Positions 1 through 64,000 of a stretch of 64,000 nucleotides of DNA are shown piece by piece. Below the pieces are notes generated by a model. That model saw only the letters and a program-made list of their open reading frames with translations, had not been told where the DNA came from and made no database searches. How positions within the stretch are numbered: the first letter of the stretch is position 1; each line of letters starts with the position of its first letter. This DNA comes from Magallana gigas (Eukaryota): assembly GCF_963853765.1 (NCBI RefSeq), contig NC_088857.1, forward strand, positions 51,956,001-52,020,000, written 5' to 3'. Position numbers and translations under genes: made by a program.

Positions 1-200
1 CTGTAGATTCCTAATTAAACATGAGGAATTTAAAATATCCACGTAAAATCGCGAGAAGCACCCTTCGTAGATTTTAAAATCTTGCTATTATTTTCTAAGA
101 GTTGAAAACTAAAATAAATAAGAATAAAAGTTCCGCGTTCGCAATTTGATGCAGAATCGCAGAATTAAGTACTTACGTAATATATAAGGCATTTACAGTA
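1..200 (+). mobile_element. Non-autonomous DNA transposon (MITE) with TACTGTA...TACAGTA ends, Tc1/mariner-like
   Basis: Begins ctgtagattcctaatt at the window edge and ends atttacagta (191-200). A clearly related copy lies at about 27645-27870. Confidence 0.6.
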
Positions 201-279
201 TATAAAGCACAAAAAAATGAGATATCTCAGAAAGTGACAGTAATAAGATATCCAATCATCAGTGAATGGGATATCCTAC

Positions 280-3200
280 CAGAGGTGTATCATTTCCTCC
301 CACAATACTGATTCCCAGGTCCGCCCTACTCCTTTGGATTTCAATGGTTGACACTTCCCCATCAAGCACTGGGTTCTTTCCTACAAATACAGCAACCAAA
401 ATCTGCATTACTTAAACAATTTTAAAGAAGATGCCTTTGCAATTGTTTAATCAATAACATTAACAGTGGCCAAATTAAATCTGTTCAAGATTTAACCTTG
501 CAAAATTGGAAATTGTATGCCTCCATAGGTCAATATTATAAATATCAAAATTTCATGAGTAGAAACCAGTAAAATATTCACATAACAGAAACCAAAGAAT
601 AATTACAAGGCAGAAACAATAAAAACCCAAGATATCTATGAGCCAATGCTCACCAGTGATACCCCTACTCTAATGTGCATCACCAATATACAAGTGTATA
701 AAAATAAGCAAAGTCGACATTAAACAGGAAGTTGACATCTAATTGGTAAAGATATATATCCAACCATATGGCATACCTTAATACAGAGTACGGTAAAGTT
801 TCAAGCATCTGCGATTAGTAGTTGCTGAGAAATCTTTGACAAAAATTTGTTTAAAAATTTACTTCTAATTTTACAGGGAGTTGTCTGATTTGAACAAACA
901 TAACAACCATATGGCATACCTAAACAAAGAGTGTGTTAAAACTTCAAGCATCTGCAATCAATAGTTGCAGAGAAAAATAAGACAGAAATTTGTTACAGAC
1001 ATATAAACAGACATACAAGAGTAAAACAATATACAACCCCCTCCTTTGGAGTGGGGTATAAAAATATTGATGAGATCTAAGAGAAGAGATCAAAATATAT
1101 GTATTGGTTGACAAACTAAATTTGGAGGGGGTGCGTGTTATGCCAAAAGCTTCTGTCAAATTAGTCGATGTACATATTAAATATTTACCTCAAAACATTA
1201 TAGGTATAAATCAAATGCTTCTTTTTATTGATAAATAAACGAAATATGCACTGGGCTATATGATTAAAGTGTAATAAATACTAAGTACATGTACCAGTAT
1301 TTGATAATTTACCTTGATCATCATTAACCAAATTTACTACTGAAGGGAGGATGAGGGATCTTAAAGGAATAAAATCTTTTTGGTCTGACATTGAACTATT
1401 GATCCCTACTCCACAAAGGTCATGGATACTGTGATGACAAGATAATCTGTAGGAGGAGGATACTGACAAACTGTTTAAGTGTGATATTGACAATCTGAAG
1501 GAGTAGGATACTGACAAAATGTAGGAGCATGATATTGACAAACTGACGAAGTAGGATACTGACAAAATGTAGGAATTTGATATTGATAATCTGTAGGAGT
1601 ATGATATTGACGATCTGAAGGAGTGTGATACTGACAAACTGTAGGAGTGTGATACTGACAATATGTAGGAGTGTGATATTGACAATCTGTAGGAGTGTGA
1701 TACTGACAATATGTAGGAGTGTGATATTGACAATCTGTAGGAGATGATATTGATAAGCTATAGTAGTGTGACCCTGACCTCCATCCTGGTCCCTGAACTG
1801 ACACTCCCACAAATGGCTCTGTAGGGCACTGCGGGGTCCCTGGAACGTACAGCCCAATGTGGACTTGATGCACTTAGTGACCGCACCTCGACACCGGTGT
1901 AGGAGGTGGGCCTCCAACTCACAGCGGGGGAGGACCTCCTCACAGTAGTCAACATTGGGACATACCACCAGCAGTTTGTCAAGCAACCTGTAACAAAACA
2001 CAGTCATACAGTCATTGTTATTAGTTTGTCTATTAACCTGTAACAAAACACAGTCATACAGTCATTGTTATTAGTTTGTCTATTAACCTGTAACAAAACA
2101 CAGTCATACAGTCATTGTTATTAGTTTGTCTATTTACCTGTAACAAAACACAGTCATACAGTCATTGTTATTAGTTTTTCTATTAACCTGTAACAAAACA
2201 CAGTCATACAGTCATTGTTATTAGTTTGTCAAACAACCTGTAACAAAACACAGTCATACAGTCATTGTTATTAGTTTGTCAAACAACCTGTAAAGGTACA
2301 CAGTAATACAGTCAATATAAGGGACATAACACTGGTATTTTTTTTAGAATCATATCATAGTCATTTTTTATGAAAGCACATCTTTCAAAATGAGAGCATT
2401 CAAATACTGTAGTTACTGATTGAAAATCTGGAAATGTTATCGGTAATCAAAGATTGGCAGCATTATCACCAGTTTAATAAATTTTAAAGTTATTTCTGAT
2501 GAAAACAACTGATAGAACCATTTTAACAAGAGCTTGGACTTTGGGTAGTTGTGTGTGTCAAACAGCAATGTGACATAGGCCTGAGTGTCTATTTCATTGC
2601 TGGCCACTCAACCATGGCTCTTTGAAATCAACAAGCTTTGTCTGGCTTTTGAGCTAAGACTACACAATCGGTGCATATTTCGATTGAAACCGCGTCATTT
2701 TTAACTTGTTTTGACGCATGAAATAGATAGCTAGGTCCAACCGAAAGTCCAAGGTCTTGTTAAAATGGTTCTATATGGTTTTTCTTAAAGCTAAAAATCT
2801 ATACATCTGCAAAATTATCTCCAAGTAAACAATTTGCCAAAGTCATAAATCCCAAATTTTTACACTGTAAAATTATCCGTGTTTACAGTATAATATATAT
2901 TCATTTTTTTTTATTCATCTAACAATCTTGTTTATTGAGATGCACATTAAGTTACTGCATTTATAGCTTGATCTTCATATATATGTACAATGCACATGTG
3001 CACATTGTTCGACATCTGTACCATATTTATTTTCGTCATTACAATCTGTTGTCATAGACTTTGCTTACTCACAACAAAATTATACAAAAAAAGAAAACTT
3101 GTTGATTATTTCTAAATTATTGGACAATTCACAAAATCATGTAGAAAATGTAATACAATTATATGATATCTAACGTCTCAGGTAAAAAATTCCATTGATA

Positions 3201-6200
3201 TTTTATTATTTTCGAATAAAATTGATTAAACAGTCACTTTCTGTTAAAAAATATTCTGTTTAAAAAAGTCCCTCTCTATGCATAGCTCAATGAAACTGTG
3301 TTAAATCGGCAAGTTATACGAGAATATCATTGGAGCACCTATAAAATGACAAACATGACAAATGCAGATTCTTAAAGTTCATTTTTTCTCTCTCATATTT
3401 CCTTTTAAATCAAGAGTTTGTCAACAAATCAGGAAGTTTCAGAAAACAGGAAAACTTCAGCTACTTTATTTGCATTTTCAAATAAAAGATTCTTATAAGA
3501 TTCAGTCAGTTATAATGTGGGCTTTTAATTCCATTAACCTTTGAGTGACTGTCTTAACAGTTTCAGCCCTCTTCACTGCTGGTGTCAGACAGAACTGCAA
3601 GACAGACAGACCGACAGACAGACAGTAGGATGTATAGATGGACAGACAGATGGACAAGTCCTCACCTCACAGGCCACGTAATTGACACCACAGACTATGG
3701 AGCCACACCCCTGCATCATCATAAAGCCAGCTTACAGTGACCAGCTAGCCATAAATCAAACATTCACCGAACATCACGGATCAGTTCATGTACATCTTGT
3801 ACCAGCATAAATAATCATGTCTGTTCAGATGTTCTATTTTTTAAAAATAATCTGACTACTGCAATGTGGCTCAAGAATGCAGAATAAATTGAACAAACTT
3901 TTAAAGCTTCGGTTGCTTATTTAATTGAAATAATTAAATTAAAAAATTTTACTTATGTTTCTTGGCCCAGAATTTTTAACGAAATTTACGTGAGCTGTGA
4001 GTAATGTTATATGAAAGATCATTATATTAAGTATTAATTATACCATAAAAATCCCAGTTATATTAAAAATGCAAATTTCTAATTGCATAACCACACAATT
4101 TTTATCAATTTTTTAATTTGCAGCAAAGTTTTTGTTTCTAGTCTCTTTTTCCTTTCTCTCTCTCTTACTCTCTCTCTCTCCTACCTGTAGGGGGACAGAA
4201 CAATGCTGTGGAGTTCTGGTTTGACATAACATTCCACAGACATGGCAGAACATGACAGTGTATCAGGGGTCCTTTACAGTGGAGCAGTCATACAGTCTCA
4301 GATGTTTAAATATTCATGGAGACAATTAGAGGGGTACTGTTGCAGCACTCCATCGCTGTGACATAGCTGTAATTAATAACACTGAAGTGGCTTCCTCCAT
4401 ATCTGGCCACACTGCCTCTTGTGACAGACCCTGGATTAGAACAGACTACCTCCGTTTTATCTACCACAATTCCTCATAAGACCAAAGATGAAATAGTGCC
4501 CACAAATTGTTTTTGCCACTTTGGCCAATTTTACAATTAACAGTTCATCCACATGATTGGAGTCCATAGAGCAGCAGCTGACAAATTGTTGGCATATTTC
4601 CTGGGTTGAGTGGATGACTTGTCAAATGCACCACTATGAACACCATAAACAGTTCCTAGGCCGGATAAGCCATTCCTATGAAGTCGTACCAGGTTTCAGT
4701 CTGATGTTATACAGTTATAGACCAATCTTTCGATACCACATGGTCCCTAGATGAAGACAGCTGTGAGCCTAGATATCCTCCATTTATTATCCAGATACAT
4801 CAGCTGACTTCCCTATGAATCTATAAGTGAGAGTTAAGTATTCCTGTGTACAGAAATCTGTATATCTTCCCAATGACTTCTTCAGAAAAAGGAACTCCTA
4901 AACATGTACATATGTGTAGACATGTTTTAGCTGACAGACTTGACAAAACACCTCTCTGGTTTCTGCCTGGCATATGGAGTGATATTTTATCTTCATTAAA
5001 AAATTCATAAACTCATTGGTTACATATGATCAATCGTTCTCACATTATAGCTTCTAATTTTAAATGCTTATTTAATGAGCATGTCACATACACTGTAAAT
5101 AAAAAAATCTGCCGTTCCTTCTAAAGGATAGGTTGACAGCAGCTGGAACTTGAGTTGACAGGGAGACATAAATAGTTTGAAGGTGTCTACTTCCAATACT
5201 TGGTTCAAAACTTTGTCAATTGGAGCAGTTCACTGTTCAGGTGCTTTTGTTTGCTATTAATCCTTACTGTACAAAACAAGAACCTTAACATTATTGTCTG
5301 CAGGAGTCAAATATGGTACATCACACTCTGCCCTAATCTTCCTTATTTCTTCCATCCCCAGATATCCCTCTTGATGCTGCATTAGTCTATCATCCATTCT
5401 CCATTGCATTCATTCCTCCCACGAGACCTCACTAATATCCAACAAAGAAGTTCTCAAACACTTCACCCTCGCCCTGATCAGATCACCTGATGTCAGGAAC
5501 AAGGTACATGGGTATTACAACAAGGAACATAGGTATTACCTGTCTCATCTGTGTTACCTGACCAGATCACCTGAATAGGTGTAAAAATCAATGTATCAAT
5601 CCTTGCAGAATACTATGTATACACAAAGTAATACCAATTAAGTAATCACTCAAAGTGAGCAGCCCGGTAAATACCGTTTATTTACCTATAATTCTGGTTT
5701 TATTGATTTGGATCATATTCTGCTAGCATTAGACACATTGACCACTTAACGAAGCAAGTCTTTAGAAAGGTCAACTATGAATCAAATGAAAATCCTCAAT
5801 AAACAAGAGTAATAGATGGGACAACTCAATCACCACTTCTTGCCAAAGATTGAAAATCAAACTCATGCATTTTACTTAGATAACTTTACAGTAAATCTAA
5901 TCTACAGAGAAGTGTGAGCTTATTTGAATAGAGGTCCCCATCGATCTTGATTTCACTCTGCTCCCAATATTGACAGCTGCAACACAACACAAGAAATCAA
6001 AAGAAGTTCACAAGCCATTGAGAACTTCAAAAATAATTCAGGAACACTGTTACACACTGTGACATGAAGGAAATAGGAAGGAGCCCATCAAACTAAGGCA
6101 CAAAACACAAAGCAAAACAAAGGTTGTTCACTTAGAACTGTTTGTCAACAAAACTTTATCTCAAGAAGTCATAAAATGATCTTAAAAGTATAAAGCAGGC

Positions 6201-9200
6201 AAGTTAAATATAATGAATGGTGTTTTTTAATCCAAGAGTACATATTTATTACTGGTAAGAAAGAAAGTATTTTTGTCTTTGCAGGATAACCCAATGAGTT
6301 TCAGAAATGTTGTTTTTAAATATAAAAGAAACGTCACTTATATTTGACATTTTTGAAAGCCCAAGAACATTTCAAAATCTTATCATATGTTGAGAACATT
6401 CTGAAAGTTCAGAGGAAACACTGGGGTTTTAGTCCAGAGCAAAACATTGGTCCTTCTTTATATTCTGCGATGTTCTGGACTTGATTAAAAAATGTATCAG
6501 GTAATTCCATAATTCACTCATCTTCATAGAGAATAACAATTAAAAGAAAACAAGATGTATCTACTCTATCTACTATGCGGGTCGTAATTCAAGATTTTAG
6601 CTCATGGTTCTTGACATTCACTTCTGTTGATGAATTATTTGATTTCACATTATTACCATTCAAAGCTGGCATTCTTAACAAATTGATCCATTACACAACA
6701 TAGAATTTGATTACAGTTCGGTTTAATTCATCATTTGTCAATTACAACAAACTGTGAACCATAAATTGTTTGGATAAGCAGGTTTTTCACATCATAACTG
6801 ATATTAAAGTATACATTACAGAGAGAATTTATTATGAAAATAATTGAACTCAAATATCTTAACAGACTGACTTTATTCACATTATTTAATCAAATCTGTG
6901 TAAATGAACAAGTACTTTTTTCAATCTAAAATACTGATTGATGGGTCTTTAAAGTATTGGAAGGTTATTGATACAATATTCTTACTACAACCATGATTGA
7001 AATCAAAAAGCCCAAAGAGCATTTGGAGCTATAATTAATAGTTAAAAAATTTAACATCTTGGGATGCATAATCAAATACCATTCATTACAAAACATTAAT
7101 TTAATTTGTAATCTAATAAAACTAATCATAGGTCAAAGCATTGAATAAATTAACAAATTTATATTAATATTCAGATTAGTGGTTGGTGGTCAGTCTAAAA
7201 GGACTTACCATAATTAGTCAAGTAAATGCTATACACATTAAATTCTGAAACAGATGGACTTACAGAAAAGGTTTACTCCCCATACAAGCAAATCTTGTCC
7301 CCTCAACAGAAGACAGCATGTGATAAGATAGCAGCTAATTATCATTTCTGAATTCCTAATTAAGCAGGATCTTGTGAGGTGAGACTCAATCTGTCAAACT
7401 GCTCCAGTGACAGAGTGTCCAGCCTACCGTAGCCGGTCACAGCGACGGTCACGCTACAGCAAACTGTACCAATAAAGGCATCAAAATCTGGGAACAGGTA
7501 CATGCCATAATTTCACGATAGGAACAACAAGTGTTCACAACAGTATCATATTATTTACATGTAATCAAACCTTCATACAAACAGGTGCATCAGTTCAATA
7601 GGTAATCCAAAAAAGATTTTAAAACATACATATTAGTATATCTACATTCCCATTATTTTTTTTGCAGGTAAAGTGTGTGGAAAGCTACTGCAGTTATAAC
7701 ACTGTAACACACACAGGGTACTGAAAGGTTAAAATGTCCAGTTTGATTATAATTTTACAAACGTTGAACGCTGCAAAATCAACGTCACAAGCAAAAATCA
7801 AAGTTCACACTTGTTGCTGTTACAGTGGCTCTTCCATTTATTTGAACTTGCCCTTAGGATAAAATAGTATTTTTAAGGTATAAATCACATTTGCAGACAA
7901 GGAAAGAAGTCAGGAACAACAAGTGTTCACAACAGTATCGTTATATTACATGTAATAAAACCTTCATACAAATAGGTGTATCAGTTCAATAGGTAATCCA
8001 AAAAAGATTTTAGAATTACAATACAATTAGTATAAACATAAAGTGGCTCTGCCGGGAGTCACCACACAGAATAAAGTTGCATCTGTATGGGTTAAGTACA
8101 TTTGTGCCTGTTATAACATCACAATCTGATACATACAAAGTGAATAATCTCTGTTATGTATTCACACCTAAAACTCACTTTCCTAATGGTAACTGTATTC
8201 ATAATGCAATCAAATGTATTACACAATCTACCTATCTGAGATGTAATCAAACTACAAACTAACATATAGAAACAGTAATGCACCAACAATTAATGTACAA
8301 TGTACAGTGATGCTGTATCTTTTCTTTCATGTTTTATAATTGGTTTGAGAGTACAGTAAAACTCAGTTATAGCGAGGTCCTAGGGACCAATGGATTTACT
8401 ACGTTATATCCGTAATTCGTTATATCCATATAAAGAATTCGTAATAATAATTATGGCAAATTCACTATATACATGTTCTCTTTCACCGGACTATAATTTT
8501 TGCTAATTGAGGCTTAAAATAAAAATATATTACTTTGATACCTTTTATAATTGGATTGTGAATTGAAAAACTTAGTACATGAAAATAAATTCATTCAAAC
8601 TATTATGATAAATGGTAGTGCGAATGTTTTAATTTGTAAAGAAATTCATAATAAAAGTGTTAAATTTAATTATTATTCACCTCTACAGGACTCAAAATCG
8701 GTTCGCTATATCCGTAAATTCGTTATATCTGAATTCATTATCACTGTAAAATTTTGCAAAGATTTGATTTAAATTTTTCTGGGGACTTAAAAAAACTTCG
8801 CTATATCCGAGAATTCGCTATATCCATGTTCGTACTAAACGAGTTTTTCTGTATGTTTCTGATGGTACTCAAAAGTGGTCTTCTGAATATTCATTACAGG
8901 CTTGGGCAAATGTAATCCATCAATAATGGATTGCCCAGTATGGACTAATATACTCCAAAAAGGTTCTTGACATGAAAGTCTGAGGGATAAATGGACAAAT
9001 GGACATACAGAAGAACGGATGCATGGACAGAAATAGAAAGGCTATTGAGAAGGAAAAATAGACAGATTGATGTGGTAATTTCTATGTACCTTATCTAAAC
9101 TTATTTCAAAGGGGGTATAATTACTATAGATTATAGGATAGCTATTTCAACATACAGCATGGAAGACAAGCAACATCTGAACTAGTATAGGACTACTTTC

Positions 9201-12200
9201 AACTTTTGTTTGATTAGATCCATTAAGTTCGTGATTGACAAGTTTGTAATTACAGCTATAGATATTGCCCTCAGTTACATTGATCTCTTTTACAGTAAAC
9301 AACCACATGTAACTTCAGAAAATAGGAAAGAGTATGGCACTTTTAGCAATTCATTAATTAATGAGAAACAAGATCAAACGAATTATTAATTTACCTTGGG
9401 AGAGACTCCCCTCACCTAGCCCTCACTTGTGTAGGTGGAGGGGAAAAGGGGGGATGTTTGTATTGAACTGTCAGTCACATGGTGACAGTACCAGCATTGT
9501 TAATTTTAAAGTTTTTTGTAGGTTTGGGAGGAACAGTAGGAGGACAAATTAAACCCTCACTTTCGTAGAGTGGAGACGGTATCTTACAGCACTTTCGTAA
9601 GGGGTTGGGGGGTTGGGGGTTGGGGGGGGGGGGGGGGAACTCAGCTGGTTTTGGACTGTCAATCACATGGTGCCAGTATCAGTATCGTTCAGAGACCAGT
9701 CCTGAATTAACTGCCCTGAAGCTCTATAATTACATTAACAACATAGCCCTAATCCACAGCTGTCATGGGGGAACTGGCTTTATTGAGAGTGGTCCTTTAG
9801 TTATGCTTTTATTGCAGACTTCCATAGACCTAATTTCATTCCATTGTACTGTTAAAGGCAATGTCAAACATCCTATGATTATTCTACAACAGAAAATCAT
9901 TAGAATCTAAAAAGTGATTAAGGTAGTATGGGACATCTTTCGATATTAATGTGACGAAAAGTACATTATACTTAAAATAATTTCACAGATTTAGAATTTC
10001 AAATTTTACAATATTTTAACAAAAAATGTACAATATTCAAAATTTCTGGAAAAGTATAAATTCTAAAATCCCCAACATGATTCGAACTCATGACTTAAAG
10101 ATCTGTAGTGAACCCTCTAACCCACTGCGCTACGCTTTAGATGACAATTTTGGGAAAATACTTTTAAAATTATACTTGATTTTATTGTTTAATTATTTTG
10201 ATTAATAATAAGTCACGATATGGAGGTGTCCCATACCACCTTAATATATACAGGGTTGTGTATATATAATTATCTGCATTCAATGTAATGCACAATTAAA
10301 ATATCATACCTAATACATTGTATAACTTGTACATCAACTTAGTTGATTCTTTAATTTTGCGTGAAAAAAAAAATTAGTAAATGTTATAGATGTCAATAAA
10401 TTAGAATAAGACATCAGAGAGAAGCTTTATGCAAAGTTCCATTCCCAACAAACCTCAATAAACAAAATACTACCATAGCATATTGAAGTACTTTGCCACT
10501 AGTAAATTAATACAGAAACATTTCATCAAAAGCATTGAATGTTGTACAGATTTGAAAACTCTGTACTAAACTGTATATCAATGGAGAACCCAAAGAACAA
10601 GAATTTATTGCCATGTCTGAATCAAAATTAGAAAAACTTCTGAATTCTAGTGTCTTCTATCAATCAGTTCAATGCGCCCATTGTTTAGCCTTGAAATTCC
10701 ATAAAACTTCAGACTCTGAACTTAAGACGAATCAATAGCTGATATAATAAATATCTTTTTCATCTCTAAGGGAAAATCAATCACACTTAGACCTGATGAC
10801 AAGAATCTGTCTTCGTTTGCTGTTGTCTTTTATGTTGGATTAATCTGCTTAAAAACTGATCTCCTGAACGCCAGTCTATCACGGGAAGCAGAATATGTAC
10901 GCAGCTACATCTCACGCACTTTTTACACTGATCCCTAGTCTCAATAATTAGCTACTTAAACATGTAATTAGGTGTCAAAATTCCTCGACTTGATCATGTT
11001 AAGTTTCTATAGATAGATATATACATTTCAGATATTGTGAGAAAGTGAGAGTTATGTCAGTCATTCCAGCTCTATAATAGGTCAAAGATACATAAATGTG
11101 CATTTTTTTATTACATTTTGTGATTTTTTTATGGGAACCTGGAATTCAATGGTTACAACATTCAGTCCATTATAGTCACCTTGCTAAGTTGGTATCATTG
11201 CCCAATCATGCCAATAATTCCACCTGAACATTGCACATTTAGCATTAGAACTTACAAGGATAAATTACTTTACCAATCTCACAAGTGCAGCATTGCCCAA
11301 ACAGCCAAATAAAGCTACCAGTGCAACATATCTCATCCAAGGCAACAATTCCACAACAGCAATATACTGCCAATTCAGACCAAAACAACCACCAGGACAA
11401 TAGCTGTCCACCTATAAAGCAACCAGGGCAGAACATGTATCATAAATACATGTATCTACAATACATGTATCCAAAATACATGTACCGGGTATTCTCAATT
11501 CATGTATCCCAAATTTAAGTACATGTATTGTCAATACATATACATGTAATGGTATCGCATGTAAATCCTCAATACATGTATCCCCATTCCCCAATTCATG
11601 TTTTCCCAATACATGTATCTCCAATTCATGTATTCTCAATATATGTATCCCATGATAAATGTATCTGCAATTCATGTATCCATGCGATAATTGACCAGAA
11701 TCTAGTGCATGAACACTAGGAATTCTACAACACCTAGCAATTGATTTCAATTCATTACAAATGCCCAAGAGAAAAGGTTTCATAAAATATCAGTGACAGT
11801 ATGTAGCACCAAGAACTAGCTGTCAGGGCCTCCAAGCTCTCAACCATGATGATAAGCCTCATCTAATCTATTGAGACTTTTAATTAATTCTTTATCCGTT
11901 TTTTCCTGGTCATTACTGACACCTTTATCCTGAATAATGCACAGATAAAAGGATAGCGTTTCGGCAGCATGACTATTTGAGTCAGTCCTCTATTGTTCTG
12001 AGCCTTCATTTGTTCCGCCATTCAATTGTATATTAATAGATCAATAATTATTGATTTCAAACAACAGGGTGTCATTTTCAGTAAACAAAAAATTGGTAAT
12101 TGGAACTCTAGGGACCGCAATACACATGACCTTAAGTTAGATACTGAGTAAGTAAACACCAAATAAAACCTAAATACTTGGTAAATATATTTATGGGACA

Positions 12201-14443
12201 TCAGGGACTAATTACATGCATGGTTGGTGGTAGATTATTTATAATTTGCTTCAATTTATTAAACATAAATAATCAATTAAATTCAAAGGCAGATTGAAAT
12301 GCAAAAATTAATTCATCTAATAAATACGAAATAACTATAAACAAGTTAATAGTTGACCAAGAATGTATAAGAAATACAAAATCAGGAAAACCGTGGATTA
12401 ATTAAAACAACATAAATTTTTTTGACCCTCATGATCTTGGCACCCTGATCATCTCGTCCAAAGGTGAGCTGCTTACTGACGTTATGATCAAAAACCTGTC
12501 AGGCATATTACAAGGGCAATAACTGCAGGACAGAGATCAATCATTGAGTTTAAACCCACAGGAGTAAACAACACATTGTACGCGCATCAATTATTCAAAA
12601 GAAGTAGAGACAATGATGCATTCCTCACAAATGCCATTTGATGCCACGATTCTTGCTATAGTACACCAGTAACACCACTCATTTTAAGTTAAAAAAAACC
12701 ACCACCATATTAAACAGTTTCAAGGGTAGCCTTTAAGGCACTAAAAGGAAAAAAAGAAACCTTTCTATCTCTTTTTTTGATAGAAAATAAAGAATGAGTG
12801 CAAATTTTCATACATATTTACTTTAATAATATATGTACCAATGCATGTGGGACGATGTTGTAATAATAATTATTAAGATTTTTACCGGTAATTAACATTT
12901 ACATCCAAGTCCAACCTACAACCATGTCTACTATCCTTTAAAAGAAAAAGTATTGAACCGTTATTATTTTTACAAGACCAAGTAAAAACATATGGATGAG
13001 TTATTGTTACTATATACAGATGGATGAGATAACACTACTGTAAGCACATGGACAGGTTTGAGTACTCACCGCCGTACGAGGATGCTGGAGGACTGGACGT
13101 CGTGTACGGCCAGCGGCTGACGGTCCACAGGACACTGCCGCTGGATCTTGAGGTAGTTCTTTAAGCACCGAGAGCAGTAGGTGTGGCCACATTTTGTGTC
13201 CAACGGATTGACCAGGGGCTGCAGACATATCTGTAACAAATGTCAAACATTTAAAGACAAGTACTGGTACAATATCATCAATGGATATACATTGAAATCT
13301 ATGCAATTTATCAGGTCTAGCATTATGATTTTGGATATAAGGAAATGGAATTGTTAAATCAAGAAAATTAATGATGATTTAAAGGGTTAAGCTGATTTTT
13401 TTTCCAGATAAATATCTGAAAAACTGGCATATACATGTATTTAGCATTGAAAATGGGTCCATTCAGCAGCATTGAAAACCCTGGTTATATTATTCAGTCA
13501 TTCATGTTGATATAAAATTTCACTTTGAAATTTGACTAGTCACTTTTTGATTGTCAACCAAATATAAAATGTATGAAAGCACATGGTGTACTGGGCTATC
13601 ATTTCATTGTTCAAAAGTGCATTAACTTCAGAAAATGGTATACTATCAGGTGTAGTTAAAAATGTCTTGTGCAATAAATGTTTGTGAGGTGATGACCACA
13701 GATAAATCCCCCAACTGATAGCTGATGAAGCCATCTTTAACAAGTCTGCTTAATAAGAGTACCAGTACATTGTTTACCGGGTATATGTATACATACAACA
13801 CACTGTAAATGTCTTTGATTCAATGCATTTGAAATTACTGGATTATCTTTGTCCATATATTTGTCGAAGGTTTTAGTTTCCAGGTCATTAAAGATCACTA
13901 TATCAAATTACAGAATTATTTGAATTTGACATAGACACTGATGGATATCAGTATCCACATTTTCACAAAGGCTTGATGTTCTCAGAAAATTCTTCACTGA
14001 TTTTACAATAATTTGATCGAATTACAACCAAACTGCTTCTCACAATTAGTTACATTTAAACCAAGGCATTTTGATATCAAGTGGTTTTACTCACACAAAA
14101 TTGATAAGAATCGATCAACTTGTTCTTTGCTTCATGATATGAATAACAAACAAATCTTCTCATTCAACAATGTAACTGTTATTTGATTATGATATCATTA
14201 TACAGAGAATGCAGAGATTGGACTGATCCAAGCTATCATAGATATATGTACCTGACACATGAGGTCCTCGTCGACAGCCTGGTGATAGTCGTACAGGTGG
14301 GTCCCGTACGGCTCGTGGAACTGTCCACACTTCTGGCAGACAACGTTCTTGGACAGCTGGAATTGTTTGAGGGTGAGGGACAGGGTGGAGTCGTTGGCGT
14401 AGTCATGATAAGAGGCCCCAGGCTCATTCACATCACAGGCCAT
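280..14443 (-). CDS. LNX2: LNX-family (Ligand of Numb X / PDZRN) RING + PDZ E3 ubiquitin ligase, 5' part; the gene continues beyond the left edge
   Basis: Exons (-): 14443-14252 (MACDVNE...HLYDYHQAVDEDLMCQ), 13230-13070 (ICLQPLVNPLDTKCGHTYCSRCLKNYLKIQRQCPVDR, C3HC4 RING), 1987-1779 ([33 protein letters not shown], Zn-finger region; donor could be at 1773 instead), candidate microexon 1339-1313, 380-280 (GEVSTIEIQRSRADLGISIVGGNDTPL, start of PDZ1). All GT-AG with matching phases. The family call is firm; LNX1 versus LNX2 orthology cannot be resolved. Confidence 0.88.
700..1062 (-). mobile_element. Helentron-associated non-autonomous element (HINE / DINE-1 / pearl-like), reverse orientation
   Basis: Reverse-strand 5' end ttataccccactccaaaggagggg (subterminal inverted repeat), ACAG-type microsatellite remnant, and two ~143-bp core units (caaccatatggcatacct at ~762 and ~905). 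Left boundary approximate. Confidence 0.55.
1415..1757. repeat. 24-bp minisatellite, about 14 copies, next to the donor of the LNX Zn-finger exon
   Basis: Unit gtaggagtgtgatattgacaatct. It gives 8-aa periodic ORFs (LLQIVNIT, CQYHTPTD). Confidence 0.9.
1988..2300. repeat. 50-bp tandem repeat, 6 units, containing the LNX 3' splice site
   Basis: cctg recurs at 1987, 2037, 2087, 2137, 2187, 2237 and 2287. Unit ctgtaacaaaacacagtcatacagtcattgttattagtttgtctattaac. Confidence 0.95.
8354..8851. mobile_element. pogo/Tigger-like MITE
   Basis: TA|CAGTAAAACTC ... GAGTTTTTCTG|TA terminal inverted repeats, with internal ttcg(c/t)tatatcc subrepeats. Confidence 0.75.
9922..10240. mobile_element. TTAA-flanked MITE (Kolobok- or piggyBac-like) with an internal tRNA-like segment
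   Basis: TTAA|GGTAGTATGGGACA ... TGTCCCATACCACC|TTAA, 319 bp. Second copy at 21893-22212. Confidence 0.8.
11432..11685. repeat. Degenerate ~17-bp minisatellite rich in TACATGTA
   Basis: Repeated aat(a/t)catgtat(c/t)c units. Confidence 0.75.
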
Positions 14444-15362
14444 CACAGCTTGTGTCCAGTCAACTCATGACATGGGCACCCTACACGTAGAAACATATCA
14501 CACATCACAGCTTGTGTCCAGTTGACTCATGATACCGGCTCCATACACATACACCTCTCAAATCACAGTCACACAATTTCTCTGTGGTTTTAAATGGCTG
14601 AACCAAAGCAAAAACTTTACAAAATACTCATCCGGCTAGGTTTCTTACAGAATGAATTACTTGAATGATTCAATGTCATTCAACACCAATGTCATGTTTA
14701 CAACTATAAAGCTTATATTATTTTACCTGCATTTACATAATATCTTACCTGTTGTGTCTCAGGTGGGACTGATTAGAGCCTGCATCTCTTGAGCTGCTTG
14801 TCTGCCTGTCTGTTACATTCTGACCTTAAAAGAACAACATAGATTCTCAAGCTGCATATCAATCAAAACTAGTTCTCACACTTCATTCATGATCTGATGT
14901 TGTCTAACTTCATTTTCTTGTACAGGTGTGTGTCATTAATTTCACTTCGGGCTACAAACAGGGTCATGCTTCAAGTGTCTATAAATAGTAACTGATGAAA
15001 TCACTAGAAACATGGGTCTAAAAAAGCTAAAAATATGCAATGAATTTCAAATCCTATAAATAACATTTTGTGCACATCGTTGCTACAGCCAGTTAAATGT
15101 AACCTAGTTTTGGGGTAATTAATTGATTGGACATGAGGGAATGCACACTATGGGACTGATACAGTTGTGTATTGATCCGCCAATTCTCCCCTGAGTCATA
15201 CAATACCTGTGTAAATAGATCACATTTTACATTCCCAATCAGCAGCCTGTATATACATGTTAATCTATTGATTCTTGCAATAAAGAGTATACACCTAAAC
15301 AGTGAATATATGTAGATACCATCCAGGCATCACAACATAATTCATTATAATCTTTGCAGTAC

Positions 15363-15523
15363 CATGCACGGATCCAAAAAAAATTTCAAAGGGGGGGGGG
15401 GGGGGGGGGGGGTCCAACGGTTATTTGAGATTGCCAGGGGGGTCTGAGGCATAGTGTTGGTGATTTTATTACGTAATTTTAAAGAAATTGAATTTTGTCC
15501 CCCCCCCCCCCAATCTGTGCATG
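15363..15523. mobile_element. Short MITE with CATGC(A/G)C ends and internal G and C tracts
   Basis: catgcacggatcc ... aatctgtgcatg inverted termini; poly-G near the left end and poly-C near the right end. Confidence 0.6.
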
Positions 15524-15638
15524 TGTACTGTCAATACCCAGTACCTAAAGGGGCATATTATCATAAATATGCTTTTAACATGGATATTTTCAGTACCTAG
15601 AGAAACACACTTCACAATTATTGGCAAATTCTAGGTAA

Positions 15639-16089
15639 TAGAGAGGTTAAGCATTTGAACGTGTACGTGTACGAGTACGTGTAATTAGGGGAATCCCCTA
15701 GTTATATGTGTATTACGTCATAATTTCTGCATACCGCGTAAATCTAAAAGTTGTACAAAACGTGTAGAATCAAAAGTACACGGAGGTGAAAACTTGTAGC
15801 ATTTTTAAATAAAAATATGGACTTTGTGTTTATCAAGCATTGTTTTAATTAAAGCAGACGATAAATTGAGGAAGACTGTGGTTTTGGTTTCATCAAATTC
15901 ATAGAATTATTTAATAAACAGTTAGAATAAACTGAACATGTTGAAACTATCAAATCTAATGATTTTATACGTTCGCTTACACGTACAGATTATTAAACAT
16001 ACCCTAAAGTTTGGTACGTGTACGGGTAAACATTCTTGTAGCTCCACACGTACCCGTAGACGTACACGTTCAAATGCTTAACCTCTCTA
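15639..16089. mobile_element. Non-autonomous TIR transposon with TAG...CTA termini (Academ-like, tentative)
   Basis: TIR of about 40 bp, tagagaggttaagcatttgaacgtgtacg... versus ...cgtacacgttcaaatgcttaacctctcta. The target-site duplication is 3-4 bp and ambiguous. Confidence 0.75.
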
Positions 16090-17022
16090 ATAACTTCTAC
16101 TTGGATTCTTTATGCAGGCAAAAAGAAATTGAACCATTAACATGTTTAAAGAATAGATCTAACAATATGTAGTACTGTCAAGCTGAAGAACATGAGAGTT
16201 TTCTCTGGTACATGTTAACAAACCCCATACTCCCAAGCTACTGCTCCCCTTGTACCTGCATGCTTACTTGTTCCTAATGAGATATTGTATGGCCTAATTA
16301 TAGAGATATATAAATCAGTATAGGGGCTGCATGAAGACCACCTTATTAGAGCTTTTGATGATCCATAAGGAACAAGCATTTGAAATGTAAGCAGCATCCA
16401 AGAATAAGCATTGGGGTGGATTCTATAGTTACCGGTATATGTGTACCTGTATACAGATGTACATTTGTTACTAGCCATTTTGAATCATCTGACTTTATGA
16501 AAATTAACTACTAACATTTTAAAAGTAGCATAGGATATTTGCCGCACGCAGGCGACATTATTTCTGGAATCTTGATGTCTTGTACAAAGTCCTTAAAAGT
16601 TCACATAAAATGGCTGTGATGCTTTAGTCACATTTTTCATCAATATTTGTATTACCATGATTACTTGTAAATGAATTATTACTTTTTTTGTGTTTGATTG
16701 GTATATTTGATATTTATTTACCCTGGGATCAGTTAATCAAGGGCTCTACAAAGAATCATGAATGTACTCAGTACACTAGCCTTATAATTGTCAGTGGCGT
16801 AGAATCATATTTTTAAAATTTAACTTTCCTTCAGAGCATATGTCTTCTGCACTATTCTATCAATACTTTATTTATAACTGAGAGCAGAGACGCAGACATT
16901 CAGCTCACATTGGAACCAGCATTAGAGTATTCTGTTCACTATTATTTTTAGTGTGATGCCACAATCAGTTTTAAAAAGTAGATGCTTTTAAGTATGAACA
17001 AAAGTTTTGAAATACACATGTA

Positions 17023-18082
17023 CGAGGGTCAATCAAAAAATACGAAGACAATGTGGCTGTCTATCATATATTTTTCATGAAAGTCATACTTAACAGATCA
17101 ATCTGTGCACCAACACTTATGTTATTGATATGCGAAGTTTTAGTCCATTTGATGAAACGGTATTTTTGTTACCCCTTTTTAAAAACAACATGTTTTGTCA
17201 CCACGGCGCATGGTAACGTTCAAAGCATGACGTCAAGATTAAACACGCACATTTTATAGATGTATCCCATCTTCTATCACGCTTTGTCTCTTGTACCTTT
17301 CTCCTTACATTTAAAATGGCACTGAACCACTTAACATCTTATTTGCACACATTTGTTCGAGAATCAGAAGTTAGTTCTTCAAAGTTTTCATTTTCTATCC
17401 GTGTATCTCTTAGTTTACAGTAAGGATAACCTTGAACGCCGGTTGACGTTACTTATTTTTTGACCAAATATTTACAGATATCTACTCTCTTTCAGACTGT
17501 TTTATATTCAAAATACAATTACCACCACCCCCACAAAATTTATTACGGTTAAATACAAACTTGCAAATAATTGTTGTTTTATCTTTTGCACCATTGAGCA
17601 TTTTCACAGCTTGTATCGGCTTTTTCCTGAGTAAAATCCATTCTGTTTGTAATTCTCGTTGCGCCGTGACGTCCGGCGACGTCAATGTTTTTAGTCAATT
17701 CTAAAGAGAACTATCTGTCTTTAGTTACAAATATCTGTTCGACAAAACAATATATCCCGTCATTATTTGGTACATAGAATACCATGAATATACTTCATTT
17801 GAGGTTTTGATATTATTTGGTTTTAAGCCCAATTTATAGGGATATTACTTTCAACATTATATGGGTTATTGTTGACATAACACAAATTTTGACCGTGCGC
17901 CGTGACGTCATGTTTGCAGGATTAGATTCTAAACAATTCTTAAAAATAAAGGAATTTAATAATTTTTTTTCCTGCAAATTGTTTAAAACTATTGTTTAAT
18001 TATGTCTACCAAATTTAGTAATGATATGACATTAAGAAGCATAACTATAACAAATGTCTTCGTATTTTTTGATTGACCCTCG
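17023..18082. mobile_element. Mariner-type non-autonomous transposon, 1060 bp
   Basis: TA|CGAGGGTCAATCAAAAAATACGAAGACA ... TGTCTTCGTATTTTTTGATTGACCCTCG|TA. No transposase ORF. Confidence 0.88.
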
Positions 18083-18280
18083 TATATGCTGCTAACATGG
18101 CCAAGTCTAAAAATGTTACCTGCGCGCCTCAGTCATTTTTTTTTTTTTGATTCCAATTTTCAACAGTGTTTGCACTCTAGGCAGTAACATATACATGTAC
18201 AATGCTGTATCTCCATAATAAAGTCTTAGTGATTCACAAAAGCGGGCAAGGTATCAGTATACATGTATCTTAATGTTTTG

Positions 18281-18448
18281 CAGGGTTGTCTCTAAGACCC
18301 GGGAGGAGGGGAATTCCCCCGCCTATAATGCCTTAATTACCCGGCTATTATTGCATTTCAAACACATTGTAGCTATAAGGAAGACCCCCCAAACCCCCTG
18401 CTACTTTTTCATTTCCTCCTTCTACTTCAATTTTTAGAGACAACCCTG
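18281..18448. mobile_element. hAT-like MITE, 168 bp
   Basis: CAGGGTTGTCTCTAA ... TTAGAGACAACCCTG, flanked on both sides by GTTTTG. Confidence 0.8.
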
Positions 18449-19107
18449 GTTTTGTATATATGATCTGTATATTTTGATCTCTATACATCGATTGTAAAAT
18501 TAATCTTGTTAAAAAAAATATGACTTAAACTCTCAGATAGAGGTTGGTTTACTTTGATAAGAATAATATTGTTAGACTCAATATAAGCACTGAGTTGCAG
18601 TATAATACTTCATAATTTCCCAAATTGATCAGACATTTGACATATACATCTATTTGATATCACACCATGTTAACTTCATATATTTAATACTATAATTTGC
18701 TCATCATTCCATTATGTAAAGTGCTGGTATAACGAAATCTCACACTTGGTAATATAAATTAACAAATCAAACACATGTAGCAATGCAAAGCCAAGCAAAA
18801 ATGTCAACAAAATGACGTCACATCCTCTATGACTAATAATTTACTAACGGTTGAACACAGAATAAAATGTAAAGTTCATATATAATAGATGAAAATTGCA
18901 TATCAGTCATATAAATAAACTTCTCCTATTCATTAACAAGACCAACTGAACATTAATACGACGATAACATACCCTATGAGCCGTTAATTTCTTCTATCAG
19001 TGGTCTGCAGTTAGGACGGTAACAATGGCACATTCAGGATTACGTCCCTTTAAACTCTTTGGCATTTGGAGGTAAATTACGTCTAAATGGAGAACTTCTG
19101 AGAGAAA

Positions 19108-22100
19108 ATGGGAATATTTAGTGTTTTTATAATAAACAAGGCAGGGGGATTGATTTTTCAATATGACCACTATTCACAGAGACCAGAAGTAGAAAAAACA
19201 TTCAGTTTTCCTATTGAACTTGTTTTAAAGCAACAGGATGAAAAATTGGTCGTAGCTTTTGGGGAAAGGGATGGCATCAAAGGTGTGTGGTATCAGGAGA
19301 AAACGTACCTATATAGGAGAAAACGTACCCAGGAGAAAACGTACCCAATTTCTAGGGCACGTTTTCTCCAGGAGAAAACGTACCCGGGTACGTTTTCTCC
19401 AAGAGAAAACGTACCCTATGAAAATCATAAATATACTACTCAATAGTTTTTATTACATTTACATACTATTTTACATAATGAATATACAGAAATGTATGAA
19501 TTTAATAGATATATGAATTTAATGCGTTATATTTTTAAAGGGTTTGGACAAATTAAATAATTTTCAGATGCATATTTCAATGCATAAATATATAGAAATA
19601 GATTGAAATATATTCATTTTATGAATTATATCTTTATTATAATTGTAGCAACTTTCATTTTAGTACGAATTAATGACCTGTCATTTAGTGTTATCAGCTT
19701 ACTTCTTCTAAGTTTTCCATTTACCGTTAGCCTTACCTATTTGAGTATCTCTGTGCGAGATCCCCTGATTGCCTTTTAATTATAGTGATAATCAATTTAA
19801 TACCTGTGCAGTTATTGTTATGTAATATTATGTATTGCCTCCCAATGCCCGCATTTTACACGCCTTATTCACCCATCTTCTTTTCAAAAAATTTTCCAAA
19901 AAAAAAAACCGCGCTATATCGACTTCTTAAGATACTCATCTTTTAGTTCTCCGAATTACAGATTGCAATAAAAACTAATTATTTAACGGTTTGTTTATGG
20001 AGAATTAATTACCGATTAATAAACTGCCCGAGCGATGTTAGTATATGTTCGTGTACGTATGTAACAAATTATTGCCTAAATAATTTATTAATGATATATT
20101 TAGAATTTAGAATAATTATGAAAACTATTATTTATGATTTTCATAGGGTACGTTTTCTCCTGGAGAAAACGTACCCTAGAAATTGGGTACGTTTTCTCCT
20201 GGGTACGTTTTCTCCTGGGTACGTTTTCTCCAGCATTCAGGTGTGTTACTGTGTATTATTATCATGTAAACCTCTTTCTTTCCCATGTCATTGAAAAAAG
20301 TAACTGTTGATCTGTAGATCTTAAAGCAGCAAGATGTTAATATATTTATAGTGATAGTAATATTGTTTGGTTGACAGCAGTGTGAATGTTTGTCCAATAT
20401 AATGGGTCTCACTAGCTTAGTGGTTAGATAGCTGAGACTGTTTGCCAGAGGCCCAGGGTTCGAGACGTTACACTTTTCACCACCTGTTACTGGTATATCT
20501 AAAAGAAGATAATGTTTTAAATCTATGTATTATTTATAGTGGGGTACACATTAATGGGCGTGAACGGAATCCCTGTTGAGGGTCGTTTTCTTCAAAATGA
20601 TGGAACAGATGCCATGGAAATAATAAATTCACCTCATAATTACCCCATCAACCTGAAGTTTGGCAGAACAAAACTCACAACCAATGAAAAAATAATGCTG
20701 GCAAGCATGTTTCACTCGTAAGTAAATACAGTTTTTCTTTTCTTTTTTCATTTAACTAATGGTAACACACCGAGTTGCAAAAACATGTATAATTATTTTT
20801 CATTGCAACTAGCTCTAGTCTAAATAAGGACGTTGAAAAATGATCTTGGGGGTGAATTTTGCTTCATCGAAAAATGTGTAACAATTATAAAAGTATTATT
20901 TGAACATTTACATTGAATGTATATGAATTCATTCAGAATTTAAAAAAAAATACTTATTTTCATTATATTTAATATTAGAGATTGTCATGCATAATTCTAA
21001 TAAAGATTATGATGATGAAATTCAGAGAACTTAATGTACATTCTTTCAAATTAAGAAATGTCATTTAATTGTAATTATCTATCTAATAGAGTCTTTTTTA
21101 TGAAATGTTAGATTTCCTTTCAAGTACTGGTCCCAATTATTAAATAAGTTCTTAGTTCCAAACTCTCTCTTTCTCTCACTCTTTCTCTGAGTATTGTGGT
21201 TTTTAGTAAGGTGCCATTTATATCTTATATTACTTGTTCTTTAGGTTGTTTGCCATAGGTTCCCAGTTATCTCCAGAGCCCCACTCTTCAGGAATTGAAG
21301 TCTTAGAGACGGATGGATTTAAACTTCACTGCTACCAAACTATGACAGGTAATGACAGAGCTAGGCCAACATGCTTAATGTTGTTAAATGTTTATAAAGA
21401 GGGTGATTAATCTTAAAAATAGCAGATGTTGTCAAAAGTAAAAGAGATACATGTATTGTAATTCTGTTACAGGGATCAAATTCATTGCCCTGACGGACCC
21501 CAGGCAGGGAGGGGTGGATGCACTTTTACGGAAAATGTATGAAGTGTTCTCTGATTTTGCCCTGAAGAACCCCTTTTATTCTGTAGATATGCCAGTACGG
21601 TGAGTGTGATAAATTTCTTAAATAGAAGTGTACACATTCATTTAATTTCTTTATGCAAGCAATTAACATGCTTTAGCTTTGTTATGTTTGAAGTAGTATT
21701 TAAGGTAGAATTTAAAATAATTAGTGTTGAATTGAACTGAATTAATATTAATAGCGATTGAAGATAAACAAGACAAAGAGAGAATTGGTACAGTTTTCGT
21801 TGCACATGAATCTTTGATAAATCTGATACACACATTTTTTTTGTTCTTCAACCAGTGAAAGTACTCTAATTCTACTGTTCATGTGTATTTAAAGTGGTAT
21901 GGGACATCTGTCTATATTTATGTGGATTAAAGTTCATTATAATTGGAATACTTTCACCGGTCTAGAATTTTCAAACTTTACAATTTTTAGCCAAAAAATA
22001 GCTTTTAAAAATATGTGGAGGGGTAAAAATTGTAAAACCCCGAACTCATGACTTATAGGTTCGTAGTAAACCCTCTAACCCACTGCGCTATGCTGTTAGA

Positions 22101-22432
22101 TGACTATGTTGGAAAGAAACTACTCATATAATTACACTGTCTTCATTTTATTGTTTATTTCAATAAACAATTACCTGTAATACATCACTACATGGAGGTG
22201 TCCAAAACCACCTTAAGATTGGTGGTACATGTACATGTATTAAGCCACTTGATGTTTTTAGCTATCCAGCTTTGTTGGTTGTCTTTTGCATTGCTCACAC
22301 ATTTACTGGCATGCATATTGCAAAATATACAATTAACATTTCACACTATATAATTTCAGATGTGACTTGTTTGATACAAATTTACAACAAGTGATAGAAG
22401 CCTGTGAGAAGCAAAGTATCGGTAATGTCTAG
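19108..22432 (+). CDS. TRAPPC4: Trafficking protein particle complex subunit 4 (synbindin / Trs23), 218 aa
   Basis: Exons 19108-19282, 20540-20717, 21245-21348, 21473-21599 and 22360-22432 total 657 nt and stay in frame. Motifs [38 protein letters not shown] and [21 protein letters not shown]. Confidence 0.97.
19289..20238. mobile_element. 950-bp non-autonomous TIR (foldback-like) transposon with an 8-bp target-site duplication
   Basis: TIRs of over 100 bp built from GGAGAAAACGTACCC subrepeats. AGGTGTGT is duplicated at 19281-19288 and 20239-20246. Confidence 0.88.
20405..20490 (+). mobile_element. tRNA-derived SINE-like fragment
   Basis: A box TAGCTTAGTGG (20413) and B box GGTTCGAGAC (20457), followed by cttttcaccacctgttac. 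Related reverse copies at 29680-30050. Confidence 0.55.
21893..22212. mobile_element. Second copy of the TTAA-flanked MITE
   Basis: TTAA|AGTGGTATGGGACA ... TGTCCAAAACCACC|TTAA, 320 bp, colinear with 9922-10240. Confidence 0.8.
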
Positions 22433-22770
22433 ATCATCAAGGAAGAAACTGAAAATTCAGGAGACTTCCAGGCCAATCAAAGAATAAAAGACTTTATGAG
22501 GAAATGATGGACAACTGGGTAGTGACATTCCACTCAAACTCTACAAGTGTGATATTTAGACAAACATTTACACATGTGCAATAAATGTAGGTATTTGTTT
22601 TTAAAAATAAATACATCATTATCATGAATGCTGTATAGATGAGTCTCTTTTACCTAGCTTATAAAAAGACTTACCAACATGGTAAAGATTGCTAAAAATA
22701 TACAAAAAGGTCATCAAAAAATTCCCTCCTCAACAATATCCAATGAGATTTGAAGGGTTATACATATATA

Positions 22771-22773
<3 letters not shown>

Positions 22774-22816
<43 letters not shown>

Positions 22817-22850
22817 GAGAGAGAGAGAGAGAGAGAGCAAGAGAGAGAGA
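22774..22850. repeat. Compound (TG)n(AG)n microsatellite
   Basis: Seen directly, between the TRAPPC4 and DNAAF3 stop codons. Confidence 0.95.
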
Positions 22851-23055
22851 GCATAGTAAGCACAAATGAAGATAAAGTCTGAAACATTGCACAATAATTT
22901 ATTGTCTTCAATACAGAAAGGAATAAATATACATATATTGTGATCAGTGAAACTGATTGTCAATCATCAACCCAGATTAAATCCACAATAGTTTATGATT
23001 GCTTCAGATGAATGGAGGATGTTTATAATAATGAACAGCAACCGTCCAGTTATCA

Positions 23056-26000
23056 TCAGGAACTTGGTCGCTGGTATCTAAAGGTGATGAAGTTTGATGT
23101 TTTGGCATCAATTTTCCCTGGATCCTAAAAATAAGGCAGCTATCTTTAAATAGATCTTATTCAAAAATACAAAGTACCTGGTAATTCTTTTTTATACAGT
23201 TTTGTACGATAGTACCAAACAGGTGGCTACTTAGACATTAGGCCTCCAAGTCTGGCCACCTTGATCAGCACTGATCCAAATAACCTTGAACTTGATCAAA
23301 TACCGATAACCTTGAACTTAAATATTCATGTAATTTTGATCTTGGAATTTTGAAGTCACCAAGTAGTACACTTCCATCTTTTGTGATTCACAACATGTGT
23401 CTCTGATCTTTGAAATTGTTAAACAGAATATCTAGTCATATTTAAAATGTGGAAACTTTAAATAGGCTATAATCAATCCATGCTATATTTTTCCTATCTT
23501 TCATTAATTTGAAGACTGAAAAAGTGAAAAGGAATAATAACAGAAGAGATACAATGTGGAACATGTATAAGTGCATCACAAATTATGATTCTTTAAGAAT
23601 TGTTTTGCTTTGAATTACCTGACATCCAGCAGCCTTTGCCAGACCTATCACTTTATTGACAAATTCCACCTCTTGATCATCTTTCAGTTCTAGCATATAT
23701 CTGAAATTTAAAAAGGTTTAAAGAAATGGTCAAAACGAATAGGCCTAACTGTGACTTAAATTATTACAAATTTATGACAATGAAAGTTGATTTTCTTATC
23801 TGTGGTTTTCTAAATCCTAGTCTGATAGCCCTACACTGTAGGCAGGGCCTTTACCTGACTGTTATTCTAATGCATTACCCGTCTCAATTTCATTGCCTTA
23901 CTATTTATATTGATACCTGAATTTTAAGCTCACCTGAACCAAAGGCTTTACTAAATATCTCCTGTTGTTCTGGCCTCTTGATATATCATTACCTGGCTTT
24001 TCACATGATTACCTGATTTTTAATACCATTACCTGGCTGTTTATATCAACATCTAGCATTTGTAATATTATTACCTGGCTGTCTCTATGATCACTACAGC
24101 AGTGTCGGTGAGAATGGGCGCCACATCAGAGGTCAGGAGATGAACCAGGCTGTAGAAACATGACAAAAAAATATATACATTGTATACAAAACAAGTGATC
24201 CACCAGTGATCCCCTTGAAGAAATCTCTTTTCTTTAGCACTGATATTATGACATCACACACTTACCTATTGGCAAAGTACACCATGTGGAATGTGTTTTG
24301 GTATTTTGACTTTCTCTGAAGATCTGGGAGGCAATTCAGTGGAAGAAATGTGATCTTAACATCCTCTAATGGTAAACTTTCTGCAACAATGATTATAACA
24401 CAATAATTCTCCAGGAAACAAACTAAATTACAATGTATCAAATTAAATACAGTATTTTATACATTCAAAAATGTGTACAGGCTTTTAAAGTTGTTCAAAA
24501 TACTATCTCTACAACAAAGAAACAGAAGATTCATAATTATTAAATGTGTAGTTACAAGCATAGGGTAGATAACTGACAGGTTTACTGACTGTAGAATAGA
24601 CAACTGACAGGCTTACTGACAAAAGGTTAGACAACTGAGAGTTTTTCTGACCATGGGATAGACAACTGACAGGTCTACTGACAATAGGGTAGATAAATGA
24701 CAGGTCTACTGACAATAGGGTAGATAACTGACAGGTCTACTGATTATAGGGTAGAAAACTGAAAGGTCTACTGACAATAGGGTAGGTAACTGACAGGTCT
24801 ACTGACAATAGGGTAGATAACTGACAGGTTCACTGACCATAGGGTAGAAAACTGAAAGGCCTATTGACCATAGGGTAGACAACTGACAGGTCTACTGACA
24901 ATTTGGTAGATAACTGACAGGTCTACTGACAATAGGGTAGATAACTGACAGGTTCACTGACCATAGGGTAGAAAACTGAAAGGCCTACTGACCATAGGGT
25001 AGACAACTGACAGATCTACTGACAATTTTGGTAGAAAACTGACAGGTCTACTGACAATAGGGTAGATAACTGACAGGTTCACTGACCATAGGGTAGATAA
25101 CTAACATGTTTACTGACAATAGGGTAGATTACTGACAGGTTCACTGACCATAGGGTAGATAACGGACAGGTTCACTGACCATAGGGTAAATAACTGACAG
25201 GTCTACTGACAATACAGTAGATAACTGACAGATCTACCGACAATCACATGGATAACTGACAAATTTATTACAATAGGGAAGATAATTGCCAGGTTCACTT
25301 ACCATAGGGTAAATAACTGACCAGTTTACTGACAATAGGATAGATAACCTACAGGTTCACTGATAGTTGGGTAGATAACTGACAGGTTCACTGACAGTTA
25401 TGAAGATATCTGACCCATTCACTGACAATAGGGTAGATAACTGACCAGTTCACTGACGAAAGTGTAGATAACGGACATGTCTACCAACCATAGGGTAGAT
25501 AACTGACTGGTTTACTGACCATAGGGAAGCTCTAGGGGGTTACTGGAGACGTCATCCTGCTTCAAACTTTCCTCTTCCTGATTTTCTTCCTCCTCAGTTA
25601 TTTCTGTAAAGTTCATATACATGTATAATAAGTGACCTTTGTTATAATTGATATTATATGTACGATGGTATTTATTAGAACATTTGTCTGAAGAGAGATT
25701 CATGAAAATAAATCAAATCTGATGATATTTAAGTATGGATGAAGTTAAATCAACATATGTCCAAGGAGAGAGAAAATATGATCTACATAGAGATAACTTT
25801 TTCCCCTTGCTTCTGACCTAGAAACTTAGTTCAAGCTTAAGGTTACTTCAAATACTATCTATCTATGGGCACTCCATATGTGAAAACTGAGTCAAGAAAG
25901 AAAAAAAAAATTTGGACAATTGATAGACTGAAGGATAGACTGATCGTAATAATATTCTGATCCCTGATGATTGGATGCACAACAAATTCAGTCAAAAATC

Positions 26001-26656
26001 AAAATTATCTTGTGATCTGTAACAAGATTTAAATATACATAGATTTTATATAGTCTTCTAAGTTCTGATAGAGCATATAAAGTTACAGGGACTTTGTAAA
26101 TATGTCGAGTCTAGCTGTGAATATATGCGCCTATCTGTGTGGTCCTTGGTGGAACGTTCAGTGATTTTAACAAGTTGACAAAAATGCTCCATTACAGTGC
26201 TGCCCAATGATGGTCTAACAAAATGGCTTATAAATTTTGCTTCAAGAAGTTCAATAAACTGTGTATATTTTTTAATTTCTTTTTCCCACAATATTCATAA
26301 TAAAGATGCCGTAGTGAGTGGATCAAAAACTCTTGGCTTACAAAGATGGGACACACACAAGTCACAGCAATCAGACAAACGAGCGGATGGACATACGGAT
26401 GGACAGACAGACAATAATTACCTGTGATTGTTGCCCCTCCTTCCTTCTCCTTTTTCTCTGAAGATTTTTCCTCCACTTTTGGAGGGACATATTTTTCTTT
26501 GTGAGTTAGCTCATGAAAGAGAGACAAAATGTTGAATTCAGCAACGTTCAGGGATAGCTAAAAGAAAATATAAAACATATAATATGTGGATTCCTTATCT
26601 TCAAAACCTAGTTATTCAACAAAAAAGAACACCATAACTGTTATAAATACAACACT

Positions 26657-26695
<39 letters not shown>

Positions 26696-29600
26696 GTATT
26701 CAAGTTATAGTTATGTTGTTGTTCACAATTTTGGTAACGTTTGTCACTACATAGTGCTTTCAAACACTATTAGGAATACATATATACTGTATAAATCATT
26801 TTGTGCATGTGTGTTGGGTAAAATTTACATTTGCATACTTTGAAAATTTACTCCAAATCGATCTGATAAATTCAATACCTTTGTATACATGTTATTAGAT
26901 TTCTTGAAGAAGGATTTGTCCTCACTTTGGATCCCAAATGCCAGGAAGGGGCTGGCCACAATGTCCCCCCAGTATCCTCTTCTTGACACTTTCTCCCCTC
27001 CCTGCAAATACATGTATACACATTTATTAGGAACTTTTTTAATTTTAACCATCATCATTTCTTTGCAATAAGATCTCAATGACAAGCTGCACTTTGCTTT
27101 ATCTGTGCACTGACTTGATTGACAACCACTCCAGAGGCCAGTGTTTTGTTTGGGACATCATAAGTTGCCTCCCTTGGTTCAAAAGCAATTCCCGTACTCC
27201 TCCAAGTCTTGTATTCATGTTTGTGAATGATTTCTGCCTACAGCACAAAATAAAGGCTAGGTAAAAACAATTGATACCTATTGTGTTGGTCAGGCATTAA
27301 TGCATATTGATTATTGAAGCAATTTGTTGAATTGAAAGTGATAGTATCCTCACTTTCATAGTCTAGATATAGAAAAATTAATGTGAAATGCATGTGACAT
27401 GAAAGGAAGGCAAAAATCAGTTGAAATAAATTTTCTACATTCCATCTGTAATATTGATAGAATCTAGGAAGCTCCCTTTTACCTCTTTGTTGACAAGTTT
27501 CATGTGATAGTCCCAGTCATAAGCATTCATCCGACAGTCGTACCGCGGGCCCAGGTACTGTCTTTGTCTCATGTCCCTGTCAAACAAATAAACTAATGTA
27601 AAAGTGGTAAATTAAGCTTGGGGGAGGTTTACACTACATGTAGTTACTGTAAATTCCTAATTTAACGTGAGGAATTAATATCGAGTAAAATCGCGTGAAG
27701 CACTCTTTGCCGATTATAAAATCACGCCCTTATTTTTTGAGAGTTGAGAACAATAAGAAATAAGGAAAAAAGTTCCGCGTTTGCGATTTTATATTCTCGC
27801 AATTTGATACAAAACAATGGAATCAGGGAATTAAGTACTCATGTAATATACCGGTAAGGAATTAACAATACATGGTAAGCTGAGAACTGCATAAAATACC
27901 ACCGCACGTATGGTAAAAAATAAAAATTTTAGAGTGGTAAATCATGCTTCTGCATATTAAATATCCATAGATATTGTTTGACCTTAGAAAAAGCGTACTT
28001 AGCCAACAGCATAAATTAGTCCACTTTCACAGTATTCAGCCACACCATGACAATGATATCATTACTATAAACAACAATAACAGTTTTATTTCACAGAAAT
28101 AATTCCACGTTTGTTCTATCACATCAATCATGCTTGATCATCATAATTAATAAGTTTCATACTATCAAAGCCATTTGCAGATTTTTTTTAGCAAAAGTTA
28201 ACTATGATAAATTAAATACATGTACAAATACTTCAGTTCAAGCATTTATCGTTAAACTGAATGTAATAATATTCACAAAAGACATGACTCCTCACAATTA
28301 ATTGTCACCATGTACCTGTAATTGGATTGACAAAATTTACCATTATATTTTTTTTTCAATCAAAAATAAGAACCAATAAAAAAAGACAGTCTTACCAATG
28401 TTTTACTGCATCAAATATTTCTATTGAAGGATTTCTCCAAAATTTGAAAATTCCTTCAAGAAAGTCTCTTTCTTTAAACTGAAAAATATATTATGTAAGA
28501 ACCAATTTATAATCTTAACAATTTCATTTATGTATTATTCTCTCATTAATCTAATTTTTGGAGTAATTGTTGAAACAAATAATTAATTATAATAATAATA
28601 AGTATTAGCCTTTAAAATCAATGCGGGAATTATAACACTAGCTACCATTTAAGGAGGACTATATTTCAAAATGTGAGCAGCTTATAATATCAATATTTGG
28701 TTGAGAAATTCTTGTATCAGTTCCCCTATAGCTAGTCAAGGGAGATGGTCCATTCTTCTAATTCACTTTTCAAAATATGAACATGCAGACAGGAGGAGCA
28801 ACTAAACCCCTTGGCTTTTGGAGATGTCCTTGTTTGAAAATCAAAAGCATTTGTATAATACTAGTACCCCGTAATTAATAGATTATACTGCATATAAATG
28901 TACTGACCTTTAACTGAGACAAATCTAACATGGGCAATTTCTGATGGAGAATGTCAAAATCTGTCACCATTCTACATAAATTAGAGAAAATGCTTCAATG
29001 CAAGAAACGTGTTCACAAATGTCATGAAATGAGCTGTACACAGAATATATGCTCTAAGACTACTCACTTAATGAACTCATTTGCCATCTTTTCCACATAT
29101 TCACTGGACTGTTTTCTGATCGTCAGATTTCCAAAGAGTTCTAGGAACATCTCTGTCTTTTCTGTGACGAAATTGAATCAACACAATTAATGAAGTATTT
29201 TACTTTTGATTAATGAAAGGCCGGGTTTCACCAATTTTGGAAGGATTACTTGTTTATTACGATAAGTTTTTTTGTACTGCGGTAATAGGAATACAAAGAA
29301 TATAGACTTTAACCTAATTCTTCTGAGATTCCACCAGGTTTTGATACATGTATTTGGATAAACCAGTTAAACCAAATCCAATCAAGATTATAGAACCTAA
29401 ACCACTTACCCTGTAAGCCCATGCGTTTTGGTGTTTCCAAACTCAAAGATAAAAATAGCATGTCTCTGGCATACAGCTCCAGCGCATTCTCCAGGATGTA
29501 AAACTGTGGAAAAAATGGGGAAAATTCATTTCCTTTCCTATACATGAATGTTTTGAAATTTATATGATTTTATATCAAAATTAACATAAAAGCCATACGA

Positions 29601-31509
29601 AAAATATAACCAACGAATAAGATAGAATTGGTAATAAAGCAGGAAGCAGTTTTTGTTGAGACATGTATGTACCAAGTTCTGAAAAGTCAAGTCTCAACCG
29701 GGACTCAAACCCAGGGCCTCTGGCATACCATGCAAGCATATATACATGTACATGTATTTACTGACTGTCAGTCTGTCACACAACTGTTAACCTAGTGACA
29801 TACTCCCCTTTTTCATAGAAATTTGCCCTCAAATTTATGAGTAGAAATCTATGAGTTAAGGAAATGCTGTGAGGCAGCTAGGTTCCCAAAGATTGACTGT
29901 GCCATGGTGTTGAATGTTGGGCCTCAAATGTAACAGGTGGTGAAAAGTCAAATATCAACCAGGACTTCAACCCTGGGTCTCTGGCGTACCGTGTCAGTGC
30001 TTTAAATCACTAGTACTGAGCTATTGAAACCCGATATGTTGACTTTTCAGACATGAAATCACATACCTATTAATATGGAGACATCTATTTGTTGGAAGAC
30101 AGCTCAATCAATTTATTTACACCTGGTAATCACAGATCTTTAACCATAGCTTTAAAACATTGAAACAAGTTCTGTGATGCACTAGTTACCTGGTTCATTG
30201 AAATCTATGTGGACTATATTTATATGTACTATATAGTCTTTATTCAATAGATTTTATATGAATGTGTTAATTACCATATACCCATTAATGTTTTATGTTA
30301 CACAGACTCACATGAAATTTTTTCTTCCTATAACGATAAGATCTGGCTAAAGTTGTCAGAACATGCCTCAGGTCTCCAGCACCAACCAGCAAGATTCTCA
30401 TCTCCTCTGGTAATACATACATAATTTATATAGAATTCTACTAGATACATGTCTTAATGATCACAATTAAGATTATTAAATAAATTGATAATGACAAGCT
30501 TAAAGAAACATATCAACAAGGATATGAAATATATGATTTAATTAGAGCTCTTAAGTTTTATCACATACTGTATAATGCAAATATTAAAGACATTTATCAT
30601 ATCATATTACAGGTACCCATTATCTTATGAATAAAACATGCTTACCATCATCTTTCTCATCAATATTTAGTCCAGTCAATGCAGTTATCAAATCTAAATG
30701 GATAAAATAAAGATTTATTATTATAAACTTTTTTCATAATTGTACTTTTGATATGTTCATGATTGACATCACACATATTAATATATCATATCATTGCTTT
30801 CATATATACACTACAAAACAACGATTTCTTGCTCTAGACTATAGTACTCTGTCCCGAGTTTTTGCTTCCACCACTTTTTGCTTGATATTTCAATAATAGT
30901 AAATACCTTTGTGCTCAAACTACGTTCATCCACTAATATAAAAAATGTCCAGATTATCTGTTTTGAAACGCCCCCTCTACCGCTTCAGGTTTCAATACTC
31001 ATCCCGAAATTGAAAGTCTAAGGAGAATTTGCATTGCAACAGCCATTAATAAGCCCGGATGATAACGTTAAAAAATTGCGCGATGTATTCCAAGTGTATT
31101 CCGAATGGAGAAAAGATGTAAACATTCCCCATTATAAATCTCCGTAAGGAATCTGTTTTTGTTCCTGTGAATTTTTCTGAGTGGAAAGGGATAATTGATC
31201 AATGAAGATATCTTGGATATATATTCCCTTTTAACGATTTCAACTGTATTTCTTTCACAGGTATGTGTAATTTTATTAAAAATCATCAAAAAGTGATGGA
31301 AGCAATAACTTGGGACAGACTATAGTTGATTTCACTACTTCATAATGCAAAAGCAAATAACGAACACCCCTATGCAACCAAATTTCAACATAACGATCAT
31401 TTTTAATCCATCACACAGTATAATGTCGCCAGTGAGACACAGAAAAGCACCCTATGAATCTTTGTACATACAGCCTTTACAAGTTTACACTTTATTGATT
31501 CAACCTAAA

Positions 31510-31587
<78 letters not shown>

Positions 31588-31844
31588 AATTAATCCCTTT
31601 TTATATTAAAAAAAAATAAAATAAAAACGTGTGACAAAAGCCTTTAAGTACCTCATAAGGCATACTTCAATAGGGTTTAATGATATTTGCAGTATCGTAG
31701 AATTCTTTATGATACACATTAATGGTTATTTTCTATATTGCTTTCACATGTTGTCAAGTCGTAGCGATATAAATTACCTGGATTCTGTAGATCAATAGCT
31801 GGACTAAATCCCCACCACGTTATCGTACCGAAGCCGTTCGACAT
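23056..31844 (-). CDS. DNAAF3: Dynein axonemal assembly factor 3 (PF22), 473 aa, 16 exons
   Basis: Exons (-): 31844-31778, 30693-30646, 30406-30312, 29503-29410, 29161-29068, 28971-28908, 28478-28396, 27576-27483, 27237-27115, 27001-26879, 26557-26422, 25603-25544, 24380-24266, 24149-24075, 23700-23619, 23124-23056 (1422 nt, in frame). Motifs GFGTITWWGFSPAIDL, LLVGAGDLRHVL, LKFKERDFLEGIFKFW and RGYWGDIVASPFLAFGI. Confidence 0.96.
24560..25522. repeat. 31-bp minisatellite, about 30 copies, in DNAAF3 intron 12
   Basis: Unit ctgacaggtctactgacaatagggtagataa. It starts about 20 bp from the exon-12 donor. Confidence 0.95.
27645..27870 (+). mobile_element. MITE of the same family as 1-200
   Basis: tactgtaaattcctaatttaacgtgaggaatt...aaaatcgcg...gttccgcgtt...aattaagtact is colinear with 1-200. 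Confidence 0.65.
29680..30050 (-). mobile_element. tRNA-derived SINE-like repeat with two heads
   Basis: Reverse strand tagctcagt...gccagagacccagggttgaagtcc...cttttcaccacctgttaca matches 20405-20490. A second head lies at about 29690-29730. Confidence 0.5.
31516..31584. repeat. (TA)n microsatellite in DNAAF3 intron 1
   Basis: Seen directly. Confidence 0.95.
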
Positions 31845-32231
31845 TTTAAAGTCTCTGTTATGCTGATTGCTCAAAAGTGTATTGTATGTCTTGTTGAAAT
31901 ATGCTGGTTGTTCATAGACGCTCTTGCTATTTTCTGATATGTGCAGACATGTGTAAACAAAGCAGCTCCGCAACAAATTCCTTGAATGGTTAATACGCAC
32001 ATAATTTATTCGTATACTACACATTGATTTGCTGTAAAAAAAAAAATATAAGCGATAATAGAGTTAAAAAAAATACATAATCTCTCACAATGAAAACTTC
32101 TTAAGCTTTTATCGGGAAGATTTTTAAACACTGTTGATTTGTAAGTAATTATTTTTTACTCGAACAAACTAAGGACGGTTAATCCATTATTCTTTAAAGA
32201 TGGCGGCCTCCAGGTAGCGGTAAATTGAAAC
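31845..32231. promoter_or_regulatory. Putative bidirectional promoter for DNAAF3 and CWF19L1, with a YY1-type motif
   Basis: The divergent ATGs are 387 bp apart. AAGATGGCGGC at 32197-32207 matches the YY1 consensus. Confidence 0.6.
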
Positions 32232-35200
32232 ATGTCTTCAAAAGCATTAAAAATGTAAGTATGCAATCGCAGCGACGTGTCATTGTTTATTTAAGATTTT
32301 AACCAGGACCTATGTAGTAACATCTTGTATGCAAGATCACAGTTTATACCAATCTAATAGCAAGGGCACTGTGTGGCACTGGTCAGAGGAGAGTCAATAA
32401 ACAATTTTAAGCCTTAAAAATATTGCTGAGATTAGGTTTACATATATTCCCTAGAGAATTTAATCTGTTACAGAAAATGAAAAACAATGTGACTCAGCAC
32501 TGCTCAAGATAATTCTTTGGACTTGATTGTGCTGTCTGGTCCTTAGAAGCACAATTTACCCGTATATGTCTAGATATTGTAGTGAAACTAGGGAATATGT
32601 CTGATGATGATAAAATGTCGTAATTTGGCATCAAGTATTCTGAATCACATGTGTGAAGATGTTTATTTTTCTGGAATATTCAGTTAACCTTTTTTAAACC
32701 ATGCATTGGCTTTTTTTGGCCAGTGGATGCCTTGATCAGTGGTTTGATGTTTGTGATTTTCTTGGTTGTAGCTTAGTCTCGGGCGATGTTGAGGGGAACC
32801 TAGACAAATTGTTTGGCCGTGTCAACACCATACAGAAGAAAAGTGGTAGCTTTGATGTAGGTTTTATATCACTACTTATTTATTTTTGTTTCCATGCCAT
32901 TAAAAAGGGTAAAAACAAATACAACTTTCAATACACCTATTCAATGTTTAGCATTCATCTCTTTTTCTGAACCCAGAATAAAAGTAGCTACAGTACACCA
33001 GGATCATTGTTTTAGAATTTTTATTACAGTTGCTGTTGTGTGTTGGAGAATTCTTTGGGAGTAACACCAGTGAATGGGAGAAGTACAAGAGTGGTCAAAG
33101 CAAAGGTAATCTAGTCAAATAAAATCCAGGTTAGTACAAAGTCAATACAAGTCTAGCAGAGGTTAGTAAAATCATATCAGAGCATAGTCAGAAATAAGGA
33201 ATTGAGCTTGAGAAAGTATCAAATGTTTATTGCGAACAATTTTAGTCCATAGAATGGTAAAGAATTCAAATCTAACAATTGCCTTTCAACTTGGATCTCA
33301 ATGTTTATGGTCAAATTGATTGGAAGATATACTAGGTTTACTTTTACAAAGTGCTACATGTATGGTTATCTAGGAAATACACTTAAATAAATATTATTAA
33401 CAGCAAGTAACTGGTACTGGTATGGCGGTATGTTACAGTTATGAAATATAGAAATCTAAGTGTAAATTCATGATGTGAAAATTGAAAAGATAAGAATAAA
33501 TTTGTTTTTCAGTCCCAATAAGCACCCTGATACTAGGACCCAATGACCCAACCTTGTCGGAGTGTTATCAGAACAACACAGATGGGGTGGAGCTTTGTGA
33601 AAATCTGACCTACCTAGGTTTGTATGATTGTCAACATTTACTGACTTTCAACTAATTATTGATGACATTTTGGTTTTATTAGCAATCCACAGTCTACTGC
33701 AGCTGACTCCTTTCAACTTTCATGTTGGAAAGTCCACACTTTGATAAATTGTTAAGAGATGAAATTGTGTTTTTTTTAACGTCCTAATTTTCAGACATCC
33801 AAAATTTAAGAGTTTTACTCTCTCACTGATGATTTATTGAAATCAAAGGGCAGTGTCGGATGACTGAAATGTTCATTGGAAGTTGGATTTTATCTTCCAT
33901 GTCTTCTGCTTTCCTTTTCACAGAGCAAGTTTAAATCCTTGGCTAGTAAATATCTAAGTTTTTTAATACAAAGTGAATATAAAATGAAATAGGTAGTTTT
34001 GGACAAGTGGAATGAAGGAGAGACTAATTTTTTAGAAACCGATTTTTTTTTTCAGGTAGAAAAGGAACTTTCACAGGTAGCTCAGGCCTGTCTGTGGCGT
34101 ATCTGAGTGGGAAGGAAGGGGACCGGTCCGAGCTGGGGGTCTTCTCTCGGCAGGATGTGTCCAGCCTTCTTCTGCCCTGTGAGGGGGACACAAAGTTCAG
34201 GGGAGTGGACATCTTACTGACCTCTCAATGGCCAAAACAACCAGCTAAATATGCATCAGATGTGGTGTGTGTTATGATCATTTATTTATGATCTCTACTG
34301 TTAAAGTTTAGAAAATTACAATAATTTTTGCAAACAAAGAAGTTGGAAAATCAAGCCATTGTTGATAATGTTGCTCAATGAATCATTTTAACAAGACAAT
34401 TGATTATAGGTAGTTATAGTCAACAGCAATCAGATGAGGGTTTGTGTATTAATAATGATAGCATAATACAATGTAATTCATAATGGATATAGGCATCCAA
34501 AAGACATCAAACCTCATGAAATCTTGAAATTGAAGGGTCTACTGTACATGGTTTATGATATTAAATGATTATGATATGGATTCAATGTTTAATTGATATT
34601 ACGAGGAGTACACTTTATATATAATCAGTGACTAATACGAACAAGATAGATTTGGGATTGACTGAATATATATCAGTGACTCATATTAACATGATATATA
34701 TGGGGTACAACTGTACAATGTATATTGTATCAGTGAGTGATATTTACGTGATATATATAGGGTACACTGTATATAATGTCAGTGACTGATATTAGTATGG
34801 TACATATGGTGTATACTGTATATAATGAAACTGATATGGAGTACATTGTATATAATGGGACTGATTTTGTGACCTTTGACTCAGGAGCTGGACACAGAGC
34901 AGTGTGGGTCGGACCTAATCAGTCAGCTGGCCCTCGGGCTGAGGCCTCGCTATCACTTCTGTGCCTCTGAAGATGTCTTCTATGAGCGACAGCCTTACAG
35001 GTAAATTGTACAGGCCTTGTTGTCACCAAAATTTACAAATCACTCAACTTGGTTCTAAACTCAAAAATCCTAAATAGAAAAGTGCATGGATTTGAGATCA
35101 GTACTCAGACTTGAGTTTGCATATTAACAGTTTGAAGTGAACTTATCTGAATGAGTAGTAGTTTCCATAAATTCAGCTGTAAGAGAAACTCTATCAATGT

Positions 35201-38200
35201 CCTCGGTATTGCTGATTTGTAGAAATCACAAGGTCTTAGTGGAGAAAGAGAAACATGTGACCAGGTTCATTTCCCTTGCCAAAGTAAACAACTCTCAGAA
35301 GAAAAAAGTAAGCATTTCCTGTGAAAAGTTATTTCTCGGTTTATAAAAGTAAATCACTGACTTGTTTCAATATTAATTTTTTTTTCATAACTTACCGGTA
35401 CTTATTGTGTATATGTATGAAATTCAAAACAAATCTAATGCAGTTAAAGAAAAAAATTATAAAAACAGACAGAATTTAAGTTGTTAGATATTATTTTTAC
35501 ATTACTTTATTACTGTTATAGAGAAAATCCTTCATTCATCGCACTTCATTATAAGTTTTTTTTACTGAATATTGTGGCTGTATACCAGCAATTATATACA
35601 AGTATTTCCTGACTTTCTTCTTTGCAGTATTTATATGCTTTCAATATCATTCCACTTTGCAACATGGATGAGGCGGAATTAACCAAACAGCCAAGTGATG
35701 TAACAGAGTGTCCATATAAAAAAGGGTCGTTTAACCATCCTGACAAGGTGATTGTTTGTGTACAAGTCAATTAGACACACAGTACCAGTCTGTTGTTTAT
35801 GTTTTACTGGACGATTTGTAATACATGTATCTGCTTATTATTGTTAAACTTTAATGTTCTTCCTTTAATTACTATTTCTTAAAGCTTAATGATGCACCAT
35901 TGACAAAATACATTACCTTCCCGCTTATGCAGAGGAATACAAGATTTGTAGAATCAGAATAAAGTCTGAATGCATTCACACACATTTTTGATTTTATTAT
36001 ACCCCGTTCCCTGCAAACAAGTTAGGGGGTATATAGGAATCACCTTGTTCATCTGTCTGTCCGTCTATCTGTCTGTGCAATGGTGTCTGGTCCTGATCCG
36101 TATTTTTGTCATGGAGGAACATTGGAAATAACTACTTCACACGAAGACTGCTTATGACTTGAGGGTGTGTCATGATTTTGAACCAAGGTTATTTAGGCAA
36201 GTTGAAGGTCACTGGAAGAAAAAGTTCATAATCTGTGTCTGCTCTACACCTTTCTAATGAAGAAACATTGGAAGTTTCTATTTCATATAAAGATTGCTGA
36301 TGACCTGAGGGTGCGTCATAATTTTGAGCCGAAGTCATTTGTACAACTTCAAGGTCATTTTAGAAAAAAATGCATAATACCTGTTTAGACTTATCTTGTA
36401 ATGAAAAATGATAAGAAGGCAAAACTTGATACAAATATTGCCTGTGACCTGAAAATATGTCCTGACCTTGAGATGAGATCATTTTTGCAAGTTCAAGGAC
36501 ACTATGAAAAAAAAAATGGTGAATCATTACTTTCCAATATAGAAATACTTGCATTATTATATTTTCATAGCAGGAGGATCTGCTTGCTAACAGTATATCT
36601 AAAAAATACATGTAATCAGGATTGTACACAATTTTATCTGTTTTTCATGTTTTCCAGGATGAGCCTGCTCAGTTTTTCTATGATACCAATACTACAGAAA
36701 AAGGGAAAAAGAGGAAGAGAGAAGATAAGAGAGAACAAAAAAAGCACCGTATGTATTTTACCCCAGTGTAAATAGTACATACCTCTCTTAAATATATATA
36801 AAGTACAAACAGGTGTTCAAGTAGCGTAGTGGACAATGCACTCGCTTGTCACCGCTGCGACCCGAGTTCGATCTCCGTGATCGACAGTGGTTGTATGTGA
36901 TAGGGTATGGCGGTTGCCCGCTTGGACACATGGGTTCTCGTGGCTTCTTCTCACACCAATGACCCCCTCGCGCTAACATACGTGCCAACGAGAGATACTA
37001 ATAAAGTTGTAGAACTTGTTTATCAATCGTTGTAAAATAAATAAAGTTCATTTTAAAAAAAACCCAAAAAACATGTACTTATTAAGTTTGATTGGGAACT
37101 GAAGGTAAATGTTTTGAATTTTTTACTTGCATAAGTATGTACATGGATTACATAAATATAACACTGCTGTTTGTTATAGCCCGCCCGTCCGGACCCTGCT
37201 GGTTTTGTCTTGGATCCCCTGAGGTAGAGAAACACCTTGTGGTCAGTGTAGGGACTGAGGTAAAAGATCTGATCTCCTGGTACATTAAATTGTTATAGAC
37301 AACAGTTACTCTCTTTACATGTACATTAACCTAAAATTTTGTACTGTTCTTAAATATAGTATCTCTCTTCACATCGTTATATTTTTTTGGAAGTTAAATT
37401 TCATGTATAATCTTTTAAATTTTCAAGCATTTTCATAAAATTGCACTAGTGACAGATTTTGTCTTTAAAATATTTTACCCATTTGACTTCAGGTTTCTAA
37501 ATTGTTATTTTGATATATTTTCATTATACATTTAACAGTGATATCCTGTATAACTGACCGTCCATACCTACTGATTCTGTTGTAGTGTTACCTGGCCCTG
37601 GCTAAGGGTGGCCTAGTGCCAGACCACGCCCTAATTCTGCCAATCGGTCACCACCAATCAATGGTCCTCGCCCCTGATGGTGTCCGAGAGGAAATCGACA
37701 AGTATCTTTTGTTCAGAAACCATTATACTATATCACAAGAAACTTTGTAACATTGAATATTTGTTCCTCTCATTATATCTGGTACATGTATTTGATCTCC
37801 TTCACCTGAGAGTTTGGACCTTAATTTGATCAATGATACAAAAAAGCTCTGATTGAACTCTACAAGCAGAACAATAAAAGTGTCATATTTTTTGAGAGAA
37901 ATTATAAGACTCAGCATCTTCAGATACAGGTAAGTGGAAATCGGGTACAAGTCACCAGATTAAAACAGGTACAGGTTACCTGATTAAAACAGGTACAAGT
38001 TACCTGATTGCTGTTTCATAAAAACAATTCAACCATTTACTTTCGTTCCTTATAATGCTATATCATTCTCATCAATCTAAAGTTTTCCAAAGATTCAAAT
38101 ATTTCTAGACATACATACTCTATTAAAGCGAGTTTCATTGTTATATAAACTTAATGCAGGCAGTGCCATTCCCGGATGACAGAAAGCAAGAAGCTAAAGA

Positions 38201-39045
38201 TAGCTTTATGGAATGTGCAGAGGCTGAATCTATAACACTAGATGAAATTCCTAAACACTCTGATCTCAAGCAGGTATAAAATTTCATTCAAATTGTTAAA
38301 ATTGTAAAAAAAAAAAAAAATTGGGGTGTATCAAATATAGTCATTAAATCATTACCCCTTGAAGCCAAGGTTTCCAGAGTGTAGAAAATAGAAAAGGATT
38401 TATTTTAACAAAAAATCAACCAGAAACCTTTCCTAAGGTTAAATGTAGCTCATAGACCCCTTGAATTTCTTGTTTTCCTAAGTGGTTGAGCTGAAATACA
38501 CACCATTAATAGCCTGCTGCTCCTGTTACTTTAGATCGTTCCTGTTGGGGCACCTTATTTTTATGCAGAACTTCCCATAGGGGAAAAATTGCTGCATAGG
38601 ATCTCCAAAAATTTTCCTCTCCAGTTTGGCAGGTAACATAATTATAATTAGGATAAACACCTGTAATGATGGGTGTTATCATGTTTTTTGTATTTCAGTT
38701 ATATGAATGTAATTTGCAAAGAAAGATTCAAGTTTAAAAAATAAGATTATGGTATATTTAATACAAAAAATATATTATCATGGTGCTACTGTCTTTAGAG
38801 TGGTCATTGATTTCAAGGGATGTTTGTAATTGGCCTCTTAATACACTGTATAGGTTTCTTTGATTCAGAAAGTATTTCTCTTGATAATTTTGTTTCTCTA
38901 CAGAGAGGTTCTGGCCAGCGTCCAACTGCTGAACATGCCAGAGCGCGTGGACTGGAAGGCTTGTAAAATAAATCGGCAGGAGGAGGAGACACATGCTGAG
39001 GATTTTAGGAGGCAGTTCGAACAGTTTGATTTTACTTTGGAATAA
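32232..39045 (+). CDS. CWF19L1: CWF19-like protein 1 (Drn1 ortholog; spliceosome/debranching-associated), 517 aa, 15 exons
   Basis: Exons 32232-32254, 32772-32856, 33030-33105, 33513-33617, 34056-34264, 34885-35000, 35223-35307, 35628-35747, 36658-36748, 37180-37259, 37586-37701, 37836-37929, 38160-38273, 38535-38632, 38904-39045 (1554 nt). Motifs [50 protein letters not shown] and FPLQFGREVLA. Intron 11 needs a non-canonical TG acceptor. Confidence 0.96.
34610..34870. repeat. Degenerate ~50-bp tandem repeat just upstream of CWF19L1 exon 6
   Basis: Recurrent tcagtga(c/g)t(g/c)atatt...gatatatat...gtacactgtatataat units. Confidence 0.6.
35997..36600 (+). mobile_element. Helentron-associated (HINE / pearl-like) element with three ~145-bp core repeats
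   Basis: 5' ttatacccc...gggggtata subterminal IR, (GTCT)n-like tract, and tgac(t/c)tga... units at 36155, 36301 and 36445. Confidence 0.7.
36812..37060 (+). mobile_element. tRNA-derived SINE, probably full length
   Basis: A box TAGCGTAGTGG (36822), B box GAGTTCGATCT (36864), GC-rich central domain, and an A-rich tail with aataaa. Confidence 0.75.
37702..37835 (+). other. U12-type (minor) intron of CWF19L1 with apparent GT-TG termini
   Basis: Donor GTATCTTTT. Branch-like ACCTTAAT with its A at -12. The only frame-preserving 3' junction is caaTG|A TAC AAA. Confidence 0.7.
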
Positions 39046-39900
39046 AAACAGCAAGTGATCAGTTTTAGTGGAGAGTGTCAAAACTTTAAAAATATGTGTG
39101 CAATAGTTTGAGGAACTGGAACACTCTGTTATATCTGACCTGACAGCATGAAATGTATGATAAATTTGGTCTGTGTGTCTTGGAGGTTGTATTTTAGCAA
39201 AGAATCATTGAATATGTCTTGAGAAACATGTTTTTACCAGTAAGTGGTAATGAAATATTTAAAATGAAATATTCAAATGAAAAATATCTCCATTTAATAT
39301 AACAGAATATTTTTGTTAAATTGTATTCAGTTTTGTTGCAACAAATGTGCAGCCATCTACTGAAGTTAAATTCTGTAAGACTAAGTATTCTGAAACCATG
39401 TAATAATAGATGCAAGGACGTGAATTTGTATTAAAAAGTTTTTAAAATTTTTATTCATTTAATTTGTCATTTAAAGAACATGTACTCAGTTGAGTACATT
39501 TTAATGTATATTGTTTATAAAAGAAAATGAAAGAAATTTGTAAAATAGTAACAATGATTTTATTAGTATATCCTTAATTCATCATAACAATGTAACTAAA
39601 CTTTACTTATACAAGAAATCTGCTGCTAAAGAGTGACATCTTTTTATACATGTAGATGGATTCGTACCCAAAAATAAGGAATGTACATGCAACATGTGCA
39701 AGAAATTCCTTATGAATTAGGCTATTTGTTGGATAAGAATGTATTACAATTTGCATTCCTTTAAAAAAATACTAGTATTTTTTAAGCCATATATGTTGAT
39801 CCATTAAAACTTAACTTTCAATATATTATCACCTGAGAGAAAGTAATAAACTTTCCTTAGTTACAGAAACAACCTTTTTCTACAATGAATTAAAACAGAA

Positions 39901-42900
39901 TCAGTGACCGTCTGGTGAACAGAACTTTGAATGTAAAGAGGCTAGTTCTCTCACTATCTTTTCCTCAATTTCATGGCCACTACTTAGTTCTTCAGTTGTC
40001 ATAGAAATATCTACACAATTATCTGTGGTCACCAGTTTGACCTCCCTCTTTCTCGTCTCCAGAAGGTTTGCAATCACCAGCTAAAACAGAAAAATCAGCC
40101 AACTTATTGCTGCATGCAAATCCAAAAACAGTAACCTTCAAAAATGATAATTCAATACCTCTATTACAGGTAATTACAAGGTACCAATACTTGTAACTAC
40201 TTCACTATCATAGGCGTCGAAACAGGGGGGGGGGGCTAGGGGGGGGGGCTTAGCCCCCCACTTTTTTTGCAAAGTTAAACATAACCATTAGGCACATAGC
40301 AGAATAGAGGGTTCCATACAAGTTATATATGATATGTGTAAGGTTTGAATGAAGGGATGAAGTACTTACCTGATGTTGATATTTGTCTAGTGCTTGTAGG
40401 GATTTGGACACCAAAATATCTTTATTTGTTTCCAGCTAAAATTGATAATAATACATGTACAATTAAATCATCATTATAAAAATGAGAAAATCTTTTAATC
40501 AGTTATTTTATAAGGAAGAATGGGAAAACAAACTCAAATTAACAATACAAGTACAGTATGCAGAAATGAAAAATATGCATATAAATAGAAAGGTATGTTA
40601 CTGAGAACAGAATTAGAAGTTTCTGCTTGGTGATATAAATATTATCAAAGTAATATTTGATAAGCTGACAGTCAAATCATATAAATTCTTCACTCTAGTT
40701 TTGTTAACAAATTACAAATACACATGTACAAGCATGTGAAAAATCTATCCTACTTTTAGTAGCTAAGTCCAAAGGACAAATCAATGGTTTAGAAAACAAC
40801 AATTCAATGAACCGGTATAAAGTTCATCAATTCATTATTAACATAAAATTGGCATTTTATATTCTTTACAATTATGTTGAGTGGTTCCTTACTTTAAAAG
40901 ACACGACAAAAGCTTCTGGCACCCACTCTTTCACCAAGGGTTCCAGCATTTTAGGGACAAGTTGTAGAGAGAGCTGTAACGGACCCTCTGCTGACTGGAT
41001 TTTATGCTCAGGCTGTAAACACAAACAAAAATATCTCCATATGCCATATACAGTAAATATATCTACAAAATACCTATAATATACCTACAAAATCAAAAAT
41101 ACCTGTTGGGTAATACACATAAACATGTATTTTCTCTTGATGTTGAAAATATAAAAAATTGATGTACCGGTAAACATGAAGACACATTGTAAACAAGTCA
41201 GATATTGTCATTATCTGAATGTTTTAAAGAAGTCATTGAGCAATAAAAATGTTAAAATTATTACCTTGCACCATTATATGAATAGTGCCTGTTTGGGAGG
41301 GTAACAGTTGAAATTGACACCCCGAGAAAACCATTGTCAACCGACGCAAAGCGGAGGTTGACAATAGTTTTCGAGGGGTGTCAATTTCAACTGTTATCCT
41401 CCCAAACAGGCACTATTTATTTTATTATACTGAATGTCTTAATTTTAGAGATTTTTTTACTGATTTTATATAGAAATGACGTGAATTTCACGGCGAACCA
41501 TACGCGCATAATTTACGCGCATGTAACAATTCGTTGTGTTACCCCTTGCTAAGTGTGTTGCTTACGCTGAGGGTAATAGAACGGATTATCAATTGCGTCT
41601 AAACCAATCAGATTTCAGTATTTAACATGAAAGTATAATAATATAAGAGATTAAAGTTTTACATTTGTATTTATTTTGACATCTCAAAAAAAGGCGTTGT
41701 CAAAAACCATGGTTACCATTTGATCCTTTGGGATGTAGAAATCTGCGACAGCAGCTGCTAGATACAACATGGCGGATTTTCCGAGGCCTTGTAGACAGGT
41801 AGAACACATTTGTAGCAGGTGTAAATACTCAGACAATGACTGGAACTCCACCCACAGCAGGGAGCGATCGCGCTGGACTTGTTCATAATCACGCAGAATG
41901 GAGGAAAGCCTTTTTTGGTGCTCTGATTTCACTTTACATGTAATTATTTAAAAAAAAACAGAGTCAGTAAAGGTTTATTGTTCATTATTACTATAACTTG
42001 CTTATTGAAAATCACAATTCAACTCTTCTGATTCTCACATTAAACATTGTCACTCCATTTTTTAAAATGCATGATTCAGTATTGTTTTCTTTACATAAAA
42101 GAAATTATGAGGTCTAAAATTGGATGAAAGATGATAATATCTCTACCTAACAACATATAATTTACACTAACTTGTTACTATGCTAAGATTTTGTACCTTT
42201 CACTGGTGCATCTTGGTTTTCACCATCCAACTCCAACAAATCAAGGAAGTTGTATGTCGACAAATGGCGTAGAAAGGGCTTCAAAGATCTGTTTCTGTGG
42301 AGAAATACCACAGCATAACCTTTCTTCAGAAAATATCAACAAAATGTCAAGGACTTTATTATCTGGCAAAGTTTTCATACCTTCACAAAAATGGATTATT
42401 TGCAGTATCATTTATCCCCACTCGATCAAAGATTATAAAGATTGGTCATGTTGGTAAAAATGTGCTTAAGTATAGTAAAAACCATGAAAAATTCGATTAA
42501 TGGTATATGTATAGAGAAATAAAAAGAGCATAGTGATGTCAACATTGAGGTAAGGTTTGCGGTTACAGGGAGATAACTCACACATTTTCATTGTGACGTA
42601 ACACCAACTACCCTTTATTTCAGTTATGACGTCAAAATTTATATGACGTCATAGTTGATTTTAGGTTTTTTTTATTTCGCGGGGTTTTTTAGTTTCAATG
42701 AAAAAAATAAGAGGACACAAGCATTTTATCAATTTCCACGAAAACGAAATCTGCATCATATGGTTTTGAATAGTGTTTTAGAAACATCAGATTACACATA
42801 TTCTAAGATACGTTTTTCCTGAAATCGGTGGACTTGGAAAGGTTTCAAATACGATGTTTTCGTTTACATAATAGTAGTCCAAAATTAAGACTTTTGTTGC

Positions 42901-44128
42901 ATTTTATTCTATTTTTAGATAGTTCATCAGAAATTAATAAAAGTGAATCATGATATTAATAGTGATATTATTTTCGAACATTTTAAGCATAAATAACCCC
43001 CATAATAGTCACATATAAAATGTGCATATTTTCACGAAATTGTTTACATTTCATCAAAATGAAAATTGGAAATCATGAACTTTGACCTTTTGTAGTTATA
43101 AAACGGGACGGGCAAAATTCATTTGAATTTCATGAGAAAAAATACTTTAGTATAGTGAACAAAATGGTATGTAACTTTGGTACAACCTCTAAAAAATGCA
43201 AGCCCCAAACCTTACCTTAAAATATGACATCATGAAAATCTCCCAACTTAAATTTAATAAGACAGTAATTTTGGGCAAATTGCAAGTTTAAAGTTTTCCA
43301 TTTTTTGGTTAAAATATTCAGTTATTGCATGATGCTGAGGGAGATGGATGTATGAATTAAGATTAAATTAAGCTACGCTGTATTCTTCCGAGAAAAATCA
43401 TATTTCTGAATGCATTGCCCAAGGGAATTACCGTAAAGCTTTTAGAGCTAGATATCTAAATCAAGAGATTGTGTCTTCCAGGTATGAAATTTCTGTTGAA
43501 AACTGTTTCTAAAATGGGATATAACACATGCACATGATAGGTGGACACCTAGTACTATACTCCCTTTTTGATATATTCTCTTTTTTGGGCATGTGTGGAT
43601 TTCCTGTCTATTGCATAGTATTTCAGATGTATTTATTTTACAACTTTGTAACGTTTTTGATGTAGGCTTCCTACCCCAATTATGAAACTTTATTTGGGCG
43701 GATGGTCCTGTTAAAAATAAATGGGTCGAAACGTCACGGTACCGTGTGATCACAGGTTTCACTTTCATATTTCAGGATTCTTGTGCATGTTTTCGATTTC
43801 GAACTATAAAAAGGATACTCGGTAGATGCAGCTCCTCTGGATCCAACGCTGAAATTATCAATGAAACGCACAGTCTTACTCTCTAACGGAACCGTGGTAC
43901 CGCCACTCTGAAAATAACCTTCAGTCATACAGAAAGTGAAAGTAGACCGGATCACAAAATAATCATCATACTCTTGATAACCATTGTTCACCTTTGTAAT
44001 ATACTCACTGTTACTAACACCACTTTTCTGTCTACTTGTTTTTGTTGTTCTATAAAATCTAATATTTCTGATCTCTTCTCGTCCAATCTCTCAGGTTTCG
44101 ATGTTTGATTAAGAAATGCCGCCGCCAT
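39901..44128 (-). CDS. PPCS: Phosphopantothenate--cysteine ligase, 309 aa, 7 exons
   Basis: Exons (-): 44128-44009, 43907-43819, 42336-42197, 41931-41717, 41012-40893, 40435-40370, 40080-39901 (930 nt). Motifs [54 protein letters not shown] and VSFKLET. Intron 2 needs a non-canonical TG acceptor. Confidence 0.96.
41278..41640. mobile_element. Unclassified non-autonomous element with a 143-bp palindrome
   Basis: Arms of about 65 bp at 41278-41342 and 41356-41420 around gacgcaaagcgga, followed by a segment bounded by tattatac ... gtataata. Confidence 0.6.
42337..43818 (-). other. U12-type (minor) intron of PPCS with apparent GT-TG termini
   Basis: Perfect minor donor GTATCCTTT (43818 downward). 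Branch point GTCCTTGAC (42354-42346) with its A at -11. The only frame-preserving junction is ttgtTG|A TAT TTT CTG. Confidence 0.82.
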
Positions 44129-44357
44129 TATAATCTGTCAGTCCCTCGCTAAATTTCACTGCACTTCGCCCCCCGTAAAATCCGGTCTGGTGCTTGAATG
44201 CATGTGATGAATCAAACCTAAAGTATTCTATTAAATTCTATTCAAACCATGGATACACTCATTTAATTAAATGAAATGAACAAATCAAGTTTTCCACTAA
44301 CTTCAATTTCACTGTTCATTTCCTTATTTTTAATTCAATTTTTTACATGGTCCCATA

Positions 44358-44388
<31 letters not shown>

Positions 44389-44827
44389 GGGGGGGGGGCT
44401 CCATGTTCATTTAAGGAAAAAAACTTTGCTACGCAAAAAAGTGGGGTGGGGGCAGCCCCCCGGCCACCCTGATGCTACGTGCCTGACGTGTAACTTTTTT
44501 GGGGTTTTCGCAAATGGACACGATCACTTAAATTTATAGCTCATGATATTTATACATGTAAGTTAATGACCTACCTACACATGTATATAAATTCCGAGTG
44601 TTCATGAAGTTGCTTCTTTGTCGAAAACGACATATAATTTCACTTGGGAGAGAGTTGCAGTGGATGGAATTTGACTCATTGTCTGGAGACGTTCATTTGC
44701 GTTGGTTTTTCAATATCTCACGATAGTAATTTTTTATTTCCCAAAAGTGAGAAATGTATCTATTTTTTTACATACTAAAAAGTAATTTTTAGAATTTATA
44801 ATCAGGATCACATTAATTAGCTTTTAA

Positions 44828-44838
<11 letters not shown>

Positions 44839-44882
<44 letters not shown>
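44839..44882. repeat. (TC)n microsatellite
   Basis: Seen directly. Confidence 0.95.
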
Positions 44883-44885
<3 letters not shown>

Positions 44886-46161
44886 GAACAGACGACCAGC
44901 TTTCTTAAAAACTCAAAATTTGTAAAACAGATTAATACATACTCCTTTCAGATAAAAGCAGTAAATTTAAATGTTATGAAATTTTATCTAAAGAACAAAT
45001 CAATAGGTTTGCACGGCTTCTTATTCGCCCTTTTTCTTTATAACATGGATTAACTTAAAACGGAATAATCCACGCTCCCTTGTCAGATAAAAAAAGGTGT
45101 GCAAGTTGAAATCATGGATTCGTCCTTATATTCATACTGCGTCCAGCTGTTTTGCTAATATAGAGTATATCGTTGAAGAGAATTAAAATAGCATATTCAT
45201 GAACATATAGTAATTCAGTGCAGATGTTTAAAAAAAATCACACGCTATAATAAAAAAAATACTCATCAAAAGGACACTGATCATTATCAACGATAAAAAC
45301 AAAGCTGAACTTCCGAGGAAGAGCTTGGGGTGAAGAAGAAGATGTTGAGATTTCAGATGGGTCTATATAATCTGTTGTGTGGTCATTAAGTTTATATATG
45401 TAATAATTGCAAAGTTATAATTAACTTACATTAATTGTGTGGTTTTCACTTTTCAAAGAAGTATTTTCATAAATCAAAGCTGATGGTTGACTGGTATTTA
45501 TCTCTTGGAATAAAAAAATACAAAAAAAAAAAACAACCCCAAAACCCCCCAAACAAACAAACAAACAAGAGACAATGGAAGAAAACAACAACAAAATATT
45601 CTCCTTACTAGTCGAGTCGAATTTAATTTCAGATTGATTAAGCTTAAGGTTATCAATTTCGCACACTCATATATTTCTTACGTGTAGTTTTTCAAATGTA
45701 ATTTTTTTCTTATATCAATTTTTAAAAAAAAACCCAACAATTCATAGAATAAGATTATTACTCTATCCTTGAATATGCATTTTTCCCATGTCATCATATA
45801 TTAATTGTTATTTCATGGTCAAGCATGTTTGAAATTCCATGTCACTTTTTTATTGAAACTTTTTATTGTAAATTGTACGCATACCAATTAACTATAAAAT
45901 CGTTGACATTTCACCTTGTTTACGTATAGTATAGCGAGTACTGGCCCGGTCTCGTCCCTTGGGGTAGATCTTCAACTCGATATCCAAACGATAAATTCCC
46001 GCCCGCGGAATGACGTCTGCGATGATTTCCCGCGATAAACTGACAACCCACCAGACTGTTTGTTTACCATTACCATTTTTTACACAACCGACCGTCGCCT
46101 TTTAAAAAAACCCAACATAAAGTCAACACCAGTACATCGCGCGGGCTTTGATTTCTATACG

Positions 46162-49100
46162 ATGGTCACCAGGCTGCTTTCCTTCCTCATCTCTGTGTTC
46201 CTCTTGCTGACCGGGGGGCCGGGACTGACCACCACACTCACCCTCCCTCGCCACACCCAGAATCAAGGTTAGTAGTTGAGAATGATATATTCAAAATTAT
46301 TAGTATATATAGCTTATACGGTAAGTATTTTTTTTTATTTGTACATAGTTACTTTCGGAAGTGACGTAAATATTAAAATTTAATGAAAAGAGCTTTTAAT
46401 AATCTTATTAATTTGAATAATTAATGTTTGTGAATTTATTTATAATGATATCTAAATAATATAAATCAAAAGATTATCAATAAACAAAAATAACAAATTG
46501 CAAATTAAGCGTAGAAATTATAACACTCTTCAGATAGGTAACAGATATATGGTCCGGTTAAATATGAAACAATTTATCTTTCACACGGTACAAACTCTTA
46601 CCTGATATATTTTTCGGGGGCGATAATGTAAACTTCGTATGTTAATTTGCTTTTGTTTCCAAATATGGTGAATATATTTTTTCACTAAATGCCACTATTT
46701 ACATAAACCTGTGAATTTTTACCTACTCCTCCTACGTTTGTGCTTACCCGTAGGTTATTTTGGATGATCGCAAAGTAATTTTTCTTAAATCTTAAAAAAA
46801 GGAATATTCTCAAATAGGGTTAGTTTTGATAACTTATTTTGGTCTTAAACATGTATCAACTTTGAAATTTGGACTATAATAGATATTATATAGAATAGAC
46901 ACCGTCTTCTCATCTTAAAATAATGACAACATTGAGCCATAATTATAAATACCTTCGAGGAATTTTTACTATAAAACCAGTACTGTAATATTCAATTAAA
47001 AGGGTGTTCGCTTACAAAGCTTTCCAATAGTTTTTCCTATCCTATTTTATGTGTTAAAAGAAAGTGTGTCATATCAATTAGGGGTTTGGTAAGACCTGCA
47101 GGCACCGGGACAGAGATCGCACGCTACTGTAATCAGACTGATCTACATACTGTACAGGTGTAACACATCGTAACGGTGGCATACCAGACAGTTAAAACCT
47201 TGTCTAAATAATCCCCTGGAATAACACCCGCCCACTCCAACATCAAGAATTTTTTTCATCAATTCATTGACTTTCTTTAAAAGATAATCGTACAGTTTTC
47301 GATTTAAGATTGAAGTCAATCGCAAAAATTTATACTCTCAAATGGTCACCCCTCTCCTAGTCCGAAATACCTGACGTTTTTCTCGCTTTTTTTAACGATT
47401 TTGATATTTACTTGCCAGAAAATATGAAAATCGTTAAAATAAAAACAGGAAAACGTTAGGTATTTTGGATTACCCCTCTCCCTCTAAATCAAACCCCCTT
47501 TAAATTATTTTGTGCGATTAGTTTTGTAAAGTTATTTCATTTAAACAACATTAAACAACTGTGGTAAAGATAGGAGATATTTTAAGTATTTTATTTACAT
47601 TATTTATTACGTGTTTGTTTTCCTGCTCTCATGAAGGCACACTTTATGAGCCCTTTATGAAGACGAAGGTAAATGAAGTAATTGATTAGTATATAATTAT
47701 TTATATGTACAATAATTTGTTTGTATTTTCCCCGGTTTTAGGGATGCACATGGCTACGTAATGATAGTTTGTACATAATAGACCTGTAAGTTTTACGGTG
47801 TTATTTCAGAGTCTGTACCGGTCACTCTAGAGATCCACGACCCCACGGGCAGACAAAAAAGAAGCGCAGGGGAAACAACTGCCGAAAATATCCAAGTGAA
47901 GGTGACCTCTCCATCTGACGTCACGATACTCTACGTGAAACGTGAACGACGTCACGTGACCACGCCTAAAATTTACAGTGCCACTAAAAATGGTTTTTTT
48001 GAGGAGGAGACAATGAAAGCAGGAGTAAGAATTTGACATTAAACTTGATCAGTGTTAGAAATAGTGAACTGTTTTATGTTTTTATTGTGTATTTTCGTTG
48101 GTTCTCTATGTTTTTCCACAATTATCCATCACAATTTATGTACATACAATGATTGACCGCCCAGTCAACACACATATATATGAACATAACCCTTGATATT
48201 TCATATCCTCAGGAGAGTATTTTATACGTAAACGACACAGTCAAAACGACTCTCACCCTGACGCAAAATAACATGACGTCACAGAAATTTGTAAGTAGAA
48301 CACATTATAAACTTTAAAAAATATAATAAGAGAGATATCATAGACTTTATGTGTATGAACGAATATTGATAGCAGCATTTGGAATGATTGTTTATAAAAC
48401 CCTTGGGTTTTTTCAGTATGGAAGCTTTGTTAAAGATGGCCATGTACATCTAATCGAACCGGACCCCTTGGCGGGCCCGGTGGAGGGGGAGGAAGTAGGA
48501 CCCCACGTGGTCAATAGGATAGAACTGGTCGTCGATTACTTTCGGGACGCCGTGGTCATTCAAGGTACACACACAAAAGAAAAAACCACCACTCAACCTT
48601 CCGTCATTACTTAGCATAATCATTTAAACGTAATCGTTATTTAAGCATGAAGTTTGGTGATTGCTACAGTTTAGTTTAGAAATCTTTGACTTTTAACTTT
48701 TAATATAAAAGTTATCATTTCTATCACTAAACTGATGACAAATTCTTCTGTCGTCTCACAGATAATGAGGATTTACCGCTGAAGGAAGACAGCCAGAGAA
48801 TCAGTCGCGAAAGACGTCACGTGACACGAAACACCATTCGAACAGATCCCAATCAACAAAACCGAGAGCGTCGTCAAGTGATTAAGAACGACCTGTATGT
48901 GGAGTATGGGATCGTAGCAGACTACAAGAACTACCAGAGGTTTGTCAAACAGCGTAGGATAATTTTTGGGAGTTGATTATCAACTCTCCTATGCAGTTAC
49001 TCAGACAAACCGAAAGGGAAACAGTGTTTGGACCTCAGCACAAATCATCGCTGCTGACAAGACTTAGTTCTTGAAAATGATTGATGAATTCGATGTAATG

Positions 49101-49772
49101 TATGCTAAAGCATTGTTTTTCAAGGAAACTTATTTATAAATACCTTGAAAATAGTCAGATTTTAAATGGTACGTACAATTTAAATATTTTTTGTAGTCGT
49201 ATGTATTCCTACGCCAGAGTTCAATATAGTCTCGTTCAACTGGACGCTCGGCTGTCTCCGTAAATGCTTGTCGGAGATTTACGGTGTCAGCCGAGCGTTT
49301 GGTTGAACGAGAGTAGAGTTCAATATTGCTTGGATCCATACAATTTTTGAGAAATATTTTGTATTACTGATACATAGTTTGATTGAATTAATTTTACTCT
49401 AAATATTATTTAACATGATTCATATGGGGGGTTCTCGACATTCTTGTCGAAAAAGTCTAAAAATTCATATTATAAAAATGTGTGTAATTCAAATACAAAT
49501 TAGAAACTACATGTACTTGTCATGCAAAATAACATATCATTGATTTTAAGATAAACAAACATCGACAAAATCAACTCCCGTCAGTTCTTCAGTACTTTGA
49601 TTAAAAGATTTTGTTATCAAATCCAAAAAATTATAATATCAAATATTCACTGTATTTTTCTCTGACAGATGGTTTTCCACCACGAATAGCAGTCTATCAA
49701 ACTCTGAGAGAGATCACGTGACAAAGACACGGATGGTGGAATTTTACGATCACGTAGTCAACTCGGTAAGCA

Positions 49773-49850
<78 letters not shown>

Positions 49851-52612
49851 AAATCTTCATTTACATGTATAATTAATTGTTTTACAGATAGACGCTATAT
49901 TCCGGTCGGCAGATAGTGAGAAATACACATTTAACATTATTCTCTCTGGCATCGTCATCTTCAACGTAAGTATGAATGATAATCTCCATACTTCACAAGC
50001 CGCGACCTCACTGACTAGACAGTCGGTACTTATAAGGTCATCTGTTTACAGGAGACCAACAGCCCGCCTTGGACCCAGCACCACGCTGTGTGCCCCGGAT
50101 GTGACATTGTAGACGACTACGAGGTGCTCAGACAGTTCTCTGATTGGTCGAAACAATTCCTACAGAACATCATACCACATGACCACGCCGCACTGTTTAC
50201 CGGGTAATTCAGTACAACTTATTGAAAAAATTGTAGCATGTTCTTATGGCGTAAAAACTAAAATGAGTATCATATTGCATACATGAAGATGCCTTCAATT
50301 ATTTTACCAGGTTTGACTTATACTACAAAGATCTGGATTCCCCCAAAACAATAGGTATGATGTTAAAATGTCTTAACATGCACTTTTGCGGCGTTTCTTT
50401 ATTTTGAATTGCATTACCGATTTAGTAATATATTCCTTTTGTGATTGATTATAAAGGTTTGTCGTTCCTGAGTCGGATGTGCACTAACTGGTCAGTGTCT
50501 GTGATAGAGGAGAAGATGAACGCTCTCACAGTGCACGTCGCAGCGCACGAACTCGGACACAAGTAAGACTATATTTAGCAACACAGAGTTACCGAGAAAC
50601 ACATATCGAACATGTTGCTTAATATCCTTTGTTACCGTCTGTTCACAGTTTTGGGGCCTCTCATGACGGCAGTCAGAACGCAGCGGTGTGCACGGCCACA
50701 GACCTCAACCTGATGGCGTCCAAGATGTCACGTGTGACGGACCCGACCAAGGCCCGCAACCCTTGGACATTCTCCGCCTGCTCACTCAACAGCATTTATG
50801 AATACGTGGACAAATTGACTAGGTAAATGGATATAGCCTCTCATATTTTGATGGAATACTTTAAGCTGATAGATGCACCATGATATCCATTTCTTATTGT
50901 CTATCTTTAGGGAGAGACGGAACTGCTTGCTCGGAGTCCCTGCATTACAAAACAGAAACTTCCTTCCACAGCCGGGTCTTGTTTACTCAGCAGACGAACA
51001 ATGTCAGAGTTCCTATGGCAACCGTTCACGTGTTTGTAGGGTAAGCACGAATCACTTAGATATTGTTGTCCTATGAAAGTAAACCGCTTAAACTTTATTG
51101 AAACATAAGTTAGTAATAAATGCAACTGATACAAGTTAATAAGCTGTTTTAACTATTTTACAGAATTATCACCATGGAGATTGGAACACACTTTGTTATG
51201 GACTTGCTTGTTTAGTACCCAAACAATCAGAATGTCACGTGATATTTCCCCATGATGGGACACCATGCGGATATCAGAAGGTTCGAATCGTTATCAATTA
51301 ACATTGGATTGTTTGCTCTGTATTGTTTGAGTTGACCTGTTAGCGTTTTTCAAAACCATTTTTGGAAACCACACAACTAATAAATATCAAGAGGATTGCC
51401 GTTTTCCCATTTCCGTTTTTTTTTTTATTTCCGGCTATCGACTTAAGATAATTTTTCATCATTATTCAACCAGGAAGCTTTAGGCAATCCGTCTTAGTCA
51501 ATCTTTCCCCTTACCAAGGATAGAGGAAGGACATGAGTATATGTACACTGAGTCGTCAGAGTACTGGTTTAATAAGTACGTAATGTTAGATGAGTTTTCT
51601 CTAAACTGTTTACGTTGATTTTAGATCAATAAAAAAATGTAACAACAACATTCTGTTATATATTCTGAATATAATGTATCGTAAAATTTCACTTAAGAAA
51701 ATGATCGGACCTCGTTATCGAATACGTAGACTAAACAATGAAACAAATGACATAGATCTTCTAGCAGTCAGAAATCAAGGAAGGGGGTGGGGGTGGGGGT
51801 GGCTCGGGAGTAAATACAGTTGAACATCAATTGCGTTCTTTTTCCAGTCAACGGCTGCTTGTAAATGATTGCAATTAACGTATTTTTTTTCTATTTCTGT
51901 TGCAGTGGTGCATACAAGGACTCTGTGTAAACAGTTCAAAGGCCAGTAAGGTTTCAGGTAGGTCTTCATATCTCCGAACGACTTATTGAGGGACTACATG
52001 TACTTAGTCAGGCAATAACTGGCTACTTATGGAATAATTTTTGATTTAGATTTATGCACATTTTGTATTTGAACAGACGACTGTCCGCTTGGTGATGACC
52101 CGTTTGTGACGTGTTCACCGTCTGATTGTAAAACAGGAAGCGGAAGACATGGGGACTGTTGTCACTACTGTCAACAACTTAAAACAACAACATCAACAAC
52201 AACAACAGAAAATCCAACAACAACAGCAACAACAGAAATTCCAACAACTTCACTTAGCACTAGCACAACAACATTTACAGAAAATAAATCGGTGTCAGAA
52301 GAGGACAATCCTGATATTACTACACATGTAAACACATGGAGACCGACCTCAACATCGCCGCCAAACAACTCCAATAATACCACATCATCCCCAAACGCCA
52401 ATCCAGGTCCCAACACCACCACTCACCCTGTTCCTGGATCCACCCCAGTCGCAGACAACACCACCATTTTTTTCTCTGGAACCATCACGGTCCCCGACAC
52501 CACCACCTACAGCACGAGGTCCACCCCCCAGACGATGAGTCATATACCGATCATTACACCCCACCTAGAGGCCTCGGTGGGCGTCTTCCTGTCCCTGGTC
52601 GCTTTACTGTGA
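46162..52612 (+). CDS. ADAM/ADAMTS-like M12B (reprolysin) zinc metalloprotease, 736 aa, 15 exons, with a Thr-rich stalk and hydrophobic C-terminus
   Basis: Exons 46162-46267, 47810-48024, 48213-48290, 48417-48564, 48762-48939, 49669-49765, 49888-49965, 50052-50203, 50311-50354, 50457-50562, 50649-50822, 50911-51040, 51164-51280, 51906-51957, 52077-52612 (2211 nt, in frame). Signal peptide, furin-type RQKR and RERR sites, HELGHNFGASHD zinc motif, Met-turn LMA, FSACS, and an ADAMTS-type Cys-rich region (YSADEQC...HDGTPCGYQKWCIQGLCV). Confidence 0.92.
49227..49315. mobile_element. 89-bp fully palindromic MITE with a 10-bp target-site duplication
   Basis: TAGTCTCGTTCAAC ... GTTGAACGAGAGTA flanked by GAGTTCAATA at 49217-49226 and 49316-49325. 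Confidence 0.85.
49778..49843. repeat. (GA)n microsatellite
   Basis: Seen directly, about 12 bp after a splice donor. Confidence 0.95.
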
Positions 52613-52956
52613 TGTAGTTCTGTTAGCTTTTTTATGTACATTTCTTTTGATCTTGATTATGTGATGCCATATTATGACTCCATTTTAATGTGACAATGAA
52701 GTCGTCATCCGGTGCAGCTTTAGCTATGTAGATACGTTCGTGTTCATGTTTAGTGGCAACCCCTCGTAAGTTGTTTTTCACAATAAATGTTTCTAAAATA
52801 TTAATAGAAACAAAGTTTATCACAACAAAGCCCATCTCTACTGAAACATGAAAAGAAATTGCCCTCGCGTTCTTTTTGCTTATTATTGCGAACTCTATCC
52901 AAACACTGTACTTTAAGTTTTGGTCTTGGCATACCTTTTGCTCTCCTAACTAATAA

Positions 52957-55921
52957 TTAGGTCTTTCCACCTTTCAGGTGAAAGACCTCTTGTTTTCTTT
53001 ATGTTTTTAGGTCTTTCCACCTTTCAGGTGAAAGACCTTTTGTTTTCTTTATGTTTTTTATTATTCTTATAATTTTTCTTTTCTATTTTCCTTGGGACAA
53101 CTTTTTTATTTCAAGAGATATTGAAACAATTTTTTCTTTATGTTATTGGCCATTAAAAGTTATGGTACTAAATGACCCTTTGCTTGATCACTACCAGAAC
53201 TTACAAAGTTATTGCCCTTATGTACGAAAAGCTTGTTATCGCTACTCCTCTGAAACCATAAGAGATAGAGACTTGGAACTGTTACCAATGTCTTCAGTAC
53301 ACTTAGAGGGTTCTTCAATCTACTAATACCGAAAGGATCTGAGCCCCCCTTCTATCAGTTATTGCCCCTGAAAGTATTTGAATTTCCATAAAATCACTTC
53401 CAACTTTTTTATTATTTATCATAGAGACTTCGGATCACTTGGGATGGAAGCGTCTACCTTGGCCGAACAAAATGACATAAAGGTCAAAGGTCAAGGTCAT
53501 CTGCAAATCTCTTAATTAATGAGTTTTTAGATCTCTTTTGTTTAGGATGGTAGAGAAAAACTTTTTCATGGATGTAGTAGGACATCTTAAGACATTTCAA
53601 AATATATCCCCTTGGCTCCTTCTTATAAATAGTTACAGAGTTATTGCCCCTTTTGTACGAAAAGCTTGTTATCGGTACTCCTCTGAAACCATGAGAGATA
53701 TAAACTTAAAACTTTTACCAATGTCTTCAGTACACTTAGAGGGTTCTTCAATCTATTCATACCAAAAGGATCTGAGCCCCCCTTCTAGTAGTTATTGCCC
53801 CTGAAAGTATTTACATTTTTATAAAATCACTTCCAACTTTTTCATTACTTATTATAAAGACTTCGGACCACCTGGGATGGAAGTATCTACCTTGGCCGAA
53901 CAAAATGACATAAAGGTCAAAGGTCAAGGTCATTTGGAAATCTCTTAATTAATGAGTTTTTGTGTCTATTTTGTTTAGGATGGTAGAGAAAAACTTTTTC
54001 ATGGATGTAGTAGGACATCTTAAGGCATTTCAAAATATCACCCTTTGACCCTTACCATGTAACAATTATAGAGTTATTGCCCCTATTGTACAAAATGCTT
54101 GTTATCGCTACCCCTCATTAACCGTTAGAGGTAGAGACTTGAAACTTTTAATAATGTATTCAGTTCACTTAGACGATCGTTCAATCTATCATACCGAAAG
54201 GGTCCAAAGTCCCTTTTATAGCAGTTATTGCCCCTGAAAGTTTGAACAATCAATAAAAACACAAATAACTTTTGAATCAATAATCATAGATAGATCGGAC
54301 CACTTGGTATTGAAGCGTCTACCTTGTCAGATCAAAATGACATAAAGGACAAAGGTCAAGGTCAAGCAGTAAAAAATTGCAAACTTAATCGTTTGACACT
54401 TTTTATGAAGTAACGCAGAGAAATACTGTATTCTATCGAAGCAATCTTATGTCCAAAAAAAAACAAAGAGGTGGAAAGACCTCTAATTGTTCGAGAACAA
54501 TTAGTCTACTAGTTTCTTCTTCTTCTTCTTTTTTTCTATTTAGCTCGGGGTGACTTTTTTATTATTAGAGTTATCCAAACAATTTAAACTTTATGTAATT
54601 GCACATTAAAAGTTATGGTACCAATTGACCCTGTGTCAAAGAACTCCCAGAACTTGCAGAGTTATTGCCCTTTGAGAAGGAAATGCTTGTTATCGCTACT
54701 CCTCTGAAACCATAAGAGATAGAAATATGGAACTTTTACCAATGTCTTCATTACACTTAGAGGGTTCTTCAATCTATTCATACCAAAAGGATCTGAGCCC
54801 CCCTTGTAGTAGTTATTGCCCCTGAAAGTATTTAAATTTCCATAAAATCACTTCCAACTTTTTTATTATTTATCATAGAGACTTCGGTCCACTTGGGATG
54901 GAAGCGTCTACCTTGGCCGAACAAAATGACATAAAGGTCAAAGATCAAGGTCATTTGAGAAACTGTTAATTAATGAGTTTTTATATCTCTTTTGTTTAGG
55001 GTGGTGGAGAAAAACTTTTTTATGGATGTAGTAGGACATCTTAAGCCATTTTAAAATATAGCCCCTTGGCTCATACCTTTGAATAATTACAGAGTTATAG
55101 CCCCTTTTGTACGAAATGCTTGTTATCGCTACTCCTCTAAAACCATAAGAGATAGAAATATGGAACTTTTACCATTGTCTTCAGTACACTTAGAGGGTTC
55201 TTCAATCTATTCATACCGAAAGGATCTGAGGCCCCCTTATAGTAGTAATTGCCCCTGAAAGTATTGAAACTTCCATAAAATCATTTCCAACTTTTTTACT
55301 ATCTATCATAGAGAGTTCGGACCACTTGGAATAGAAGCGTCTACCTTGGGCGAACAAAATGACATAAAGGTCAAAGGTCAACGTCATTTGGAAGTCTGTT
55401 AATTGATGAAATTTCATATTATTTGAAATACAGAAATATAGTAAGGGTTTCAATAGCTTGCTGGATTGCGCAATAAGGTATTAAATTGGGTCAGCCAGGT
55501 ATCACATTAAGTCCTGTGGTTACTCAAGTGGAACTTGTTTTTACAGTCAATCCATTCATTTTGTACAAAGACAGCTAGCCTCTAGAACACTCTCTTCTAT
55601 TGTTAGGTTTACTGTTTATATGTTGTGTAAAGAATATTCACTTGGCTCAGTTTTGTTCATAGTAAGTGGAAAAAAATTCAGAAAAGTAATTTAATAAATC
55701 TTTACGTTATATACAACATGGAATTCTTAAAGAAATGGCTTGATAATAATCTTTAAAAACCATTTATCAATTAATGGCTTCGTGGTTTTCCCATTTTATA
55801 GTACAACATGTATCATAGGTATAATAATGTTTTGTATACCTTATTGAGCAATCTAGCAATTCATTAAAAATAGTAGGTGGAAAGACCTCTAATTGTTCTC
55901 GAACAATTAGCCTACTAGTTT
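52957..55921 (+). mobile_element. Two nested Helentron-associated non-autonomous elements with 433-bp internal tandem units
   Basis: The 5' end ttaggtctttccacctttcaggtgaaagacct occurs at 52957 and 53007. The 3' subTIR aggtggaaagacct plus hairpin ctaattgttc-nn-gaacaattag plus ctactagttt occurs at 54469-54515 and 55875-55921. The unit marker ttatcg(c/g)tac lies at 53236, 53669, 54102, 54690 and 55123. Confidence 0.82.
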
Positions 55922-57235
55922 CTTTTACACCTGTAATAGGCAAATGTCTTGTGATAACAAATTTTAGAGAAAACGAATAAAAAATAACACGTATTTTTGC
56001 ATTATTTTATTTAGTGAGATAATTGTACTCGGCAATTGAATGGAGGAGTCTTTTCCGTTCGTATACAACATTTGCACAAACGTCTGCTTTTAAAGAACAC
56101 TAATCAAGGTCGGTCAAAAACAGACTGGCTCTTAAACTAGGAATATCAGTTTTGGAAAATGACTTTTTCTTGGAAGGAGATGGAACCGTAATGCTTGCAT
56201 GCACGGCGGACATCCTGCAATAAGACGCCATTGATCGAGATTCCTGCTCTGGTAGGCTACTGAGATTCCCAAAATTTAAACATCTGCCATCATTTGCTCC
56301 TTCATAGTACAAAAGTTTAAAATCTTGTTCTGATTCACCAATAGCAGACAAGATTTCTCTAGGACGCACTTTCCTCGCATAATTTTCAACATGAAATCAA
56401 GTCAAAGAAACCAGCTTGATAGAAGGGGTGCTGGGTATTTACAAACGGTCGATGGAATAATGAGCATATTTATTACATTCCAGTCAAAACATCCACATAT
56501 TCTGAGGTTAAGGAATCATATACTGTAGTGTAAACAATTAAAAAGATAACTATAAAACAACACTTTATTTTCAACATTGGTAAGATTCCAAACATGAATA
56601 TCTTATTTCTCTTTTAATATTTCATTATGGTTGCATGTCACTTCAATCTTGCATCTATAATTACACAATAGTATGCATACCCCTGATAGAACTGATAGAA
56701 GACCTTGTAGAAAATTACTCCTTTATACTTTCTTTTTTTATTTTTTTAGAAAAGTCCAGTTACACGTGGGATCATAATTAAATACTTAAAAACAAATACT
56801 GTAAATTATTAGCAGCATTCTTTTACAATGATGATTTAAATATTACTGTTGATTGTTAAACCAGTGTTCACTGTAGTGTATGGTGATTAAAAACTCCAGG
56901 GCTGTGAATATTTAACGGGAAAGGGAGGTGTGAGCACTGCTTCAGAAGCTTACATTACCTATAGTAGGTGCTTTGTATAGTGACAGACAAAGCATAAAGG
57001 GAACTTAGGCAGACCGCCTAGTAGACTTGACCTGTCAATTACCATAGGAGGTATCAATATGGAAACACGGCAGCGTTATAATTGTACATGTATTACCTCC
57101 TTGCAAAAGCCTTAACATTGTACATCATGGAGTTCAAACATTTCTTAACAATCACAAACTATTAACAAAGACACTGTTAACAAAGCCCCCCCCCCTCACT
57201 TCCCAGTAAGCTAGTCCTTGGGTAATCCCCCTCCC

Positions 57236-60200
57236 TCAATCCTCCTCCTCCTCCATTGCACCACTCCCTTGGGGCATTTCACCCTCAACGTCCCTACATT
57301 TTGAGTGTACAAGTTCTCTCCGTATTTCTGGTGTAATCAGTTCATGAGTGTGGGCACGTAGAAGTTCCATTAGAGCCTCCTTCTGTTCACTAGAAATGTC
57401 CTCCTTGTATCGCTGTACAAAGGTCAGCAATGCCTGATGCCATAACACAGGGAGCTCTCTCTTGTCTCTCTGAAATCTGTAACAAGAAAACGAAGCTAAC
57501 ATCAGGAGGAGAAACCTCTTCTAGTTTTAATAAGAATGTATATTTATGCACTGCCAAACATTAAAGTAAACTATTAGCCAGGTTACTGTGTAGGAACATA
57601 AACTGATGCACACTGAAGCAACATTTCCACCTATGCACAACAAACGAAGTGGGAACTAAGCTACGATAACTTCAATGAGCTGAAATTTAAAAGTGAAACT
57701 TGACCTTTAAACCTCAACAAGCATCAATAATTTCAAGAAACAAGTTTGATGACAGTGTAAACAGATTGTAAAAAGATGATCTAGGATGAAGGGCTGACAC
57801 GTACCCCAGGAAGTGAAAGACGACGGCATCCACCACGCGGTACGGCAGGGCATACTTCTTGTCCAGCAGCGTCTTCAGGAAGATGCTGTTTGCCCCGTTG
57901 TAGTCCATCTCAGCAATTTTCAATATGGCAGCAGCAGAGTGAAGCATGGGGATGGAGCACTTAGCCAGAACACTGGCCAGAATGACGGCTTCTCTCAGCG
58001 TACAGTTCCCAGCCTGAAAATAAGCAAAGACAGTAATAACAGAGCTACCCCACATAGCATACAGCTGTCGCAAGCTCTTTATCTGTCCCCTTAGAGAGAC
58101 CTTAATAAGAGAGCTAGCCTCATATTTGATAGTTTTACAAAAGCTGTTGTCTGAAGCATCTCCTTGGTCAGTTTTAAGATGTAACCAAACCCGTAACTTC
58201 TTTTTAGGTATTTTCAGGTATTTTATTCACTTAACTACCATGTTTAATAACCAACTCTCATAAATTCTATATGTACTATAGTTACCGGTGCAATGTACAA
58301 TGAAAAATGCTTAGTGAAAAAGGAATGCCTTAATTAAATAATAACTCTATTATCAATATTCAAGATTTCATTAATACAGCTGCTCTAATAGCCATTACTA
58401 TTTTATACATGAGTAAATATAACATTGTTAAACCCATACCTCACAGAGAGGAAGAAGAATTCCTTTGAAGAATGCTGCAGGTTTAAATAAGGATTTTCTC
58501 ACTGCCTAAAACAATTAAATACATACATGTACATAAGCTCTTGACCTTGAATTAAAACTTCATATACATAAATGTATATAAATCAAGAAAAACTCTTAAA
58601 CATAGATTAATATCCAGGAAATTCAAAGTCATAAACAACAAACTTATAATGTGTAGATAGTTCATCATTCTAATGCTTACCATATATAGATGAAAATTAA
58701 GTCTTTTATATTCAGCAATGTCGTCCCTTATTCTCGGAAGTAGAACTAAATTAAAGAACCTACAAAACAACAACAGCAGACATTATTACTTCCATCCAAT
58801 AAACACGACTAGAAGATATCATAATTCTCTCTGGTTTAATGGACATTTATACGATACCTATTCCATTCAGTGACAGAGCATTACCTACCTCTGTGCCATT
58901 TTAGCGTTGAGATTTGATGCGAAGATACGTGTGGCTTGATACATGGCCGCTGCTGACCATGAATCTGGTTCTGTTAAATACAAAATCTGAAACAAAACAT
59001 GAAAATGTGACAGTGCAAGCTGAAAATCAATGAAACATACAGATGGACTTATGGACTCCAACTGCAGTTGAAAAGGACAATAACGCATTGGCAAAGTTAC
59101 TTCATATAAAATTTTTACATACATATATGTTTACAGAGTATTTCCCTGGTTACAAAAAGACAAGGACAACTATTCAGGTATCAAATTCCATAGAATTATA
59201 TACTTAAGGAAATATTTCATTACCTGTTCCCAGTTTCTGAGGTTGGGGATAATTTTAAAGGCTTTGGGCAGTTTTCCACTGCGATACCTCTGAAGAATCG
59301 GTCGCACACTTTTGTACATGTTCACCACTCTGTCGTCCAACTCCTGCATCTGTACACTGGCGTTATCTGAGGCAACAAAATTCATCAGTTTAGTTTTTAC
59401 ATCATCCAAGAAACTCACACGAAGCAGTGTGATATAATTAGAGGTAACCATTTCCATTTGGAGATGGCTCATCAGTGCATCACTTTATAATAACAACCAC
59501 TCTGTATTAGGCAGTATTTAGCTGACTCTATGACCCCTCACCTGACATCTGTGTGCGGATTTCTGTCTGTTTCTCTGTAATTTTCTCCATTATGATGTCT
59601 GCCAGAGTCCGTCTGACAGGAGGGTCTTTACTCATAAACATCTGAAGGGCCTTCTCATCCTCTTCATTCACCTCCTGCTCAACAAAATCAAACTCTGTTG
59701 CTCTACTTAACCTTGACATTGATGCAATTGCTTCTCATGACATTCCTTATGGATATTTACAGATAAGAACCTTTCATGTTTGAGCTCTCAATTTTAAAGT
59801 AGAAAATCTAAAACTGATACAAAAATTATTGATCTTCTATATATCATACAGATTTATCATCTGACTTTATAAGATTTATATCTAACAAGTAAAATACTGT
59901 TCCTTTATATCTATCAGCAAAAGAAAACCATTCAAAAGTGTGTAACTAGGCCAGTTTAAGTACAGTGATAATCTGTGTAATGAAGTTAGAAAAGTTTAAT
60001 GATAGGCTATGTAACATGTAACGAAGTCAATTACTTGAAATACAATCATAAATGATTGTACGTGTTATGTGGCCATTGTAAATACAACGATAGTCTGGCA
60101 TGGTCACTCACTATTGACTCATAAACTTCTTCATCATCTTCCACATCTTCATCCCCAGAAGACTCTGAGTCATCTTCGCTTTTTCCAGTTCCAAGGGTTG

Positions 60201-61091
60201 TTCTCGGAGCTGGCTTTTTACTTTGTCAAAAAAATCATATCATGTGAGCACAAACAAACCAAACAAAAGTAAGGATATTTCTGACATCTCTTTTTGTTAT
60301 CATATAATACGTAAAATAAAACTCATACATGCAGGTAAAATTTTTAGATTTAAAAAATCTTTCACAATCACATGTCATCAATAATGTGAATAGTACATGT
60401 ATTGAAATTATGTGAGTAGTATTGACAGGGTCACAGTATGGGGTAGTATGTGTTGCTGGATATCTCTCACCTCTTCCCCTTTGCTCCATGTTCTTCCTGT
60501 AGCTCCTCCTGTTGTTGTCTGGCTTGTTCCAAAATTCTTTTTGATAGTTTGTCATCTACATACTATAAGATACAAAGAAAAGAGAACAACAGATGTAATA
60601 TTAAAGATATGATGAATATCAACATAAACACCATCATAATATATCATCCATAGCAAGAGATTCTGAGTCGTACTTATATTGTAGCATTAATAAAATGTCT
60701 CTTAAGTTAACAGGTTAGTTTTACATTCAAATTAAAACATCCCTTGTTACAGTTGTTACTCTAAATGAACACTTCAATGTACATATGTATCATTTACCGA
60801 GATATTAATCAAATTTCTGGTAAGGAATATATATAGAGAACAATAATAACACACTTACTCTATGAATCTTCTACAAAACAACATTTTAGTTAAACTTCTG
60901 GTGAAAGAAAATAAAGGAAATTCGAGTTATATTTATTTTACCTCGTCGTCTCTGTCTTTCCGGTTACGAACTTTCACTCGACTGGTAGATTTGACACTTT
61001 TGTCGTCTAATATTTGATCAGCTAATGGGACATATCTATCTCCACCTTCTGCTGCCGATTTTGACACTTTCGTCTTCTTCGCTTTTCCCAT
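57236..61091 (-). CDS. BYSL: Bystin (Enp1 ortholog, 40S biogenesis factor), 439 aa, 10 exons
   Basis: Exons (-): 61091-60942, 60562-60471, 60220-60112, 59674-59542, 59366-59224, 58986-58889, 58759-58681, 58505-58440, 58013-57805, 57476-57236 (1320 nt). Motifs [63 protein letters not shown] and [17 protein letters not shown]. Confidence 0.97.
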
Positions 61092-61158
61092 ATTATTTTT
61101 CACGTGTTGGGTATACTAAACACTCCTCCTATCACTGAAGAGTTCATAAACAGAAATC

Positions 61159-61386
61159 ATGGGGCTGACAGGCATACTCAGTCACATCGCAAGGTTGTCT
61201 GTTTTATTAGTGCTCGCAATTTATTTTTACATTTTAGAGATCATCAAGGTCTTGTCTCCTCCCAAGAAGAAGGATGTCCGTAACGAGATCGTGCTAATCA
61301 CGGGGGCGGGTCACGGTATAGGACGGGAGATCGCCCTGGAGTTCGGGAGACGGGGGGCACGGGTGGTGATATGGGACATCAACAAG
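61159..61386 (+). CDS. Short-chain dehydrogenase/reductase, SDR16C family (RDH10 / SDR16C5 / HSD17B11-like), exon 1 only
   Basis: N-terminal hydrophobic anchor, then IVLITGAGHGIGREIALEF...VVIWDINK (TGxxxGxG), ending AAG|gtac at 61386. No further exon was found in the window. Confidence 0.9.
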
Positions 61387-62040
61387 GTACTCGCTAATCA
61401 CAAAGTAACACATATCATGTTGAGGGGTGGATCTTTTGTTCTTAATTCACTTGCAATAAAAATTTATATAATTGATTCATTTAATTAATTTCATTAAGTT
61501 CATTTGTAACTAAATGAATGTACTGTAGTGAAATTATGGTTTTTCCCTTCCCGTTTATTCGCAAGTTTGCATTAGCCTACTGTAATTTATGCAGAATATT
61601 TTAAGTTATTTTTGAATGAATGAACAATTTTATATACATGCACCATGGAACGTTTGTCCTCGAATTACATTTACTGTCACTGATTTTGGTTGTCCTATAC
61701 GTACACGTGTATGTATTTTTGTAAATGTACATTTAAAAGTAGGCTGCATATTGAGAAAAACCCTAGCGTGCAAGACATCAATAAATTTAAATAATTTAGT
61801 TATTCAATCACTGAAGCATACGTTTATATACATGTATATATCCTGTTTGTGAGACACTTTCACTCAAGATCATCTGCTGTATAACGCATGTTGCATTGCA
61901 GGGTTTTTTTCCTTCCATGATTAAGTTGTAATAGCTAAACCTTTTATTGATTAACGTGTACAGTGATGTCTAGAGTGACATAAGTGTTAAGATAGGGACG
62001 TCTTCCGATGAGTATCAGTCTTCTGATGAGTATTTCATAG

Positions 62041-62042
<2 letters not shown>

Positions 62043-62118
<76 letters not shown>
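62043..62118. repeat. (GA)n microsatellite
   Basis: Seen directly. Confidence 0.95.
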
Positions 62119-62121
<3 letters not shown>

Positions 62122-63363
62122 TTGTCCTTATTTAATACTACTGTTTAGTTGAGTAAAAGATAGCATCGTGCAGTAAACTTGAATATCGTTCAGCTGAACA
62201 TGTATAATTATAAAATAGCTAAAATGCCCTTCACCCGTTAGCCCAGCCGCTATCGTTTAACAAACAATCCTCTGCATATCGTGCGACTACATGCAGATCC
62301 AGTCAAGGTAATCTTGACAAGATTTGGCGTGTCTACGCAACTGTCAGATCGATTTACGGGCCAAATCCCAAAAACTCACAAATTAAATTTACTATGAAAA
62401 TTCGGAAATCTAGCCCAATCTCGCCGCTTTGCTTTGTCATTTGGATATACGTGTACGAGGGTATATGCAGCTAGAAAGAATAATCTTACCGTGACCAGGC
62501 TAGCTACGCTCAGGTCACACCGGGTCCTTAGGACATCTGTCATTTTAACGATAGAACATTCTATCTAGTTTTCAGTGTACGAGGGTATTCCGCATGCAAG
62601 GCCAAGTTTTGTCACTCACTTGGTCTTTCTTGTACCGACAAATTACCGTGAAATTTCATGAATTCTATAACTCAATTTGTAATCTTCGAGTTTCGGTTGT
62701 TGTAAACCGTGAATATTAAATAAAAATGTGTTTTATGTAAAACACACAGTTTTTACCAACAGTGTTTTATATAATCAGGGTAAAGCATACATTTTTATTT
62801 ATCTTATGTTAAACGAATAGAGAGGAATGACCCCCCCCCCCCCCCCCCCCCCAATTGTGTTGTGAGAGAAAACCGGGTAATATCTGATTACACTGTTCAC
62901 GTGTTTGTTGTAAATCGTGCAATGTTTACCTAAACTTGATTTTTTAGTTTTTTGTGTGAACGTTCGTGTAAGTATTGTTTACTCGAACTTTTAATGTTCA
63001 TCGAAACTGTTTTATAGTAATTCAGTAATATTCCAATGAAGTATTTCTTTTAACATTTAAAATCACAATGTTTGGCATTGTTTGCACCATACCAAGTTCA
63101 TGTAAATGTGTGATGTTTTCTCGTGCAATCCGTAAGTATTCCGTGCAAACCGTGCAGTCTTTCCCTCCAGTTGAATTCTTTGTGTTTGTTGTCAATAAAT
63201 CTTTGTTTATCAAAGCTGTATATAGCATACCGTGGAACCTTGCAACATTTGAAAGCACTATTTACCGTGTCATGTAAACTAGTCTATGCAATGATTTGTA
63301 AAAAAGTAAAAACGTACCAGCGTTTTATATCATCCATAAAGTGTTACTCGCAAAATTCGTTTA

Positions 63364-63935
63364 AACCCCTGTCACACTGGAGCTGCGTCCTCACGGCGAT
63401 CCCGCTGGGTCCTTACATAATGTAAAACGCCAAGGTAAACGCAGTAGAGTCTCCTACAGCGCCGTAACAACGGCATCTTCGTCCGTCGCGGTGGGATCGC
63501 CTTGAATATTGAAGAACGCCATGCGACGGCGCGCACTTTGAACATGCACAAAGTACGCGCCGTGGCTCGGCGTTCTGAAATACACGCCTTAGAAGCGTAG
63601 TGAGATCGCCATGACAGCGCCGTAAGATCTCCAACAGCGCCACGAGAGCTCCGTCGGCGCGCTCAAGGAACGCAGCTAATCGCAGTGTAGACGCAGTGAT
63701 AAGTGAATTGCGCTTGCACGGAGACCTCACGGAGTCCTTTGGGATCTCACTGCGTCTCTATCGCGCGCTCACTGCGCACCCACAACGTTTGAACAAGTTG
63801 TTTTCCATTTGGCTGCGTTCACACAACGACCCCAAAGAGCTGTTGCTGCGTTCATCGCGCTCTCGTGACGTTTCTCCTGCGTTCACACCGCGCTCCCACG
63901 GCGTTTCTAGTGCGTGGTCATCAAGACCACGAAAA
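63364..63935. mobile_element. GC-rich non-autonomous DNA transposon, left end only (PIF/Harbinger-like, tentative)
   Basis: An abrupt GC rise starts at aacccctgtcacactg after TTA/TAA, with internal cacggcg and cagcgcc subrepeats. The right TIR was not seen. Confidence 0.4.
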
Positions 63936-64000
63936 CTCGAAAAATGGCTGTTGAACAATAGCAAGCGATGTAATAATTATCAAACTGGATGTAGATGACT

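What the first reader, a model, noticed from the sequence alone, without database searches (positions are those of the whole stretch)
37702..37835. CWF19L1 intron 11: minor-class intron that appears to end in TG
The donor GTATCTTTT is one mismatch from the U12 consensus GTATCCTTT, and ACCTTAAT matches the U12 branch consensus (TCCTTRAY) with its A 12 nt from the junction. Nearby AGs (37810, 37812, 37866, 37869) give a frameshift or stop. Only caaTG|ATAC restores the conserved D-K-Y-K. The gene itself encodes a spliceosome/lariat-turnover factor, so an inefficient intron here could act as feedback.
Basis: partly seen in the sequence, partly recalled or inferred. Interest (0 to 1): 0.72.

Follow-up and report, generated by a model that had tools for sequence, protein, structure and literature searches.

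The report
Oyster CWF19L1 minor intron ending TG
A 134-base intron in the Pacific oyster CWF19L1 gene is removed exactly at a TG instead of the usual AG. It is an old minor-spliceosome (U12-type) intron whose last-but-one base changed in oysters, which makes it a rare but already catalogued subtype.

Summary
RNA from two studies joins 37701 directly to 37836 (ends GT..TG, no alternative placement). An independent DNA contig matches 37055-37935 without a difference, so TG is not an assembly error.

The intron carries a U12-type donor (GTATCTTTT) and a branch box (ACCTTAAT) whose A lies 11 nt from the end. It has no pyrimidine tract.

The same phase-2 intron sits at the same codon in other invertebrate lineages:
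- Five non-oyster lineages have GTATCC/GTATCT donors, TCCTTRAY-like boxes 10-14 nt from the end, and end in AG.
- A second, deeply diverged oyster-like lineage also ends in TG.
- One lineage has an ATATCC donor.
- At least 24 further read-through protein fragments imply RTATCC at this position.
- Fish-like fragments read straight across the position, which suggests the intron is absent there.

GT-TG U12 introns are already listed for mouse and human, so this is a new member of a known rarity. The scan had already found a second GT-TG minor intron 6 kb away (PPCS, note s1-392498). Two reader slips: an AG at 37845-46 was overlooked (it gives a stop), and the intron number may be 10.

The parts
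37586..37701 (+). CWF19L1 exon upstream of the intron (CYLALAKGG...EEID + first two bases AA of the Lys codon)
   Evidence: Joints at 37257/37584 (cut +2) and 37701/37836. Pfam CwfJ_C_1 profile 35-71, E 2e-07. tblastn of P0018.
37702..37835 (+). 134-nt phase-2 U12-type intron with GT..TG ends
   Evidence: Joint that skips 134 bases, ends GT..TG, 'both' = 0, in X15 contigs and X21 raw reads. DNA contig of X4 is identical.
37702..37710 (+). U12-type 5' splice site GTATCTTTT (consensus RTATCCTTT, T for C at +6)
   Evidence: The same GTATCTTTTG is the donor of the orthologous intron in L003 and L006. GTATCCTT is the donor in L001, L002, L009 and L011.
37818..37825 (+). Branch-point box ACCTTAAT (consensus TCCTTRAY); likely branch A at 37824 (or 37823)
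   Evidence: A at 37824 is 11 nt from the last intron base, against a stated optimum of 11-13 nt (PMC3584512).
37834..37835 (+). Non-canonical 3' terminal dinucleotide TG
   Evidence: Orthologous introns end in TG in L002 and in AG in L001, L003, L006, L009 and L011.
37836..37929 (+). Downstream exon (A completes Lys; [31 protein letters not shown])
   Evidence: Joints at 37701/37836 and 37926/38157 (cut +3). Pfam CwfJ_C_1 profile 74-105.

Best explanation
This is an ancient U12-type (minor-spliceosome) intron of CWF19L1. The U11/U12 di-snRNP recognises the donor GTATCTTTT and the branch box ACCTTAAT together. The 3' cut is then made at a fixed short distance (11 nt) from the branch A, at the first G in the permitted range, although the base before that G is T and not A.

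The terminal G that pairs with the first intron G is kept; only the penultimate base differs from GT-AG. The ancestral state at this intron was probably AG, as in five other invertebrate lineages. In the oyster lineage it is TG, and it is TG in two deeply diverged oyster-type sequences.

Shown here: the junction, the DNA, the motifs and their spacing, and orthologous conservation. Inferred: dependence on the minor spliceosome, selection of the 3' site by distance, and the AG-to-TG direction of change.
For: - Junction and DNA: an unambiguous GT..TG joint in two RNA studies, and DNA identical in an independent run.
- Motifs: the donor has 8 of 9 matches to RTATCCTTT, the branch box CCTTAAT lies 11 nt from the end, and there is no pyrimidine tract.
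- Chance: the donor-plus-box pair is expected 0.04 times per window.
- Orthologues: the same codon and phase are interrupted in L001, L003, L006, L009 and L011, with GTATCC/GTATCT donors, TCCTTRAY-like boxes 10-14 nt from an AG end. L002 has GTATCCTTAC, TCCTTAAA and a TG end 11 nt from the A. L008 has ATATCCTTTT at the same codon.
- Read-through fragments: 24 representative fragments read Y-P after the split codon, which implies RTATCC. For 19 of the 20 that are long enough, the next codon can start with T.
- Literature: the 5' site and branch sequence define U12 introns, other termini occur, and the optimum branch-to-3' distance is 11-13 nt (PMC3584512). GT-TG is listed among U12 introns (PMC1557818 Table 2; PMC8280824).
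Against: - No experiment here shows dependence on U11, U12, U4atac or U6atac.
- The donor has T instead of C at +6.
- RNA support is modest: one contig and two raw reads.
- The taxa behind the orthologous loci are unnamed metagenome or run contigs.
- The 3' ends in those loci are set by reading frame, not by RNA.
- In L002 the exon starts with GTAT, so the junction there could be drawn in five ways that give the same mRNA.
Confidence: 0.88

Rival explanations
1. A major-spliceosome (U2-type) intron that uses a TG acceptor, as described for some human U2 introns.
For: TG can serve as a 3' splice site in U2-dependent introns (PMC2374985). The intron starts with GT.
Against: Those human TG sites are described as alternative sites paired with an AG (TG-AG tandems), and U12 introns were set apart in that screen. 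Here the nearest downstream AG (37845-46) gives a stop and no joint to it was seen. The donor AA|GTATCT fits U1 poorly (inference). There is no pyrimidine tract. The only branch-like box is 11 nt from the end. The intronic donor and box are conserved across distant lineages, which is typical of U12 introns and not of U2 introns.
Confidence: 0.05
2. The true junction is slid by 1-4 bases (TA-GA, AT-AT, TC-TA or CT-AC), which also encodes D-K-Y-K.
For: The bases GTAT / ATAC at the two borders make several in-frame junctions that give the same protein.
Against: The slid forms give GACAAGTAC or GACAAGTAT. The reads and the contig were placed at 37701/37836 with 'both' = 0, that is GACAAATAC.
Confidence: 0.02
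3. Assembly error or rare allele: the real genome has AG at 37834-35.
For: None found.
Against: The X4 contig over 37055-37935 has no difference. An unspliced X15 contig from another haplotype (4 SNPs) keeps TG. Fourteen runs hold 83-100% of the sampled words of the stretch. A second oyster-type lineage also has TG.
Confidence: 0.01
4. An add-on to the main reading rather than a replacement: the TG end makes splicing slow, and this throttles production of a lariat-turnover cofactor as a feedback loop.
For: CWF19L1 is the homologue of yeast Drn1, which enhances Dbr1 debranching (PMC4105757). Non-canonical U12 termini often splice less efficiently (PMC3584512). X15 holds an unspliced contig across the whole intron (depth 5.58, against 12.1 for the joint), while three downstream introns have no contig. 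Read-through meets a stop after 16 codons.
Against: Contig depths are not quantitative, and the contig may be DNA or another individual's pre-mRNA. The upstream U2 intron also has a contig (depth 2.55). X21 raw reads show no intron reads, though depth is very low. The intron is U12-type with AG in other animals, and no link between Drn1 activity and minor splicing is known.
Confidence: 0.08

Closest known systems
U12-type GT-TG introns catalogued in mammals (SpliceRack, Sheth et al. 2006, PMC1557818 Table 2; G-type minor introns in de Wolf et al. 2021, PMC8280824)
   Same: U12 donor and branch box, first base G, last base G, penultimate base T. A rare variant of the GT-AG subtype.
   Different: A different gene and phylum. 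Here the orthologous intron can be followed from AG (other invertebrates) to TG (two oyster-type lineages). The donor also carries T at +6.
PPCS intron 2 in the same window
   Same: GTATCCTT donor, TCCTTGAC box, TG end 10 nt after the branch A (sequence checked). Same genome, 6 kb away.
   Different: An unrelated gene on the opposite strand, 1.5 kb long, with a consensus donor. I did not re-test its RNA junction.
TG acceptors of U2-type introns (Szafranski et al. 2007, PMC2374985)
   Same: The 3' terminal dinucleotide TG is used in vivo.
   Different: Those are alternative sites paired with an AG (TG-AG tandems) in major-spliceosome introns. Here the TG is the only junction seen, it sits 11 nt from a U12 branch box, and there is no tandem AG.
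[quoted passage not shown] 2006, Table 3)
   Same: The same orthologous intron shows different termini in different lineages (GT-AG, GT-TG, AT-..).
   Different: Documented there for human and mouse only. Here it is across unnamed invertebrate lineages.

Membership tests
U12-type (minor-spliceosome) introns | 5' splice site matching /RTATCCTTT | tested here: met
   GTATCTTTT at 37702-37710, 8 of 9 matches. Orthologues carry GTATCCTT (L001, L002, L009, L011), GTATCTTTTG (L003, L006) or ATATCCTTTT (L008). 24 read-through fragments imply RTATCC.
U12-type (minor-spliceosome) introns | Branch-point sequence TCCTTRAY close to the 3' end | tested here: met
   ACCTTAAT at 37818-37825 (7 of 8 matches). 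The orthologues have TCCTTAAA, TTCTTAAT, GACTTGAC, GGCTTAAC, GACTTAAT and TCCTTGAC.
U12-type (minor-spliceosome) introns | Short branch-to-3' splice site distance (optimum 11-13 nt) | tested here: met
   11 nt in the window and 10-14 nt in six orthologues. The optimum is quoted from PMC3584512.
U12-type (minor-spliceosome) introns | No distinct polypyrimidine tract | tested here: met
   The last 40 nt are mixed sequence with purine runs (GAGAG, GG); the neighbouring U2 introns end in pyrimidine-rich runs plus AG. This was judged by eye, not scored.
U12-type (minor-spliceosome) introns | Canonical termini AT-AC or GT-AG (usual but not defining) | tested here: not met
   The ends are GT..TG. The termini do not define the class (PMC3584512), and GT-TG is a listed U12 subtype.
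U12-type (minor-spliceosome) introns | Removal depends on U11, U12, U4atac and U6atac snRNPs | not testable with these tools
   Needs knock-down or inhibition experiments, or branch mapping.
CWF19L1 / Drn1 (CwfJ) protein family | CwfJ_C_1 domain in the exons that flank the intron | tested here: met
   Pfam PF04677 hits above the cut-off for three exons, with contiguous profile ranges 9-32, 35-71 and 74-105. tblastn of the 532-aa relative P0018 finds 13 aligned segments in order over 32773-39039.

The most novel reading that the evidence does not exclude
Oysters may use a relaxed 3' rule for G-type minor introns, in which any G about 10-12 nt from the branch A is accepted. NG ends would then be much commoner than in vertebrates and could persist for tens of millions of years. 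Both RNA-supported U12 introns in this 64-kb window end in TG, and the CWF19L1 one is also TG in a second, deeply diverged oyster-type lineage. A slower TG end could also throttle a lariat-turnover cofactor.
Probability: 0.12. Interest if true: 0.55.

Novelty: new member of a known kind. Interest (0 to 1): 0.33.

Why it matters
The practical consequence is gene annotation. Gene callers that insist on AG or AC ends break CWF19L1 here. The protein libraries hold dozens of truncated read-through ORFs that end a few codons into this intron.

Biologically it is a clean, RNA-supported case of a U12 intron whose 3' site is set by distance from the branch point and not by an AG. It also has a traceable history at one orthologous position: AG in five lineages, TG in two oyster-type lineages, an AT-type donor in one, and apparent absence in fish-like fragments. 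It adds a data point to the question of how freely minor-intron termini drift. It does not reveal a new mechanism.

Tried and rejected
- **Slid junctions and other acceptors.** All in-frame slid junctions are rejected by 'both' = 0. All nearby AG and AC acceptors are rejected too: the AG at 37845-46 gives a stop, and the in-frame ends at 37838 and 37841 would drop Tyr or Lys-Tyr and show no joint.
- **Literature.** No paper links CWF19L1 with a minor intron or U12-type introns with Crassostrea. Dietrich 2001 and 2005 (PMC86782, PMC1370826) are not held, so their results are cited only through the review PMC3584512.
- **Failed look-ups.** L008 ends before the 3' end of its intron.
- **Rfam.** No RNA family was found in the window.
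- **Other candidate U12 introns in the window.** Two ATATCCTT + TCCTTAAC pairs on the minus strand (60278/56514 and 30525/29862) have no coding exons next to them, and ATATCCTT at 50622 lies inside an ordinary GT-AG intron. I did not count any of them.
- **X17.** It held only the repeat at 37004-37050 and nothing of the gene.
- **Left out under the operators' rules.** The joined (spliced) protein model was never built for or sent to a search; all searches used single exons by reference. The contig of P0031 (mammal-like, possibly human) was not fetched.

Full report
**What is in the window.** The window is low-GC animal DNA.

A CWF19L1 gene lies on the + strand from about 32.7 to 39.05 kb. A 532-aa relative (P0018) aligns in 13 segments, in order, over 32773-39039. 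Three exons hit Pfam CwfJ_C_1 above the curated cut-off. CWF19L1 is the homologue of yeast Drn1, a partner of the lariat-debranching enzyme Dbr1 (PMC4105757).

**The observation.**
- The exon ends ...GAC AA at 37701.
- The intron begins GTATCTTTTG.
- ACCTTAAT lies at 37818-37825.
- The intron ends ...TCAATG at 37835.
- The next exon begins A TAC AAA AAA GCT.

In frame, the triplet just before TAC is TGA. With the donor at 37702, only a cut after the TG therefore restores D-K-Y-K.

Because the borders read GTAT and ATAC, four slid junctions would also encode D-K-Y-K, with mRNA GACAAGTAC or GACAAGTAT. RNA is therefore needed to decide.

**RNA and DNA evidence.** I laid two RNA contig sets (X15, X17), one raw-read RNA run (X21) and one DNA-like run (X4) on 37000-39100.
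- A joint from 37701 to 37836 skips 134 bases, with ends GT..TG and 'both' = 0. It appears in X15 (contig depth 12.1) and in two X21 reads with different starts and 63 letters on the shorter side.
- 'both' = 0 means the read has A, not G, after GACAA.
- The four neighbouring introns in the same call are all GT..AG.
- X4 has an 881-nt contig over 37055-37935 with no difference.
- An unspliced X15 contig (37672-37865) from another haplotype carries four SNPs but keeps TG.

Assembly error and a rare allele are therefore excluded as far as contigs can show. X17 carried only a repeat and nothing of the gene.

**Why it is a U12-type intron.**
- The donor matches RTATCCTTT at 8 of 9 places (T for C at +6). 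By inference, that change would turn a G-C pair with U11/U6atac into G-U.
- The branch box matches TCCTTRAY at 7 of 8 places.
- The A at 37824 is 11 nt from the last intron base. The review PMC3584512 gives an optimum of 11-13 nt and states that the 5' site and branch sequence, not the termini, define the class.
- There is no pyrimidine tract, unlike the neighbouring introns.
- Donor and box at this spacing are expected 0.04 times per window by chance. The single match coincides with RNA-verified boundaries.

**Orthologues.** A search of the upstream exon (38 aa, by reference) against 1.84 billion representatives gave 112 proteins. Many are ORFs called on genomic contigs that read through the donor into the intron.
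- 24 of them continue -Y-P-, which implies [AG]TATCC at the same codon and phase. In 19 of the 20 that are long enough, the next codon can start with T, as in RTATCCTT.
- Four continue -Y-L-L-, like the oyster.

I fetched DNA for several of them and set the 3' ends by reading frame:

| Locus | Donor | Branch box | Distance to end | 3' end |
|---|---|---|---|---|
| L001 | GTATCCTTGG | TTCTTAAT | 10 nt | AG |
| L003-5 | GTATCTTTTG | GACTTGAC | 14 nt | AG |
| L006/7 | GTATCTTTTG | GGCTTAAC | 14 nt | AG |
| L009/10 | GTATCCTTTA | GACTTAAT | 12 nt | AG |
| L011 | GTATCCTTTC | TCCTTGAC | 11 nt | AG |
| L002 | GTATCCTTAC | TCCTTAAA | 11 nt | TG |
| L008 | CA\|ATATCCTTTT (AT-type) | not reached | not known | contig ends first |

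L002 is 95% identical in protein but only 79-85% identical in exon DNA, and its intron is 286 nt long. A global alignment of the two introns scores only about three standard deviations above shuffles, so they are barely alignable. Its intron ends ...CCCTG|GTATAAA, which is TG again.

Fish-like fragments read straight from the upstream intron across this position into the downstream intron. This suggests the intron is absent there. No paper lists CWF19L1 as a minor-intron gene.

The simplest reading is an old U12 GT-AG intron whose penultimate base became T in the oyster lineage and has stayed T across a deep split. Independent origin of the two TGs cannot be excluded.

**How it most likely works.** U11/U12 binds donor and branch box as a unit. 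After the first step, the 3' cut falls at a fixed short distance from the branch. The first G in the allowed range is 37835; the G at 37828 is only 4 nt from the A. The G-G pairing of first and last intron bases is kept, and only the penultimate base is unusual. The same geometry holds for L002 (TG at 11 nt) and for the PPCS intron 6 kb away on the other strand (TCCTTGAC, TG at 10 nt). These mechanistic steps are inference from established knowledge of U12 splicing. Nothing here tests snRNP dependence.

**Comparison with what is known.** GT-TG is already a listed U12 subtype: one mouse case in SpliceRack (PMC1557818 Table 2), and it is named among human G-type minor introns (PMC8280824). Switching of termini between species at non-canonical U12 introns is also documented. 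TG acceptors in U2 introns exist, but as alternative sites paired with an AG (PMC2374985), which does not fit here. The finding is a new member of a known rarity. The scan had already reported the neighbouring PPCS case (s1-392498) and many ordinary U12 introns in this genome. That argues against a wholesale change of the 3' rule in oysters, although a raised share of NG ends remains possible.

**The feedback idea.** One unspliced contig spans the whole intron in X15 (depth 5.58 against 12.1 for the joint). Three downstream introns have no such contig, but the upstream U2 intron has one (depth 2.55). Contig depths are not quantitative, DNA carry-over is possible, and the raw-read run is too shallow. 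Read-through would stop after 16 codons. I rate this as untested speculation.

I also did not fetch the contig of the mammal-like, possibly human, fragment P0031. The large word-index protein search was not used, because Pfam and the representative search settled the gene's identity.

Noticed in passing
L008:1580-1600 (Logan SRR26493808): At the same codon of CWF19L1 this lineage has CA|ATATCCTTTT, an AT-type U12 donor. The orthologous intron therefore shows GT-AG, GT-TG and AT-type forms in different animals. The contig ends before the 3' end of the intron.
   Followed up: partly
proteins P0023, P0035, P0038, P0040, P0059, P0061, P0082, P0084, P0087: Vertebrate-like (fish- and mammal-like) ORF fragments start in the upstream intron and end in the downstream one, yet read E-K-Y-K-x-x-L without a break. 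This suggests that the intron is absent there. One mammal-like fragment (P0031) instead diverges after E-K-Y; I did not fetch it because it may be human.
   Followed up: no
proteins P0001-P0034 and others: Public protein collections hold dozens of truncated CWF19L1 'proteins' that are read-through ORFs ending inside this U12 intron. Their tails (Y-P-F/L/S...) serve as a fingerprint of the RTATCCTT donor.
   Followed up: yes
window 37004-37056: A stretch of about 50 nt just upstream of the CWFC exon has enormous depth in every run (5,000-8,000 summed word depth in X15 and X4; about 100 raw reads in X21 running on into unlike sequence). It appears to be a very high-copy, transcribed short repeat.
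   Followed up: no
window 60278 and 56514 (- strand); 30525 and 29862 (- strand): Two pairs of perfect ATATCCTT and TCCTTAAC motifs in donor-to-branch order (about 3.8 kb and 0.66 kb apart) have no obvious coding exons beside them. They could be chance, or U12 introns in untranslated or unrecognised exons.
   Followed up: partly
window 37936-38010: The next (U2) intron begins with about three tandem copies of a unit of roughly 25 nt (caggtacaRgtYacc[t/a]gattaaaa), each containing GGTA donor-like sequence. Only the first GT, at 37930, is used.
   Followed up: no
window 19102-21600, 47780-52610, 61150-61490: Other genes in the window on the + strand are a TRAPPC4/synbindin-like gene, an ADAM-type zinc metalloprotease (HELGH..SFGASHDG split by an ordinary GT-AG intron at 50562-50648) with a Thr/Ser-rich tail, and a short-chain dehydrogenase exon (VLITGAGHGIGREIALEF).
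   Followed up: no
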